Origin: Marsupella aquatica
Taxonomy: Eukaryota > Plantae > Marchantiophyta
Direction of reading: 5' to 3'
Length of the DNA: 64,000 nt
Assembly (NCBI GenBank): GCA_973895155.1
Contig: OZ316891.1
Coordinates: 21,030,169-21,094,168 of the forward strand
The position numbers and the translations under genes are program-made. Positions within the stretch are counted from its first letter, which is position 1; each line of letters starts with the position of its first letter. Of the stretch, positions 1-64,000 are shown one piece after another. The notes under the pieces were generated by a model, which made no database searches, was not told where the DNA came from, and worked only from the letters and a program-made list of their open reading frames with translations.

Positions 1-699
1 GTTGTCGCGGTGACTCTTTACAATTATATATTTTTCTTGTATTCATATCTGGAACTCCAACGATGACTGAGGTAATAGATATTGAGTACAAATAATCTCA
101 ATTCGGCCAAATGCACCGGCAGTACAGTACTAGCACTGGATCATGATCGAATGCGAATAAATTCGTTTTGGCCAAATTTGCCACAAGTTGTAGGACGTGA
201 TCGGGTGCCAGTGAGTGTGGATAATTTTGATCAGTCAGTAGGAGTTAGGACATCACGACAGGAGAGTTGGTTCCGCGAATAGTTTTTGCTGTAATTAAAA
301 GCTTTGTATATAATTCAATGTGCACATTTGAGGCCAAGAAGCATTTAATCACGGAAGTCCACTTTTATCGTGCATGGAACTCCAGGATTTGGAGATTTTG
401 CTGCGGTTGAGTGCAGTACACATGTAGTCTGCAAATGTTTCTATGTGGTGAAGTTTCTTCCGAACTGCATTTTGGGGTGAAGAATTGTGTGGGTGCAGTT
501 CTACGAAGTGGTTTGTGGAGACGTACACAATCAGTTTCTGAGGCAAACCTGTCCGGAATTGGAACATTTTAGTTGAAGATAGACACTCTCCTGAGTGATG
601 TAACGAGAATTGCAGTCCTCTTAGGTGTGAAGGACGACACTATCCTGAGTGATGTGAAGAGAATTGCACCCTGCTGGACTGCGTGTGGAACTGAATGCA

Positions 700-1430
700 G
701 AATGCGTGACTTTCTGGCTCATATGACCACTGTTTCAAGAACAGGATGCACAGAGTTCTTCTTCCTCGCAATGAATATGAAACTTGAATTCTTATCTTAT
801 ATCAGGTTTGGGCTGCATTTCCACAAGACTGTACAAATCACTCCAAGGCGAAGATTGCTTGGCGGATCCGTTCCAAAAGAGTCATTCTGGTCGGGGACAT
901 GGGTCAACTACTTCCTGTGTGCACCTACCACACCGACAATGTAAGCACATCTTGGCATCTCTCTGTCTCCGCATTATGAGACCAAGTAGAAGTTCCACCC
1001 ATGGACAGTGCTCAGACAAAGCATGGATGTAAAATTCATGGAGTTTCTAAATGACATGTACACGAGCCTCCCTACTCAGACATAGATTGATGTGTGACTC
1101 AGACAATGTGACGTCTGCAAATGAGAAGCACTTGCACTTATCGACGTTTTTACCGCTATGATATGTTCGTACAAGTAGACTGTTGACAACTACAACAGCC
1201 TGGCCTACAAACTTATATCGCGATGTAAGAGATCATCGCCCTCCTAATCATCATCGACGCCCCGTCCAATGACACCAGAAAACTTCGCACCTAGTATGCC
1301 AAGTTGTGGACACTCACCAACGTTGTGATCAGATGCAAAGTCATTCTGACAGCACAATACATATGAACGAGTTCATCTTAGGGCTAGATGGCAACCGAAA
1401 AAGGCAATCTACACAATCATGAAATCCAAT
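700..1430 (+). pseudogene. Decayed PIF1-like (Helitron-type) helicase fragment
   Basis: Manual translation across frameshifts gives DPFQ..RVILVGDMGQLLPV (~860-920, resembling PIF1 PFGGxxVILxGDxxQLPPV) and VLRQSMDVKFMEFLNDM (~1005-1060, resembling RQxxDxxFxxxL). No long ORF; boundaries approximate. Confidence 0.45.
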
Positions 1431-1571
1431 CAATCTGCACACTCACCAACGTTGTGATCAGATGCAAAGTCATTCTGACAGCACAATACATATGAACGAG
1501 TTCATCTTAGGGCTAGATGGCAACCGAAAAAGGCAATCTACACAATCATGAAATCCAATCAATCTGCACAC
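1310..1571. repeat. Tandem duplication, 2 x 129 bp
   Basis: acactcaccaacgttgtgatc...aatcaatctgc starts at 1310 and again at 1439, apparently identical. Confidence 0.95.
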
Positions 1572-2171
1572 GACATGGTGGGCTGCCCCACGGTTGAACC
1601 AAAAGGAACTCTACTCCAGTACATCCTTGATATTGTTGAACACATACTAAGATTAATTGTTTTATGTCTTTTTAATTGGAGAATTTCAAGATAAATATGG
1701 GGATTTAAAATTATTTCTATGTCTTGGATAATTTCAAGATAAATATGGGGTTCTAGAGTTTAAATTTTATGACTGATTGTTCCCTTTGTGGGGTCTCATA
1801 GATTTCAATATGGGGAAATTGATTAGAGAGCAAAGAGAGCAAAATGAGCCCAACAACATGTCCTCAATTTGTCCTTGTCGTGTGCAGATTGGCTGTCGCA
1901 TGGAGTTCAACAACACTTTACAACTTGTGCGACGTTCTATTCACAGTTGATGACTGCCATTGAGTTGGCACGTATGATACTCAAAGAGCTTCCTTCGACA
2001 CACAGGCCAGAGTTGTCCAACCTTCTAGCAACTAGCTAAGCTATGCCGACAGCCTCAACATTGAGCCAAGCAAATGGGACCAGGCATAAGTTCTGGAGTC
2101 AAAGTTGTTAAAATTGATTGACGCCGGTTAAACAGGGCGAATGGGTAATACAAGTACATAATTATGCAAAC

Positions 2172-2307
2172 TGTTAGAATATGACAGTTAAGTCACCGCG
2201 GTTACTTACCTAACCCCAGTTCGGAACCGATGTAACCCCTCTTATCACATACATAAACGTCACCCGAGGGAGAAGGGAACATTCAGTTGGAGAGTTCGAC
2301 TCGAACA
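2172..2307 (+). repeat. 5' LTR of outer copia element
   Basis: TG...CA ends; matches 15852-15987; PBS follows directly. Confidence 0.95.
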
Positions 2308-4300
2308 CGTTATCAGCACTGTCAACCGCTGAGAGCAAGGCCATGAAAAATTGATCCCGGCTATGGTGAATTGGACATGAAGGCGAAATTCAACGCGGCA
2401 AATGAAAGAAATTAAAGAGAGCAAACTCCAATGCTTATAGAGGGGAGGCACCGTGAGGACCGATTCCCCAAGAAATTATCGTGAAGAGATCTGAAAAGAC
2501 AGAAGCGAGAAGGCGCGACTGTAAAGCCCATCAAAAACTGAGATCGAGACCAGATTTTGGATAGTGAGATCATCCCTCACAGCCAGCGATCGAAGAGTCA
2601 GAAGAAAATGAGAAGAAGACACTCAAGAATCCTGAAATGATAAGGAGAGAAATGACCTGTGAATCGAAAGAGCAAGCAGCAGTAGCATCGGGAGGCACTG
2701 GCAAAGAGAATCGATAAGAATCGAAAAGAAAGCAAGGTTGATAACAAGGGTGAATTCTGCAGACCCAAGAGAACAAGAAATTGAGAAGCCCCGAGACTAA
2801 CTGACGAAGCAGCACTCGTGAATCCATAAGGACATCAAAGAGGCATTGAGAATTGCTGCCGAGAGACAGCATAGACAATCGCAAATCCATGAGCGTAGAA
2901 GATCGAAGGCAGTGTGGCAGGGAACTGTGACTTTGCATTGAAAGCACACTCCAATAAGGATAGAAAAAAAGCTCGAAGAGAGAATCGAGCAAGGAGTAGA
3001 AACCAGGAGGAAGCCGAGCCAAAACTGATAAGGAGATTGTGGACAGAATCCTGAAGGGCAGACTCGAAGAAGGCCGCGAGAGCAATCCGAAAGAAGAATC
3101 GTGCAACACAAGAGAAACGAAGAGACGAGATCAGAACAACAAGGTAGAGAGAAGGCTGCAAGAAAAACAATAAGCAGAGAACTAAGGATCGAATAAGAAG
3201 GAGAAGCGAAGGAGATACGAAAGGGCGAGAGAGAGACTAAGAAAAGCAGCCACTGCCCCAATCCCCATAAGGACTTAAATTAATGCAAAACGAAATGAGA
3301 TGAGAACAGAAGCAGTGAGGGGCACAATGAAGAAAGAAGGAGAGCACAAATCATTGCAGAGACCGATGGGAATCGAAGAAATGAAAGAAGGCAATTAAAG
3401 TGAAGAATAGAAGGAACCTTGAAAAGGAGCAGAGAAAGGCGAAGACAGGTGGGAGAAAACATAATCAAACAATGCAACGAGAAGGCATGAATTAGAAAGA
3501 GGCGAAGAGCGAAAGCAAAGGCTGCGAGTAGGACTCAAAGGAGAACAAATTCGATAATAAGCGAGTGAATCTGAGACGAAATTGATAAAGACAAGTTCAA
3601 AAGAGGGCGAACGTCGAGACAACATTGGCAAAGAGTGGCTGCGAAGATTCGAAAGGAATCGAGAGCGAAAACGATAAGGATCGGGCGATTCAGGAGAAAA
3701 AGAAACTCATAAGGTCAACTGAAAGCATGGATGTGATCGATCGAGGCGAAGAGCACAGCTCCTAGACCAAACGACGCAGCAAGAAAGGCAGAAGAAAAAT
3801 GAGGACGTGAGGAACCAAGGAGGCAAGGAAAACTGCAACAACGGGAAGCAAAAACCACGACGAAAACGAGAATTAATCCGCTAAGTGCAACCATAAGTCA
3901 AAGCAAATTTCTTATACAAAAGAAACTGTGCACTAAACCAGGAAAGCGCACAAAACCGCAAACCACTCATAACTGCAAACCAAAAACAAAGAGAATTTCA
4001 TTTACAAGAGAACCTAGTGCAGTTAACCACATACACAAGGAAAACCAAACCTAAGTGCAAACCCTAAAATGCAATTCATCCTTTACACTTAAGTTGCACG
4101 CAAAATTAAACCAAAAATGCATTTAGGGTTAACAGAAAAAGGACCTTACATTAATAAGGCGAAACCCTAAAACACAAAAACGAGAAAGAAAAATCAACTT
4201 CTTTGATTTTCCGAAAACGCACAGCAACAATAACCGCACAAAATGCAGGCACTAAGAACCAACTTATCCTATAAACCTCGCATACGCTATAACCAATATT

Positions 4301-4380
4301 AAACCTAACCCTAACCCTAAAACCTAACCCTAAAACCTAACCCTAACCCTAACCTTAAACCTAACCCTAAACCTAAAACC
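4301..4380. repeat. Telomere-like CCCTAA/CCTAAA tract just upstream of the outer gag ATG
   Basis: aaacctaaccctaaccctaaaacctaaccctaaaacctaaccctaaccctaacc... directly before ATG 4389. Confidence 0.85.
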
Positions 4381-4388
4381 CATAAGAC

Positions 4389-7300
4389 ATGACATCCATA
4401 GAAAAGCTGAACTTCCTAACACTGACCATCAAGGGGAAGAACTACCTCTCCTGGTCACTAGACATTAAAGCTAACCTACTAGCTAAACCATAATCACCGA
4501 CCAGGGCACAACGACCCACCAGAAGGCAAAAGACTTGGTGTTCATAAGACACCACCTGGTCGAACCATTAGGGCTGCAATATGTTAACGAGGAAAATCCC
4601 AAGAAACTCTGGGATCAACTCAAAGAAAGATATGACCATACTAAGACCATACACTTGCCTAGAGCCCGCCACGACTGGGCTAACCTCTGCGTCCAAGACC
4701 ATACGTCGATAGTTAACTATAACAACGAATTGTCCGCATCACATCCCAGTTGGCCTTGTGCGGCCAACTAGTCGGTGATGAAGAACAAATAGAAAAGACA
4801 CTATCAACCTTCCACTCGGGCAACATAATACTCTCATCACAATACAGAAACATGAAGATCACGAGATACTCTAAACTTATAGCTCATATGTTGCTGGCCG
4901 AGAGGCATCAAGAGTTATTCTTGAAGAACTCAAAGATGCGACCCCCTGGAACCTTGCCATCAACCCCAACCACCAAGACAAACTTCAGACAGCCTTCCAG
5001 CAGTAGAGGAGGCCAATGGGGTGGCTTCAGCCGCAATGGTAGAGGACGACCGGCCTTCAGAGGAGGACGACAGTTCGGAGGCGGAAGATTGACCTACCTC
5101 ATGGGGAGAGGCAGAGGCCACGGAGCTGGAGGAGGCCGCGGACGAGGAAGATCAAGCTCCACCTACACCCGTGGAGGATCGGGAAGATCAGGAAGACCAG
5201 CCCAACGGGACGAGTTTATCCCGATAATACTCAGGAAGACCCGTCGTGGAGTGCTTCCGATGCGGCGCCAAGGGCCACCACAGAAGCTGTGCCGCATACC
5301 GGCACACCTAGCAGAATTATACCAACAGAGTAGAAATAATAGAACTTAGGAGGCACATCATGGTACTTTTCTAGAGTAGGAGGAACACCTAGAAAACTAC
5401 ACCCATGACGACACAACCCCTGAGACACATATGATTACACATCAGAAAGATTCCTTACCTTTAGACGACATTAGAACTTGCATTGTAGATAGTGACACGT
5501 CCCACACTACATTAAATTGTAGGGACTATTTCACTCACATTACCCCCTCCCACAGAAACATGACTACCATCATGGGGAGCAATTAACCAGATAGAAGAGC
5601 GTAACGGACCGGCCATAATCACGTTACTCCAAGGCACTACTATCCATATTAAATCAGCCATCTATGCACCTAATGCCACTAGGAACTTGATTAGTTTCAA
5701 GGACATTTGTGATAACGGATATCATATCCACACTAGCACAGATAAAAACCAGGAAGTAATTCATATCTTAAAGAATACTTCCGATGGAATGCTAATAAAA
5801 GAAACACTTTTCGCGTATCCGTTGGGTTTCTATGTCACACAATTGAATGCTTTCCATTCAACTATGCATGAGACGTCACCATATGACCTATGGCATACCA
5901 GGCTTGGACACCCTGGCATGACCATGTTTCACAAGATGAAAAGAGTAACCCACGGAATACCACAAACGCACGTCCAACAAACCATAATCAGTCTTGCATG
6001 GCATGTTCTCAAGGAAAACTAATCCTTAGACCTTCCGTCTCCAAGACAATCCATGAAATGCCCAAATTCTTGGAACGAGTGCATGTAGACATATGTGGAC
6101 CTATAGAATCACCAAGTGGACCATTTTGGTTTTCCTAGTCATTATTGATGCATCCTCAAAATGGTCGCAAGTTTCGTTGCTTTCCACACGAAACATGGTT
6201 TTTCCACGGCTTTTAGCACACATCCTCAAGCTAAAAGCTCAATTCCCTAAAAACCCCATCAAGACAATTAGGGTTGATAATGCAGGCGAATTTACTTTGA
6301 AAACATTCGAAGACTTTTGCATGGCGACAGGGATAGACACCCAATACCATGTAACCCATGTATATTTCCAAAATGGCATCGTGGAATCTGACATTAAAAG
6401 AATACAGATGATAGCAAGACCCATGCTTATGCAGACGCAATTAACCACAAATGAATTGCCCGGGGTCACGTTGTACTACATGCAACAGCTTTACTTAAAT
6501 ATCGCCCATCGGCGTATAACGACCAAACTCCACACCACCTAGCCTTTGGAGCAAATCCTGACCTATCACACGTCAGAACTTTTGGTTGCCAAGTACTCGT
6601 CCCCATAATGGGACCTAAACATACTCGGGAACGTACTAAGATGAGACCTCAAAGATAAAAAGGCATATACATTGGTTTTGAGTCATGACCATCCATAATC
6701 AGGTACTTAGAACCATCAACTGCCGATGTCTTTCAAGCGAGGTTTCCTTACTGCCATTTTTACGAGAATGTGTTCCCCAAACTATTTGAAATGAAACCAC
6801 AATTTGAACAACCTCGTAACCTAGAATTATGATGGCGGACTCAATCCACTACTTGGAACAATCCACGGACACGACAATGCGAAGAAGAAGTCCGCAGAAT
6901 ATTACAACTAACAAAGACTGTGGAGCAAATGCCAGACGCATTTATAGACATTGCGCAAGTGACCAGATCACATATCCCTGCCGCAAACGCTCCCGCACGT
7001 CTACAAGAATTCACACAACTGGCCACGGACCAACCACCAAGAGCAAAACGTGGACGTCCCTTGGGATCTAAAGATACCCAACCAAGGCAAAGAAAAAAAT
7101 TACAACAATATCACCTGCAATACCAGAAGTGATACCCACACCAAATCCTATGGAAACCCCAGAAAATGAAGAAATCTCAATTCACTTCATGAATACTAGA
7201 ACCAAATGGAATAGAAATAATATTCATATGGACGACAACTTTGCCTACCATATTTCCCAAAATATCACGGATACACAACCTGACCCTAAAACAATCAATG

Positions 7301-9067
7301 AGGCACAGAAAAGCCTAGATTGGTCAGAATGGGAAAAAGCAATTAACTCAAAATTGGATTCACTGATTAAACGCCAAGTGCTCATACCTATTGTCCCATC
7401 GCCAAAAGATACCCACTTAACAGACTATAAGTGGATATTCATGAAAAAGAGAAACGCACAAGGCCAAGTTGCAAGATATAAAGCACGCCTTGTCACGAAA
7501 GGATACACACAAATACCTGGGCGTGATTTTGACTTGACATACGCAGCAGTGATGGATGCAATAACCTATCAATACCTAGTTGGATTTACCCTAGGTCATC
7601 GACTACAAATACATCAAATGGATGTCGTAACAACATACTTATATGGATTACTGGATACGACCATATACATGAAAGCACCCCCAAAATTAATAAAATGACA
7701 CACATACCATATCCAGGGGGAGCATAAAACAAAGCAAAACCCATCCACATCCACATCTCTACCTTATACCACAAAAGACCCCAGGAATGGAAAACGGGGC
7801 ATGGTGGACCTATAGTCCATCAAACACCATGGAGTGGACCTATTGTCCTCCAAAAGAACGGACCTATTGTCCCTCCAATACATAAATCCATGCCTCTGGC
7901 CAAGGATGGATATCTTGTCCAGATTATGAGATCTTTATATGGACTAAAGCAAAGCGGAAGAATGTGGTATTAGAGATTTAGAGATGAAATGTTGATTATG
8001 GGTTTTACTAACGAAGACATTGCTCCTTGTTTATTCATTGCCATCTACGTATATGACATCAACCTATTTGGACACTTAACCTATTACAAAACATCATTAA
8101 GATACTAAACCGCGTATTTGAGATGGAAGACTTAGGCCAAACCCAATATTGTTTGGGCCTACAATTCAAACACCTATCTGATGGTATACTTTTACACCAC
8201 AACACTTACACTACAAAAATCCTCAAATAATTCAACATGGACAAGACACATACTCTAACTTCTCCTACGTATTCAAACTTGCAAATGTTATGGAAGTACG
8301 ATCTCTAGACAGAGACAAGGATGCATTCAGAAAGAGAAATGAAAATGAACCACTACTTGGTCCTGAAAAACCATACTTATCAGCAATAGGAGCACTCATG
8401 TTTCTAGCCAACCTGACACGACCAGATATTTCCTTTGCAGTAAACCTGCTAGCCAGACACAGTGCACAACCTACTATACGCCACTGGAATGGCATAAAAA
8501 GAATAATGCGTTATCTTCAAAGAACTATTGATATGGGACTATATTTCCCTAATAACACTAATAAGACCTTAATAGGCTATGCAGACGCTAGATATTTATC
8601 AGACCCAGACGATGCTAAATCATAGACTAGCTACGTACTTTTATATGGTGATACAGCCATTTCCTGGAAAAGCACTAAACAAACACTAACATGCACTTCA
8701 TCTAACCACGCTAAGATTATTGCACTATATAAAGCCAGCAGAGAATGTATTTGGCTAAGAAGAGTAACCAACCATATTAATACAAACTGCGGCTTACCAG
8801 CACTAACTGAGCCTACTACACTATTCGAAGACAATCAAGCATGTGTTGAACAGGTCTCGAAAGGATTCATCAAAGGAGACCGCATCAAGCATATCACACA
8901 AAAATTCTTCTTCACCCACGAACAACAAGGAGACACTAATCCAAGTGAAGACAATTGCGAGCAAAGACAACCATGCAGATTTATTCACAAAAGCCTTGAC
9001 TCCAGCATTACATACTATTCATTGTCAAGACATAGGCTTATGTAGACTATCAAAACTCAGAGATTAA
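4389..9067 (+). pseudogene. Disrupted gag-pol of the outer copia element
   Basis: Starts MTSIEKLNF...GKNYLSW; then RGG tract, LWHTRLGHPG, DICGPIESPSGPF and IRVDNAGEF (integrase), RYKARLV (RT), YLSAIGALMFLANLTRPDISFAVNLLAR, and DNHADLFTK (RNase H end). Many stops and frameshifts. Confidence 0.93.
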
Positions 9068-9076
9068 AATTAATAC

Positions 9077-12000
9077 TGTTAGACTCTACCTATGATCGGA
9101 CGACCGGACCAGCCGGTCACCCGACCCCACTATATGTACACACATTCCTGACTATACAGTTATCTATTGCATTCATTCCATGACACGTTATCAGCACGTA
9201 GCAACCATACTGAGCGGAGGACAGAAATCTACAAAGCTATGGCAGAATTGTGAAGGATCAGAAGCGGAATTGAGTTGACAGAGAAATCCCTGACCGAACC
9301 CTAAGATATAGAAAGGAAAGTGAGTAAGCGAATGAAGGGACAAGCATCCGGCGCATAAGGGCAGAAAACAAAAATTGCATAAGGACATCGATTAGGAATT
9401 ATAGAGGAGAATCGAGAGAGAAGACATCCGAAATTCATTTGCAAACAGATCGACCCTGAAAGAAGAGGACCTGCATTGGCAGGCGAATTTGAACCAAGTG
9501 AAGCAGATAAGGACACTGCGATAAGTGACTGAGAAGACATCGAAGTCAAGCTTGAAAAGAGAGAGCGAATCACAATCAAGAGAATCAGCAGAACTCGAAG
9601 AAAAGAGCAAGTGGAAGCCTGATTCGGAATTAAAGAAGAGAGAACAAGCAGCCATGGAGGGACGATGATAAGAGCAGCAACACCGAAGATAGAAATGTGA
9701 GCGAATTGAAATCTTGAGGCAAGGAGATAAGCAAAATCGATGCACGGAAAAGATGGATGAACAATAGAAAGATGAAGCGAAATGAGAAAAGAACCAGATC
9801 TAATAGGACCGAGAGAAAGAATTAACGATCCGAAAGAAAACGAGCCCTAAGAGATTTCGAAGTCAAAGAGAACTTGATTGCAGAAGGAAGATCAATCGAA
9901 AATAGAGAAAAGAGAAGTCTCTGCTCCGAGGAAGCAGACCGCACAGCAGAATCTGGAGAGAAAGAACCGAAGAGGAGCATTACAAGGCGCAGCCAAAGAA
10001 AGCAGCACAAAGGGGAGATCGAGAGAGGAGTGCACAAGGGGCACAACCGCCATCAAATCCCACCACATTGAAACTGCAAAACGTCGAGAAAACCTCGAAA
10101 ACCACCGGTAAGTGCAAAACCTCTTTAACTGCAAAATCCGTCAAAGAGATTGCAGTTACAAAGGAAAAGTTGCACTTAACCATAACTGCAAAACCTAAGC
10201 GCACATCCGCATAACTGCACACCGTAACCAAGAAAAATTTACTTTACAAAGCCGCATGTGCACGTAACCAAGGCACGAGTATATTACCACCCATAACTGC
10301 ACAAAATGCACAATTCCATTACTGCATAGTTTAACAAAGGAAAAAGAAAATACAAAGGAAACTTTGCAGTTAACCAAATAGCAAGGAAAACCTAAATCCT
10401 AAGTGCAAACCCTAAAATTGAATTTCGGATTTGCATGCTCTCTCCTCCCAGCCCCACCTTGCATGCCGCAGAAATGTGCTTTGTCGTTCCCTACTATACT
10501 TACTAGTATATAAGCCTCAACTACCATTAAAAGGAATCAAGTCATCACCCCAATGACCAAGCTAGAGAAATTAACATTTCCAGCCCTAGACATTGATGGT
10601 AGCAACTACCTGGAATGGTCAATGAACCTCAGAGAGAACCTTACCTCGCTAACCCTACTCCCAGCTATAGGAATGGCTCAACCTATACTAGCTGGCGAAC
10701 CCCAACCAGACCCGTTAACTAAAGCCAATGAATCTAAGGCCCTTGTATTCCTTAGACGCCATATCCATAGATTCCTACAAAGACAATACATGCACCTCTC
10801 AACCGTCGTGAACTATGGACAACGCTCCAAACCCGATTCGACCACCAAAAACTGGTCGAACTACCTAAAGCCAAGCAAGACTGGCTAAACCTGCGAGTCC
10901 AGGACTTTACCTCTATTTCAGCCTACAATAGCGAACTCTTTAGAATAACATCAACCCTCGCACTATGTGGCGAGCCGGTCACAGACAAGGATCTGCTAGA
11001 GAAGCCTTGTCGACATTTCATTCATCGAATGTGTGGCTATCAACACAGTATCGAAACATGAAGTTCGGGCAATACTCCGAGCTCATAGCCCACCTCCTAG
11101 TCACCGAAAGAAACCAAGAACTTCTTTTAGTAAACTCGAGAAAACGACCTGCGGGCACACTGCCCTCAGGACAACAGAATGAAATCCATAACATAGAAAA
11201 TGCTGAACCCTCCACATCGAGGCAAGGCATTAAGCGCACTAAGAATGGCAACCGAAGAAATACCCACAATAAGGGGAGTTACTATAACCAACGTCCACAA
11301 TATAACTCCCAACGAACCTTTAGAGGACGTGGTGGACGAGAAGGACGTGGAGGACGAGGAGGACGAGGAGGACGTGGCGGACATGGCAGATGCGGAGGAC
11401 GCGGCAGTGGAAGAACATATAAACCATGGAAACGATTGGTCACAATCCCGACAACAACAAGAACGACCAAAATGCCATGAATGTGGCATGTCAAACCACC
11501 TAGCAAGAAATTGTAGAATCCTGCAACACCTTAGAGAACTATATCAACGGTCCATCCAGGATGGACAAACCTCTAGGGCACCACCCCGTGAAACCCACCG
11601 GGCGTTTATGGAGTCTAGTGATCCACTCCAAGACTTTTCAGACCTACTCGCCCAACCCGAGGCACACTTAATGGCAAGTAGCTCCACTACACCAGATTTA
11701 AATAGCCCAAACACATGTATTATCGACCATGCATACTATCCTCCAGGATAGGCACCTTTATCACAAGATTACACCCTCACGTAGGTCCCTGACCACTATC
11801 AATGGTCCTAGCCAAATAGAAGAGGGCTTCGGCCCAACTTCTATTAGACTCCCGCACGGGACCGAAATACATATAGAATCTGCTATTTTCGCCCCGAATG
11901 CAACTCGTAATCTCCTCAGTTTTAGAGATATACGAGCAAATGGACTACACGTCCAAACAGGCGATACAAGAGACCAAGAAGTCATCCACTTGGTTGAAAA

Positions 12001-15000
12001 TACCCCTATGGGGAAAATCATTAAAGAAACCCTTTTCTCGTATCCTTGCGGGTTTTATGTAACTCATATTGAATGCCTGCATAACAATGCCAACACAAGC
12101 GAATTGCATGCGCTTTGGCATGCACGCCTCGGCCACCCCGGCCAATCAATGCTAACCAAAATCATTAAGAATTCAAGAGGCATTCCAATCAACACACGCC
12201 ACATTCCAGCGAGCACCCCATGCACTGCATGCTCACGCAGCAAATTAATAACAAGGCCCACGGCATCAAAATTGCCAACTAAAATACCCCAATTCTTGGA
12301 AATCATCCATGCAGATGTTTGTGGGCCAATTAACCCTCCGAGCGGACCTTTTTGCTACTTTATGGTATTAATCGACGCATCAACTAAATGGTCAAATGTG
12401 ACCCTACTTTCAACGAGGAACATGGTTATACCTCGCATCTTGGCGCAAATCTTGCGCGTGAAAGCACAATTCCCAGATCACCCCATTAAGACACTAAGGG
12501 TGGACAATGCAGGGGAATTCACATCCGAAACATTTGACAACTTTTGCACATCACTTGGCATCGATGTACAATATCCTGTACCCCACGTGCATTTCCAGAA
12601 TGGATTAGCTGAAGCTGTCATTAAATGCCTTCAGCTCATTGCACGCCTACTACTAATGCAGTCGAAACTCCCCGTCTCAGCATGGGGACATGCCATATTA
12701 CAGGCTTATGCATTAATCCAATACCGCCCATCGGCTTTTAATACCTATAGCCCATACCAAATTGCTAATGGTATCAAACCTGACCTATCACATCTTCGTT
12801 CATTTGGATGTCAAGTAATGGTCCCCATTACTCTACCCAAACGAACCAAGATGGGACCCCAACGACAATTGGGGATATACATCGGATTCGACTCTCCGTC
12901 CATAATCTGATATATGGAGCCAACAACTGGCAACGTTTTTAAATCCAGATTCCTAGATTGCCATTTCGATGAACATGTTTATCCATCATTAATAACCCCT
13001 AAACACTCACAACCACCTTTGAAGTGGGAAAGACATTCGCCATTTTGGCAAGACCTTAGAACCAATCAAGGGGAGAAAGAAGTTCAGCGAATTTTGCAAC
13101 TCCACAAGATTGTGGAAGAACTTCCAGACGCTTTTGTCGATACATCACAAGTTACCCGCTCACATATTCCAACTGCGAGAGCATCTGCTCGCATCGAATT
13201 ATCAAGTGAGCTAGCAAATACATCCCAGCCTCGTGCCAAACGTGGCAGACCCTTGGGATCAAAGGATAAACAACCAAGAAGGCGTGGTTCATCTATACCA
13301 CCTTCACCTAATGTCGATCATAACGAATCCACAACTCATGAGGAGATTTCTATCCACTACGCACACACCGGTGAGATGTGGGATAGAAATACTACTTCAA
13401 TAGATGATACTTTTGCATTAATGGTGGCAACACATATCACAGACGAAACACCCAAACCAATATCCATCTTAGAATGCCAAAACAGACCAGATTGGCCTGA
13501 ATGGCAAAAAGCTATAAACGAAGAATTAGATTCCCTACTAAGCAGACACACTTTTGGCCCAGTTGAGCCAACACCCCAAGACGTACATCTCATTGGCTAC
13601 AAGTGGATATTCGTCCGAAAAAGAAATGATAAAGGCCAAGTTGTACGCTACAAAGCACGTCTGGTAGGGAAAGGATTTACCCAACAACCGGGAATTCATT
13701 ACGATGAAACTTACTCACCGGTTATGGATAGCACAACATTTCGATACCTTATCGGATTTGCCATTTTCCATAAACTACAAATGCGACAACTGGATGTTGC
13801 AACCGCATATCTATATGGAACTTTAGACACTTGTCTATACATGCGATCACCTCCCGAGTTGGAGCAACGTCGCCGAGCTCTAGCTCAAGGCGCTAAATCG
13901 CATATCCCATATTTACATAAGATTATAACACAATTATCTCAAGTTACACCTCATGTGTCATCTACACATGTAACTCATAACAACGACACCGCTGTGTCAA
14001 CCGTACAAAATACTCGCCGCGGACTAGCTATCCGCGTGTTGAAGGCATTATATGGCCTGAAACAAAGTGGCAGAGTATGGTATCAAAGATTTACTGATGA
14101 AATGATTACCATGGGTTTTTCCCATGATGCCATTACACCATGTTTATTTATTAAACATGTGGATGACGAATATGTCATCGTTTCTATTTATGTTGATGAC
14201 TCAAATATATTTGGGACACCCCAAATTACAGAAGATACTATTACTCGTCTTAAATCAACATTTGAGATGAAGGACCTTGGACATACAAACTTTTGTCTAG
14301 GATTACAACTGGAGATCTTGCCTACTAACATGATGCTCCATCAAACAACTCAAACTGAAAAGATCCTAAAACAGTTCAATATGAACCTAGCACACCCATT
14401 GACGTCACCAATGGTAGTACGTTCATTAGAAAACAATACCGATATTTTTTGCAAGCGCGAAGAATATGAACCACTATTAGGACCAGAAACCCCATATCTT
14501 TCTGCGATAGGAGCACTAATGTATTTAGCAAATCAGACCCGACCAGACATTGCATTTGCAGTTAACTTACTAGCTAGACATAGTGCAACTCCCACAGCCA
14601 CACACTGGAACGGAGTTAAGCACGTATTTAGGTATCTGCGTGGCACCACCGATACCGGGTTATTTTACCCATTAGGTGCAAACCACGAACTCATAGGATA
14701 TGCGGATGCCAGATATCTCTCCGACATTGATACCACAAAATCCCAAACTGGATATGTTTTTACCATAGGGGGTACCGCTTTTTCTTGGAAAAGCGTGAAA
14801 TAGACCCTAATAGCAACCTCATCGAATCACTCAGAAATCTTAGCTCTACATGAAGCTAGTCGTGAAGCCGTTTGGTTACGATCCTTTATAAATCACATCA
14901 ACACCAAATGCGGCCTACCACCACTAACAAAGCCTACTAACATTTTGAGGATAACGCAGCATGTATACAGCAGATCACGAAAGGATTCATCAAAGGCGAT

Positions 15001-15647
15001 CGCGTGAAGCATATAGCTCCAAAGTTTTTCTACACACACGAGTTACACGGAAAAGAGATCAATATTTTGCAGATTTCAAGTGCAGACAACTGTGCGGATC
15101 TCTTCACCAAATCACTATCGCCATCAGTTCACCACCGACACTGCCAGGCGATTGGACTGCGGAGCGTGCGACACATGATGACCGTGGAGGCTGCTGCTCC
15201 ACATGATGCTTGATGATGCTGACGACATGCTGCTGATGACATGATGTTGACGACCTACTGTTGAGACAGATGTTAAAACTAGATTTACTATAGCATTTGA
15301 CTTTATTTAATATTGACATTTATTACAACGAGGACTGTTAGGCTGCACTCTTTTTTCTTTAGCACTCATATTTTTTCTCTGCTACACTGGTAGAGTTTTT
15401 ACTAAGCTAGAGTTGATAAAGGTTTTTAACGAGGCAGTCTACCTCGCTTGTACTTATATCATGTATTTCCTATGAACATGATATAATAGGTATAGTCCAT
15501 GTTGTCTATATAGTTGTCACTATATATCCAAAGGGGAGTGTTAGACTCTACCTATGACCGGACGATCGGACCAGCCGGTCACCCGACCCCACTATATGTA
15601 CACACATTCCTGACTATACAGTTATCTATTGCATTCATTCCATGACA
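9077..15647 (+). mobile_element. Nested Ty1/copia LTR retrotransposon, Bianca-like (inner, younger element)
   Basis: 109-bp LTRs tgttagactc...catgaca at 9077-9185 and 15539-15647 (2 substitutions). Perfect TSD aatac (9072-9076 and 15648-15652). PBS cgttatcagcacg at 9186-9198. PPT aaaggggag before 15539. Confidence 0.97.
10553..15213 (+). pseudogene. Disrupted gag-pol of the inner copia element
   Basis: gag MTKLEKLTFPALDIDGSNYLEW; Zn knuckle CHECGMSNHLARNC; integrase DVCGPINPPSGPFCYFMVLIDAST...RVDNAGEF...RTKMGPQRQLGIYIGF; RT LYGLKQSG and YVDD; RNase H ADLFTK. Several stops (for example 12908-12910 and 14801-14803) and frameshifts. Confidence 0.95.
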
Positions 15648-15851
15648 AATACTTAACTCTAGATAACCATAAACTATTGTACTCTTATTTGTAAAGGTGC
15701 TTGTACTCTTTCTCTCGCAGGAGTATGAGAGGGTTTTAATGAGGCAACACCTACATAAGACCAAAGTACAAAATAGGAAACTTTTATTGGAGGACTTAAC
15801 TAATATAGAGTTGCTTGCATTACTCCCATAATACAATCAAGGGGGAGTCAG

Positions 15852-15987
15852 TGTTAGAATATGGCAGTTAAGTCACCGGGGTTACTTACCTAACCCCAGT
15901 TAGGATCCGATGTAACCCCTCTTATCACATACATAAACGTCACCCGAGGGAGAAGAGAACATTCAGTTGGAGAGTTCTACTTGAACA
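15852..15987 (+). repeat. 3' LTR of outer copia element
   Basis: Matches 2172-2307 and is preceded by the PPT. Confidence 0.95.
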
Positions 15988-16421
15988 CAAATGTTGTTTT
16001 CCCTATCAACCTCAGCCAGAACGTCGTTATTGAACATTATGCTGTGTCTGCAATGCCATTCCATTGTCGTGCGTATTACAGAGCGACAAAATTGTTACCT
16101 CATCACTTGCATGGTAAATTTATGATGTTTCAGATATCATTTGCTCCTGCTACGTCATTTAGGACAAAGTGTAGTAAGAATTGACAGGTGCAAATCAACT
16201 TATGGTTTGAAGGACAACACAAGAGTTAAGTCTGTCTTCCTTCCAAAGTTTCACAATAGGCGTCTCAGAGTGGACAGTAAGGAAAAGTTGTGGGACACCA
16301 GTTGTGCCCATCAAACACCTTATAACCAGACTTTATGGACCATTCCTTGCAGGGGGATATGCATTGACCCACGCCATAAGGGATGACTTGTGGGTACTCC
16401 TGCTCAGGCTTAGTTCTTTTG

Positions 16422-16930
16422 TGTTGGGTATTTACTCTTACGTCTAGGTTAGGTATGACGTGGTTGGTACAACGACGTGGGTTGGTACAACAACATGGTT
16501 AGGTACAACAATGTGGTTAGGTACAACTACGTGATTAGGTACAACAATGTGGTTAGGTACAACTACGTGATTAGGTACAACAATGTGGTTAGGTACAACT
16601 ACGTGATTAGGTACAACAATGTGGTTAGGTTAACTAAGTTGCACACTATATCATAAGAGGCACGTGTGCTTGGAGATGTAGAACCAAGGCTCATTGTTAT
16701 GGAGTCACTTGAGAGATAGGGAGAGCTTACACTGTGGAGACTCGGTATAGCCGACGGGCTTAGAGTTCAGTAAAGCTCTCTTGTGTGTTCCCGTGGACGT
16801 AGCCTCAAGGAGGTGAACCACGTATCTCTTGTGTCGACTACTTGCATGTTGGATATGTCATGTGCTTACCGTTGCGATTATCGTCTATACTCAATATTTT
16901 GGCCCTTCCCTCTCGGAGAAGCCCAAGTCT
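16422..16930 (+). mobile_element. Probable solo or truncated copia-type LTR with an internal tandem array
   Basis: Begins tgttgggta, has a TATA-like ctatatcataa, and contains cccgtggacgtagcc...gaaccacgta (~16790-16825), a motif common in plant copia LTRs. 3' end and TSD not resolved. Confidence 0.45.
16460..16630. repeat. 18-bp tandem array (~9 units) with 36-bp higher-order structure
   Basis: Units ggttaggtacaactacgt and gattaggtacaacaatgt alternate. Confidence 0.9.
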
Positions 16931-17896
16931 ATTATTTACCTTGACAAACGGTCACGATAACATTCTAATAATACACAGTGATTGACATGTTGTTTCTGTC
17001 ACTGGATGATGCGATGTTGCAATGACGCAAATTAAAAGTCTCAGAGTTAAAGTCATGGGTTTTGGTCAGCGATTGCGACACTTTCTTACGGAAGCCGATT
17101 TTGGTCTCCTACAACTTTAATGGTTGTTCCCGTAACTTAGTCCTTATGGTCAACTTGTAACTCAGTACGGCTGTGCTTTGAGACGCCCTAATGTACTTTG
17201 TCTCAGAAGTCGTAAATGACAGTGCGTGTGTCATTGCGTGGAAGACGAGTCTGGGAACTTAAATCCCAAAGAAAAGACCTGCATATGGCTTGAATGAGAT
17301 CTGGTTCGACTGTTCAGACATTGGCTAACATGTTTCAAGGTGTTTGTGCCAAGTTGCTTAGTAGTGAATCAAATGGGGATGTATCTGCCACAGATACTCA
17401 ACCCACTCCGTGTTGGGCCGATACCCACAACGACGGGATCTAGTGGTGCTGTTGATGTAGCCCGCTGGGTTCCCTGTTCTGGACAGGAATCCATCATTTG
17501 CGTCATTCTTGGAGGGAAAGACAAGGGTGAAAAGATGATGCAGTGTTGCCTTCATTTTCCCTGAGTAAAAGGGAGGGGGCAAAACAGGCCGTTTTGTGAA
17601 GGGCTTTTGAGGCAAAAATGTCTCGAACAGGCACCTTTCAGGCCTGCGATCGGAGGGCTTCGACAGGGGAAGGGGGAGAGGGGAGGGGGAGAGCCACAGT
17701 TTAACCCAAACCAGTGGCAACTTGCCATGTGGTGCTGGTGACTATGGGTTGAGTTAACCCTAACCCATATATGAAATGGGGCAGATTGACAAATTATTTA
17801 GTTTGGTGGACAGGTTATCAAATTTGGGTAGCTTGGGGGACATGATAGTGACACTTATAATTTGTTTTTTATCCAGCAAAGTTTACACACACAATC

Positions 17897-17972
17897 CCTC
17901 TAGTGACACTCAGAATTTTGGGGATGCCTCTAGTGACACTCAGAATTTTGGGGATGCCTCTAGTGACACTCA
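17897..17972. repeat. 30-bp tandem repeat, 2.5 copies
   Basis: cctctagtgacactcagaattttggggatg repeated. Confidence 0.9.
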
Positions 17973-18225
17973 TAATATTTTTTGATTCCTGCATTAAACC
18001 GGCTGCAGCAGTTTCCTGGTCAACATTTGCTAAAATCCAAAAGAGCTCCATAACACCATTAAATGCTGAACAGGTCACTGTAGAAGCGAGTCAATGTAGG
18101 AGTGATAAGGGCCGACTTTTTCAGGATCTTCTACTGGCAAGACGGCCCTTAATTACACTACTAGACCATCTGGATCGCTCAGTCTTTGATCTCCATCTAC
18201 TTCAACTTGTTCAGCTCCCAGCCAA

Positions 18226-18502
18226 ACTTTGATCCTGGAATACCTCGACTTTGATCCTGGAATACCTCGACCGGATAAGCTTTGTCGATACGCTTCCAAG
18301 AAGCTTGTTTGATAAGCCAAACCCAACAAGTTGTCCTGTACTCACCTCAGCATTCGAATGCTGATACAAGCTTCTTTCATAAGCTAAGCCCAACTAGTTG
18401 TCCTGTACTCACCTCAAGATCCGAATGCTGATACAATCTTGTTTTATAAGCTAAACCCAACTAGTTGTCCTGTACTCAGCTCAAGATTCGAAGGCTGATA
18501 CA
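18226..18502. repeat. 22-bp duplication followed by 3 x 67-bp tandem repeat upstream of the PhnB-like gene
   Basis: actttgatcctggaatacctcg occurs twice (18226-18271); agttgtcctgtactca recurs at 18329, 18396 and 18463. Confidence 0.9.
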
Positions 18503-18571
18503 TAATTACTCTTATGTCTCAAAGCTCCTCAGTCTCTTGCTCTGGATTAGCAGCTAAAAAAATCTCGCAGA

Positions 18572-19066
18572 ATGCCATCACCACGAATATCACCGTGTCT
18601 GTGGTTCGACGGAGTGGCAGAAGAAGCAGTCGAGTTCTACATTTCTTTCTTCAAAGACGGGAAGATCACCAACTCCCAGAGATATGGCGAGGCAGGGAGA
18701 GCCGTCCACGGCAAGGAGCCGGGCACTGTCAAGACCATCGCCTTCGAGCTGAACGGCCAATCGTTCACGGCCATCAATGGCGGACCGCATTTCAAGTTCA
18801 CCGAGGCCATCTCGTTTCAGATTGAGTGCGCTGACCAGGCCGAGGTCGACCATTACTGGGAGAAGCTCTGCGAGGGCGCAGATCCTAAGAGGCAGCGCTG
18901 TGGCTGGGTGGCGGATAAATTCGGGGTTTGCTGGCAGGTCGTTCCCACTGCTCTCAAGGACCTGCTCGCAGATCCCGACCCCGTGAAGGTGCAGCGCACC
19001 TTTCAGGCGATGATGACAATGACGAAGCTGGACATCGCTGCTCTCCAGTGTGCTCACGACGGTTAA
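18572..19066 (+). CDS. VOC/glyoxalase-superfamily PhnB-like protein (3-demethylubiquinone-9 3-methyltransferase family), 164 aa
   Basis: Motifs RISPCLWFDGVAEEAVEFY, FELNGQSFTAINGGPHFKFTEAISFQIEC, QAEVDHYWEKL, CGWVADKFGVCWQVVP and AMMTMTKLDIAAL. Intact, intronless, strongly G/C-ending codons. Confidence 0.93.
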   Translation: MPSPRISPCLWFDGVAEEAVEFYISFFKDGKITNSQRYGEAGRAVHGKEPGTVKTIAFELNGQSFTAINGGPHFKFTEAISFQIECADQAEVDHYWEKLCEGADPKRQRCGWVADKFGVCWQVVPTALKDLLADPDPVKVQRTFQAMMTMTKLDIAALQCAHDG

Positions 19067-19222
19067 AACCCTACACCCCGATGCCTCACCTCACAACAAC
19101 TTTGTAGTTACCTCTCGTCCACGTTTTCTCTCGCATTGCTGCGTGCCTCCCTAGTGTATATATGTCAAGCGTCATCTGTAGTGCCTCGACATTTTGCTGA
19201 GCTTCCTCTTGCCGACCAAGTA

Positions 19223-19362
19223 GACTACCAGTAGATGAATAGGAATTGAGTTTGTCATATCTTTAGCAGAACCGATGGACTGCCAGTGAAGATGAGCAGG
19301 AATTGAGTTCGTCGTATGATGAGCGACTACCAGTAATGAAACAGGAATTGAGGTAGTCATAT
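19223..19362. repeat. Three diverged ~38-bp direct repeats
   Basis: gactRccagt..atga..aggaattgag..gtcRtat at about 19223, 19278 and 19325. Confidence 0.7.
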
Positions 19363-19761
19363 GATTTGCATTACGTGCTTTGGCGGCTGGTGGCCAGTGT
19401 ACAGGGCTGTCGGATGTATCAAATCATATCGATCTTCTGGGAACCTTTTTTGTGGGTCTTCCTCAGTTTAATCTCTGAAGGGAGAATAAATTTTAGAGTA
19501 TTTCCATTCTCTAACTGGCTTGGTCCTGGGATTACCGAGATAGATCCAGTTTATGGTAATAGCGGTGTTTATGCAACGGTGGACTGATTTTGGCCGGATA
19601 TAATATTGCAGTCCCGTGTCAGGACAGATACTTATCTAACGCTTGGAAGATAGGGTGAGTGTCTGGAGTTCCAGAGTCACTTCAACGAGGTGTGAATTTG
19701 TTGGAGCAGGGCAAGAAGGTCGTTACCCTTGAAGTGCTACAGGTAGTTGTGCAAATCACTC

Positions 19762-20448
19762 ATGTTTGAAGAAGGTGATCAGGGACGGCAACGGGACGGG
19801 GATGTTGTCCTGCAGTACTACATTGCAGTGGACCGTGCCCAGTTCAAGATGGGAACGTTGGTGGAGCTGCTCGCTGTTCTAGGGACGCGAGATGGACTGC
19901 CCGTGGTCATATGCTGCAGTTCACGCGATAGTTTGGATGCAGTGTGTGCTACTGTGACTGCATCTGGTCAATTCTTTGTCAGCATTCTGCATAGTGATCT
20001 TGAAGAAAGTGAACGTGCATCATCGCTTGAGACCTTTAGGTTGGCAATGTCAGAGTGGAACTATTTTAACGTTGAGCGCTCTTCTGTGGAAAAGCCAGAA
20101 GCAGACTTAAGACCAGGGAAGTCTCAAGTTCTCGTGATGACTGATGCTTGTTTGCCTTCACATGCGTTGGGTGAAACTCCGCTGCTTGCTCGGATTATGA
20201 TCAATTTTGACATTCCATCTAAGAAGGAGTCATACTCTAGGCGTATGGCTGCATGCTTAGGGTCTCCTCTAGCTGTTCCTTCAACTGCCACTGTCAACAA
20301 CTCCGGAGGTGGATCTAGTGGAATCATTGGAGGAAAACTGGTCATCAATATGGTGGTCGGTGGTGAGGTTAGTGCCCTTAGAAGCTTAGAGGAGAGCAGT
20401 GGCATCGTGATCGATGAAATGCCCATAAACATCTCCGAGCTGGTTTGA
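19762..20448 (+). CDS. Plant stand-alone DEAD-box helicase C-terminal-like (eIF4A/FAL1-like) protein, intronless
   Basis: YYIAVDRAQFKMGTLVELL, PVVICCSSRDSLDAVC, LHSDLEESERASSLETFR, INFDIPSKKESYSRRMAAC, VINMVVGGEVSALRSLEESSGIVIDEMPINISEL. First ATG is at 19762. Confidence 0.85.
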   Translation: MFEEGDQGRQRDGDVVLQYYIAVDRAQFKMGTLVELLAVLGTRDGLPVVICCSSRDSLDAVCATVTASGQFFVSILHSDLEESERASSLETFRLAMSEWNYFNVERSSVEKPEADLRPGKSQVLVMTDACLPSHALGETPLLARIMINFDIPSKKESYSRRMAACLGSPLAVPSTATVNNSGGGSSGIIGGKLVINMVVGGEVSALRSLEESSGIVIDEMPINISELV

Positions 20449-21115
20449 CGAAAAGTTAATAAAATCTCCGAGCGGGTTTGATGGAAGTCACCACTTTGCC
20501 TTTTCCAAAAGACACTCAAACTCAAGCTCAAGTAGGAAAGAGAAAGCTGCACAAACAATTCTGAGCCTTGGTTGCATTGAAGAGCTGGCGTAATGGTCGT
20601 CACTGGTAGATTGCAATCCAATGTGAATGGTTGTAATTGTTACTTGCAATACTTTGCAATACTTGCTTAACGGTTGGAGTGTATTTACATGTGAATTGCT
20701 GTTTGTAGTTCCGATCGGAAAAATTCCTTTGGGAACTGTAAACACTAAACTGACTCAATGGTTACAGAATTTCTACAATTCAGGCAGAACCAACTTTGGG
20801 TGACTAAATGATTAACAAGAGGTTTTGTATAGTGCCAAAATGGGTTGAACCCTACATGCAACTTATACGTAACTTGTCCACTTTCTCAGCCTCCAGGGGT
20901 GATACGTGTTAAGTCCAGATGGGAAAGTTCTCTGTTAGCTTTTAGGTCTGAGCTGTGGAAGAGTGATGTCCACCTTGCAAAGGCAGTAGCAATCAACATT
21001 TCAAGTCAGTGGTTGATGAAAGCTCGACGAGGTCTCTCCAATGCAATAGACTCAACAATCGATGCCGCCGTGGAATTCCTATGTATTCGAATGTCTGCAC
21101 TTCGTGACCACCTCC

Positions 21116-21430
21116 TCAGCGTGGGACGGTGGGTTTTTGGCTATTCTCGGAGTCTCCAACTACGGGCAGCTGCGAAGCCACATTGGTCGTCGTCTCCGCA
21201 GTTGTAGTGGAGCTCTGGAAAGACATCCGACCAGAGGCGGCACTGGGCGATGGGTCCCCTTCCACGATCACCACACACTTGGTCGTGGGTGTTTTCGAAT
21301 TCGCCGATGGCACAGTCCATTCATCGTCGTTCGCAGCTACCTCATCTGCAACCTCTGCCTTCTTCTGTTCCTCGCGGAATTTCGCCCTCTGCATGAACTT
21401 CAAATGCCCCAGCCGCTCTCGTTGCGCCAT
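21116..21430 (-). CDS. MPP6: M-phase phosphoprotein 6 (nuclear exosome cofactor)-like protein, intronless, possibly truncated at the C-terminus
   Basis: MAQRERLGHLKFMQRA...KCVVIVEGDPSPSAASGRMSFQS resembles the plant MPP6 LKFMQR and EGDP..GRMSF motifs. ATG at 21430; 104 aa. Confidence 0.75.
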   Translation of the reverse strand: MAQRERLGHLKFMQRAKFREEQKKAEVADEVAANDDEWTVPSANSKTPTTKCVVIVEGDPSPSAASGRMSFQSSTTTAETTTNVASQLPVVGDSENSQKPTVPR

Positions 21431-24400
21431 GGCTTGATCGCAAGATATACAGAAGAAGCAGGCAGCTTCTTCTCTCGAGCTGGTGAAATTGCTTGCCAGC
21501 ACCTGTCAATTCAGCAAGCTTCTTGTCTCCCGATGGTGAAATGCTGCAATTGTCTGCACCTACCAAATTCTGCCGTTTCTTCTCTCAAGGTGCACTCAGA
21601 TTCTTGGTCAGGTTTAAATTTGCCCTAAACTTTGGTCATCAACCTGCTTCCTCAGGTTTAACCAATAGTAAAACAAAGGTGCTTAGAGCATTATGGACAA
21701 TAAAAGCCCCTTAAAACTGGGCCTAAAACTTGAGCTTAGCTCCCATTGAGGGGGCATGATGGCACACAATGCCCTCTAGACATGGCTTTAAAGACTGAAA
21801 ACTCTTCCTAATGTCTTTCTCTAAGTATTGGGCTGAGAGTCAATCCCATTTGTAAGTTTTGCAATGTTGCGTGATGTAGATTTGGAACAAGGTTGCTCTT
21901 ACTTTGGTTTGTATGTAGTTGCAAACATTATGGAGGATTTCCACTCTGTTAATTAATAAGGGAACCCTGCTTCTGTCCACTCAGCCTTTCTTTTAGCACC
22001 AATCAAGAGTTACTACATTGCCATTATTTGGTCTCAAAATACATCTTTTCCACTTTTTTTTTGTTTAATAGTAGCCCTGCAACCTTTTTTTAATTGCTGG
22101 TTAAGCAAAGTAACTCTGTTAGCTTGAAGTAGTGCGACAGTAAACATCAGGCTAGGTTTCACCATTGGATGGTTGTCAGTGTCCTTCCCGGTGTCCTCTA
22201 CTTAAACACAACACCCTCCCCAACCCTCAACATTGGGTAGGGTTTCCTACTTTGATCTCACCCCAACCCACTCCACCGCCTCCTGGTTGGCTACCTCCCT
22301 GGTTGAGGGTGTTAAGGTTTAAGTTGAGGGATGGTGACTACCGTTTGATGATGAAAACTAGTAGGATGTTGACCGTTCCCAGCTAACCAGAGTTACTTTG
22401 CTTAACCAGCCTTTGGAACAGCTTGCAAGGTAGTAACCAATTTAAAAAGAGAGCCAAAGTATGTCTTGGACACTTCCCCTTTATGTATGCCTGGGCAGTT
22501 GTAATTTAAGGGTCCAACGGTTTAAGTGTCCAAGCTAGAAATCTCCCTTTTTCCACATTTCATACACTTTCCTCTAAGGTATCATTCTGCTCCACTATTT
22601 TGGGAAAAAAAATCCTATTAATAATGACATTTGGATTCTATGGGTAACCCATAGGTCTTGAGGGAGCAGCTGTGGTTAAAAAGAATGTGGCATTGTAATA
22701 AGCACGAGATTCCAGGCAAGGGTAAAATGTACTAGACACCGAAGAATCCCATCATTGAAGTGCAACAATAGGCTACAAAGTGTGTATATATAACACTGCC
22801 AATGAACAAATCCCCAAACAGGGAGACAGGATCCCAAAGGGGAAAGACCCAATTAAGGGGGGGAGGCCTCAGGGGGAAGGGGAAAAGGGAAAGTGTGTTG
22901 GCTGCACCCTTCCATCCCTTTTCATCACCTGATGATGTTGTTTGAGTGCAGAACAGTAACTAAGATTTATCAGGGCTTTCCACATTTAAGGCTTTTAGAA
23001 GTCTTGAGGTTCTTTTATGGTCCTATCTCCTCTCAGTATTTTGCCACCTACCAAAACATGTCTTTGCTACTTTTTCAACAGAAAACAGTCATTTCCCAGA
23101 GCATTTTGTCTCATATAAAGTATTTCAGGCTGCTGTCTCAGCAATTTTAGTTTTGCTCCATTTTCCAAAACAGCCAGCATAATTTTCCAGCCCAATGTTT
23201 TGCAACCTCTCTTTACTATGCTGGGCGCCAAATTTTTCAATTAATTATTATTGGGGCAAACCTTTTTAGTAATAAATTTACCTAAAAAAAAAAGTGGGTA
23301 TTAATTGTTCCCTTACACTATCCAACTTGGAGAAATCCTATATATAAAGTGTGCAAAGGGAAACTAGAGTTGAGGTCCGGGTTTCTAAAGTGAAGACTCT
23401 AGACCATGAGTCTAGGGCACCATAATATATGTGCATAAAAAAAGTATGTTATGATGTGATGGGACCTACATGATTATTATTTTTTTATCATTTAGCACTT
23501 TTATTGGCTTGATTGTTTTTTTTTATCATTTAGCACTTTTAGTTGCATGATCGTTTTTTAAAAATCATTTCACACTTGTTGTACTCTCCTCTGTTCACTT
23601 TCAAAGAACGGGGGGTAGTTTCTAACAACCGACCTCGTAAGGGGGAATTCTGAGTACATGAGAGCATCTCAAATGTTCAGCGTCAAAGGAAGGAAGCTAT
23701 GAAGTCCTCAGTTTGCGCTTTCTGTGAAACACGGTGCCTTTGTCTGCTGACTTGTGTGATATGGGCCACGGCGAGGGTGGGGCCATATATAGAAATATTA
23801 AAAACGTGGGTAGCTAAATTGCTGCAAAGGGCAGCTTGATGATTGGAAATAAAGTACTTGCCCCCCTAGATTCGACTTCCATATCGATCTCGTCATCTCC
23901 GCGTCAGCTCCCTGTCAATCGGTGCATATCTGTTCCCCGAAAGTCAAGATAGATTAGCATGTTAAAAGACTGTTGAAAGACAGAAAAGTGTTCATTCAAC
24001 ACCTTCGTGTAGCTTTATTTAGCTCGTGTGATTTCAGTCCTTCTAATCGGTCGGTCTGTAGGTACTTCATATACGTCTACTTTAGAACTTGCTTTCAGTA
24101 GTTCTAGAATCTCTCTTTTGTGGACTTGCCATCATTGATTTCCTGTCTTTTCGGAGGAAGATATTTATTCCAGCTTCACCGGTTTGCAATCCGCGTTTCT
24201 ACAATTAGTCGGTTCAATGTTCACTTGAGGCAAACCACTTAAACCATGATTTGCATGTGAGTCCGTTTATGGCGTGGCCAAAAGCTTAACATGGTGGGCT
24301 TACGTGGCCAGTGGCCTCGCCCTTGAATCTGGGTTCACTTTGGTGCTCCATGGAGAGCTCGTGTAGCGCAAATCCCAGAGAATCGATCGTTCAGCAGCGG

Positions 24401-25158
24401 GTTCAGCAGTAACTTCTAGCCTACCTGTGTTTTCGAGCATAGTATATATAACCAGTTGGAGTGAGAGTTCCAGAGTATATGTTTGAGGCGTAAGTAGTCT
24501 CATACTGTCACTGTGAGACATAGCACAAGATATCGATGTATGAAGTCGGGGCCAGGAGTGTAGAATGTTGATGTGATTGCAAGTATCACAAGAAGAGAAC
24601 TGAGTTCATTTGTAAGAGAAATTGCTGTAGATTTCGACAGCTAAGTGCTTCCTCGGGTTGATTTTGTCGTGGATGAATGCCAGCAGACTTACAATTATAG
24701 GCAGAGTCCGAAGGACCTCGTTTATAAATTTGTCGACAGCTCCCTGTACATTTGCAGTTTCTTGGATAACAGGTCGGTAGGGAATTACAAAAATTCGATC
24801 GTGAGTAGAACTGGTGCGATTTGTTGTCAAATATAATGATAGTTACATCCTTCATTAGTTAGTGAGGTATACATATATCCAATAGCTCGATTCATGAGAC
24901 AGTCTGTCATCACCTTTGTTGGAAAGCTGACTGACTATTCAGGAGCATCAAATCAGGAGGCTGACCTAATTGTAGGTAAGCCGCAGGCCTGCTCAGTAAA
25001 ATTCTAAAGCTTGCACAAGTGTGGCAATCGGTCATTGGGGCCAGGGCAACAAGCGATTGACTTCGACTTAGCTTGCTAGCACAAAATAATAGGTGCACAG
25101 ATTGTGCGTTGTATCGACAACAATTCAAGCGCGCAGTTGATCGATTGATTGATCAACC

Positions 25159-25680
25159 ATGGCGACAGCTGCAACAGCAGTCAAACTTCACATGAGGGTA
25201 TCCAGATTGCAGGAAGCAGCAGTGGTTTTGCAGGAGCGAGCTTGGGTGCAAAAAGCTGCGGGAGAACTAGCCAAGAAGGGGAAGTTTCTGCTTGACTTCA
25301 TGGCCTCCACCAAGTCTTTCAGTCACGGTCCATCCTTGGGGGCTGCAATTCTTGTGAGCTCGGGGCTCCTCATTCCCTCTCGGGAGTTGATGAAGTCTGC
25401 AGCAGGCGTCATCCCCAACGATCCCGTGGAATCCCTCGTGGCCAACCTGTCAGCACGTGGAGATCATGGTTCAAGTTCAAAAGTGAAACTGCAATTCGTG
25501 CACGCGCAGACAGCTGCCGCATCAATATCGACAGATGGTCAAAGAGTCGCCTACAGTGCCAGGAATGTAGGGCCTTCCAAACCAGACTCATGGAGATCCC
25601 CACTTGTACAGCCTATGGAAGAGGAGGATTATGGATGGGAGACCGATCCCAATGGAGGCTGGCTTGCTTCCTTTCCCTAG
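25159..25680 (+). CDS. Hypothetical protein, 173 aa
   Basis: Strong start context aaccATGG and protein-like composition; no family recognised. Confidence 0.5.
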   Translation: MATAATAVKLHMRVSRLQEAAVVLQERAWVQKAAGELAKKGKFLLDFMASTKSFSHGPSLGAAILVSSGLLIPSRELMKSAAGVIPNDPVESLVANLSARGDHGSSSKVKLQFVHAQTAAASISTDGQRVAYSARNVGPSKPDSWRSPLVQPMEEEDYGWETDPNGGWLASFP

Positions 25681-26908
25681 GCTACCTCTCGTTCAACGTT
25701 GCAGCAGAAATTTTGTTCAAAATATATTGACTAATATTTTGGAAGTGCTGACTGTCTATACGTCAGGCACCTTCGTATCACTTATCAGTTGATTCATGTA
25801 TAGTGTACAAATAGTGTATTATAAGTTCAGCGTTGGCACTGTACAGACAAAGAGGCGCTCAATCTGTTCTTCAGCCAAAAGTTTCACTGTACCGGGCACT
25901 GTCCTGATCCGGAGAACGAAGAATTCTGTCAACTACTACTTAGGTGAAGATTCATGAACATGAAGGTGTAGACATATATTTTTGTGAATGCAATCTCAGT
26001 GGCTGAGGAATTGTAGGATGCAGGCTCTACTTGACACCCAGAACAGCTCGCTAGTAGCTAGACTTAGATTGTCCGATCCGTCTGTAGCAATTCCGCAACT
26101 ATGATGCACATCTCTCCACGGGTATTGGGCATCAGGTTGCAGAAAGCCAGGACGGGCAGAGGACCACCTGGTTTGATCCTCCATGTGACTGGGTGAATCC
26201 ACCAATCTGACTGGGTGAAGCTAGAGACTATCTTACTTAAGGACATGTTAGTGTATGGTCCTCAGGCGGCTATTTGTTGTACATATCCTTAAGAGAACCT
26301 GACAATCTAGGTTGTTTCAACCTTGAATTGAACTTTCTGTTTGTGTATTGTACTGTGTCCCCAAGAAACAGAGTTCTGACATCCTCCACACCGTTGCATG
26401 AAGGGGGAAACTGGGGTGATATAACTAGAATCAACTGTTAGTCCATCTGAGTGTATGGTGCCCAACAGTTCTGAGTACTGTTTGTGCTCGCGCTTGATAG
26501 CTAGATCAATCAATTCCAACGATCTCCTTACCCGTTTCATCGTTCGTCGAGGACTGAACTGCCAAGACCCACGTGGGTATCGATAGAACAAAGGTGAGTC
26601 TCACGGAATGTTTTCTCTTTCGACCAAAATCAGACTGGGAGATAGATTTCAAGGGATTACTTTTCGAACGAATACTGACAGAAAGCGAACGTTGCTTGGC
26701 ATAGGCAAAAGAAGTTGAGGTTCATGATTTTTAATGCTAGTACCACGAGTACGAATTTGCAAGATAAAATTAAATTACAGGTCTAGGTCCCTGGAGGTCG
26801 TGATGAACTAAAGCTCACGACTAAATTTCTTGAAGGAGACAATTTTAAGCTCTTCAATTGTGGGTCTTGAAATCTTGATTAGTTGCCATCTGAATGGGTT
26901 AAAGTAGA

Positions 26909-26947
26909 CAACTTAGCGGTTCCCCCAAGAACCGCTGAGTTGACTAG
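26909..26947 (+). other. Hairpin followed by CTAG, a possible Helitron 3' terminus
   Basis: caacttagcggttc-ccccaa-gaaccgctgagttg, then a-CTAG-t. Confidence 0.35.
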
Positions 26948-29900
26948 TGCAAACCTTATGAGAAACAAATGCAGTTTCTAACGAAGGTCACAGGATTTGA
27001 CAGTAGCAATGAGAAGGACAGGACATTGTATAGAGAATGCTTTGCTCAGAGAGGGTAGAACCTGCATCCAGAGGACTTGTACAAAGAATGTTAACTTCAA
27101 ATCGAGAAATTCGCGTCGTGGATTATGGTTGCCTTCGATTAGAGTTGTCTATATGGCGGAGGAAACTCTCGTAGGGATCTTTGATAGGGCGGTTGATGGT
27201 GAAGCTCAAACTCCGGGGAATTAGCGCTGTAGGTACCGTCTTACCCTGCTTGGGAACCAAGTTTGTGGAATTGGATTGGATCTTACAACACTGGTGTCAG
27301 TCCTCACAATTGTATGACATCCAAAGTCTTTCTTTCGAAGACTGCAATGGCGTTCGTCAAGCCAAACAGTAAGAAAGCTGACATAATTTTACAATAATAC
27401 ATATTTTAGGGCTGCAATGTATCCTTTGATTTAGCGTTTGATCACTTCTGTAGCTGGGTTCTCAGTGTCTATCGTAACCACGACCTACAATTATCTGGGC
27501 AAGTCGTCCTGGGTCTAAACCTTTGTAAGTTGGGGTTCCATATGTTGTTGGGTTCAATCGTCTCTCGAAGTTGCAGTCTTAATCGTTTGAAGCGCTGCTT
27601 GGACAGAAAAACTTATCTTGGACTTTCTGACACAAAATCTTCTTATGACACAAATTCTACGGAATCAGAGAAGGTGCATATCCCGAGCCGTTTCCCCCTC
27701 AATGGTTTATCAGGGTGAAGATTTGACAAGCGTTTGAATTCAGCTCCTTTTATATGCACTTGAAAGTGGATTTTTCGTCAGAAAACATTCTAAGATATCT
27801 TACTGTATTAGTAATAGTGTTGACTTCTTCTTTGGTGACAGGTCGAAAGAGTGAATTGTGAAACAAACCAAGGGAGCCAACCTTGACTACATTTTAAGCT
27901 GGGGTGGGTGGTCAAGTATGGAAATCTCGTGACTTTGAAGTAACTAAAGCAAGCAAGCGGGCAAGCAGCGAACTCATTAGTACGTTAAATTTTTGATAGA
28001 AAGTGAGGTTGGTTGCGCACCTAGTGATCTGCACGTCACCGTGATTCGTTTGTTAAACTTTCAAGATTGAGAGGAGACGAAGTCCTCCATCTGCGCATGC
28101 ATGGAATATTCTAAGTAACAGGATAATCATATAGCCATGTCCTACTACAAGGATCGGATGTAGAATGTCCTCTGTGAGAGACCACTTCAAATCGCTGAAT
28201 TACTCTCACAATTCCTTCAGTGCCACTTCTCTTTTGAAATGGCACGAACCTCAAGTTCAAGGGTTCTGAACATAGAGTCACGCACAATGCAAATAAACTA
28301 GTGACGAAAGCTACGCCATCAAATCGCTCATCAGTCAATGAAGCTAGTGGCCAGAGCAGAATAAGATACGTAATTGTATACGGTACGCGATTTGCTGACT
28401 CTGAATTGAACGTAGTCATCCACTGATTCTCTAGTCCAGGTTGAAAAGGTCATCCAGGAACACCATGTACTTAGAGGAATAACCTTCCAATGTGGCACAC
28501 GGGACAGAGCAAGGGATAGAAAGCGCTAAAAGAGAAACGGAATGATAAAATGCCATCTGCCTCCCTAAAATTCTTGATCATTAACACTACATTTCTTTTT
28601 CTTAGTAAGAGCACACTTCTCTAGATCGAAGGGCATAGTTATTCATTTGTTTCACTCTGTTCAAGGTCAGACTTTGAGGTCTCCAGCTTTGGAAAGTTTT
28701 CACGTGTCTTTTTGAACCACTTGAGCTTGCTTCCAAAGTTCAAAAGACATTTAGTTACTACATTCCCCATGTTGGGCCTAATGTATTTCCTGACGTAGAT
28801 TTAAGACGCGCATGTTAAATCTACAACATGTTAATGCGCCATTTTCTTGGGGCCCTGTACACTGACTATCCCAGTCCCCGATGCTTCTGTTCGACTTTGC
28901 CAAAACATAAACCAAGACCCTACCAGTTGTCACCCACTCCGGCCGGATGAACTTTGTGTCACCGACTTCGGGTTTATGTTTTGGCACCATTCACTTGTTG
29001 TTGCCTGCTTGGCCCAATCAACTTTGTGCAATCAATTTTTTCCTTGCGGAGTCGTGATTTATGTTCCGACAACACTTGTTTCCAACGGAGTCCTGTTTGA
29101 TTTGTAACATAGTCTAAGTGTTGCAGAGTCTAGTACTTTGGTTAAGAATCAAATTGATAGTCTTGGTTCATGTTTTGCCAATTGCTTCTTCTCTATGCAG
29201 TTGTGATTATATTTTGGCGACACTTCGTTCCAATGGATTCATGTCTGTTTAGTAATAGAGTCCAAGTGTTCAGGCAAAGCCTAGTACTCTGGATAAGAGT
29301 CAATCATGATAACGATACTAGAGTCTTGGTTTACTTGGGCTGGAGTGGGCAGTAGCATTGGGGACTTGGGCCAGAGCAGTCGACAACAAGTGAAGGGTGT
29401 CAAAATAATAACCTGAAGTCAAGGCACATAGTTGATCGGGCTGGAGCAGATGACAAAATGGGAGAGTCTTAGTTTATGTTTGGGCAAAATCGGGCCAGAG
29501 CGGCCAGGTTTCCTTTTGTGCATCTGGATAGCAGTAATGACACCTCGTGAAGAGAGCCATGAGGAGTCTTCAAAGCCTGAGCATGCTACAAAAGACATTG
29601 CACCTCTCTCCATCTTGCAAATAGAATTGAACTAAAACCTCACTCAACAGTTACTGCAAAGCCTGATAGAGGCGGAATTTGGCAAAAGTTTCAATTGCCA
29701 CTAAACAAAACATTCCTCTTCCCTACTCTCATTTTGGATAGTGCTCTCCTTAATCAACAATTCATAAACTTACTGTTCTTTGTGATTTGTAATTTTAAGT
29801 GTTATTAGGGCGTCTCAAGTCTCTCCTTTCTGCCTCCAGTCGGAATCAAACACAAATTCCCAAGGAAAAAGTGGTGGATAGAAACTCTGAACTTTGAACT

Positions 29901-30587
29901 TTGAGATGCCCTATTGGAGAAGAACCCACACTGCCTGCCAAGATCTGGATCAACTCATTATGAAGATTATGCTTTTCTCTATTTTTTTCTTAAATTGGTA
30001 AACATAAAATCTCTTAGTCTAGTCTTGTATAACTTAAATCTATCTATCTATAAAGGTCCCCTTACCAGAGTATTGTGGCCTATAATAGCCCCTATAAACT
30101 TTCGTTTTGGATGGCATTATGACACACACAAAAAACTAGAATATATCATCATCATTATTATTATAATTATAGTAAGTTTCATTTATTATACGTCATAAGT
30201 TTTCAAGTGTTGAGGCAAAACCAAAACGTCCAAAAGCTCTCCAATCTCCAGAACTGCCCACGTGCGCACAACCCATTTGTGCTCGGGTATTGCTGCCTCC
30301 AAGCAGTAAAGTTTTTATCTTCTCCGGATTTATCTTCGCCATTGCCGATGTAATCCGAATTGTGGGACAGAACGAAAGAAACTAAAAGCAATTCTTGAAG
30401 TCCACTGCAGCGGAAGAGAAGGCGAGCGGAAAAACAAGCCATCCAGCTCCGACATCGTCTTCGTAACACGAGAGATTCGTTGTCCATTGCTTCGCTCTCT
30501 TCGACTAGAGGTACTCGAACTTGCACAAAACGAGAGACGCGAGACCGTGAGAGAGGAGAATTTGCGCTGCATTTTATTATTACATTA

Positions 30588-30617
30588 GGAAAGGAAAGGA
30601 AAGGAAAGGAAAGGAAA
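30588..30617. repeat. (GGAAA)n microsatellite upstream of the transit-peptide exon
   Basis: ggaaa repeated about 6 times. Confidence 0.9.
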
Positions 30618-30692
30618 ATTGAGCTGCATTAGAGGAAGAGTGGTGGTCAGTTGAGCGGGGGCAGCATTTGGAACAGAGGAGAGTGGTTGAGT

Positions 30693-30995
30693 ATGGCGTT
30701 TCAGTGTCTGAGATTGCCGTCGTCGACTTCGTCCTGTTGTACTTCCTCTTCGGCGATTCCCATTCTTTCGGCGGACAACCGTCCATCGTCTTCATCACCG
30801 TCGCCGGTGTGCTTCCTGTCTCGTGGTGGCGGAGATGGGGTCAGGTCCTTGAGCAGCTCTAGCTCCAGCGCCAGCTTCATCAAGGTCGGCACAAGCAACA
30901 GCACAGGCAGCAGAAGAAGAATGGCATCATTTTCTGTCCGAGCTGGAATTCGAGCCGTGGAGACGTATGACGCATCTTTTCAGCTACAGCCCGAG
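30693..30995 (+). CDS. First coding exon of a probable chloroplast-targeted protein; downstream exons not resolved
   Basis: MAFQCLRLPSSTSS...; Ser-rich and acid-poor N-terminus ending in SVRA, typical of a transit peptide. Followed by donor GAG|GTATGG at 30996 and T-rich intron-like sequence. Confidence 0.65.
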
Positions 30996-33900
30996 GTATG
31001 GTTACTGACTCACTCACGCCTAACTGTTGCCCATCTTCTGCTCTTCAGCATTTCGGGTTTGTCCCCTACTTTTCGCTTTGGTCTGGTTGAATAGTTTCGT
31101 AGAGCTTTCCATCTTCAATCTGCCTTGCTAGCAAGGAACATTTCTCTATTGGTTCAATCTTTGCCTCCTGCAAAGTGGGCCTTGGTTGTTGTATTTTTCT
31201 GAAAATTTCTGTCTAAGGTCCCAACTTCCCCAAAAGGCTTGATGGAAAAATCAGGCGTCATCCATCTCTAGCCCGATATACTGATTTCCATTTTTCCTCT
31301 GTAAACCCTGCAAACACGTCTGTTCGCCGGTCGAATTTTATATTCCAGTGATCCAGTTATTTTCATGATAGCAGCCAGAAACTTGTAGATGTTTCCAGAA
31401 TTTTCTAGTTGACTGCTTCAACTGCTGTGGCAAGCAGAGCGAATGCTTTGAATTATACACTCGATGTAAGAAATGAGTCACGGAAATTGTATTTCAGAAA
31501 CTGGACGATTGCTACAAGCAGTGATGATCCTTAACCCCTAAACCCTTAAAGTTCACTTTCTATGAGGACGTTCCTGGTATCATGTATGGAATCGGTCAAA
31601 TAGCTAGTACCTCAGCTACTGCTTGTGTTTACTCTTTTCGTCTACTGTCTTGTAGTGTGGAGTTTCTTTAGGTGGGACTATGACTCGGAAATCAGTTTGT
31701 TCATCGTCACACTTGTTGATTTGATCTTAGGTGTTTGTATGCGTCGATTGATGATTTTCCAAGGGTTCCTGTCATCTCGCGTGCACGTCCCGCCCTCCGG
31801 CTTTGCCCTGATACATATAACCGTCCAGAACATTTTGCCAGGAAGCTCTATGACTTTGATACAGCCTTCATCTGCTCCCTTTACCCCCAAATGGCGATCT
31901 GTGGTCTTTAAGTGCATGACTAACCTAGTCGATGTTAATGGTCTTTTCCTCGTATTCACTTGGGCCAGTCGACAATGTGCTCTCTCGACCTACTGTAGGC
32001 CTCGTATGCCCTCTTGTTTCGTTATATGATCCACGGTCGATAGAATTCGTTGCATTCAGTAATAAAAATGTTCGGTTTGTCGGGTACGATATCATCGATA
32101 GCCCTGCTCATACAGTACTTGGTTCAATTCGTCGGTGTCCATTCAGGCCGATAAGACGTTGCGGGAATCTCTCAGTTCGCCTACATTCTGTGATCAGGTA
32201 GGCTGCAATTTCGCTGAAGGCTGAATTCAGTTTTGGTTCCGGGAGAGTTATTCTACAACATGTTTGACAGACGACTTAGAAACTTCCAAGACGACCCTGT
32301 GCATCAAACAGGGCGATTGTGGAAAATTTCAGGGTTTAGGTCTATTCAAATTGTGTGAGTGGTGGAGTCTCTGGTTGCCTAACCGACCCAACAAACGCAG
32401 GTTGCAGCGCAATCCATGAAGGGTTCAGATGTGATGTATGAATTTACTGGCGAGCTTTTCCAGCCTGTGCCGTGGAGCCCTACAACAAAGTTTGGCATGC
32501 CAGTGGTAAGCTGGTTTGGGCCTCCGGTTGCTATGAACATGTCTTGCACCCATTTCGCACAGTATCGTCACTGGACAACAGTTGTAATTTGATACTGTAG
32601 GATGTCTGTAATAAGCTAATTTGAGTCACACTCGTGGAGCATTCTCAGTCATTGATAATTGTTTTTCTCACTTAAATAGGGGAGTAAGTGTAGGTTTATG
32701 TCGTGATTAAAATGGTTTAGCAATCATGCCATGACTTGTTGCACCGCGTTCGTTATGGGCATTCTCGCACTGTGAATACTCTTCAGGACGGCGAATCCTG
32801 TGCAGCAGTGGTTGTACATGAGTTTGAGATTGCAAATGCAGTACCGAACCGGATGTAGATCACTTTTATTTGGTTTTGCAGGAATTTGAGAAGTATATTA
32901 AAGACAAAGAGAACTTTACAGTCATCAATGTGCCACCAAATTTTATGTTCAAAGCAAAGGTACTCCAGCATTTCGTTGTACGTCGGTTGGAACAGGAGGT
33001 CTACTAGTACTCTTCCCATAGAATTTGGGTCAATTGGGAATTAGAGTCAGTTACTTTAATTTGTGAAGCTTGTTGATTTAAACGATGTGTCCACTTGCTT
33101 TGTTCTGCGATCTTGTCTCTGTCGAAGCACACCCACATATGCCAGGAGGAAATCTTGGTTCATGGAGGAATGTATAAACATAGTTCTGGGATATGAATTG
33201 GAACATGTTTTTCAAGATGTTTTGTTGTATGTGTAGACACTCGTGTGTAGCGTGTTGACACCTTGATGATAACGAAAATTGTTGATAATGTGCAGATATT
33301 TAAGCCTTCACGCCTATGTGCTGTCTTCAAGAGAGTATGAGGTCGAATTTTGTGGTCTCGGCAAATATAGTAGAAAATCTACTTTCTATGCATACAGTCG
33401 TCTGTAGTTCCTCCAGACGCTGGAGATATAACGAAAAAGTATTGTGAGAGGCCCTGGTCGGACCGACTATGATGACAGTGAAGGAGAGGAGATTAGAACG
33501 CCAGAGTCACCATGCTGTTAAGTAAGATGAAATTTGCATGAATTGCATCCTTTCTGAGTGAAAGGCCTCATGGAAGACGTTCCAAAACTGGCTTCATGGC
33601 TATGGTTTTTTCATGCTATCGATGTACATAATAATTTGATTAAGGGCCAGTTGCATGGCGATGTTACACTGCATGCATCCAGGTTGGAGTTGTCCGGTAC
33701 ATGCATGTGACTCTTATCCCGGTCCGATGAGGAGGAAAAGTGGGACGATGTCTTTAAATGTTTGATTGAGGTACTGAGGATATTTTCTACTGTCAATTGA
33801 AAAACAACAAGGTGCATATTAGTGCCAGATTTTTTCCATGTCAGCGACAATTGGAACCTCGGTTTTCTGAAGCAGGTTGTTAATTGTTGGAATTGTCCTC

Positions 33901-34683
33901 ATATCTGCACCCAAGTACATTCTTTCTGGGCTTGAATCTAAGGATCTCAATCTGACCATATGGTGGCCGCACAGTGTACATATTTGATGGATACAGACAT
34001 TTCGCCCAAAACACATCATTCGTTCATTTTAAATTGAGCAAGCGATTGATTCCAGGCTGGACGATTCGCAGAAGTGAGAAACTGAGTCTAAACGTGGGAA
34101 CGGCCAACAGATGTACGCTAGTGACGCAGAAAGCAACTATAAGACCAGCCGTTATTATTTGCTTGCAGACACTCATCCTGGGATGAGAAGTGTAAGTTCG
34201 GATGGAAAAGTGAAACCCTGATAAACTCAATTGAAACACTTAGATTTACTGGTAGAATACTTATAAACATGAATCTGACTGGCAATAAAAGGTTTCCAGG
34301 GGATTCCTTGGTATTCTGTCCGTGCAGCAGCCTCCGTTGATTCTCATTCAACTGAATTCATATTCGAGTAATCAGTCGGGCTCCCTTGGCTACCATGCAG
34401 ATAATTATTGTAACACTGCCATAATTATTGTAACACTGTAAGGTTCCAGGAGTGTTGTCAACATAAAGTTCCTGTGTCCAAGTTCCTGTGTCCCTCTGAG
34501 TAGCAGTGTCAAATGTTTGAGTCTATCCACTGAAGCTTCCACTTCAGAATAGGGAGTCCCCATGATATGGAAAACTCTAGAATGCACATTTGCAACCCAA
34601 AAATCTCAACTATCAACAGGCATTCAAATGTGCTCCAATATTATTGTGTGCAATTTTTACCGAGTACGTATTTGTTTCTTTGG

Positions 34684-34966
34684 GGGTCTCACTCATAACA
34701 CATCACTTGAGGTAACTCAATCATATTTAGTTCAACAAAAAAGACACTTTAATTGGGTCTCACTCATAACACATCACTTGAGGTAACTCAATCATATTTG
34801 GTTCAACAAAAAAGACACTTTAATTGGGTCTCACTCATAACACATCACTTGAGGTAACTCAATCATATTTGGTTCAACAAAAAGATACTTTAATTGGGTC
34901 TCACTCATAACACATCACTTGAGGTAACTCAATCATATTTGGTTCAACAAAAAGACACTTTAATTG
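34684..34966. repeat. Tandem repeat, 4 x ~71 bp
   Basis: gggtctcactcataacacatcacttgaggtaactcaatcatatttggttcaacaaaaa(a)gacactttaatt repeated four times. Confidence 0.95.
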
Positions 34967-35779
34967 TTACAAAACTTTAGGGTCTTTTAAATCAAACTAG
35001 GGGCCAGGGTCTCACAATATGGATATGGATTGATCCATCCTAACTATTTGTACATCCTAACCGTTTACTGTAGTTCTGTTTCATTATATAGTGTGTACTG
35101 TAGTTCTGTTACTTTATATAGTGTGTACTGTAGGTCTTTTACATTTATATAGTATTACATCAACGATGCCATTGGGGTTCTAGCCCAAGTTCTGTTTGAT
35201 ATAGCATACTCATCCTGGAACATGAAAAGTTATTTTGTCCTCTAGCAAAAAGTTTAAGTTTTTTAGTGAAATACAGGTGATCTATTTTTTTGTGGCAAAT
35301 ATAAATAGGACGTTGATTAGGAAGAGTGACATTGAAAAGTTGTGCACATAAGGTACAAGAATAAAAGTACACATGTAAAGAAAAGTAATAATGAACAGGA
35401 AAAAATTAAGTCTATGGTATTGGGTTCTGCATATACTATACACCAGTAAAGATACTTATGTATTTATCTTAGGTAATGACACTCAAATGAATTAAAACCA
35501 TAAATTTAGGACACAAAACCATGAGTAGAACTTAAAGACATGAGGAGTGCACTTTATTAGATCATTTCTTCTTCACTAAGGGCTAGAACTTCCGTGAGCT
35601 TTGTTAAAGGGTGGATGATCAAAAGTATAGCAAAGATTGAAAAATTTAGAGGGGTGCCAGATTAAATTCAAAATCTAAAGTATACAAGGGATGCACCTTG
35701 GTTAGACACATTGAATTAAAATACACAAGAAAAGAAGTTTGAATAAGACAAAATACTGGAAGATGGATTCTCCATATAG

Positions 35780-35927
35780 CAGTTCCATATAGCATCCTCA
35801 TCCTGGACAATCTTAGATGTATCTTGAAAGTTCCATATAGCATACTCATCCTGGACAATCTTAGATGTATCTTGAAAGTTCCATATAGCATACTCATCCT
35901 GGACAATCTTAGATGTATCTTGAAAGT
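35780..35927. repeat. Tandem repeat, 3 x 48 bp
   Basis: agttccatatagcatactcatcctggacaatcttagatgtatcttgaa three times; partial copy near 35198. Confidence 0.95.
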
Positions 35928-35999
35928 GTTATCTGTTTATATATCCTCATTTATATTTGTCCTCCAATTTATCTGTGTTTGCCTCCCTAGAAATTAGGT

Positions 36000-37110
36000 A
36001 GGGGTTGAAATTGGAGAGATCTTCATCAACAAGAATGATCCAGCAGTCAATGTCTTGCCAGGTTTCATGATTGGACAGTGGTCATCACAGTAAAAAGGGC
36101 GATTGGCCAACAAAGAGAAAAAGGCCGCCCACAAACCCAAAAACACCAAGGGTGCTATGGTCTCAATGGAAGTAAGCCCAAATACAAAGTGTGAGCTGTC
36201 GGTGAAGCCACAGAGATTAGAGCAAAGAACCAGTACCTAATAGGGAGGCAAAAGTCTCTCGAATAGAAACATCAAAAGTATGTAGGTGTAGGCAAAGATC
36301 CTCGGTAGGGACATGCGTCCTAGCAAGATAAGATGCACTAGGGTGGAGGCATCTGAACAACATCCCAAATGGTGTTTGACTATCTGCCAACTTAGGGAGC
36401 AAAGGAGCTGGGGCTAAAGCAATCTGTAAAGTCCGGAAAAGACCTCTCCAATGGCAATGGGCCGAACTCTCGGGGATGACTTAGCCATGGCTAGTAAACG
36501 CGATGCGCTCAATATACGAGAGACCGGGGAGGCAAGCAACCTGCTGCAATACACTGGCAAAATGAAAAAAGAAAATTCAAAAACCTGATGGAGGGTCTTT
36601 AGGGGGGAATAAGTCAGAAACATGTTGGCATGGTGGGGGAAAGGGTCTGGAAAGCACAACAATATACTCCGTGCAACTTGGGCTACACGACAAGCTGGGC
36701 AAAGGCGCCTATGCTCAGGAGGAGTGGATGACAAGTTGGGTCAGACAAAGCACATGCAACAAAGAAGCGGGCTTGGAGAAAGTACTCTTCTTGAAGCTTG
36801 CTCCCAATCTCTTCTCAAAAAATGGTATATACATGAGGTAGTCTCATAGTGACCCACATGACCACCATGACTAGAGAGGGTAAGAGTCCACTGTGGAAAA
36901 AGCACGAGCAAAGACCAATAGGAGACCTCCAAAGGATGCGCCATGAGTTGCATGATCTACATGAGGAACCAATGGATGCAACGCGTTAGGGATGTGGTTA
37001 TAAAGATGAGATCTAATGTACCCAGGGTGGTAGGTTGCAATGGGGTCCATTGTGCAAACCCAACGCCAAGCCTGCTCAGATGCCTCCAAAGCTTGACAAA
37101 TTTAGTACTA
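36000..37110 (-). mobile_element. Decayed non-LTR retrotransposon RT fragment (CRE-like)
   Basis: Minus-strand ORF piece RILSASRLLAMAKSSPRVRPIAIGEVF matches the RPIAxGE RT motif of CRE-like elements. Fragmented; boundaries approximate. Confidence 0.65.
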
Positions 37111-38841
37111 GGAAAATCGAGGCCCTCTTTTCGGTTGACATGGAAATTTCAGAACCTTTTATCAAATCCTTCATTGCTAGGGACCAATAAGAATGCACAA
37201 CTCTACTCAGAGGACAAGTGTGCCATAAACCGCATGGATTTCTCACTAGAGGATAACACCACAAAGAACAACATTGAGAGCCAAGTAGGCTCAACATGCA
37301 AACTGATGTGCTACTAGATCCAAATCCACATTTGAGATCTTTTGGATTTGGATATTTTGTTTGCATGTTGAACATTGATGTATATATGAATAAAATTGGG
37401 GAGCAATTCATAGTGTTGAACTTGAGACCTTTAGGTTAAACAAACTCCATCCTGCCAACTGGACCAGCTTCATTTGACCAACAACAGACTGGGTAAAGTA
37501 GTGTCCCACATGCAATTAATTGTGAATGGACCCCAAAAGGATATCAACGATGCCAAGGATAAGTAACTCATAAATTCTAAGTATCTATTATATATATTCT
37601 CCTTAAATCACAAGTTCCCATATTAAGAACTCTGGGTAGCCTCTGCTAGACAGTCCATCATTTCCCATAGAGTAGAGTAAAATAGTGTATACAAAATATT
37701 AACTCCTATAATACAAGGTTGCACGCTTTTTTGCCGCAGTTGTTGTTTAAAATAAGAGGGCCGTTTTGGGTGAGAACATTACAAACCGGGAAAAGCGGAA
37801 CCAAATGTTGCTGGTTTGTTAAGACCCAAAAAAAATGGAATTGAAATGATGACACGAGGGATGTAGTGCCGTTTCCTTTAGCGGTCTCCTTTGGCTGCCG
37901 CGCGGCCAGACTTTGGCCTGACTTGGACCACCCACTGAGTCCCCGGCCTGACAACAACGGCATGACTCCCCTCCCCAGCCTTTCGACGATGGCGGCGCAA
38001 CCCCTCCGTGAGTACTTGCAAGGAGTATGTTGCCCAAGGAGGGGAGTTGCCTGGATGGAGGGGAGTAGTTGCAAAGGGGAGTAGTTGCAGAGGGAAGTAG
38101 TCGTGGAGGGGAGGGAGCATTGGAGAGGGGAGGGGACGGAGTACGTTGCAAGGAGCGGCCTCGCTACCCCTCCGCGATGCTCCCTCCCCTCCCCTCCGTC
38201 CAGGCATATGACTGACGCTTCGCTGCCCTGCCCTTGACATGCAACTCGCTGCTATTGTGGCCCGAGACACTGCCCCTCGCCACCCCTCTCGTATAGGGTA
38301 ATGCAGGTCTGGGCACAGGGTTACTAGGCTGTAACCCTGTGTCCGGAATATGAAAAGAAACTGACCGGCGGCAGCCGGGAAGCTTCTTTGAATATTCCGG
38401 GAGCAGGTTACAGCCTATAACCCCAGCCCTGCCCTGCATTATTTAGCGTACGTAACTCTTGCCCGGAAAGAGGTTACCGGCTCAACTTTTCAGGACACCA
38501 GATTATGACTATAACAGGCCCCTGTAGAAATGGTTACACACCGGTAACCTCTTCTCCTGACAGGATTTACGTTGCCGTCGTGGCTGCCCTTGCTGCCCAA
38601 CTCACCGTGGCGATCCCCTCCTCCCTCCTGCCGTCGCGACCCCCTCCTTGCTGACTCGCTGTGGTGACCGGACTTGACTCTTGCTATGGCAAACTCAACT
38701 GAACGACTCGCCTCAAACTCGGCCCAGGCAGGCATCATTCTGAACTTGGGGTCTCGGGGTGTCCGTCAGTGGGAGGCCAGGGGTATTGAATCCAGGCACA
38801 CTTGTCGTGCGCATACACATCGCTACACAACATACATCGCT

Positions 38842-39590
38842 TGTCACACACATCCAAACATATCCACAATCTTGCGGGGGGGGGGGGTCACTATATGGAG
38901 GGCCATACATCACGTGCGACGTTTTAGGGTTTGACCCCCCTAACTTTTCAGTGAAAAATATTTTTTTGCAAAGCCCTTTCTTTCTTTAAATTTTGTCATT
39001 TTTTATTAAAAAACCCCTAAAATCTTTACAGAAAGTATTTTTTGTAATTAAATAGGCCTATGTGTTCTTTAAAGTCGACCAATCAATAAAATATGCCCTA
39101 TGTGTTCTTCCACCAAACTTTGGAAGTCTTCCACCACACCCATTTAAATGGGCCTATACTTCGTCGCACGTGATGTACCCCCCCAAGTCCACAATGCAGC
39201 ATCACAAACACAAGAGAATGGAATACAAGTGAAACTCATGTCCACACATGTCCAAAACCCACAATAATCTCAATACAATTGGCACAACGATCCCGGTCAA
39301 CAATACCCCATCGATCCCGCACCGATCCGATCACACATGTATGTTGAGCCAATGCACCTTGCACTCAAGGAATCCACGCTACATAGAGAGAGCTCTTAGC
39401 CACCATAGCCACCACACAAGCTCCCCTCTCCAAGGCTCAACATTGAAAGATAACGTTTCAATGCCTCACAAGAGAGAACTACCCTCTCACACAAACCTAA
39501 TGGAACCCTATCGGCTCCAATAGCACACATACAAAACGTACATACTCAACTAGCACTCTATACTACAACAACATCTAGAATGGTGTGACA
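38842..39590. mobile_element. Probable solo LTR interrupted by a MITE
   Basis: Inverted termini tgtcacac (38842) and gtgtgaca (ending 39590). Flanks cgct/cact give only an imperfect 4-bp TSD. Confidence 0.5.
38871..39187. mobile_element. 317-bp MITE with 8-bp TSD
   Basis: TSD tccacaat at 38863-38870 and 39188-39195. Termini cttgcgggggg / cccccccaag. Perfect 16-bp subterminal inverted repeat tacatcacgtgcgacg (38906-38921 and 39162-39177). AT-rich core. Confidence 0.85.
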
Positions 39591-41232
39591 CACTGAAGTT
39601 GGACAGCCCTCCCTGGAAAAGTGGGCCAAGCTGTGCCGCTGCCCCAATGGTCTCAGCATTCGGGTGGCTAGAGCCAAGTAAGCGACCGTGGCGACTTCAT
39701 GTTAAAAAGCTTAACGTAACCAAAAAAATGGGGTTACCAATGGGGTTTGGTTAAAAGTGTTACTTCCAAATAGTGAAGATGGAGAAGCAAAGTTGAACGG
39801 GGGGTTGGTGGATGTAATTGCTGATAGCACTGGTTACTATTCAGCGCCTGGCTGTCCGTATTGGGACCCTCCTTTAACCCTCTTCCCCTCCTGGTCTGGT
39901 CCCTGTCTGATCCTTGGGTAACTATAGTCCCTTGTGAATCACATGCTCCACAGTAGTTTGTGTATCCTCGCTTGCATGGGTCTACTTTGGGTTCCAAGGC
40001 ATAAAAAAAACCCACCTGAAACATCATGGGTCTGCTTTGTCTTTCAAGGCAAAAATAAGAAACCACCAGAAACATCACACATAGGAGAGTCAATTGGAAC
40101 TTCGTTGCGTGGGTCTCCTTTCTGTTCCAAGGCAAACAAGAAAACCACCAGAAACATCAGGCCGGAGAGTCAATTGGAAGTGATGCTCAGCACAGCCCAT
40201 GCACTCGAAGGTTCCAGGCCTTCAGCAATCCAGCCAGCAACTTCACATGCGCCCCCTGAAAGAATTCATGACAACTGCCGGCGGCTCGCAAACTGGGTCC
40301 TCCATGAGGACTATGACAGAATGATTCCCTACCACTGTGGGTCCGATGATCTGATCCTTTCTTGCTGTGACTATTATTCATTTGGTTCTTGGTTTCCAGC
40401 ACACCAAGCTCCAGCAGTACTTTCAATCCTTTTCTTACCTGAGCCATGTCTGATGTCTTGTGGCGTAGGCCCGCACATGATGGGCTTTTGTGGGACCGCA
40501 CAATCATGTTCTGGATCAGATCGTGGGTGGCCAGATCGACTGACTGTGGCCGTCATTGCATATTTTATATCCAACTGAAGGTGGAATCGGGCCACATGCT
40601 GAGAATTGGTCGGCGGGTGATTATCAAGGCTGTGAGGTTCAGTCTCGAGAACATTCGGATGAATTGTTTTGAAGTGTTTGAAGAGCCGGCAAGCGTTCTT
40701 TTTCTGCCTGAAGCACGTAGATCAAGGCTCCGGGTCGACGATTGTCCTCAAAGCCTTCCACTTGCGAATCCATCATTTTGGAGGCTTGCTTTCAATCTTT
40801 TTTGTTTCCTCGAGGTTGTGAAGAGGCTACATTCTAAATCATCTTTGATTAAAGTATGCAGCACCGAAATCTGGCCTAGGTACGTTTCACGCACGTTTAT
40901 AGATCGCCGTACTACGGACGAGCAACGAAAAGTTCCAGCAACAGACTGTGATCACAAGGCAAAATGGTCCTGCTGTCCCTCACCCAGGTAGGGAATCTCT
41001 TCTTGGGGTCCCAGCGACTGCAGGCAACGACACTGCGCAGCCTTTCGATACATAGCCCTTGGGCATTGACATCCAGCGCATGCCGAATCTAAGTCCAGAT
41101 ACTCAAGAAATCAATGTATACGCTACCATTCAAACCGATTCCAGGATGTAAGGGCCATAGCCGCCAAACTTTTCGCTCGATCAGCGCCGCTAACTTTGCA
41201 AATTCAGGCAGGTTGCTCGACCTCACGAAATC

Positions 41233-41297
41233 ATGTTCACAATGAAAGCATGGCCGTTTGACACTGTTTGTCCAACGGCCATGCTTTCAATGTACAT
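41233..41297. ncRNA. Candidate microRNA-like hairpin
   Basis: tgaaagcatggccgtttgaca pairs with tgtccaacggccatgctttca (20 of 21 pairs) around a 5-nt loop, with more pairing below. No expression evidence. Confidence 0.35.
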
Positions 41298-42520
41298 TCA
41301 ACCAACTGGATTTCAAGTTTATCTTGGCGAGCTCTACTATCTGCACCATTTCACTTCGATGCTTTGCGGGAGCGAGGCTCACTCAGCCATACAAGCATTG
41401 GTAGGTATATCACAAAAGGTGGTCAGTACGTCAACCGAAGGCATAAGGGAAACCAAACAAAACACTAGTGATCCAGTTAACCATATCAATTGATCATTAT
41501 GCCAAGCTGTTAAAAACGATACGCGTTCTCGATCAGGAACATCCAAAATTTAAAACCTCCTTTGGCAACGGCAGATGTGCCGGCATTAATAAGACATTGC
41601 GGTCAGTCTTCGAATGGCAAATTTATTAAAACGTTCGCAGTACCTTCTAAGTAAGTAAGCGTCGGAGCAGCCATAATCATAAACCAGTGCCTAACGAAAT
41701 ACTTGTACATGGATCCATTGATACAGAGGACTACATTTTCGTGCTCTTAACAGATGATCGATCGTAGTCCGAGTCGTAGTCGCGAATGAAGCAAGTGAAA
41801 GCAGCCGGGACACACGATTTCACAACTGTAGCACGAAATTTGTTCAGCAATCCGGTCCAGTTCCAGTCTGAAGGCTCAGCTCAACCCACGCAAGAATGAT
41901 GAACTGAACCATGGTTTGTATCCCCGTGAACTTCTATCGTAATGTGGAATTGATTGTAACTCTCACCGTGTTCTCAAAGGTTCAAGCCCGTGTGCAGAAG
42001 ACAGCTTTGGTGAAGCAGCGAGGCCGAGAAGAAGTTCTACCGTTTCCTCAGAACTGAAGCGCTCTGAATGCATCAGCACAAGCGGGAGCACAAGTTGCAG
42101 CCATTATGCCAAAAATTTGAAGCCGGAGTGTTCAACCTAGCTTCCAGCGTTGGATGGCTGTTGGTCAATCTTATGAACCTCTATCTGCAATCCGCAAACC
42201 CGTATAATTTCCTGATGAGTAGATCCCCAATATCAACCCTGTTGATTACGTATCTTGGGGAACATGATCCTTGCTCTAGTCCTTTTGCGTTGGCCTAACA
42301 AGTACAGATTCACACCCTCCAAACCCGCTTCTAGTGTCCTTCGAGCTGACAGTGCACATACGTTTGGCCCGCTCCAATTGCCCATACTTGCCAGCATCCT
42401 GAATCTCCATTTCTATATTGGAGGACTGTTCAATCCCTATCCAACTGCTCGAGTCGAAGAATCGCAATGATCAGGTCCAACTTGCAGTAACAGCCCTGAC
42501 AGGAGTCACAAATTTAGGCG

Positions 42521-43024
42521 CTAGTGTTCAGAAGGCTCGAGCTGTTCCTCGAGTGTTTTCTCTTTTGCAAGGTCTAGGGAGGGAGATTGATCACTTTGGT
42601 TGGACTCAAAGTCCGACGAGTCAGACAACGAGGCCGACGCACCACTCGAAGTGCTTGAGGTCTCCGTCTGCAATTGCTCTAAGGCCACCTCCGTCGACGG
42701 GGGCTGCGGAGTTGGAGTCCGATCCGAAAAACTGGCCATCCGGTCCGATGAGGCCGACGGAAAGCTCGCCACGGTCGAACCTTGAGGCAGCTGAGGATGG
42801 ATTCGACTTATCATTGACTTGCTCACTCCATAGTACCGCTTCGAATGTCTCCGACCCTGCCCATCTTCTTGCAAATCATCCCTGGAATCTTTAACCCCTT
42901 CGATTCTGTAGATGTCGTAACTAAGCTGCCTAATGAGACTGATATGACCCCGTTCGTCATTGCCCACAGCCTGCTCTTCCTGCCTCGTCCGAAATGGCAT
43001 CGGAACACTGCAAACGCTCCCCAT
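42521..43024 (-). CDS. Hypothetical Ser-rich protein with predicted N-terminal acylation motif, 167 aa
   Basis: ATG at 43024 gives MGSVCS (Gly2, Cys5, Ser6), followed by a low-complexity Ser/acidic tail. Confidence 0.5.
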   Translation of the reverse strand: MGSVCSVPMPFRTRQEEQAVGNDERGHISLIRQLSYDIYRIEGVKDSRDDLQEDGQGRRHSKRYYGVSKSMISRIHPQLPQGSTVASFPSASSDRMASFSDRTPTPQPPSTEVALEQLQTETSSTSSGASASLSDSSDFESNQSDQSPSLDLAKEKTLEEQLEPSEH

Positions 43025-44121
43025 CGCTAATTCCAATTCCAATCCCAGATGTGAATGTCCTCGTTTCTTCTCTAAGCCAACCGACTTCACCTAATAGACT
43101 CCGGGCATCGATAAGTGGCTATATAGCATCTGAAAAGCACGAGATATTAATTATGACAGATCCGCGACACATTGACTTTGACAACCACTCATTACAACCA
43201 ATGTGACATGAACTGAGGCAGTCAGTCAGAAACTAGTGGCCTCAAAAATGACCTCGTACCATGTGCCTCATGATCGAAGGATCGTCTTTAGCGCCGAACG
43301 AAGAGAGCCACTTTTAGTACGAGATAATTGCATCGTTTGCAGCTGGAAAGCAAAGATTGCCTAACCTTCTGAAGGCCAGCGAATCTGCTGATCGGCTAAT
43401 CGGCTAATTCAACTTGCACATCACCGCGGCCCTCAGCTACTCAATTCTGTAGCCATGGAATCTGGTTTCTTTATGTGCGTCACGCATTCAGGGCCAAGAA
43501 CGATCTCACGCCTCGATCCTTGCCTGGCCGGGCCGGACGATGCTAGCAGCAAGCACTACGGATGGCAAGTGTTGGTACACCGTGACCGAGTTCTCGTGCG
43601 TCGACCGTCCTTCGAGTTCAATGATCGACCCACTTTTAGCAAGAGACTGAGGGGTTCAGAATCTGTCCCGCCTCCAGTACTCCTAGGTCTGTTATTAGTC
43701 CAGTCAGTCGCAAGTGATGTGTCTCGTCACGGGAGAGCGGGGATCGGACGGAATGCAACCATGCTCTTGGTGGTGGAGCACATACGGTACTAATTAGCTC
43801 GATCACGCGGACTGGCCTCCATCATTCTCCATAGCTGTTGCTTCAAGTGAGCTTCAAACATCGAAAATCTGGTGTGCGGATGCATCTGAGTGTCAATTTC
43901 AGCGGAATTTCTAGGACAGAAGGGAATGAGCACCTCAAACGATTGACACGAGCTTTGCTGTCTGCTAGATTGCTGCTGGCGAAATCCATTTACTGTTGTG
44001 ACTCTCAGCAAGAGTGGACAGAATGTGAAACAAACATGTGGATACAAACAGCGAGCTCCAGAGTGCACAAGACCCCAGGCATCAGAGCTCTATCAGAATG
44101 TAACGACCATGTCCAATTGCA

Positions 44122-44560
44122 AGTAGAGGTCAGGTGAGATTGGCTTTTCAAGAGGTAGAGGGCGCTTGTGACTTTTTCTCACCAAAGCAAATTGGAGACT
44201 CAGTTTGTTCTATCTAAAGATAGACACCTGACCAAAAGCCTTTTGGAATTAAACTTTCCCAGAGTCAATGAGTAAGACCCAAAAGTGTGTGGAGCGGTCT
44301 TTTTTAATAGATGATAAATTCTCCTTGTGAATTTCTTGTAAGGCCCTTGTGACTGGGCCTTGTGGGCCGTCATCAATCAAGCTCTAAATAAGGGATCCAG
44401 CCAAAATTCATCCATAGGCTGTTTACAGAGCTTGTAGAGGTCAGGTGAGTGACTTTTCAAGTGGTAGGGAAACTTGTGACTTTTTCGCACCAAAGCAAAT
44501 TGGAGAGTCATTTTGTTGTAAAGAGAGTCTCTAAACCAGAAGTGTTTTGAAACGAAACTT
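44122..44560. repeat. Diverged direct repeat of ~130 bp
   Basis: gtagaggtcaggtgag...cttgtgactttt...caccaaagcaaattggaga at about 44123 and 44434. Confidence 0.75.
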
Positions 44561-47154
44561 GGATAAATCGTTATTCCGAGAATGAATGAGGGAACAAGAA
44601 TTTACCAGGCTGCCCTTGACCAAAGAGGGTTTGGTCACAATAGGCTGAACTTAAAAATAAAATATTGGATTTATTTCACTTGTGTCACCAATGGGAGTGT
44701 TTTGTTGGTAATGGATGCAAATGAGGCTCAATTTAGAGTTTAGCCAATAAGAAAAATGAGGGGACAAGAAAGTACTATTATATATTTTTCGGTGTTTTCA
44801 CACCGGCACTTCATCCACTCATAGGGTTGCTTGAACAATTTTCCCCAAATGGTAATAAAAAGCATTTAGGAATTTGCACCTAGATAAATGAGCTCAAACA
44901 TATTCTTTAAGACTCCCTAAAAGTGTGAGTATCCCCAAAAAAAGAAAGTAAATAATTTGTCTTGTAGTGGTTACCCCTGAAAAAGATTCTCTTTTGAGAA
45001 AATTAATTAATCATTCCTTTCAAGAGAATGAATTTTTTCGTGATCACTTTAAAGCAAGCAAAAATTAGGTTTGGGTGACTTTGTACTGTCTTGTGCCTCA
45101 ATGTTTAGTCCTTTGCAAAGTGTATTCTCTTCAGTGCTTATTCCTTTACAAAGCGTTCGCTTCACTACTATCCCCACTTGTAATTTTTCTGTTAGACAGC
45201 TGTTTAGCTTCTAAACTACTTTGCATCCCTTTCCGAAAAATGGTGAGCCTCTCATGTTAGAGACAAATAAGTCACTCAAAATCATAAACTTAGGAAATAG
45301 AACTTTGAACTGTAGTTAAGAGATGAGGGGTTTGCATTTTCTGAAGTGTTGGTTTTTCACACCCCCTGGGATTCAGTCAAGCATTTGGAAGGAGATAGCT
45401 TAGGGTCTAGGTTTCCATAGCATATGAAAATTTAATTTAATATAACTTCAATGTAAGAAGAAGAACAACATATGTTAACAACAGATGGGCAAGATTGAAA
45501 AATAAATATAGATCTAAAGAGGGGGATCTAAAAACGAAAATTATAGCCTCTGGTTGGTTTTTTCCCCGGCCTTTTATAAACACCCTTTTATTTAATAATA
45601 AAAATATAATAATAATAAAAATAATAAATTGCAAACATCAAGAGGGGGGTAAAAAAGAAAATTATAAACATAAAGAGGGGTAAAATAAATTACATAGTTC
45701 AAAAATTCAAAGGATGCACCTTGCGTAAATTAAATTGAAATAAAAATACATATCAAAAATCTTAATAAGACAAAGTAACTTGAGTAGTCTCCCAAAGAAA
45801 TAATACCTATATGTGGTGCCATTAGAGTGTATGCCAATACATAGAATTATATCCCAAGGCATGTATCCATGAGGAGGAGGGAAGCCGAGATGAAGGAAAG
45901 GCACAGGCCCGAGACTGCCAGGAGGGGAAAATATCCTGAGGAGAAAGGAGGAAAGGCACAGGCCAAAATAACCCCTCACTAGCGTGGCCCGTCGATTTAC
46001 TGATTTAATTCTGCGTGACACTTGTCTGCATTAGAGCTGAGACTCCTGTCAACCATAAGTTTTTGAATCATGATTTGCCAGGTTTTCACTTTTCACTGAG
46101 TGACCCGTCCTCTCTTTGGGGGCCATGGCCTAGACGGCCCTTCGGTACCATGGAGGAAACCATCAAGCACCGTTTTGCTAAAGTAGGCAATTAAATTATC
46201 CACACATTAAATAGTAGTTCACATTGCAGCTGGTTTTGTGATTGATACTAATTATGGTTGCCTTGGTAAGTTTGGCAACTGTTTCAAATGTCAAACATTG
46301 ACTTGTCCATTTTTGAAAAAAAATTCTTTAGATTTGGAGGTCCATCTAGGCTTCAGTTTCTAGACAACAACCTCTAAAATAACATGGAGGTCCACGGATT
46401 AATTTACTTAGGGGGTCTCCATGACAATGTCTCTTATAAACACTAGCCCAAAACCCACCTTTCGATATCAACAATTGGTGAGAATAAAAACAAGCTAGTT
46501 CACAACTAGGGATGGTAAGTTTATGCCCCTGCCTGGCTAGAGTCAACTGCCTAGAGGGTTCATTCTAGACCATAGCCCTCTTCTCTTCCTGACTCTAAGT
46601 TAGATTCATGATTGTATTAAAAAGTGCTATGGCTTTGTGATGTAAAGCACCTTTCAGGGGATTTTCCAAGTTCTTGAGTCAATCTATACACACTATTATA
46701 TCCAATCCAGCCATTTAGTTTGTTTACGGCTTGCCATCTGGGCGGGAAGAAATCCTGGAGGTTAATTTAGAATTTTTTTGGGTCACAATTCAATTGGCCA
46801 AAACCACCTCTCAGAGAGCACTATGCCTTGCTGTCCGTGGCCCACCCTCACTAATCTGCAATGGGCTCAAAGCTCTTGAACAGTGTGAATGGGGAATTAA
46901 TGTTACTAACAATGACAGAGGAATAAGGCTGGGTAGGGTTTCACTTTAGTAATTAAGACTCTGACTAAAGCTTTGTGTTAACCCAGAGGTTTCACTCTAG
47001 ACTCTAACTCTAGCTTTGTGTTCGCCTCTTTTATAAGTAAGATTAGTATGCCAACCCCGGTTTGATGTGACGGGCAACTTGCCGAGTTGCCGGGCACGTA
47101 AACTCGGCATTTGCCGGCCTGAAATGCTCTCATTTGACGCATATTCATCATTAT

Positions 47155-47740
47155 TCCCCGGCTCGGCCCGAACTCCTCCCGGCCTCTTCCCGGACCCGGC
47201 CCGGCCCCCCCCCTACCTCTCGTCACCCGGCCCCGGCCCCGGCTTTACGCCCCGGCTTTACATCCCGGCCCGGCCCGGGTGGAGGAAGGCCCGGGTGGGG
47301 GGAGGGAGGAGGCCCGGCCTGGGTGGAGGGGGGCCCGGGTGGGGGGGGGGAGGAGGCCCGGGTGGGGGGAGGGAGGGGGCCCGGCCCGGGTGGAGGGGGG
47401 CCCGGGTGGGGGGGGGGAGGAGACCGGGTGGGGAGGAAGACGAGGCCCGGGTGGGGGGAGGGAGGAGGGCCGGCCCGGGTGGAGGGAGGCCCGGGGGGGA
47501 GGAGGCCCGGCCCGGGTGGAGGGGGGCCCGGGGAGGGGGCGGACGAGGGCCGGGTGGGGGGAGGGAAGAGGGCCGGCCCGGGTGGAGGGAGGCCCGGGTG
47601 GGGGGGGGAAGGAGGCCCGGCCAGGGTGGAGGGAGGCCTGGGTGGGGGGGAGGAGGGAGGCCCGGCCCGGGTGAAGGGAGGGGTTGGAGCAGGGAGGAGG
47701 GAGGCCCGGCCTGGGTTAAGGGAAGATAAGCCCGGGTTTT
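47155..47740. repeat. Left GC-rich subterminal repeat array
   Basis: Many copies of ggcccgg(cccgg)gtgg(a)gggg. Confidence 0.9.
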
Positions 47741-47939
47741 AGAGTTATGGATAAACTCAATTGAGATCAGCCATATCTGCTAATTTGGGGTTGTGACAAT
47801 TTCTCGCCTATCTAGTATTTCAACCCCGCTAAATATAGAACATTTTTTCATTCTAAATTGTATAAAACTTTGAGTTTTTCTCATTAGACACACTTCACTA
47901 AAAGTAGAGCACTCTATGTAAAGAGATAGAAAAGACTTT

Positions 47940-48330
47940 TGTGCGCGCGTGCTTGGAGGTTTTACTCGGCATGTGGTAATCCGCATAATAATTTTCTTCT
48001 TATCCCTTAACAATTTAGTGGTACTTGTGGGTATCGTGAAACAAATTTCGACAATGTTGACATTCATGTACGCATGTTTGGAGCTAAAGCTTGACATGTG
48101 ATATTTTACATGATTATCACTAATTGTCTCATATGTTTTCACTATATCGACAAATGCTCATTAAATTATAGATATCACATACGTCGGATAGGAATGTTAA
48201 CAACCAGAAAACAAAAGAGAACCGCTGTGCGCATGTTTGGAGTTTGACTCGACGTGTGATATTTCACAATAGTTTTTTTTTCTCGTTTTATTGTTGTTAC
48301 TTCAAAAGACTAACAAATAATCATTCAATT
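47940..48330 (+). promoter_or_regulatory. Upstream region of the transposase with three copies of a ~37-bp motif; inverted homolog of 55330-55710
   Basis: Approximate consensus CGCATGYTTGGAG-N5/6-CTYGRCATGTGRTA; ttggag cores at 47953, 48078 and 48237. Confidence 0.6.
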
Positions 48331-48398
48331 TTTATTAAGTGACTATGTTTAGTGACGTATAAAAAGTCACTTTGTGTGTAAAGTTCTTGTTTTCAATC

Positions 48399-51256
48399 AT
48401 GTCTTCCGAAGAAGATGAGTCGGGCAACTCATCAGCTCATTCTACTCCTATTAGGCACGGTGGAAATCACAATCAAGATCGTAGTGCAAAATTTTCCCCA
48501 GTGTGGAAATATTTTGAACGATGTGATACGCCATCAGCGTGTAATGATATTAATCGTATATATCGAAGATGCAAATTTTGTAAGAAATATACAACGCATC
48601 ATGCAACACGAGCAAAAGCACATTTGATGGGAAACATACACAAAGGAGATGCGCCACCTTGCACACACTTGTATGGAGTTGTTCACTTAGATGACATCAA
48701 TAGAATGTACAATGTCATAAAGGTTGACCCATCCATAAAGTACAAACGAAGTGATGGAAGTCATGTTTTGTTATCCATAAGAGGTCGTAGGTCATATAAC
48801 CCATCTTCCAATTCGCAAGCATCAACTCGAGACTCAAATTTTGTTGACCTCGATGAGGATGGAAATATGAGTCATCGAAGTAGAGCATCAAATTTTGCAA
48901 ACCCAATCATGGATGCTTATCAAATTCCAAATACAGCTCATTTGGATAAGCTGTGGGCCAAAGTTTTTTATTCAAGTGGTATTCCGTTCAATGTGTCAGA
49001 GAATCCTTTCTTCCGTGAAGCAGTCACAGAAACCTCGAAAGGGATTGTAAATGGATATTCTCTTCCGGGTATGCAAAATTTGAGAATGAAATTATTGGAG
49101 GAGGCTAGAGTTGATCTTACAAAGGACATGACAAAAACAATGAAGGAGGCAAAACCTTTTGGATATTCCCTTTCATCCGATGGATGGGAAAATATCCGAA
49201 GGGAACCTTTGATGAATGTCATGTTGTTGAGTTCAAAAGGAGATTTCTTTTTGGATAGTTGGAACGCTGCACAAGCCGACAAGAAAGATGGGAAGTATCT
49301 TGGTGACATGTGGTTAAAATACATAGATGACATTGGCGCCGATCACATCATACAAATTGTTACCGATGGTGCACCTGCAAATCGTGTAGCAGGTGAAGAG
49401 ATAGTCATGAAAAAATATCCGCATGTGACATGGAGTTGGTGTGCTGCCCACATTTTTAATTTGTTGCTAGAAGACATGTATGGCCACAAGAATGTTGTGC
49501 TAGATGAGCGGAAAAAAAATCCATTCAAAATGATTTTTAAGCACTTGAGATGGATAGTTAAAGCAGTTACATCATCACAAAAGTTGTCTGCAATATTTGT
49601 GAGGAAATCTGGTGACAGGAAGTTGTTAAATCCAAATGCAACGAGATTTGCAACAAATTTTTTAATGGCGCAGAGAGCATTGGAGCTAAGAGGAGTTTTA
49701 CAACAAATGGTCATTGATGATAAGTGGCAATCCTATCGTGATCGCCTGCCAGTTCGACCAAAGTCACAGGGGCATATGACGAGGGGAAAGGCAGACGAAC
49801 TTAAATCGTGGATACAGCAAGATACATTTTGGGCTCAAGTAAAATCTACAGTTGCTTTTTTCCTGCCGTTGGTGAAGATGTTGCGAGAATTCGATGGAGT
49901 TTCACCACAGTCTCCTTGGCTATATTGGAGCTTGAAAAAAGGAATAGCTAAACTAGAGGCGAGCATGGAGGGTTGTATATTAGTAACAGATTACTTAAAA
50001 CCAAAGATAATGAAAGTGTATATGGATCGACGAAAATTACTTACTACTGATTTCATGTTAGCAGTAGCATATCTAAATCCTCAATTTTTCTTCGATGAAG
50101 ATGAAGATGTGGCAGGAGATGCAGAACTGTATAGAGGCTTCAATGATTACGTTCGTAGATATGCAGAACACAAGGTGAAGGCAGGAATCAACCATGATCG
50201 AGATGTGACGACACTTATTTCTGACATCCAAATGCAGGCATTTGAGGCTAAAAAAAATTTGCCAAATTCATCGGTTGCAATTAGAGGAGCACAATCGAAT
50301 ATTGGGAAATTAAGTCCAGGAGAGTGGTGGTATTTGTATGGAGCTGATTACGCGGAGCTAAGATTGATGGCGAGAAGAATCACGCATTAACAAATGTGTG
50401 CATCTTCATGCAAACGAAATTGGAGTTCGTATGACTTTATCCATTTAAAAAGCCGTAATAGGTTGACCAATGATCGGGCAAAAGACTTGGTTTTTGTATT
50501 CACAAATTCGAGGTGCAAAAAGGGCTCACAAAGGTGAGAAACCCTCATACGTCTATATATAGACGATATGATGAAAGAACAACAATAAATGATGGCCCGA
50601 GGCCTACTTCCATAGAAGGATGTCACACTGAACAACATGGTGTTACATGTGCGGCTCTTGGAGAGGATGACGTGGAGGATTTTGATACAATTGATGATGC
50701 AGATGAGGCTTTGCAAGGATTATCATTACACACTGATAGTGATATGTTGACTCGTATTCCACCAGATACTGAAATAAGTGATGTTGGAGAATGGGAAGAT
50801 GAAATGGATTTAATGATGTTCCCTGCAATCGATGAGTCTCAAATTCAGGATGACGAGGACTACTCATTTGATGCAAACTTTGTAGTGCCTTCCCAACCAA
50901 ACCCATCCTTCACATACCCAACATTGAATCTACAAAATGATGTCCAAGCAAGTACTTCGTACTTATTTCAACGACGAGGTACTGCATCGGAGCTCTGTCC
51001 TGAGAGAACAACACCAACTTTGTTTGCGCAACCTGATGATGCACAGTGGGGACAACATGCTTCTCCAACAAAAAATATGTATGAAAGACAGAACATGACA
51101 AATCCATGTACATCAAACATACATGCCCGTGTTGGGGCATTTCAAGAATATCATAGCGCAGATCCGGTCCAATGGATGACAAGACAATTTCAATTTGATC
51201 GACAGTTGCAAGAAAATGAGAACAATAACACAAGGCACTTTTCGTCACAACCTTGA
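48399..51256 (+). pseudogene. hAT transposase (BED zinc finger, DUF659/DDE core, dimerization domain, acidic tail), inactivated
   Basis: VWKYF..CKFC..KAHL (BED), SSDGWENIRREPLMN, IVTDGAPAN, CAAHIFNLLLED, TRFATNFLM, YLNP, WWYLYG. Premature TAA at 50388-50390, then ASSCKRNWSSYDFIHLKSRNRL (the catalytic E of CERNWS reads K), a frameshift near 50510, and a tail ORF ending at 51256. Confidence 0.92.
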
Positions 51257-51368
51257 TATCTATTTAGGTATTACATGCTAGTACTATACGACAAACTATG
51301 ATATACTATGCCGGATTGTGCATGTCCTATGCAATAAAATATGCTATACTAAACATTGTGTGTGCAAT

Positions 51369-53294
51369 CTACTCATTTGGGTTCTCATTGTCTTGCGCTT
51401 CTGCTTTCACCTCTGCCAGTTGTTGACGACGACGATGGCGACGAATAGATCGCTGCATGTTTTGCTCATCTGTTGTTGGTCGATTGGCCATGGCATATTC
51501 CTTCCACTGTTGGAATCTACCGCTGAATAGCAAATTGTCAAAGTCACCATCTGACAAGTTATATTCATTAACTGTGAAGTTGTCAATGGGCCTTGAATCG
51601 ATCTGTGTCATTGCAATACTCTCTTGAGTCATGTCTTCAGTGTCTTGCTGTGTCTCCATTGGTGGCATTTGTTTCAACAAACCTCGTTGCTCATACTCTC
51701 GTTCATGAAATGGTTTCCGACACCAACATTTTCGGCTCTTCTTCATCCACCGAAACAAGCAAGCATGATGCCATAAGTGACCGCATGTTCCCAAAATGGA
51801 AACAGATTCAGGACCCCATGGATACAAGCACCAAGTACATCTTCCATCCTTTTCTCGAACAAATTGGGCCATACTTTCATCGGTCTTCCACTTATCAAAA
51901 AATTTCTCTACATCTTCTAGATCCTCCTCCACATCCGGAAAAAGATGAGATTCTCCTGTAGGATCAATCATTTGCAAGTTCATATAATTATAGTTCTTGC
52001 ATCTTGATTTTTCCTTGTCTGACTGCCCATCCACCTCAACAATGTTCATTTGCTCGATCTCCTCTTGCAGATTGCTTATGATCACCTCTTGTGATGTAAC
52101 CTGATTCTTCAAATCCTGAATGACTCTATCTGCCTCTTAAACTTGTTTCATTTGACTACATTGACCATCCTTTTGAGCAAGTTGTTTGTTGAGCTTTGCG
52201 ATCTCCTCCATCTTGTCGTACAGTTGCACCTTGTATTCCTTCACCTCCGAAGTAATCACACTTTGAATGAGCATTTTTTCCATTGCTTTCATGTTCAAAA
52301 CATTATCTTGCAACTTTGACTTGTAGTAGTCAATGCTGCCAGCTTCACAAAGGTCAAGACAAAACTTTGTGCGGAGATTGTTCTCGATCAAATGACCAAT
52401 CTCTGTGCCCAAACTCTTGCACACAATCTCCATGCTCAATGATTCTTTCTTTGGATCCAAAATACCAGTGAACTTTCCTGGTAAATTGTTACTTGTAGAT
52501 GCTGCAATGTTTGATGTTTTGTCCACATGTTTTGGTGCGCTGAAACTTTCAGATTTAGTGAAGAGTCGTTCCAGTGCAGTCGGCTTATCTTTCTGATGTG
52601 CATGAATATCTTGCACATCATGTATCTTTCTTTTTGACCCTTTGTTGGTTGCTTGACTCGACATATCTTTTGTAGTATTTTTGTTGTTCTTGAAACCTGC
52701 AATGTCCAGGACAGACTGATGCACAGAGTGAGTCATCTTGCCCTCTTCTGTTTCCCAACGGTAATCCACCTTCCACTTGAGAATAAATTCAGCAATTAGG
52801 AGTCGGAGAAAAGGAGAATAAACCGAGCTTGTTTTGCCTTGCGCTTTCTTTGGAGCATACTCTCGAAATCTTTGCTGCCAATGCTTGCCAATTTCCACAT
52901 GTTTTACCTTGGACATTGTGTACTTCTCTTGCATCCAAGACCTTGTGGCCCATAAATTTTCATCATCAAAAATGATTTTCATCCATTTTTGGAACTCCAC
53001 ACGTGACATCAATATCTCCAATTCTTTGGCGTTGATGGGCCATTCATTGTGAGGAGGTTTCACATTTGGCATTGTGATATTCCATTCAACATCCTTGGTG
53101 TCCTCATCCATTTTGGTTATGCTTTGCCCTGCATGATTGCTACTCATTCCAATGTCCTCGTCTATGGGTTGAGAATCTTCTTCAACGTATTGATCCTGAG
53201 ACCAAAGGTGTAAATTCTGAGCAGGTTGCAAATATAAATATGAAATCTTTTTAGGTTTTTCCTCCTCGTCGGATTCCAAATCCCATTTTCCCAT
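51369..53294 (-). pseudogene. Coiled-coil plus C-terminal RING-H2-variant protein (~640 aa, putative E3 ligase) with one in-frame stop
   Basis: ORFs 52137-53336 and 51369-52112 are in the same frame and separated by one TAA (...QMKQV*EADRVIQDLKNQV...). RING-like CTWC-x14-CGHLWHHAC-x10-CWC. Likely start MGKWDL at 53294, after a splice acceptor at 53306. Confidence 0.75.
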
Positions 53295-53478
53295 CCTTGC
53301 AGATTCTACAATAACAAAAACATTTTTAGCATTCATTCACCATACACCCTTCAAGATAAAATTGATAACAAAATACAATGAAGCAAAATGAGTAATACAT
53401 TTAATTCATATGACATGATTAAATAGATAATAGTTTATGACATCTATCATTGTCATTCACGATGAAATTATGAAATCC

Positions 53479-55137
53479 CTAATCTCTTAGATAAGGACTA
53501 TTGTGCTGAACTAATCTACAATCTTGGAATGTCCTCATCATTCTCAAACTCCAATTAATACAATCCATTCTTTTTTTGACATCAATGGCCATCATGTCAC
53601 GTATCATAATATCCAATTTAGGGCCATGCTCTCTAGCATTCCAACCCCTATTCAAATATCGTGTCATTGGGGTCATTCCATCCCAATTTTCTATGAGTAA
53701 TGTCTCAAAGACATTGCCCAAAGCATATATGTCAGTTGCTTGACTGTACTCTGTTGGATCGGAACGAACTAGCTCAGGCGCCAATTGTGGATATTGTTTT
53801 TGATATGCAACTGCTTTCTCTGTAGGGGTGGGCCACATTCGATTTTGTGGTAATGTGCATTGTGACTTGTGTTTGGACAACCCAAAATCATATATTCCTA
53901 CATAAATTCTAATTGCCAAATCATCCTCGTGATCAAAGTAAAGAAGGATGTTCCCAAAATGAAGATCACAATGGAAACGGTCGTGTGCATGCAAATATTG
54001 CAAGGTCTCCAATAGAGCCATAGCAATCCCCAAACGATGTTCCAAAAAGAGTTTCTTTTCGGATATGAATGTCACATCAACCTCAGAAGTGGATTGTGTC
54101 TTCCCTTTGCTCTTACTCCATTTCTCACACTTATCTATGAAGCTTCCCAAGTCTCCTCCATTGTAATGGTCATAGATAAGTTTCGGTGGATCTTCGATAG
54201 TCATTGCCAAGGCCCCAATTATTCCTTTGTGATTCAAACCTCCCATGAGCACTTCTTGTAAGGCATCTGTTCGTCTCTTGTGCCGGTCTCCATCCTTAAA
54301 TCGTTTTGTAACCAGTGTTGCATTTCGAGGAATCAATGGGCAATCCAATATATGACATATGAACACATGTCCTTGGATGCCGCTTCCAATGCGATGCAAA
54401 TTTGATACTTGCTCCCTCCTCAAGAAATGAATACTCCTGACCATGGGAACAACTCGTGATGGACGCGTTCCTCTATCTGCAACCTCCACACCAATCTCTC
54501 CAAACTGCACGACCTTGCTCGCATATTTGACATTACTCTCCGATTTGGCCATTGCTAACTCTTTGCTCCATTTAGCTAGCAAATCTCTTCTATGTGTGTA
54601 TAGCCCAGGAACTCCAAGCATGACGGCCCCAGCCTCATCCAAATTGGATTCCAACTTGTCCCAAAGATTTACCGCAAAGTTCAACGCCAAATATTCAACA
54701 AATCCACCCGGCTTCTCAAAATCACTTATTAAGGCAGCAATTTCATCTCGGGTCATGTCCTCTTCTTTCTCCACAGTCTCACGCATGCAACGTCCCATGT
54801 CATTTAAAAGGTTTTTGTAACCCTCTGCTCCATGCATAGCATACTTCCTCTCAAAGCCATCCTGCTCATACTGTGCTGACAAAGTGTAGGGATATAGAAT
54901 CTTTTTCCAAATCGCAACTAACACATGTTGCCTTCTCTCTTTCAATGCAGCACCAATTGCTCCTCCTCTATGTTTCCGTTTCCCTAAGGTTTTGCCATGT
55001 TTACAAATTTCTAAGGTTTTGTGAGCATTCCGTAGAGCATTGAGGGCATGAGGATCTGGTTGATATCCCTCGTTTAGCATGGTATTCATTGCCTCAAAAA
55101 GTTTCATATACTCTACACTCACATTTGCATCGGCCAT
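53479..55137 (-). CDS. Protein kinase (ePK fold) with unknown N-terminal domain, 552 aa, intronless, inside the hAT element
   Basis: IGSGIQGHVF (Gly loop), LVTKRF (catalytic Lys), LQE, HCDLHFGNIL (catalytic loop), DFGLS, LAPE, TDIYALG. Basic GKRKHR segment in the N-terminal half. First ATG (MADANV) is at 55137. Confidence 0.9.
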   Translation of the reverse strand: MADANVSVEYMKLFEAMNTMLNEGYQPDPHALNALRNAHKTLEICKHGKTLGKRKHRGGAIGAALKERRQHVLVAIWKKILYPYTLSAQYEQDGFERKYAMHGAEGYKNLLNDMGRCMRETVEKEEDMTRDEIAALISDFEKPGGFVEYLALNFAVNLWDKLESNLDEAGAVMLGVPGLYTHRRDLLAKWSKELAMAKSESNVKYASKVVQFGEIGVEVADRGTRPSRVVPMVRSIHFLRREQVSNLHRIGSGIQGHVFICHILDCPLIPRNATLVTKRFKDGDRHKRRTDALQEVLMGGLNHKGIIGALAMTIEDPPKLIYDHYNGGDLGSFIDKCEKWSKSKGKTQSTSEVDVTFISEKKLFLEHRLGIAMALLETLQYLHAHDRFHCDLHFGNILLYFDHEDDLAIRIYVGIYDFGLSKHKSQCTLPQNRMWPTPTEKAVAYQKQYPQLAPELVRSDPTEYSQATDIYALGNVFETLLIENWDGMTPMTRYLNRGWNAREHGPKLDIMIRDMMAIDVKKRMDCINWSLRMMRTFQDCRLVQHNSPYLRD

Positions 55138-55329
55138 GTTCTCAAGTAACCACAACAAGTTGTAGGACAAAGAATAGGCGCTTACGGAGTGTGTTGGCTG
55201 CTTGCCGAGGGTATGGATGATGCAAGTACAATAAAGCTGGATCAATAATCCTGAAAAGTCATTTCACACTTTGTGTTGGTACCAATAATACCCAAGCAAT
55301 GAAATTTTAATATTTGTTCAATTTTTTAT

Positions 55330-55710
55330 TCGTTTGTTTAGTACTTTGAAAGTAACAACAATGAAGGGGAAAGACAACTATGTGAAATACCACATGCCAA
55401 GCCGAAACTCCAAGCATGCGCACAAAAGATGTCTTTTCCTTCAAGTTGTTACATTCCTATTCCAATCTATGTGAAACCTATAGTTTAGATGTCATTTGTA
55501 AATGTTGTGGAAATATTTACAAGGAATCGAGATATCCATGCAGAGTACCACATGCCGAGCGGAAACTCCAAGCATGCGTACATGAAAATCTCTATCCTAG
55601 AAAATACTCCACTCAATTCACAAATCACACTAAACTGTTAAGGCAATATTAGGTTCTCTCATACGAAATACCACATGCCAAGCATAAGCTCCAAGCATGC
55701 GCATACGTGA
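55330..55710 (-). promoter_or_regulatory. Upstream region (predicted 5'-UTR intron) of the cargo genes with three copies of the ~37-bp motif
   Basis: taccacatgccRagc..ctccaagcatgcg with ctccaa cores at 55408, 55566 and 55689; aligns by eye with the reverse complement of 47940-48330. Confidence 0.6.
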
Positions 55711-55848
55711 GAACACTAATATCCCTCCAAATTAAAACTAAATGTTAAAGTCATACATGGCAAAGCATAGCAAAAAAAGACTCAAAACAATTCAAAAACT
55801 AGTGAACTAAACTCAAAACTAAGCAAAACATAAGCAAAAGCAAGAAAA

Positions 55849-55936
55849 ACTTACCAAAAGCCTCTCCTACAAAACAAGCAAACTTAGTTGAGAAGTTAGT
55901 AATGAGAGAAAGTGAGGAGACCTCCTCACTTTATAG
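55849..55936 (-). promoter_or_regulatory. Putative TATA box and non-coding first exon for the cargo transcript
   Basis: Minus-strand CTATAAA at 55936-55930, a pyrimidine-rich leader, and donor TG|GTAAGT with GT at 55854. Confidence 0.5.
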
Positions 55937-55939
55937 CCC

Positions 55940-56575
55940 TGGTCCCGGTCTCATCCCCCCCACCCCACCTCGCGAGCCGACCCCGGGTGGCCGAGCCCGA
56001 TCCCCCCCGGCGGCTGCCCTCCTCGCGCGACCTAACCCTAAAGCCCCCCCCGGCCCGGCCCACCCCCGCCTGACCCGGGGGGGCTTTAGGGACTGGGGCG
56101 GAGGGGGGGGCTTTAGGGTCCGGGGCGGGAGGGGGGGCTTTAGGGCCGGGAGGGGGGGGTCCGGGCCGGGGGGGGGGGTCCGGGCCGGGGGGGGCTTTAG
56201 GGTCCGGGGCGGGAGGGGGGGGGGGGGAGCTTTAGGGTCCGGGCCGGGGGGGGGCTTTAGGGTCCGGGGCGGGAGGGGGGGGGAGCTTTAGGGTCCGGCC
56301 GGGGGGGGGGGCTTTAGGGTCCGGGGCGGGAGGGGGGGGGAGCTTTAGGGTCCGGCCGGGGGGGGGCTTTAGGGTCCGGGCCAGGAGGGCTTTAGGGTCC
56401 GGGCCGGGCGGGGGCCTTTAGGGTCCGGGCCGGGAGGGTGAAGGGTCCGGGCCGGGGGAAGTTTAGGGTCCGGGGCCGGGAGGGAAGAGGACCAGGAGTA
56501 CTCAGGCCGGGACCGGATTTACTCGGGCCGGGACCGGATGATGACGACCGGGAGAGACCGGGTGTCGGCTTGCCG
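55940..56575. repeat. Right GC-rich subterminal array with TTTAGGG-containing units
   Basis: (g)n-ctttagggtccggg repeated more than 10 times between about 56080 and 56475. Confidence 0.9.
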
Positions 56576-56673
56576 GTTGACGGCCTTAAAACGGCCTATT
56601 TGCCGGGCAAGTCCAAACCGGGATGCCAACAACTTACTGTAGATGTGTAAATAAATGTAAGATCTTTTATTTC

Positions 56674-57060
56674 CTAGCTACCCGAGAGCCCCAACAGAAC
56701 ACCTGCCCGAGAAAAAACCAGGTCAGCCTGACGCAGGTCCGGAACGCCTTTCTTGGGTAGAAGGAAAGAGATGTTGTTGCTCCATAGCAACATGTTAACC
56801 AGAGTCCCGGGCAATGGCAGCAACCACATCCCGAATGTAATCATCATCAGCTTGCTCCTGTGGCTGCACCTAAGAATATGAACACCGGATGGGTCCAAAG
56901 ATGCCCCACATACACAAGAGGGTTGGCGGAGGAGGCAAGGGTGAGGGAGGCCCAGACGAAGGGGCATAGTCGTGGTGAAGAGGAAGGAGACAAAGGCGCA
57001 TAGACATGGTGAAGAGGAAGGAGCAGACTCTTTGCTGTGGATCGATCCTCAAGATATGTC
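56674..57060 (-). mobile_element. CRE-like non-LTR retrotransposon fragment (Zn knuckle and start of restriction-like endonuclease)
   Basis: LRLGLPHPCLLRQPSCVCGASLDPSGVHILRC (CxC..H..C) followed by RQADLV. Confidence 0.6.
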
Positions 57061-57759
57061 TGGCTGTCAGCTGATCACAGAGCGAAGTCTACCTCTCAAT
57101 GATTTGTGATTCAGTAGGACCACTTAGTACGTTTCTAATACACCAAAGAATGAATCCATCGCTTCCCAAAATCTGGATCATGTCCTCTTCGACACAGCAA
57201 AAAAATTGAGAAGTGTGCTTTCGTACTGAATGTCCGCCTCAATCCTCTCCTTTGCCAACTGTATGGCCAACTGTATGGCCCGCTGTATGGAGTTGCCATG
57301 GAGTCACCTCTCGACTCACCTGCCCTCAGCAGGTTGAATACGTGCCGCAATTAACTCCATTGTGATTGTTTTCATTCCTTGAAAACGAATGGCAAGTTGC
57401 ACGAATTCCGTGTCACCATAATGAAGGCAGTGGCCAGAGACACCATTGCCAGTGCACCTGCAAACATGAATTCCTGTATAGCTCCAGGAATACAGGCACA
57501 GACAGCCATGGAGCCAATTCACCAATTTTCTGGACACGGTATGAATGAGATTTCTGACATTTCGATTGCATGAGCATTAAGACTACCGAAAAATACGTAT
57601 CTCGATTCTTACCAGCTGAAAAATTTGGTTGAGAATTAGTCTTGACCCCGGATTGCGGAAATGCACGTCTGGGAAATGGAAAACCTGTCGGAGGGAGAGA
57701 GACTTAGGGAACACTGTAGCCAGAAATGGTAAGATCCGCGGGGTTGAATTTTGGGGTCA

Positions 57760-58176
57760 CAGTGATAGTTTAGGTGGCGTTGGGGGATGTGAAAAACATG
57801 GAAATCGCAAGCCTGGCAAAGGGGGAAGAATGGGTTTCGCTGACAAGTTGATTCCAGGGAACCGAGGAAGGGGGATATTCTGTGGGGGAAGAGTTGGCTT
57901 GCAAATGCAGGCCTTCTAGGGGCTTCACTGGAGGATGGAGAATCCGGACACTCCGATGCCTGGGGTGGTGACTTCGCTCGGAAGTCGGGGCAAGGAGAGC
58001 TTCGGGAGTTTGGGCAAAGACAGAGAAGGCATCGAAACATAAGGGAGACACGGCAAGTCTGGTCCGAGCGACACTTTATACTCAAATTCACTGGCAGACG
58101 AGGCCTCTGCGACAATGCACAGAACCAACGCCAGTGCACCCATCAACGTACAAGGCTTGGTGCTAATCGCAGGCAT
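57760..58176 (-). pseudogene. Secreted Pro/Leu/Lys-rich protein gene, copy A (83-aa ORF, Pro-rich frame continues past stops)
   Basis: MPAISTKPCTLMGALALVLCIVAEASSA (signal peptide-like) and LPKLPKLSLPRLP. After stops the same frame reads PTLPPQNIPLPRFPG...PILPPLPG. Confidence 0.55.
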
Positions 58177-59909
58177 GGTTAACGATCGACCAACTTACCT
58201 CAAAATATCAAAGTTCCCCCACCCGCAAAACACATTATGTCATTCAAGGTTTAATTTAGCTCCTTTGATAAGGTTTTGGGCCCCCATTATTTTCATACCG
58301 TGAAGGTGTATAATGCATTCTATGAACCACGCTAAACTTGTGCGCCATGGTCGTAGCAGCTTTTGACTCCTCAATGTAAGTTAGCCCACAAAGAATCCCA
58401 AAGGGCAGCTCGAAAGCAGAATCTACAACGTACTGCGGAGTCTACCCTGGACCGATCTGACTCAAAAATGCGCAAGATTGCTCGATCGGTTGGGCTAAAG
58501 CGTGATCCATATGGTGCTACTGCAGTTTGATAATATGCTATTGTGAGGCGGGTTGCTAGGTGGTTTAGAGACTCCTTCTTCCTGATTTCAACTCCACCGT
58601 CTTACCGTCGCGGACTCACTACCACTTCTCTCCTGACCCCAGAACCTTTGCTAACTTCTCCACTCTCTGCCACGCAAGGAAGATATTAATTAATGAGCGC
58701 GCAAGAAAAAGTATTTCAGGTATACATAAAATCCTCTAGACGCTCAAAGTCTGAACCGGACGTACTGTTCCCACTGAGACTGGCCTCTTGGATACGGGCT
58801 TGGATATCGAAATGAGCAGGACAGCTATGGAGCAGGACAGCCATACGGAAGAGTGATCGGACCTCATCAAGTTGTCATGAGGACCGATTCATACAGTTAG
58901 TATGAACAGAGCAATGTCTTATTCACAATTATATGAATCAAAGTACTTGGTTACCAGATCGATGTGCGATTGATGAGTGACTGAAGCGCTTGTGACTAGA
59001 AGTTCAGGAGCCATATACCTCACTGTCCTTCGGAGTAAGGTACCACATGAGCGGGCGCGCGATTATTTCGAGGCAAAATCATAACTTATAACCAATGAGC
59101 CCAGTGCTGTCTGTCCTTACTTTTGAAAACGCATGTTTACAGCTTTAGACGATTATACCATTTGGGTTGGAGCCCAGTGTTAATCCACCACGCATTGAAA
59201 CTATATATTGCTCTTGTGACACACGGATCATTCTGATGGGAGTTCAAATCTTAGGCCAACAAGCTGGCTAGGAAGACTGATCACCTTCGTGTCATAAATT
59301 ATGTATCCAAATTCAGGGACAGTTCGTCATAGATGTAGCGCGTTTTGAACGATTTCGGAGAGGATCTTGGTACAAATTTTCTTGTACTTTACATCCAAGT
59401 CTGGGGAATTCGGGTAAATACCTCTTTGCTGAAGTCTGGGTCCTTTGAATTTACTTCAAGCCCATTTGCAACCTTGGGAAACACGGACAGTCTAGTTCAA
59501 CTACTAGGCATTCATGTTTGGGGATCACTCTGATGAATGCGTTCAAGAGCGGGTTCAAGAGCGGGTTCAAGAGCTTTAGAAGCATTGCATTTAAACTCTT
59601 TCTAAGCTGGAGATTGCCTGCCAGCAGAACTTTTCAAGAATTAATTCGATCCGTATACGTCTTCAAGGAATGACCTCATTCGATTGGAAGTGAGAACATC
59701 ATGCAGTTTAGGAGACAGTGCTTGGTCGGGACATTGCGATATGTGCTGCCCAGTTTTCAATCGAGCAAGTTGTATAGCCCGCAAATGCTTTGCCGCTGGA
59801 TGTAGCCAGGTAGCATGCTGCATGATACGTCCGAAGAGCGAGTGAACTCGAGCCTAAAACTATCAATGCCAGATACATCTACGGTTTCATAGGACGTCGA
59901 CCATAGGCA

Positions 59910-61249
59910 GTGAGAGGAGGATTCATGGATTGCAAGAGCTCGCCCAGAAGCAGTTTGGGGATCTTGGCTCGGGTAACGGTTCACATGTTCAAGGAAAGTG
60001 CGAGGCTGACTTCATCGGCACTCGTGTTGCTGCCGTTCACTATGATGGTGTTTGACGGTGATATGAGATACCACAATCATAGTAATTCTTTAGTTGAGGC
60101 AACTGATTTGAGTGGGGACCTCAGTAGTCTGTGTGCGGCTATCGTGGACAGCACTGGGTACCCTTGCATTGAGCACACGGTGCAAACAGCGGACGGCTAT
60201 GTGCTCGGTCTACAGAATATCCCCTGCGGATTACATAATTCCGGGGAAATGGTCACCAAGCGCCATCCAGTCTTTTTACAGCATGGTCTAATTGAGGATG
60301 GGGATGACTGGGTGCTCAATTCTCCAGAAGAGGCGTTGGCGTACTTGATGGCGGACGCAGGCTTCGATGTGTGGATCGGAAACACTCGCAACACCCGTTG
60401 GACTCATGGGCATGTGTCTCTCTCTAAGCAATCTCAGGATTATTGGAACTGGAGTTGGGATGAGCTTGCAGCTTATGACCTGCCCGCATCTCTCTCCTAT
60501 GTGTATCGAATGACAAACTATACCAAACTATGCTACGTTGGCCACTCCATGGGGACGTTGACAGTGCTTGCAGCACTCTCTGAGGGGAAATCTGAGGTAG
60601 TGGAGAGCCTTGAAGCAGTCGCATTGCTAAGTCCGATTGCTTATGTGGGTAATATTTCCTCACCCTTGGTACAGTTGGGGGCCAATCTCTACATAGACAA
60701 GATTTTCCAAGAATTTGGTCTCACTGAATTCTCCTTGTCAAATGCTGTGGGGTTAGAGTTGCTCTCGTTGGCCTGTGTCACACCGGGTATTGAGTGCGGA
60801 GACTTACTTTCAGCAGTAACAGGGTCCAATTGTTGTCTCAACACCTCTCGAATACCCTACTACCTGCAATTTGAGCCTCAATCAACATCCCTCAAGAACA
60901 TGGTTCATTTTGCCCAAATGGTAAGGAGGGGAACATTTGCGAAGTACGACTACGGTGAAGAGGAGAACAAGGTCAGATACAATCAGCCTTCTCCACCACC
61001 CTACGACGCGTCGAACATAGATTCATCGATTGCCATGTTGATTGCGTATGGAGGCAAGGATGCAATTGCTGATTCGGAAGATGTGACTAGACGTCTTCTC
61101 CCATTACTTTCGCCTGGTAGGCTCCTTGAAGTTCTTTACCTGCTGACTATGCGCACTCAGACTTCATTCTCGGGAATACAGCATACGAGGACCTGTACCC
61201 CCATCTCATCTCCTTCTTCCGAACTCACCACGTCTCGCAGCTAGAGTAG
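59910..61249 (+). pseudogene. Acid/triacylglycerol lipase (alpha/beta-hydrolase, gastric-lipase-like), intronless, with a frameshift before the catalytic His
   Basis: VQTADGYVL, VFLQHGL, DAGFDVWIGNTR, WSWDELAAYDLP, YVGHSMG nucleophile elbow, GGKDAIAD. The DYAHSDFILG motif is out of frame after about 61143 and ends at TAG 61247-61249. True start uncertain (ATG candidates at 59925, 59985 or later). Confidence 0.88.
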
Positions 61250-62969
61250 TCTGTACTAGGGTTGATTACTCTCTTTCTAGTTAAATTCTTGCAACTCAGT
61301 GAACCTGTGTTCAGAGTATTCAATCTTCAAATCAGCCCTGAGATGATAAGTGTCAGTCGAGCACTAGAGATTAGAACGAAGATAAGTAGCATTGCAATTG
61401 AACTTCTTTTGGCCTGGTCAGCTCGTACTGTGCTTGCTTGGGCAAATTGTGGGAGTCCAAAATAAGCTGTGTTGCAAGTTTGAAAAGCTAAAGTTCGTCG
61501 GGGTTGCAAATCTCTGTGGACTACATTCAGAGAGGAATAAAATGACTGCAGCTCACATTACTTACCGTCAGTTGTTATATTGTACTTGTGTTCTTTCTTC
61601 ATGTTATTGATCTAATCTTCGGATCTCTTGTGTCTATTTTCTTCCCTCTTTCTCTTTGCCATATCTCTTTAAACCACCACTAGCCATATAAAGGAAGAGT
61701 CCAAGACTTCGCTGTTTTTCACATTCTTATGTGAGATGTTGTTCCACAACTTCAGTGAAAAATACTAACAATGGTGAAACCTGGTGTATCTAGATTTTGT
61801 CATGGACAGTGGCGCTATATGAACTTTGATCATACATTCTCATTATGTAGAAAATGGCTGGATATGTCACTAAATACTTCAGTAAAATTGCAGTTTGCGA
61901 AGGGAAGTTTTTTCGAGCACTTTTGTAGCTTTTGGAAACAATGAGAGCATTTTGTAGTTTCTTTCAAATTTCCAAGTAGATTTGCATTAGGTCTCCCTAG
62001 AATCTGTGATGGAGAGAACCTGAAGGACTGGCAATAGACCTTAGTTAGAAGCGAGTCATCAAGCAATTGTTCGATCCATTGAGGTAGGCGCCAGTTTCAA
62101 TGGACTCATCAGTCGCACTGTCCGGAAGTGCACGACTCTTATAATCAATCCAGACGTCAGATCGACTCATAATCAATCCAGACGTCAGATCGATAGAGTT
62201 GGACAGTCAGAACTGTCTCATACATAGTGTACCCTCAGCTGTAGAGCAGCTACTTTTTCAACGCATGAAATGGGCGACCTACGTACGAATGAATGATCGT
62301 GACCAGATCATGATCGAGTAAGTCCTAACTTTCAGAAATTCTACCGCACGACTCGTCTCACCAGGAGACATTAATATACTCTATACAATCGCAAACAGAA
62401 AATACAGGAATGGATGATTGTCCCCTGCCCTTGTTAAGTATTTGTCAATTAAGTTGATTCCTCGATGAAAGTCCTCGATCAATTTTAATCGGTTCTGTCT
62501 AGCAGCTCATGAAGTATGAACCGAGCAATGGTCCAGATCGCAAGGACCATTTAAAGAGTCCCACGATCGACTCTGAAAGCTCGCCCCACAACGCAATGCT
62601 TCATCGATCAAATTCAGGAGCCGTGCTATGCAGACCAAGATGAATCTAACAATGCCCTGAATAGCGGTCAACCTCTACACCGGACTAGCTCGTCCCCGCA
62701 TAATTTTGTTCAGGTTGACTGAAAATGAATTAAGTTAATAAAGATGATCAATCAGACTTACCAGCAACGATTGAACATTCCATACATCGAGTCCCGAAAC
62801 CGTTGTCTCAATTACTATTCTACGCTCATTAGGGTTCTATTATAAAATCCTCAGCAAGGATCAGCCTTCCAAAATATAGCTCTCTCGTTGATTATAGCAG
62901 AGGTTGGGGACATAGAGTTCACCACAATTCAGCGAAGCCCTTCCAGAAGTTTGTGTTCGTAGGGACTGA

Positions 62970-63380
62970 TATTTTGAGGTTGGTCGATCATGAACCATGG
63001 CTGCGATTAGCACCAAGCCTTCTTTCTGTCGTTCTCGTCTGCCAGTAAATTTGAGTACGAAGTGTCGGTCGAGGTGCCAGACTTGCCATGTCTACCTCTT
63101 CTGTCTTTGTCCAAAATTTCGAAGCTTTCATTGGTCCCCACTTCCCAGCAAAGTCGCCACCCCAGGCATGGATTCTCCATTCCTCGAGTGAAGGCCCTAG
63201 ACGGCCTGCATTTGCAAGCCAACTCTTCCCCCCACAGAAGGAACTCCTCCCCAACAGAAGAGGTCCCTTACTCGGTTCCCTGGAATCAACTGGCCAGCAA
63301 AACCCATCCCGCCCCCTTTGCCGGGCTTGCCATTCCCAGATTTTTCACATCCCCCAACCCCACCTAATTCTATCACTTGA
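62970..63380 (+). pseudogene. Inverted paralog (copy B) of the Pro-rich secreted-protein gene, signal peptide deleted
   Basis: gatattttgagg...aaccatggctgcgattagcaccaagcctt...ctcgtctgccagt...ggcctgcatttgcaagccaactcttccccc...cggttccctggaatcaact...tttttcacatcccccaac matches the reverse complement of about 57760-58210. Confidence 0.8.
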
Positions 63381-64000
63381 ACCTCAAAGGTCAACTCCTT
63401 GTAGGATGTTACCATTCCGGGCTTCACTAGGGCATCTCAAACACGGTCAATTTTCACGAATGAACCAGGCTCGGGAGTGTTTCAGGCAGAGGCAGCAGGA
63501 AGGACTGGTTGGGCACCAAATGTGAGGCCGGACTGTCATGCCTGGGAGTCATGACCGAAAAGGAGGGCCTGACTGCTAGTTTGGATTCTTTCTTTCAGAG
63601 GGAAGTCCCATATCACATGCTCAGTTTTGGGGAATAAACACCCTAAAATATAAATAAATCATATTTTTAATCACTTGTTTACCTCTAACTTTTGGGAAAT
63701 CATACTCTTGGAATATTCACACATTTCATTTTAGAAAACCCTATAATCCTTATAGTTCTCAAAAGTGGACCCCTAATGTTCTTCCACAAAACTTGGCACG
63801 TGATTGGTCGGAAGGCAAAAAGTGAGGACCCCCAGGGCAAGATGGTGGCTTGAGGCCCATCCCCAAGCCAATCCAGCCATACCTCCCTGTATATGTCTTC
63901 AGAGGAGTTCTTGACAGTCATGTGTCTTAATATGGGGTTACCACACTTCTTGTAGGCCTATCTACTTCGTGCACCTGTGGGAAGGGGTCCATATTTGTTG

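Follow-up and report, generated by a model that had tools for sequence, protein, structure and literature searches.

Genes additional to the transposase have been described in several DNA transposons. In Puccinia, the TET-carrying hAT7 families are hAT elements that also encode an additional enzyme (Kojima 2025, PMC12730594); according to that source, related accessory genes have passed between transposon superfamilies and escape from silencing is the proposed role, and in IS3EU elements a kinase gene lying opposite to the transposase is a regular part of the transposon. Maize MuDR (mudrA/mudrB) and Arabidopsis VANDAL (VANB/VANC) elements carry extra ORFs, terminal-repeat promoters and repeated short non-coding motifs, with VANC being a demethylation factor which binds such motifs (PMC6446971, PMC5735166). 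An original prediction for the locus described here had treated accessory genes as a feature of Mutator-type elements, which is too narrow given TET in hAT7 and the alpha-kinase in IS3EU (PMC12730594).

The locus lies within a 64,000-nucleotide stretch of Marsupella aquatica DNA (the window) and was found to be a 9.6-kb hAT element at positions 47056-56622, flanked at both ends by an 8-bp target site duplication, ATGCCAAC (left 47048..47055, right 56623..56630, matching each other). A 500x500 scan gave 9 eight-base direct-repeat pairs, and of these the ATGCCAAC pair alone adjoins a long perfect inverted repeat. The predicted span of 47044..56635 had taken in the target duplication and was corrected. 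The terminal inverted repeats (TIRs) are perfect over 9 bp (47056-47064 on the plus strand and 56614..56622 on the minus strand) and imperfect beyond; short GGCAA/TTGCC motifs follow in the left terminus (47056..47120), and the subterminal regions consist of such motifs and GC arrays. The match of an independent contig, which carries a different flank, also stops at 56622, and contig evidence from organism B contains the empty-site joint, 47055 to 56640. The element ends start with CCCGG; the common first bases of hAT ends are CAG or TAG, which is typical but not defining. The predicted GC-rich subterminal arrays were observed at 47150..47740 (80% GC, 36 CCGG) and 55930..56570 (77% GC, 13 TTTAGGG units and one inverted unit), while GC-rich ORFs at both ends of the element were rejected as genes, being array artefacts. 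There was no Rfam match in positions 44000-60000.

The transposase gene (48399..51256, plus strand, about 950 codons in the family) encodes a DUF659 domain (E 4e-29), in agreement with its earlier assignment to hAT, and a catalytic core of D261, D323, C348xxH351 and Glu672; other copies keep this Glu, as do 3 of 4 homologs. The protein ends in a long tail, acidic and rich in Ser/Thr, whose frame is kept open in relatives. Both full-length homologs scanned (2/2) have DUF659 together with the PF05699 dimerisation domain, the combination of the Tag1-like group of the hAT superfamily. The element is like other hAT elements in its 8-bp duplication, short TIRs, subterminal repeats, D-D-CxxH-E core and dimerisation domain (here seen in close homologs), and unlike them in its 9.6-kb length, two extra genes, CCCGG ends and a buried inverted 450-bp block. 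The N-terminus has a weak candidate BED-like finger (zf-BED at E 0.19, under the cut-off). The window copy is dead: its transposase has a stop at 50388-90, a change of the catalytic Glu to Lys (50412) and a frameshift near 50511, and an intact transposase is absent.

Two minus-strand genes, encoding a protein kinase and a RING protein, converge on the transposase, and the gap between the transposase stop and the RING stop was measured at 112 bp (predicted, about 110 bp). MuDR also has a convergent layout. No hAT element with a kinase and a RING gene was found in literature searches of sources other than Repbase and subscription journals. The hAT7 elements differ in being fungal, with 7-bp duplications and a TET/JBP dioxygenase acting on DNA, where the present element, from a plant, encodes a protein kinase together with a RING protein (PMC12730594). 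Membership of IS3EU was rejected on the basis of the hAT transposase, the 8-bp duplication and the lack of an alpha-kinase; IS3EU elements belong to another, IS3-like transposase superfamily, have 6-bp duplications and an alpha-kinase instead of PF00069/PF07714, and no RING gene is mentioned for them in section 4.1 of that source (PMC12730594). VANDAL/VANC membership was ruled out as well, those elements having a Mutator transposase (PMC6446971, PMC5735166) where this one is hAT, and the cargo having no VANC-type protein: no likeness to VANC was found, the Pfam matches being to kinase and RING families only.

The kinase gene (ORF 55137-53479, minus strand) encodes the 552 amino acids predicted; its frame is open, with a few private substitutions. 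A helical N-terminal part (about residues 1-200) precedes a non-RD, TKL-like kinase domain (PF00069, 53 bits, cut-off 32) in which all of the predicted catalytic motifs are present (Gly-loop, beta3 Lys, alphaC Glu, HxD, Asn, DFG and APE), and these are kept in every aligned member covering each motif, with the exception of APE in 2 of 11. The catalytic loop reads HCDLH, which makes this a non-RD kinase; the presence of DFG and APE led to rejection of a Haspin-like reading of this loop. The dN/dS ratio, computed for the kinase alone of the three genes, was at most 0.13 (dN 0.33 and dS 2.6 against the relative at locus L002; pN 0.35 and saturated pS against that at locus L001), and judged from these sequence comparisons the kinase is under purifying selection. 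The best PDB match reached only E 3e-8. The AlphaFold model was poor (mean pLDDT 51.4), and fold searches with it in the PDB and in viral libraries gave no match at E <= 0.001, the highest Z being 6.0. The kinase profile identified no relatives in viral contigs (0/47 pattern hits) or prokaryotic genomes (0/22), nor were there relatives of the transposase in viral contigs (0/63); 2 of 91 matches in a metagenome scan were confirmed. Protein searches also returned a wide second tier of related kinases, and a quick version of the kinase tree set the 14 core rows apart from the rest by a branch with support of 94, with no firm placement for L001.

The RING gene (51369..53294, minus strand) comprises 641 codons from 53294, in agreement with the predicted coiled-coil/RING protein of about 640 amino acids; the claim of full-length cargo was overstated for the window copy, in which a premature stop at 52137-52139 splits the gene into 399 and 255 codons. 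The N-terminal domain of the protein is conserved but belongs to no known family; a coiled coil and a RING-H2-like finger follow, the finger having all eight ligands, with C-x-C as the last pair instead of the usual C-x2-C. The finger of the window copy scored 25.8 bits against Pfam (cut-off 27.3), and zf-RING_2 matches 5 of 9 RING members. The best PDB match is RNF165 (E 5e-5). The protein is a putative E3 ligase; its AlphaFold model was poor (mean pLDDT 36.5).

The lesions of the window copy were compared with other copies. The stop at 50388 is private, all overlapping depth differing in X1 and X3, as are the Lys change at 50412 (2630/2630 and 9302/9608 of the depth differs) and the RING stop site 52139 (all depth differs in X1, X3 and X5). 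Other copies are without the window stops and have the catalytic Glu, and their letters restore the residues found in distant homologs (H400 of the kinase in 11/11, P111 of the RING protein in 6/6 and K348 in 7/7). In two organisms, coverage of the kinase and RING genes equals that of the transposase and exceeds that of the flanks tens of times. Median summed contig depth, which is not equivalent to copy number, was 2536/3262/2243 for transposase/RING/kinase in X1 (junction or flank contigs 38-55), 295/358/289 in X2 (4-11) and 10807/5716/8002 in X3 (77-104). Two contigs of about 95-97% identity link the genes, one spanning the transposase and RING genes and the other running over the RING gene, the kinase gene and the right TIR; both have a depth of 2 and may be carry-over DNA.

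It is therefore probable that the kinase and RING genes form an ancient accessory module of a multicopy hAT family, maintained by selection, and not a fresh capture. The original prediction had proposed an integral module, as opposed to single-copy host genes or captured fragments, and had named cargo-free copies and neutral evolution as evidence against it; on both counts the outcome favoured the prediction, the cargo proving to be multicopy and conserved in the family, with the depth and dN/dS values given above. Plant DNA transposons commonly capture genes (PMC13317346) and the window copy is decayed, as might be expected had the element acquired copies of host genes as neutral passengers, in the manner of Pack-type elements. 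This explanation is largely refuted and very improbable, as the genes have full-length open frames with relatives at 43-71% identity and invariant catalytic motifs, dN of the kinase is far below dS, and searches of 5.8 billion and of 1.8 billion proteins found no close host parent, with a best PDB match as distant as that reported above. Pack-type capture was ruled out on the full-length genes, the presence of a transposase and the same failure to find a close host parent.

The only named relatives of the kinase and RING proteins are from Calypogeia fissa, with seven kinase entries on six large contigs; among the matches listed, the C. fissa RING and transposase entries are on contigs of 27.2 and 9.1 Mb and not on the six kinase contigs. 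At L001, a 48%-identical kinase adjoins an unrelated DUF6729 transposase-like gene. There was no RING gene within 5.8 kb after this kinase and there were no termini on the contig, so the status of L001 as a transposon depends on the DUF6729/DDE-like gene. This gene has a Cys-rich part and candidate residues D66, D142, D162xxH and E278. The Dada superfamily has an N-terminal CCCC finger and a D-D-E triad with DxxH after the second D, and inserts in small RNA genes; its D/D/E spacings are 68/176, compared with 76/136 at L001 (PMC3706591). At L002, similarity of a downstream peptide to RING N-termini was weak (14, 44 and 316 of 2000 shuffles; BLAST E 0.07).

A block of approximately 450 bp is duplicated in inverted orientation ahead of the transposase (block A, 47916..48367, plus strand) and the kinase (block B, 55268..55732, minus strand). 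The blocks are 70% identical and contain the same three copies of a motif of about 42 bp (near 47943, 48068 and 48227 in block A). The block also precedes the L001 kinase; the block comparisons scored 334, 181 and 162 (shuffle maxima 79, 73 and 62), and a motif profile built from the window alone gave 36 and 31 bits for sites in L001, compared with at most 13.5 in shuffles. No repeat of the block lies ahead of the RING gene (score 37.5) or of the DUF6729 gene of L001 (49.5), both scores being under the shuffle maxima. The element-derived upstream region predicted for the cargo was located, in the block which the kinase has in common with the transposase. VANC motifs diverge fast between families (PMC6446971, PMC5735166), whereas this block is 62-70% conserved, including across a 48%-identical kinase. 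The cargo had been called intronless, which holds for the coding parts, but splice-like signals occur just ahead of both minus-strand start codons: a candidate donor (GTAAGC, 55180..55185, minus strand) lies 48 nt before the kinase start codon, the same distance as in L001, and a candidate acceptor (T-rich, TGTAG, 53306..53320, minus strand) lies 11 nt before the RING start codon. In two pairs of relatives the distances of such signals agree exactly.

The sharing of the block suggests that transposase and kinase are co-expressed. Blocks A and B would be twin promoters firing inward, with block A giving the transposase mRNA. Unspliced transcripts from block B would give the kinase mRNA, and the RING mRNA would be formed when the kinase ORF is spliced out between donor and acceptor; this splice model is somewhat short of even odds. 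Co-expression, like the acidic Ser/Thr-rich tail of the transposase, would also suit a kinase and RING protein that modify their own transposase (by activation, nuclear entry or timed destruction), thereby tuning transposition, but an enzyme specific to one transposase would hardly serve the DUF6729 protein beside a kinase of the same clade, and this alternative is improbable. A host target is preferred to the transposase since the same kinase family and upstream block occur beside that unrelated gene, and the odds of host-directed action appear evenly poised. The non-RD kinase, which would require no activation-loop phosphorylation, might mark a chromatin or silencing factor of the host, and the RING protein might ubiquitinate the factor so marked.

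Non-RD kinases are typical of immune signalling, and with the wide second tier of related kinases this fits an immune or stress-signalling kinase and E3 kept by the host, with transposons as a vehicle for diversification. That explanation is more improbable than autoregulation: the upstream block is one that the transposase also has and is not host-like, the window copy decays as its transposase does (29 of 35 selected private changes are of the C-to-T type), and the Pfam domains of the cargo are limited to kinase and RING, with no receptor domain among them. Fungal spore killers make poison and antidote from one locus, and Spok proteins have a kinase domain. By this precedent, a non-RD kinase beside a likely E3, possibly as alternative products of one promoter, could be toxic to spores or gametes, the RING protein destroying it in inheriting cells, with a gain in transmission in a haploid-dominant plant. 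Such a drive is marginally less probable still; in the window the kinase frame has stayed open beside a dead RING gene (silencing of, or damage to, this kinase is nevertheless possible), L001 is without a RING gene after the kinase, and tens of copies per genome would protect nearly every spore.

We place at roughly one in two the probability of the complete explanation, in which the window holds a dead copy of a family whose long-conserved kinase and RING protein would be switched on with the transposase and promote spread of the element by acting on a protein of the host. An extended form, in which a portable liverwort cassette of promoter and kinase (with or without RING) moves between unrelated DNA-transposon superfamilies and, through twin promoters and a splice switch, disarms a host silencing factor via phosphorylation-directed ubiquitination, a post-translational kind of counter-defence that is not known from plant transposons, is considered unlikely.

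The known counter-defences of plant transposons, VANC (PMC6446971, PMC5735166) among them, act through DNA binding, and in bryophytes Polycomb also silences transposons (bioRxiv 10.1101/2022.10.24.513474). If the explanation is true, a transposon-owned kinase and E3 selected over deep divergence would point to attack on host proteins, and the substrates of the two enzymes would identify bryophyte factors restricting transposons. Transposon genes may also account for lineage-specific 'expansions' of kinases in annotated liverwort genomes, the C. fissa entries being an example.

The element was found to extend over 47056-56622 (9567 bp). A 500 x 500 scan of end pairs identified nine pairs of eight-base direct repeats, of which only ATGCCAAC adjoins a long perfect inverted repeat (9 bp, against 0-1 bp for the other pairs). 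Two independent contig observations concur with these ends: an empty-site contig from organism B (A, B and C being the sources among the sequencing runs) links 47055 and 56640 across four letters, which leaves the site five bases short of its expected length, and the match of a contig from run X5 runs exactly to 56622, followed by 33 further letters beyond the matched part. Contigs from organism A span both junctions without differences. The target duplication, ends and catalytic core are those of a hAT transposon. GC-rich arrays lie inside both ends, the right one holding 13 of the 19 TTTAGGG units in the whole window; in flowering plants, TRB proteins link telobox motifs to Polycomb recruitment, as described in the available portion of PMC11287191. 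A joint between 47682 and 56433 in run X3, with a short side of only 26 letters, suggests a possible deletion derivative of the element.

The left flank carries a high-copy repeat (46000-46781; depth up to 35,000 in X3), and a short minus-strand ORF to the right of the insertion (56677-56967), moderately repeated in reads and without a match in Pfam, has a Cys/His pattern that we take to be reminiscent of a non-LTR retrotransposon endonuclease remnant. The window also contains a telomere-like array of TAACCC/TAAACC units (4300-4380) and, on the plus strand, decayed copia-type retrotransposon remnants at 4723-7698 and 10944-14803 (integrase and RT domains confirmed in the latter), a single-ORF PF06983 (3-dmu-9_3-mt) gene of 165 aa (18569-19066; E 1e-43), which gives a bacterial impression and is a possible candidate for horizontal acquisition, and an acid lipase-like gene (59925-61244; PF04083), a 439-aa single ORF that, being intronless, may be a retrocopy or a gene with few introns.

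The copy of the element in the window is dead. Its transposase is interrupted by a stop (codon 664), has Lys instead of the catalytic Glu (position 672) and shifts frame near 50511, and a second stop, at codon 400, cuts its RING gene, contrary to the original prediction of full-length cargo; in other copies both stops are absent and the catalytic Glu is kept. The window letter is contradicted at position 50388 by all overlapping depth (4904 in X1, 5481 in X3) and at 52139 by all depth in X1, X3 and X5 and 289/315 in X2, and at 50412 a different letter holds 2630/2630 (X1) and 9302/9608 (X3) of the depth. Part of the contig depth has a one-base insertion at 50511-12 relative to the window, and all four transposase homologs continue into the frame downstream of the frameshift, which indicates a family transposase of about 950 aa. 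Letters in other copies restore residues found in distant homologs. Among 76 distinct positions listed, the 35 at which almost every other copy differs were chosen as private changes; 29 of these are of C-to-T type in the window copy, and of the 31 that are coding, 26 alter the protein, figures which indicate decay and cannot serve as a rate, since the choice favours sites unlike other copies.

The kinase and RING genes (the cargo) belong to the element family. Within each of three runs the median summed depth was alike over transposase, RING and kinase, at approximately 30-140 times that of junction and flank contigs (summed depth does not equal copy number). Contigs of 12-14% divergence, present over all three genes, suggest a candidate sister family carrying the same genes. 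One X5 contig (51058-51791) spans the transposase end and the RING end, and a second covers the RING start, kinase, upstream block and right terminus; both are at depth 2 and could have come from a related plant as carry-over. Run X5 (organism C) also reached a depth near 1000 or more at 49128-49909, 51474-51864, 52647-53037, 53820-54601 and 55384-55774, bins which fall in the motif block and in conserved stretches of each of the three genes, hinting that organism C holds its own diverged high-copy family.

Protein searches returned eight kinase relatives (44-71% identity), three clusters of RING relatives (46-47%) and four of transposase relatives (59-74%), and a profile search gave 17 kinase clusters with E values under 1e-30. 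For relatives of all three proteins the only named source was a leafy liverwort, Calypogeia fissa, which makes a liverwort host likely; its seven kinase entries are spread over six large contigs, matching the expectation for a dispersed repeat, and its RING and transposase entries, among the matches listed, lie on two other contigs. Against the kinase relatives at two metagenome loci, dN was 0.33 and dS 2.6 over 421 codons for L002, which is not neutral, and synonymous sites were saturated for L001. The kinase is non-RD, its nearest solved relatives being TKL and tyrosine kinases (E 3e-8 at best), and the RING finger resembles the RING-H2 type, its last ligand pair being atypical; domain searches placed the N-terminal domain of neither protein, and fold searches with the kinase did not place its N-terminal domain either. 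A wide second tier of non-RD kinases (P0054, P0059, P0061, P0063, P0072, P0073, P0077 and others), with H[CN]DL..N.LLHF loops and unplaced N-terminal parts, was also observed; the five looked up all came from Logan assemblies, and this tier may represent further transposon-borne families.

The blocks upstream of the transposase (47916-48367) and kinase (55732-55268), in inverted relative orientation, are 70% identical over 444 nt; each holds a 42-bp motif three times, at spacings of about 123 and 160 bp, and no copies of it occur elsewhere within the window. The L001 kinase (48% identical) has the same block upstream, at 62-64% identity and with spacing unchanged. Multicopy depth like that of the transposase, conserved relatives, dN far below dS in the kinase and the upstream block common to kinase and transposase show that the kinase and RING genes are element-borne and selected, upholding the earlier view of them as integral rather than captured fragments; their passive capture is highly improbable.

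The RING gene has just 184 bp upstream, without a block. Ordinary plant introns have a minimum of about 60-70 nt, and a donor-like GTAAGC, which the window and L001 alike carry exactly 48 nt 5' of the kinase ATG, is therefore too close to that ATG for such an intron. In the window an acceptor-like TGTAG precedes the RING ATG by 11 nt; in L002, too, TGTAG stands 11 nt 5' of the ORF after the kinase (the spacer being 182 nt there, against 184 nt in the window), and the downstream peptide of L002 resembles RING weakly; the translation upstream of homolog P0024 is compatible with the same spacing. In the simplest model drawn from these motifs, the kinase ORF would be spliced out so that the downstream gene is expressed; alternatively, there may be a short local intron, or kinase and RING may be fused.

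Behind its kinase, L001 has a DUF6729 DDE-like transposase gene (2527-5521, in two frames, with AG two bases upstream of the first ATG) in place of the RING gene or hAT transposase, and no transposon termini were found on this contig. Compared with the available parts of PMC3706591, including its supplement, the superfamily of this gene is Dada-like at best; the name DUF6729 was not met in the literature searched.

Accessory genes occur within the hAT superfamily too, in TET+ hAT7 elements; besides these, the consulted sections of PMC12730594 describe an alpha-kinase opposite the transposase in IS3EU and the passage of accessory genes between transposon superfamilies. MuDR and VANDAL, as covered by parts of PMC6446971 and PMC5735166, are analogues in function only. 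The main texts of an Arabidopsis TE-product atlas (PMC13547354) and a gene-capture review (PMC13317346) gave no hAT or kinase matches, and no hAT with kinase and RING was found in the literature searched (Repbase being outside its reach).

As twin inward promoters, the two blocks would co-express cargo and transposase. Action of the cargo on the element's own transposase is a rather doubtful alternative; the kinase is also found beside an unrelated transposase-like gene (L001), which is the main reason for preferring a host target. Cargo that benefits the host is unlikely, and a poison-antidote drive marginally more so. Our preferred reading, a guess to which we give a probability of roughly one half, is that the kinase would phosphorylate, and the RING protein ubiquitinate, a host restriction factor.

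Follow-up and report, generated by a model that had tools for sequence, protein, structure and literature searches.

Duplicated blocks of three predicted hairpins before both transcription units of a liverwort hAT transposon: candidate cis-acting RNA elements

The locus studied here lies in a 64,000-nt stretch of the Marsupella aquatica genome (GCA_973895155.1, OZ316891.1:21030169-21094168; below, the window), in which a transposase gene and the cargo genes that converge on it are each preceded by a region with three copies of one motif, the second region being a mirror image of the first. What such a pair of regions does for a transposon, and whether it does so as DNA or as RNA, is the question that this arrangement raises. 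Control of eukaryotic cut-and-paste transposons is usually ascribed to DNA sites and small RNAs, and the first-pass annotation of this DNA read the motifs as selected protein-binding sites, analogous to VANC targets, that co-regulate the two units, or else as relics of very long terminal inverted repeats (TIRs). In the present study, the motif arrays were found to be real, selected and more unusual than that annotation supposed, and their function is a predicted one.

The carrier of the motifs is a plant cut-and-paste transposon of 9,567 bp (about 9.6 kb; 47056-56622). Its ends were defined by the sole combination of target-site duplication (TSD) and TIRs recovered, an 8-bp duplication (47048-47055, repeated at 56623-56630) flanking perfect 9-bp TIRs that begin with CCCGG; hAT TIRs usually begin with CAG or TAG. 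By every feature tested (8-bp TSD, short TIRs, DUF659 transposase) the element belongs to the hAT superfamily, and it shares with other DUF659/BED hAT transposons the GC-rich subterminal arrays and, on its transposase homologs, the PF05699 domain. Two features set it apart from the hAT transposons described in the literature searched: a pair of conserved accessory genes that converge on the transposase gene, and leaders with arrays of predicted structure. CTCGG-like words are also present near its termini. The ends and genes of the element are as follows.

47048..47055, no strand, left TSD of 8 bp, identical to 56623-56630
47056..47064, + strand, left TIR, 9 bp, perfect
47267..47723, + strand, left G-rich subterminal tandem array of CCCGG-containing units, likely a transposase-binding region
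48399..51256, + strand, hAT transposase gene with BED-like finger and DUF659 (Pfam PF04937, E 4e-29), broken in this copy
51369..53294, - strand, cargo gene 2, encoding a RING protein with a compact N-domain, a coiled coil, a RING-H2 domain and a C-terminal domain with an Arg-rich helix
53479..55137, - strand, cargo gene 1, encoding a protein kinase (PF07714, E 2.5e-14), open frame of 552 aa
56077..56484, + strand, right GC-rich subterminal tandem array
56614..56622, - strand, right TIR, 9 bp, perfect
56623..56630, no strand, right TSD

The lesions of the transposase gene are a stop at 50388-50390, CERNWS read as CKRNWS, and a frameshift near 50511, the site of an insertion in other copies of the element. 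Its homologs (801-934 aa, 59-69% identity) carry PF04937 together with PF05699, a C-terminal dimerisation domain, and the named homologs of both the transposase and the RING protein come from the liverwort Calypogeia fissa. The kinase has eight homologs at 44-71% identity and, by PDB matches, a TK/TKL-like catalytic domain that is not a CDK, preceded by an uncharacterised part of about 230 aa; scans with the kinase profile confirmed none of 116 candidates in viral contigs and none of 61 in genome contigs. The RING gene has an internal stop at 52137-52139 in this copy, other copies differing at 52139. The Arg-rich helix of the RING protein is kept in all four sequences that reach the C-terminus and is predicted at a pLDDT of about 88. 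The N-domain of this protein is also modelled confidently (pLDDT 86); it found no Foldseek match and, in a fold search of 48,161 chains, a best Z of 2.7, by which novelty of the fold is not shown; the full model gave coiled-coil matches only. A likeness to ribosomal eS10 (PDB sequence match, E 0.6) was unsupported by the fold search and was dropped. The kinase and RING domains were the only ones found in the cargo proteins, and both accessory proteins are preserved across 33-71% identity. In four public runs from three organisms, all 30 bins of the element were covered, with many variant contigs (summed read depth in these runs is not copy number), and run X5 held one diverged contig of 7,334 nt in which pieces of the RING and kinase genes are spaced as in the element, so that the layout is a family trait.

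Self-BLAST recovered the two regions as inverted copies (47945-48317 and 55702-55333) with 70.9% identity over 378 columns (E 2e-34), and their alignment scored 280.5 against 30.6 +/- 3.8 in 200 shuffles, bearing out the mirrored arrangement. Each block has three motifs, starting at 47946, 48071 and 48230 (+) and at 55701, 55578 and 55420 (-), with spacings of 125 and 159 bp on the left and 123 and 158 bp on the right. Pattern searches gave five matches in the window and none in 100 shuffles, each pattern used missing one of the six units; a covariance model found all six at 66-75 bits and otherwise two weak matches (11-14 bits), with no further block copy in the 64 kb. As first proposed, the motifs probably belong to the element and not to a second insertion, and dispersed copies of the kind that an independent MITE would leave were absent from the 64-kb window. 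Among metagenome contigs the motif scan hit 74 loci with one match each, none BLAST-similar to the element or its proteins and all judged to be chance, and viral contigs gave no match.

The conserved unit is 48 nt long, exceeding the 33-nt motif first described, and 25 of 56 columns are invariant when the six units are aligned with their flanks. The earlier statement that motifs are better conserved than spacers holds only modestly between the two blocks, where identities are 72/90 in the core, 39/54 in the basal stem and bulge, 121/190 in the spacers and 39/52 in the tail (Fisher p 0.043 for motif versus spacer, with borders set post hoc); it is in other families that the contrast becomes extreme, as described below. 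Since the spacers are homologous as well as the cores, a single block of about 370 bp was duplicated. Within one block, the spacers are mutually unrelated (z below 2), so only the tip is common to its three hairpins.

The blocks begin 889 and 920 bp, and finish about 1.26-1.29 kb, inside the element ends, and the sequence between the ends and the blocks is unalignable (score 23.5 versus 21.8 +/- 3.3). Their origin could be either an ancestral long TIR, as in maize MuDR, or one leader copied to the opposite end. MuDR resembles the ORF layout seen here in that its two genes converge, each being driven by sequence that the two ends have in common (excerpt of PMC3440606); its promoters lie in TIRs of about 215 bp. 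Here, by contrast, the repeat lies 0.9 kb inward, shows 71% identity and has a predicted RNA structure, the superfamilies differ, and long, near-identical terminal repeats of the MuDR type were not found, the perfect TIR being only 9 bp.

The six 48-nt units, or tips, are these.

47940..47987, + strand, apical unit L1
48065..48112, + strand, apical unit L2
48224..48270, + strand, apical unit L3
55660..55707, - strand, apical unit R1
55537..55584, - strand, apical unit R2
55379..55426, - strand, apical unit R3

On the sense strand of each gene, the minimum free energy topology is identical in all six: a basal stem of 4-8 bp, a 6-nt 3' bulge, an 8-bp stem, a 2-nt UG bulge, a 4-bp stem and a loop of 3-6 nt. 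The invariant core comprises the 8-bp stem, the UG bulge and the G/A-U/G-C upper stem. Across the units, 105 of 108 cells are paired, with double changes at 6 of 18 pairs, and none of 500 shuffles matched either the paired percentage or the covariation score, although the units are three left-right pairs rather than six independent events and related sequences can beat such shuffles. Weaker measures were reached more often (six double-changed pairs in 13/500 shuffles, the number of pair types in 338/500), and controls slid along the sequence were 19-50% paired. Unprompted, RNAalifold gave the same fold, at -19.2 kcal/mol on the sense strand (covariation term -2.35) against -4.0 on the antisense. 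As single-stranded DNA the tips fold weakly (-5.5 to -8.0) and keep the shape in 3/6 cases. With flanks of 56 nt, L3 and R3 are individually not significant (z -0.5 and -1.0). Neither block had a match in Rfam 15 at E up to 5, four weak matches lying elsewhere.

What had been called spacers are the lower stems of long predicted hairpins (70-196 nt), each capped by a tip.

47928..48299, + strand, left array of three predicted long RNA stem-loops (MFE: 47928-47997, 48012-48167, 48198-48299)
55348..55727, - strand, right array of three predicted long RNA stem-loops (centroid: 55727-55640, 55636-55482, 55456-55348)

Folding z-scores of the blocks are -4.6 (left) and -9.6 (right) in sense, versus -1.4 and -5.2 in antisense. 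In windows of 406 nt, the left block reached -5.9, the right -9.7 and the right antisense -6.6, while all other window-strands of that size in the element (about 34-35) lay above -3.8. A finer sliding scan at 180 nt (55 windows, 15 shuffles) failed to set the blocks apart, with z between -0.3 and -2.7 across them and reaching -4.4 in other parts. Windows of this size cut the hairpins; windows holding a whole block gave the signal.

The lower stems have diverged in a way that preserves pairing. Double changes in the spacer stems kept the pair in 13 of 15 cases (null 7.5, P 0.004) and in 11 of 14 (null 6.6, P 0.016) in the two comparison directions, and over all changed spacer pairs the kept fraction was 18/36 (P 0.012), with a borderline 17/28 left to right (P 0.06). 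In a strand-neutral alignment of the arms, G-U exceeded A-C oppositions by 45 to 17 (P 0.0005). Right-block variants in the public runs (40 listed of 100) comprised 19 at unpaired positions, 16 that keep a pair and 5 that break one, against 15.0 breaking expected (P 5e-5). The pairwise compensation, the G-U-compatible single changes confined to one strand and the pairing of spacers into long stems together point to RNA structure. Pairing on the sense strand is under selection, and the RNA structure is very probably the selected trait of the blocks.

The tips, in turn, are conserved across families. Contigs matched at 80% likeness in X5 and X6, both runs of organism C, are stacked on the tips only, with peak summed depths of 11,132 (R1), 1,697 (R2) and 13,794 (R3) in X5 and of 8,642, 1,267 and 14,865 in X6, against 2-63 in the spacer bins; R2, at about 1,100-1,700, lies below R1 and R3 (about 8,500-14,900). 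Ten of the 16 listed pieces from these runs are 47-50 nt long and coincide with a unit, and three joints connect two tips within one contig. The spacers there drop under 80% identity and the tips are kept. Loose-end consensuses on the two sides of R3 keep a 6-nt bulge and, by eye, add five of five pairs to the basal stem in X5 as well as in X6, the two runs differing by a single change and a double change; built from different contig sets at low agreement (0.56-0.72), they give a hint of an extended basal stem.

How the arrays would enter transcripts is suggested by a scan for promoter and splicing signals.

47861..47867, + strand, TATA-like box upstream of the left block, predicted promoter
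48308..48339, + strand, CTAAC word resembling a branch point, with an AG acceptor; predicted 3' end of a leader intron
48358..48364, + strand, second TATA-like box, between the left block and the transposase ATG
55251..55252, - strand, predicted splice acceptor of the cargo leader intron
55849..55854, - strand, consensus donor GTAAGT, predicted start of the cargo leader intron, which would hold the right array
55930..55935, - strand, TATA-like box of the cargo unit, predicted promoter

The splice donor of the left leader is weak, and the duplicated block extends into the branch-point-like tail. The two leaders contain 12 and 18 upstream ATGs, which would need to be spliced out or bypassed. From the TATA-like box at 48358, a transposase mRNA free of the hairpins could be made.

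The reading that we favour, on sequence evidence and at a probability of roughly 0.55, is that the blocks are cis-acting, protein-bound RNA elements that co-regulate the transposase and cargo units. Transcription of both would start from the TATA boxes at 47861 and 55935 and place them within 5' leader introns, and the hairpin arrays in the nascent transposase and cargo transcripts would switch the two units jointly. The lower stems would serve as scaffolds, and a protein would read the invariant core and the 6-nt bulge of the tip. That the two convergent units have a regulator in common, as originally suggested, stays the best reading, and the motifs are indeed selected, being kept across diverged families. 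That they are DNA sites of VANC type is not supported, the 48-nt units showing compensated pairing.

A covarying scaffold, an invariant bulged tip and three repeats are the look of protein-binding RNA elements such as TAR/7SK and RRE/CTE (excerpts of PMC6189040 and PMC4829213). The resemblance to HIV TAR/7SK, RRE and CTE, again going by excerpts, extends to a predicted leader stem-loop, a U-led bulge with an A-U pair two steps above, long stems with repeated sites, and a candidate Arg-rich partner. In TAR and 7SK the arginine-sandwich geometry has a bulge pyrimidine able to form a triple with an A-U pair of the stem (excerpt of PMC6189040). The tips have a bulge U and, two pairs higher, an A-U pair, both invariant in 6/6, which would fit this layout by analogy; the second bulge base is G, and in 3/6 tips the pair directly over the bulge is G-U. 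The proposed likeness concerns working principle and not sequence homology, and the element differs in its extra 6-nt bulge, its three copies, its setting in a plant DNA transposon and its TK/TKL-like kinase.

As to the ligand, the most likely candidate would be the cargo RING protein. Through the Arg-rich helix conserved at its C-terminus, it would deliver E3 ligase activity, and perhaps that of the kinase, to the RNA and chromatin of the element itself. That this protein is the ligand, in an anti-silencing or activation loop, is proposed tentatively, and the helix may be merely a nuclear localisation signal. The outcome would be a positive, anti-silencing or processing feedback with Tat/TAR or Rev/RRE logic. 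In its fullest form, which is possible with the odds against it, this would amount to a Tat/TAR- or Rev/RRE-like circuit in a liverwort cut-and-paste transposon, in which a RING E3 encoded by the element would use its Arg-rich helix to bind the three hairpins on each nascent leader and, together with the element's kinase, would modify host transcription or silencing machinery in cis.

Against protein-bound RNA elements, the main rival is a cluster of small-RNA precursors resembling miR820, in which Dicer-like enzymes would cut the lower stems, the tip would be a processing signal and the small RNAs produced would dampen either silencing genes of the host or their own element. Hairpins of 70-196 nt agree with this, 19 left and 46 right 21-nt registers of the lower stems stay within the duplex limits of 5 mismatches and a bulge of 3 nt (excerpt of PMC12594335), and there is precedent in miR820 of rice CACTA elements, also a fold-back RNA within a plant DNA transposon, which targets OsDRM2 (excerpt of PMC3459959). 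It is nevertheless unlikely: of the roughly 21 positions in a passing duplex, 4-13 differ from one block to the other on the 5' arm and 3-12 on the 3' arm, and the lack of a conserved duplex is a point of difference from miR820; cross-family conservation lies on the tip, which has a 6-nt asymmetric bulge and at least seven variable columns in any 21-mer, and fails the bulge rule; and no target in the 64 kb searched beats control 21-mers (3.0 versus 3.5). Alternatively, the structures might act through host factors or in trans, in the splicing or export of leader introns or as decoys for Dicer or dsRNA-binding proteins, with no ligand encoded by the element. The placement of both arrays between predicted donor and acceptor, the block running into the branch-point-like tail and the upstream ATGs in need of removal or bypass would suit this, and retroviral CTEs recruit host export factors directly (excerpt of PMC4829213); the weak left donor, the lack of an Rfam family match and the two accessory proteins kept across 33-71% identity, which ask for a target on the element, make it decidedly unlikely.

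At the DNA level, the motifs would be imperfect inverted half-sites for the BED finger or a cargo protein. Such sites have counterparts in the VANDAL/VANC and Spm/TnpA anti-silencing systems, where accessory proteins go with clustered, co-oriented motifs in non-coding parts, here three per block; VANC21 motifs are of this kind (excerpt of PMC5735166), transposases can be sequence-specific activators (excerpt of bioRxiv 10.64898/2026.08.24.746577), and the invariant core letters (25/56 columns) and the CTCGG-like words near the termini fit as well. Known motifs, however, are DNA words of 8-10 bp in the excerpts of these two sources, whereas the element has a 48-nt covarying structure and a cargo with kinase and RING domains only, and half-sites leave unexplained the paired double changes, the strand-specific G-U excess and spacer pairing over 50-60 bp. 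DNA sites by themselves are therefore highly unlikely, although the motifs may have a combined DNA and RNA role. Readings of the motif as an RY/B3 site, an E-box, an snRNA USE, a Helitron hairpin or a U12 donor were considered as well and set aside. There is, finally, a very slim chance that the blocks are neutral relics, either decayed long TIRs or small fold-backs inserted twice. The symmetric positions (889 and 920 bp from the ends) and the pairing of old fold-back arms by descent would be expected of these, and descent from long TIRs may explain the origin of the blocks. As an account of their maintenance it is largely refuted: the apex is conserved and not the ends, the sequence from ends to blocks is unalignable, the window holds no extra copy, and under neutral decay G-U and A-C oppositions should be equally frequent and compensation no commoner than chance, contrary to the data.

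In the literature searched, from which subscription journals were largely absent, no account was found of a plant DNA transposon with an RNA element of this kind, nor of this kinase-RING cargo. A compensated structured RNA, duplicated before both units and common to diverged families, implies an RNA-level layer of control, and the long hairpins have been kept though they would be expected to invite silencing. If the full Tat/TAR- or Rev/RRE-like circuit exists, RNA-addressed anti-silencing would join DNA-motif proteins (VANC, TnpA) and miRNAs of transposons as a third route. The system is small and testable, consisting of a 48-nt RNA and two cargo proteins, one of which has a domain that is modelled with confidence and has no fold match, and may provide a new pair of RNA and protein for tethering in plants. 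More broadly, it bears on the ways in which transposons target copies of themselves and so evade silencing.

The transposon carries four features of concern here:

48336-48372, short inverted repeat directly upstream of the transposase ATG
52671-53099, minus strand, N-domain of the RING cargo protein, analysed by structure modelling and by comparison with the PDB and Pfam
53306-53313, minus strand, clean predicted splice acceptor, 12 nt ahead of the ATG of the RING gene
56077-56484, right subterminal array, with a repeat unit that includes TTTAGGG

A sequence scan of the 143-bp gap between the kinase stop codon and the RING gene found neither a TATA box nor a splice donor, and together with the predicted acceptor this points to an arrangement in which both cargo mRNAs may arise from a single promoter by alternative splicing. 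On the transposase side, the short inverted repeat encloses acceptor candidates and a second TATA-like box. The N-domain of the RING protein was modelled with confidence (pLDDT 86, pTM 0.83), the best-scoring of 48,161 PDB chains in a fold comparison reached a Z of 2.7, and Pfam gave no matches for this domain; it is a second candidate nucleic-acid binder.

The TTTAGGG of the right subterminal array is telomere-like. The G-rich strand is the same in the left array (47267-47723) as in the right, and so the two are not mirror images. Contigs from the public sequencing runs X2 and X4 fuse the two arrays (47682 to 56433), omitting 8,750 bp, and possibly represent a deleted, non-autonomous form lacking genes and hairpins, a weak case because the short side of each joint is just 25-26 letters and lies inside repeats.

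Elsewhere in the window, inverted arms of about 500 bp (57715-58210 and 62967-63426, 70.7% alike) enclose a lipase-like ORF of 445 codons (59907-61244), an arrangement that may represent a further TIR element that has captured a gene. There are also two related copia-type retroelement stretches (5795-9185 and 11702-15988), which share 66-68% identity; in the second of them a single stop splits integrase and RT. A short, telomere-like TAACCC-type tandem array lies at 4300-4380.

For homologs of both cargo proteins (records P0014 and P0035; 44% identity for the kinase, 34-38% for RING), the longest contig is given as 5,391 nt in each case, which suggests that the kinase-RING gene pair may be old.
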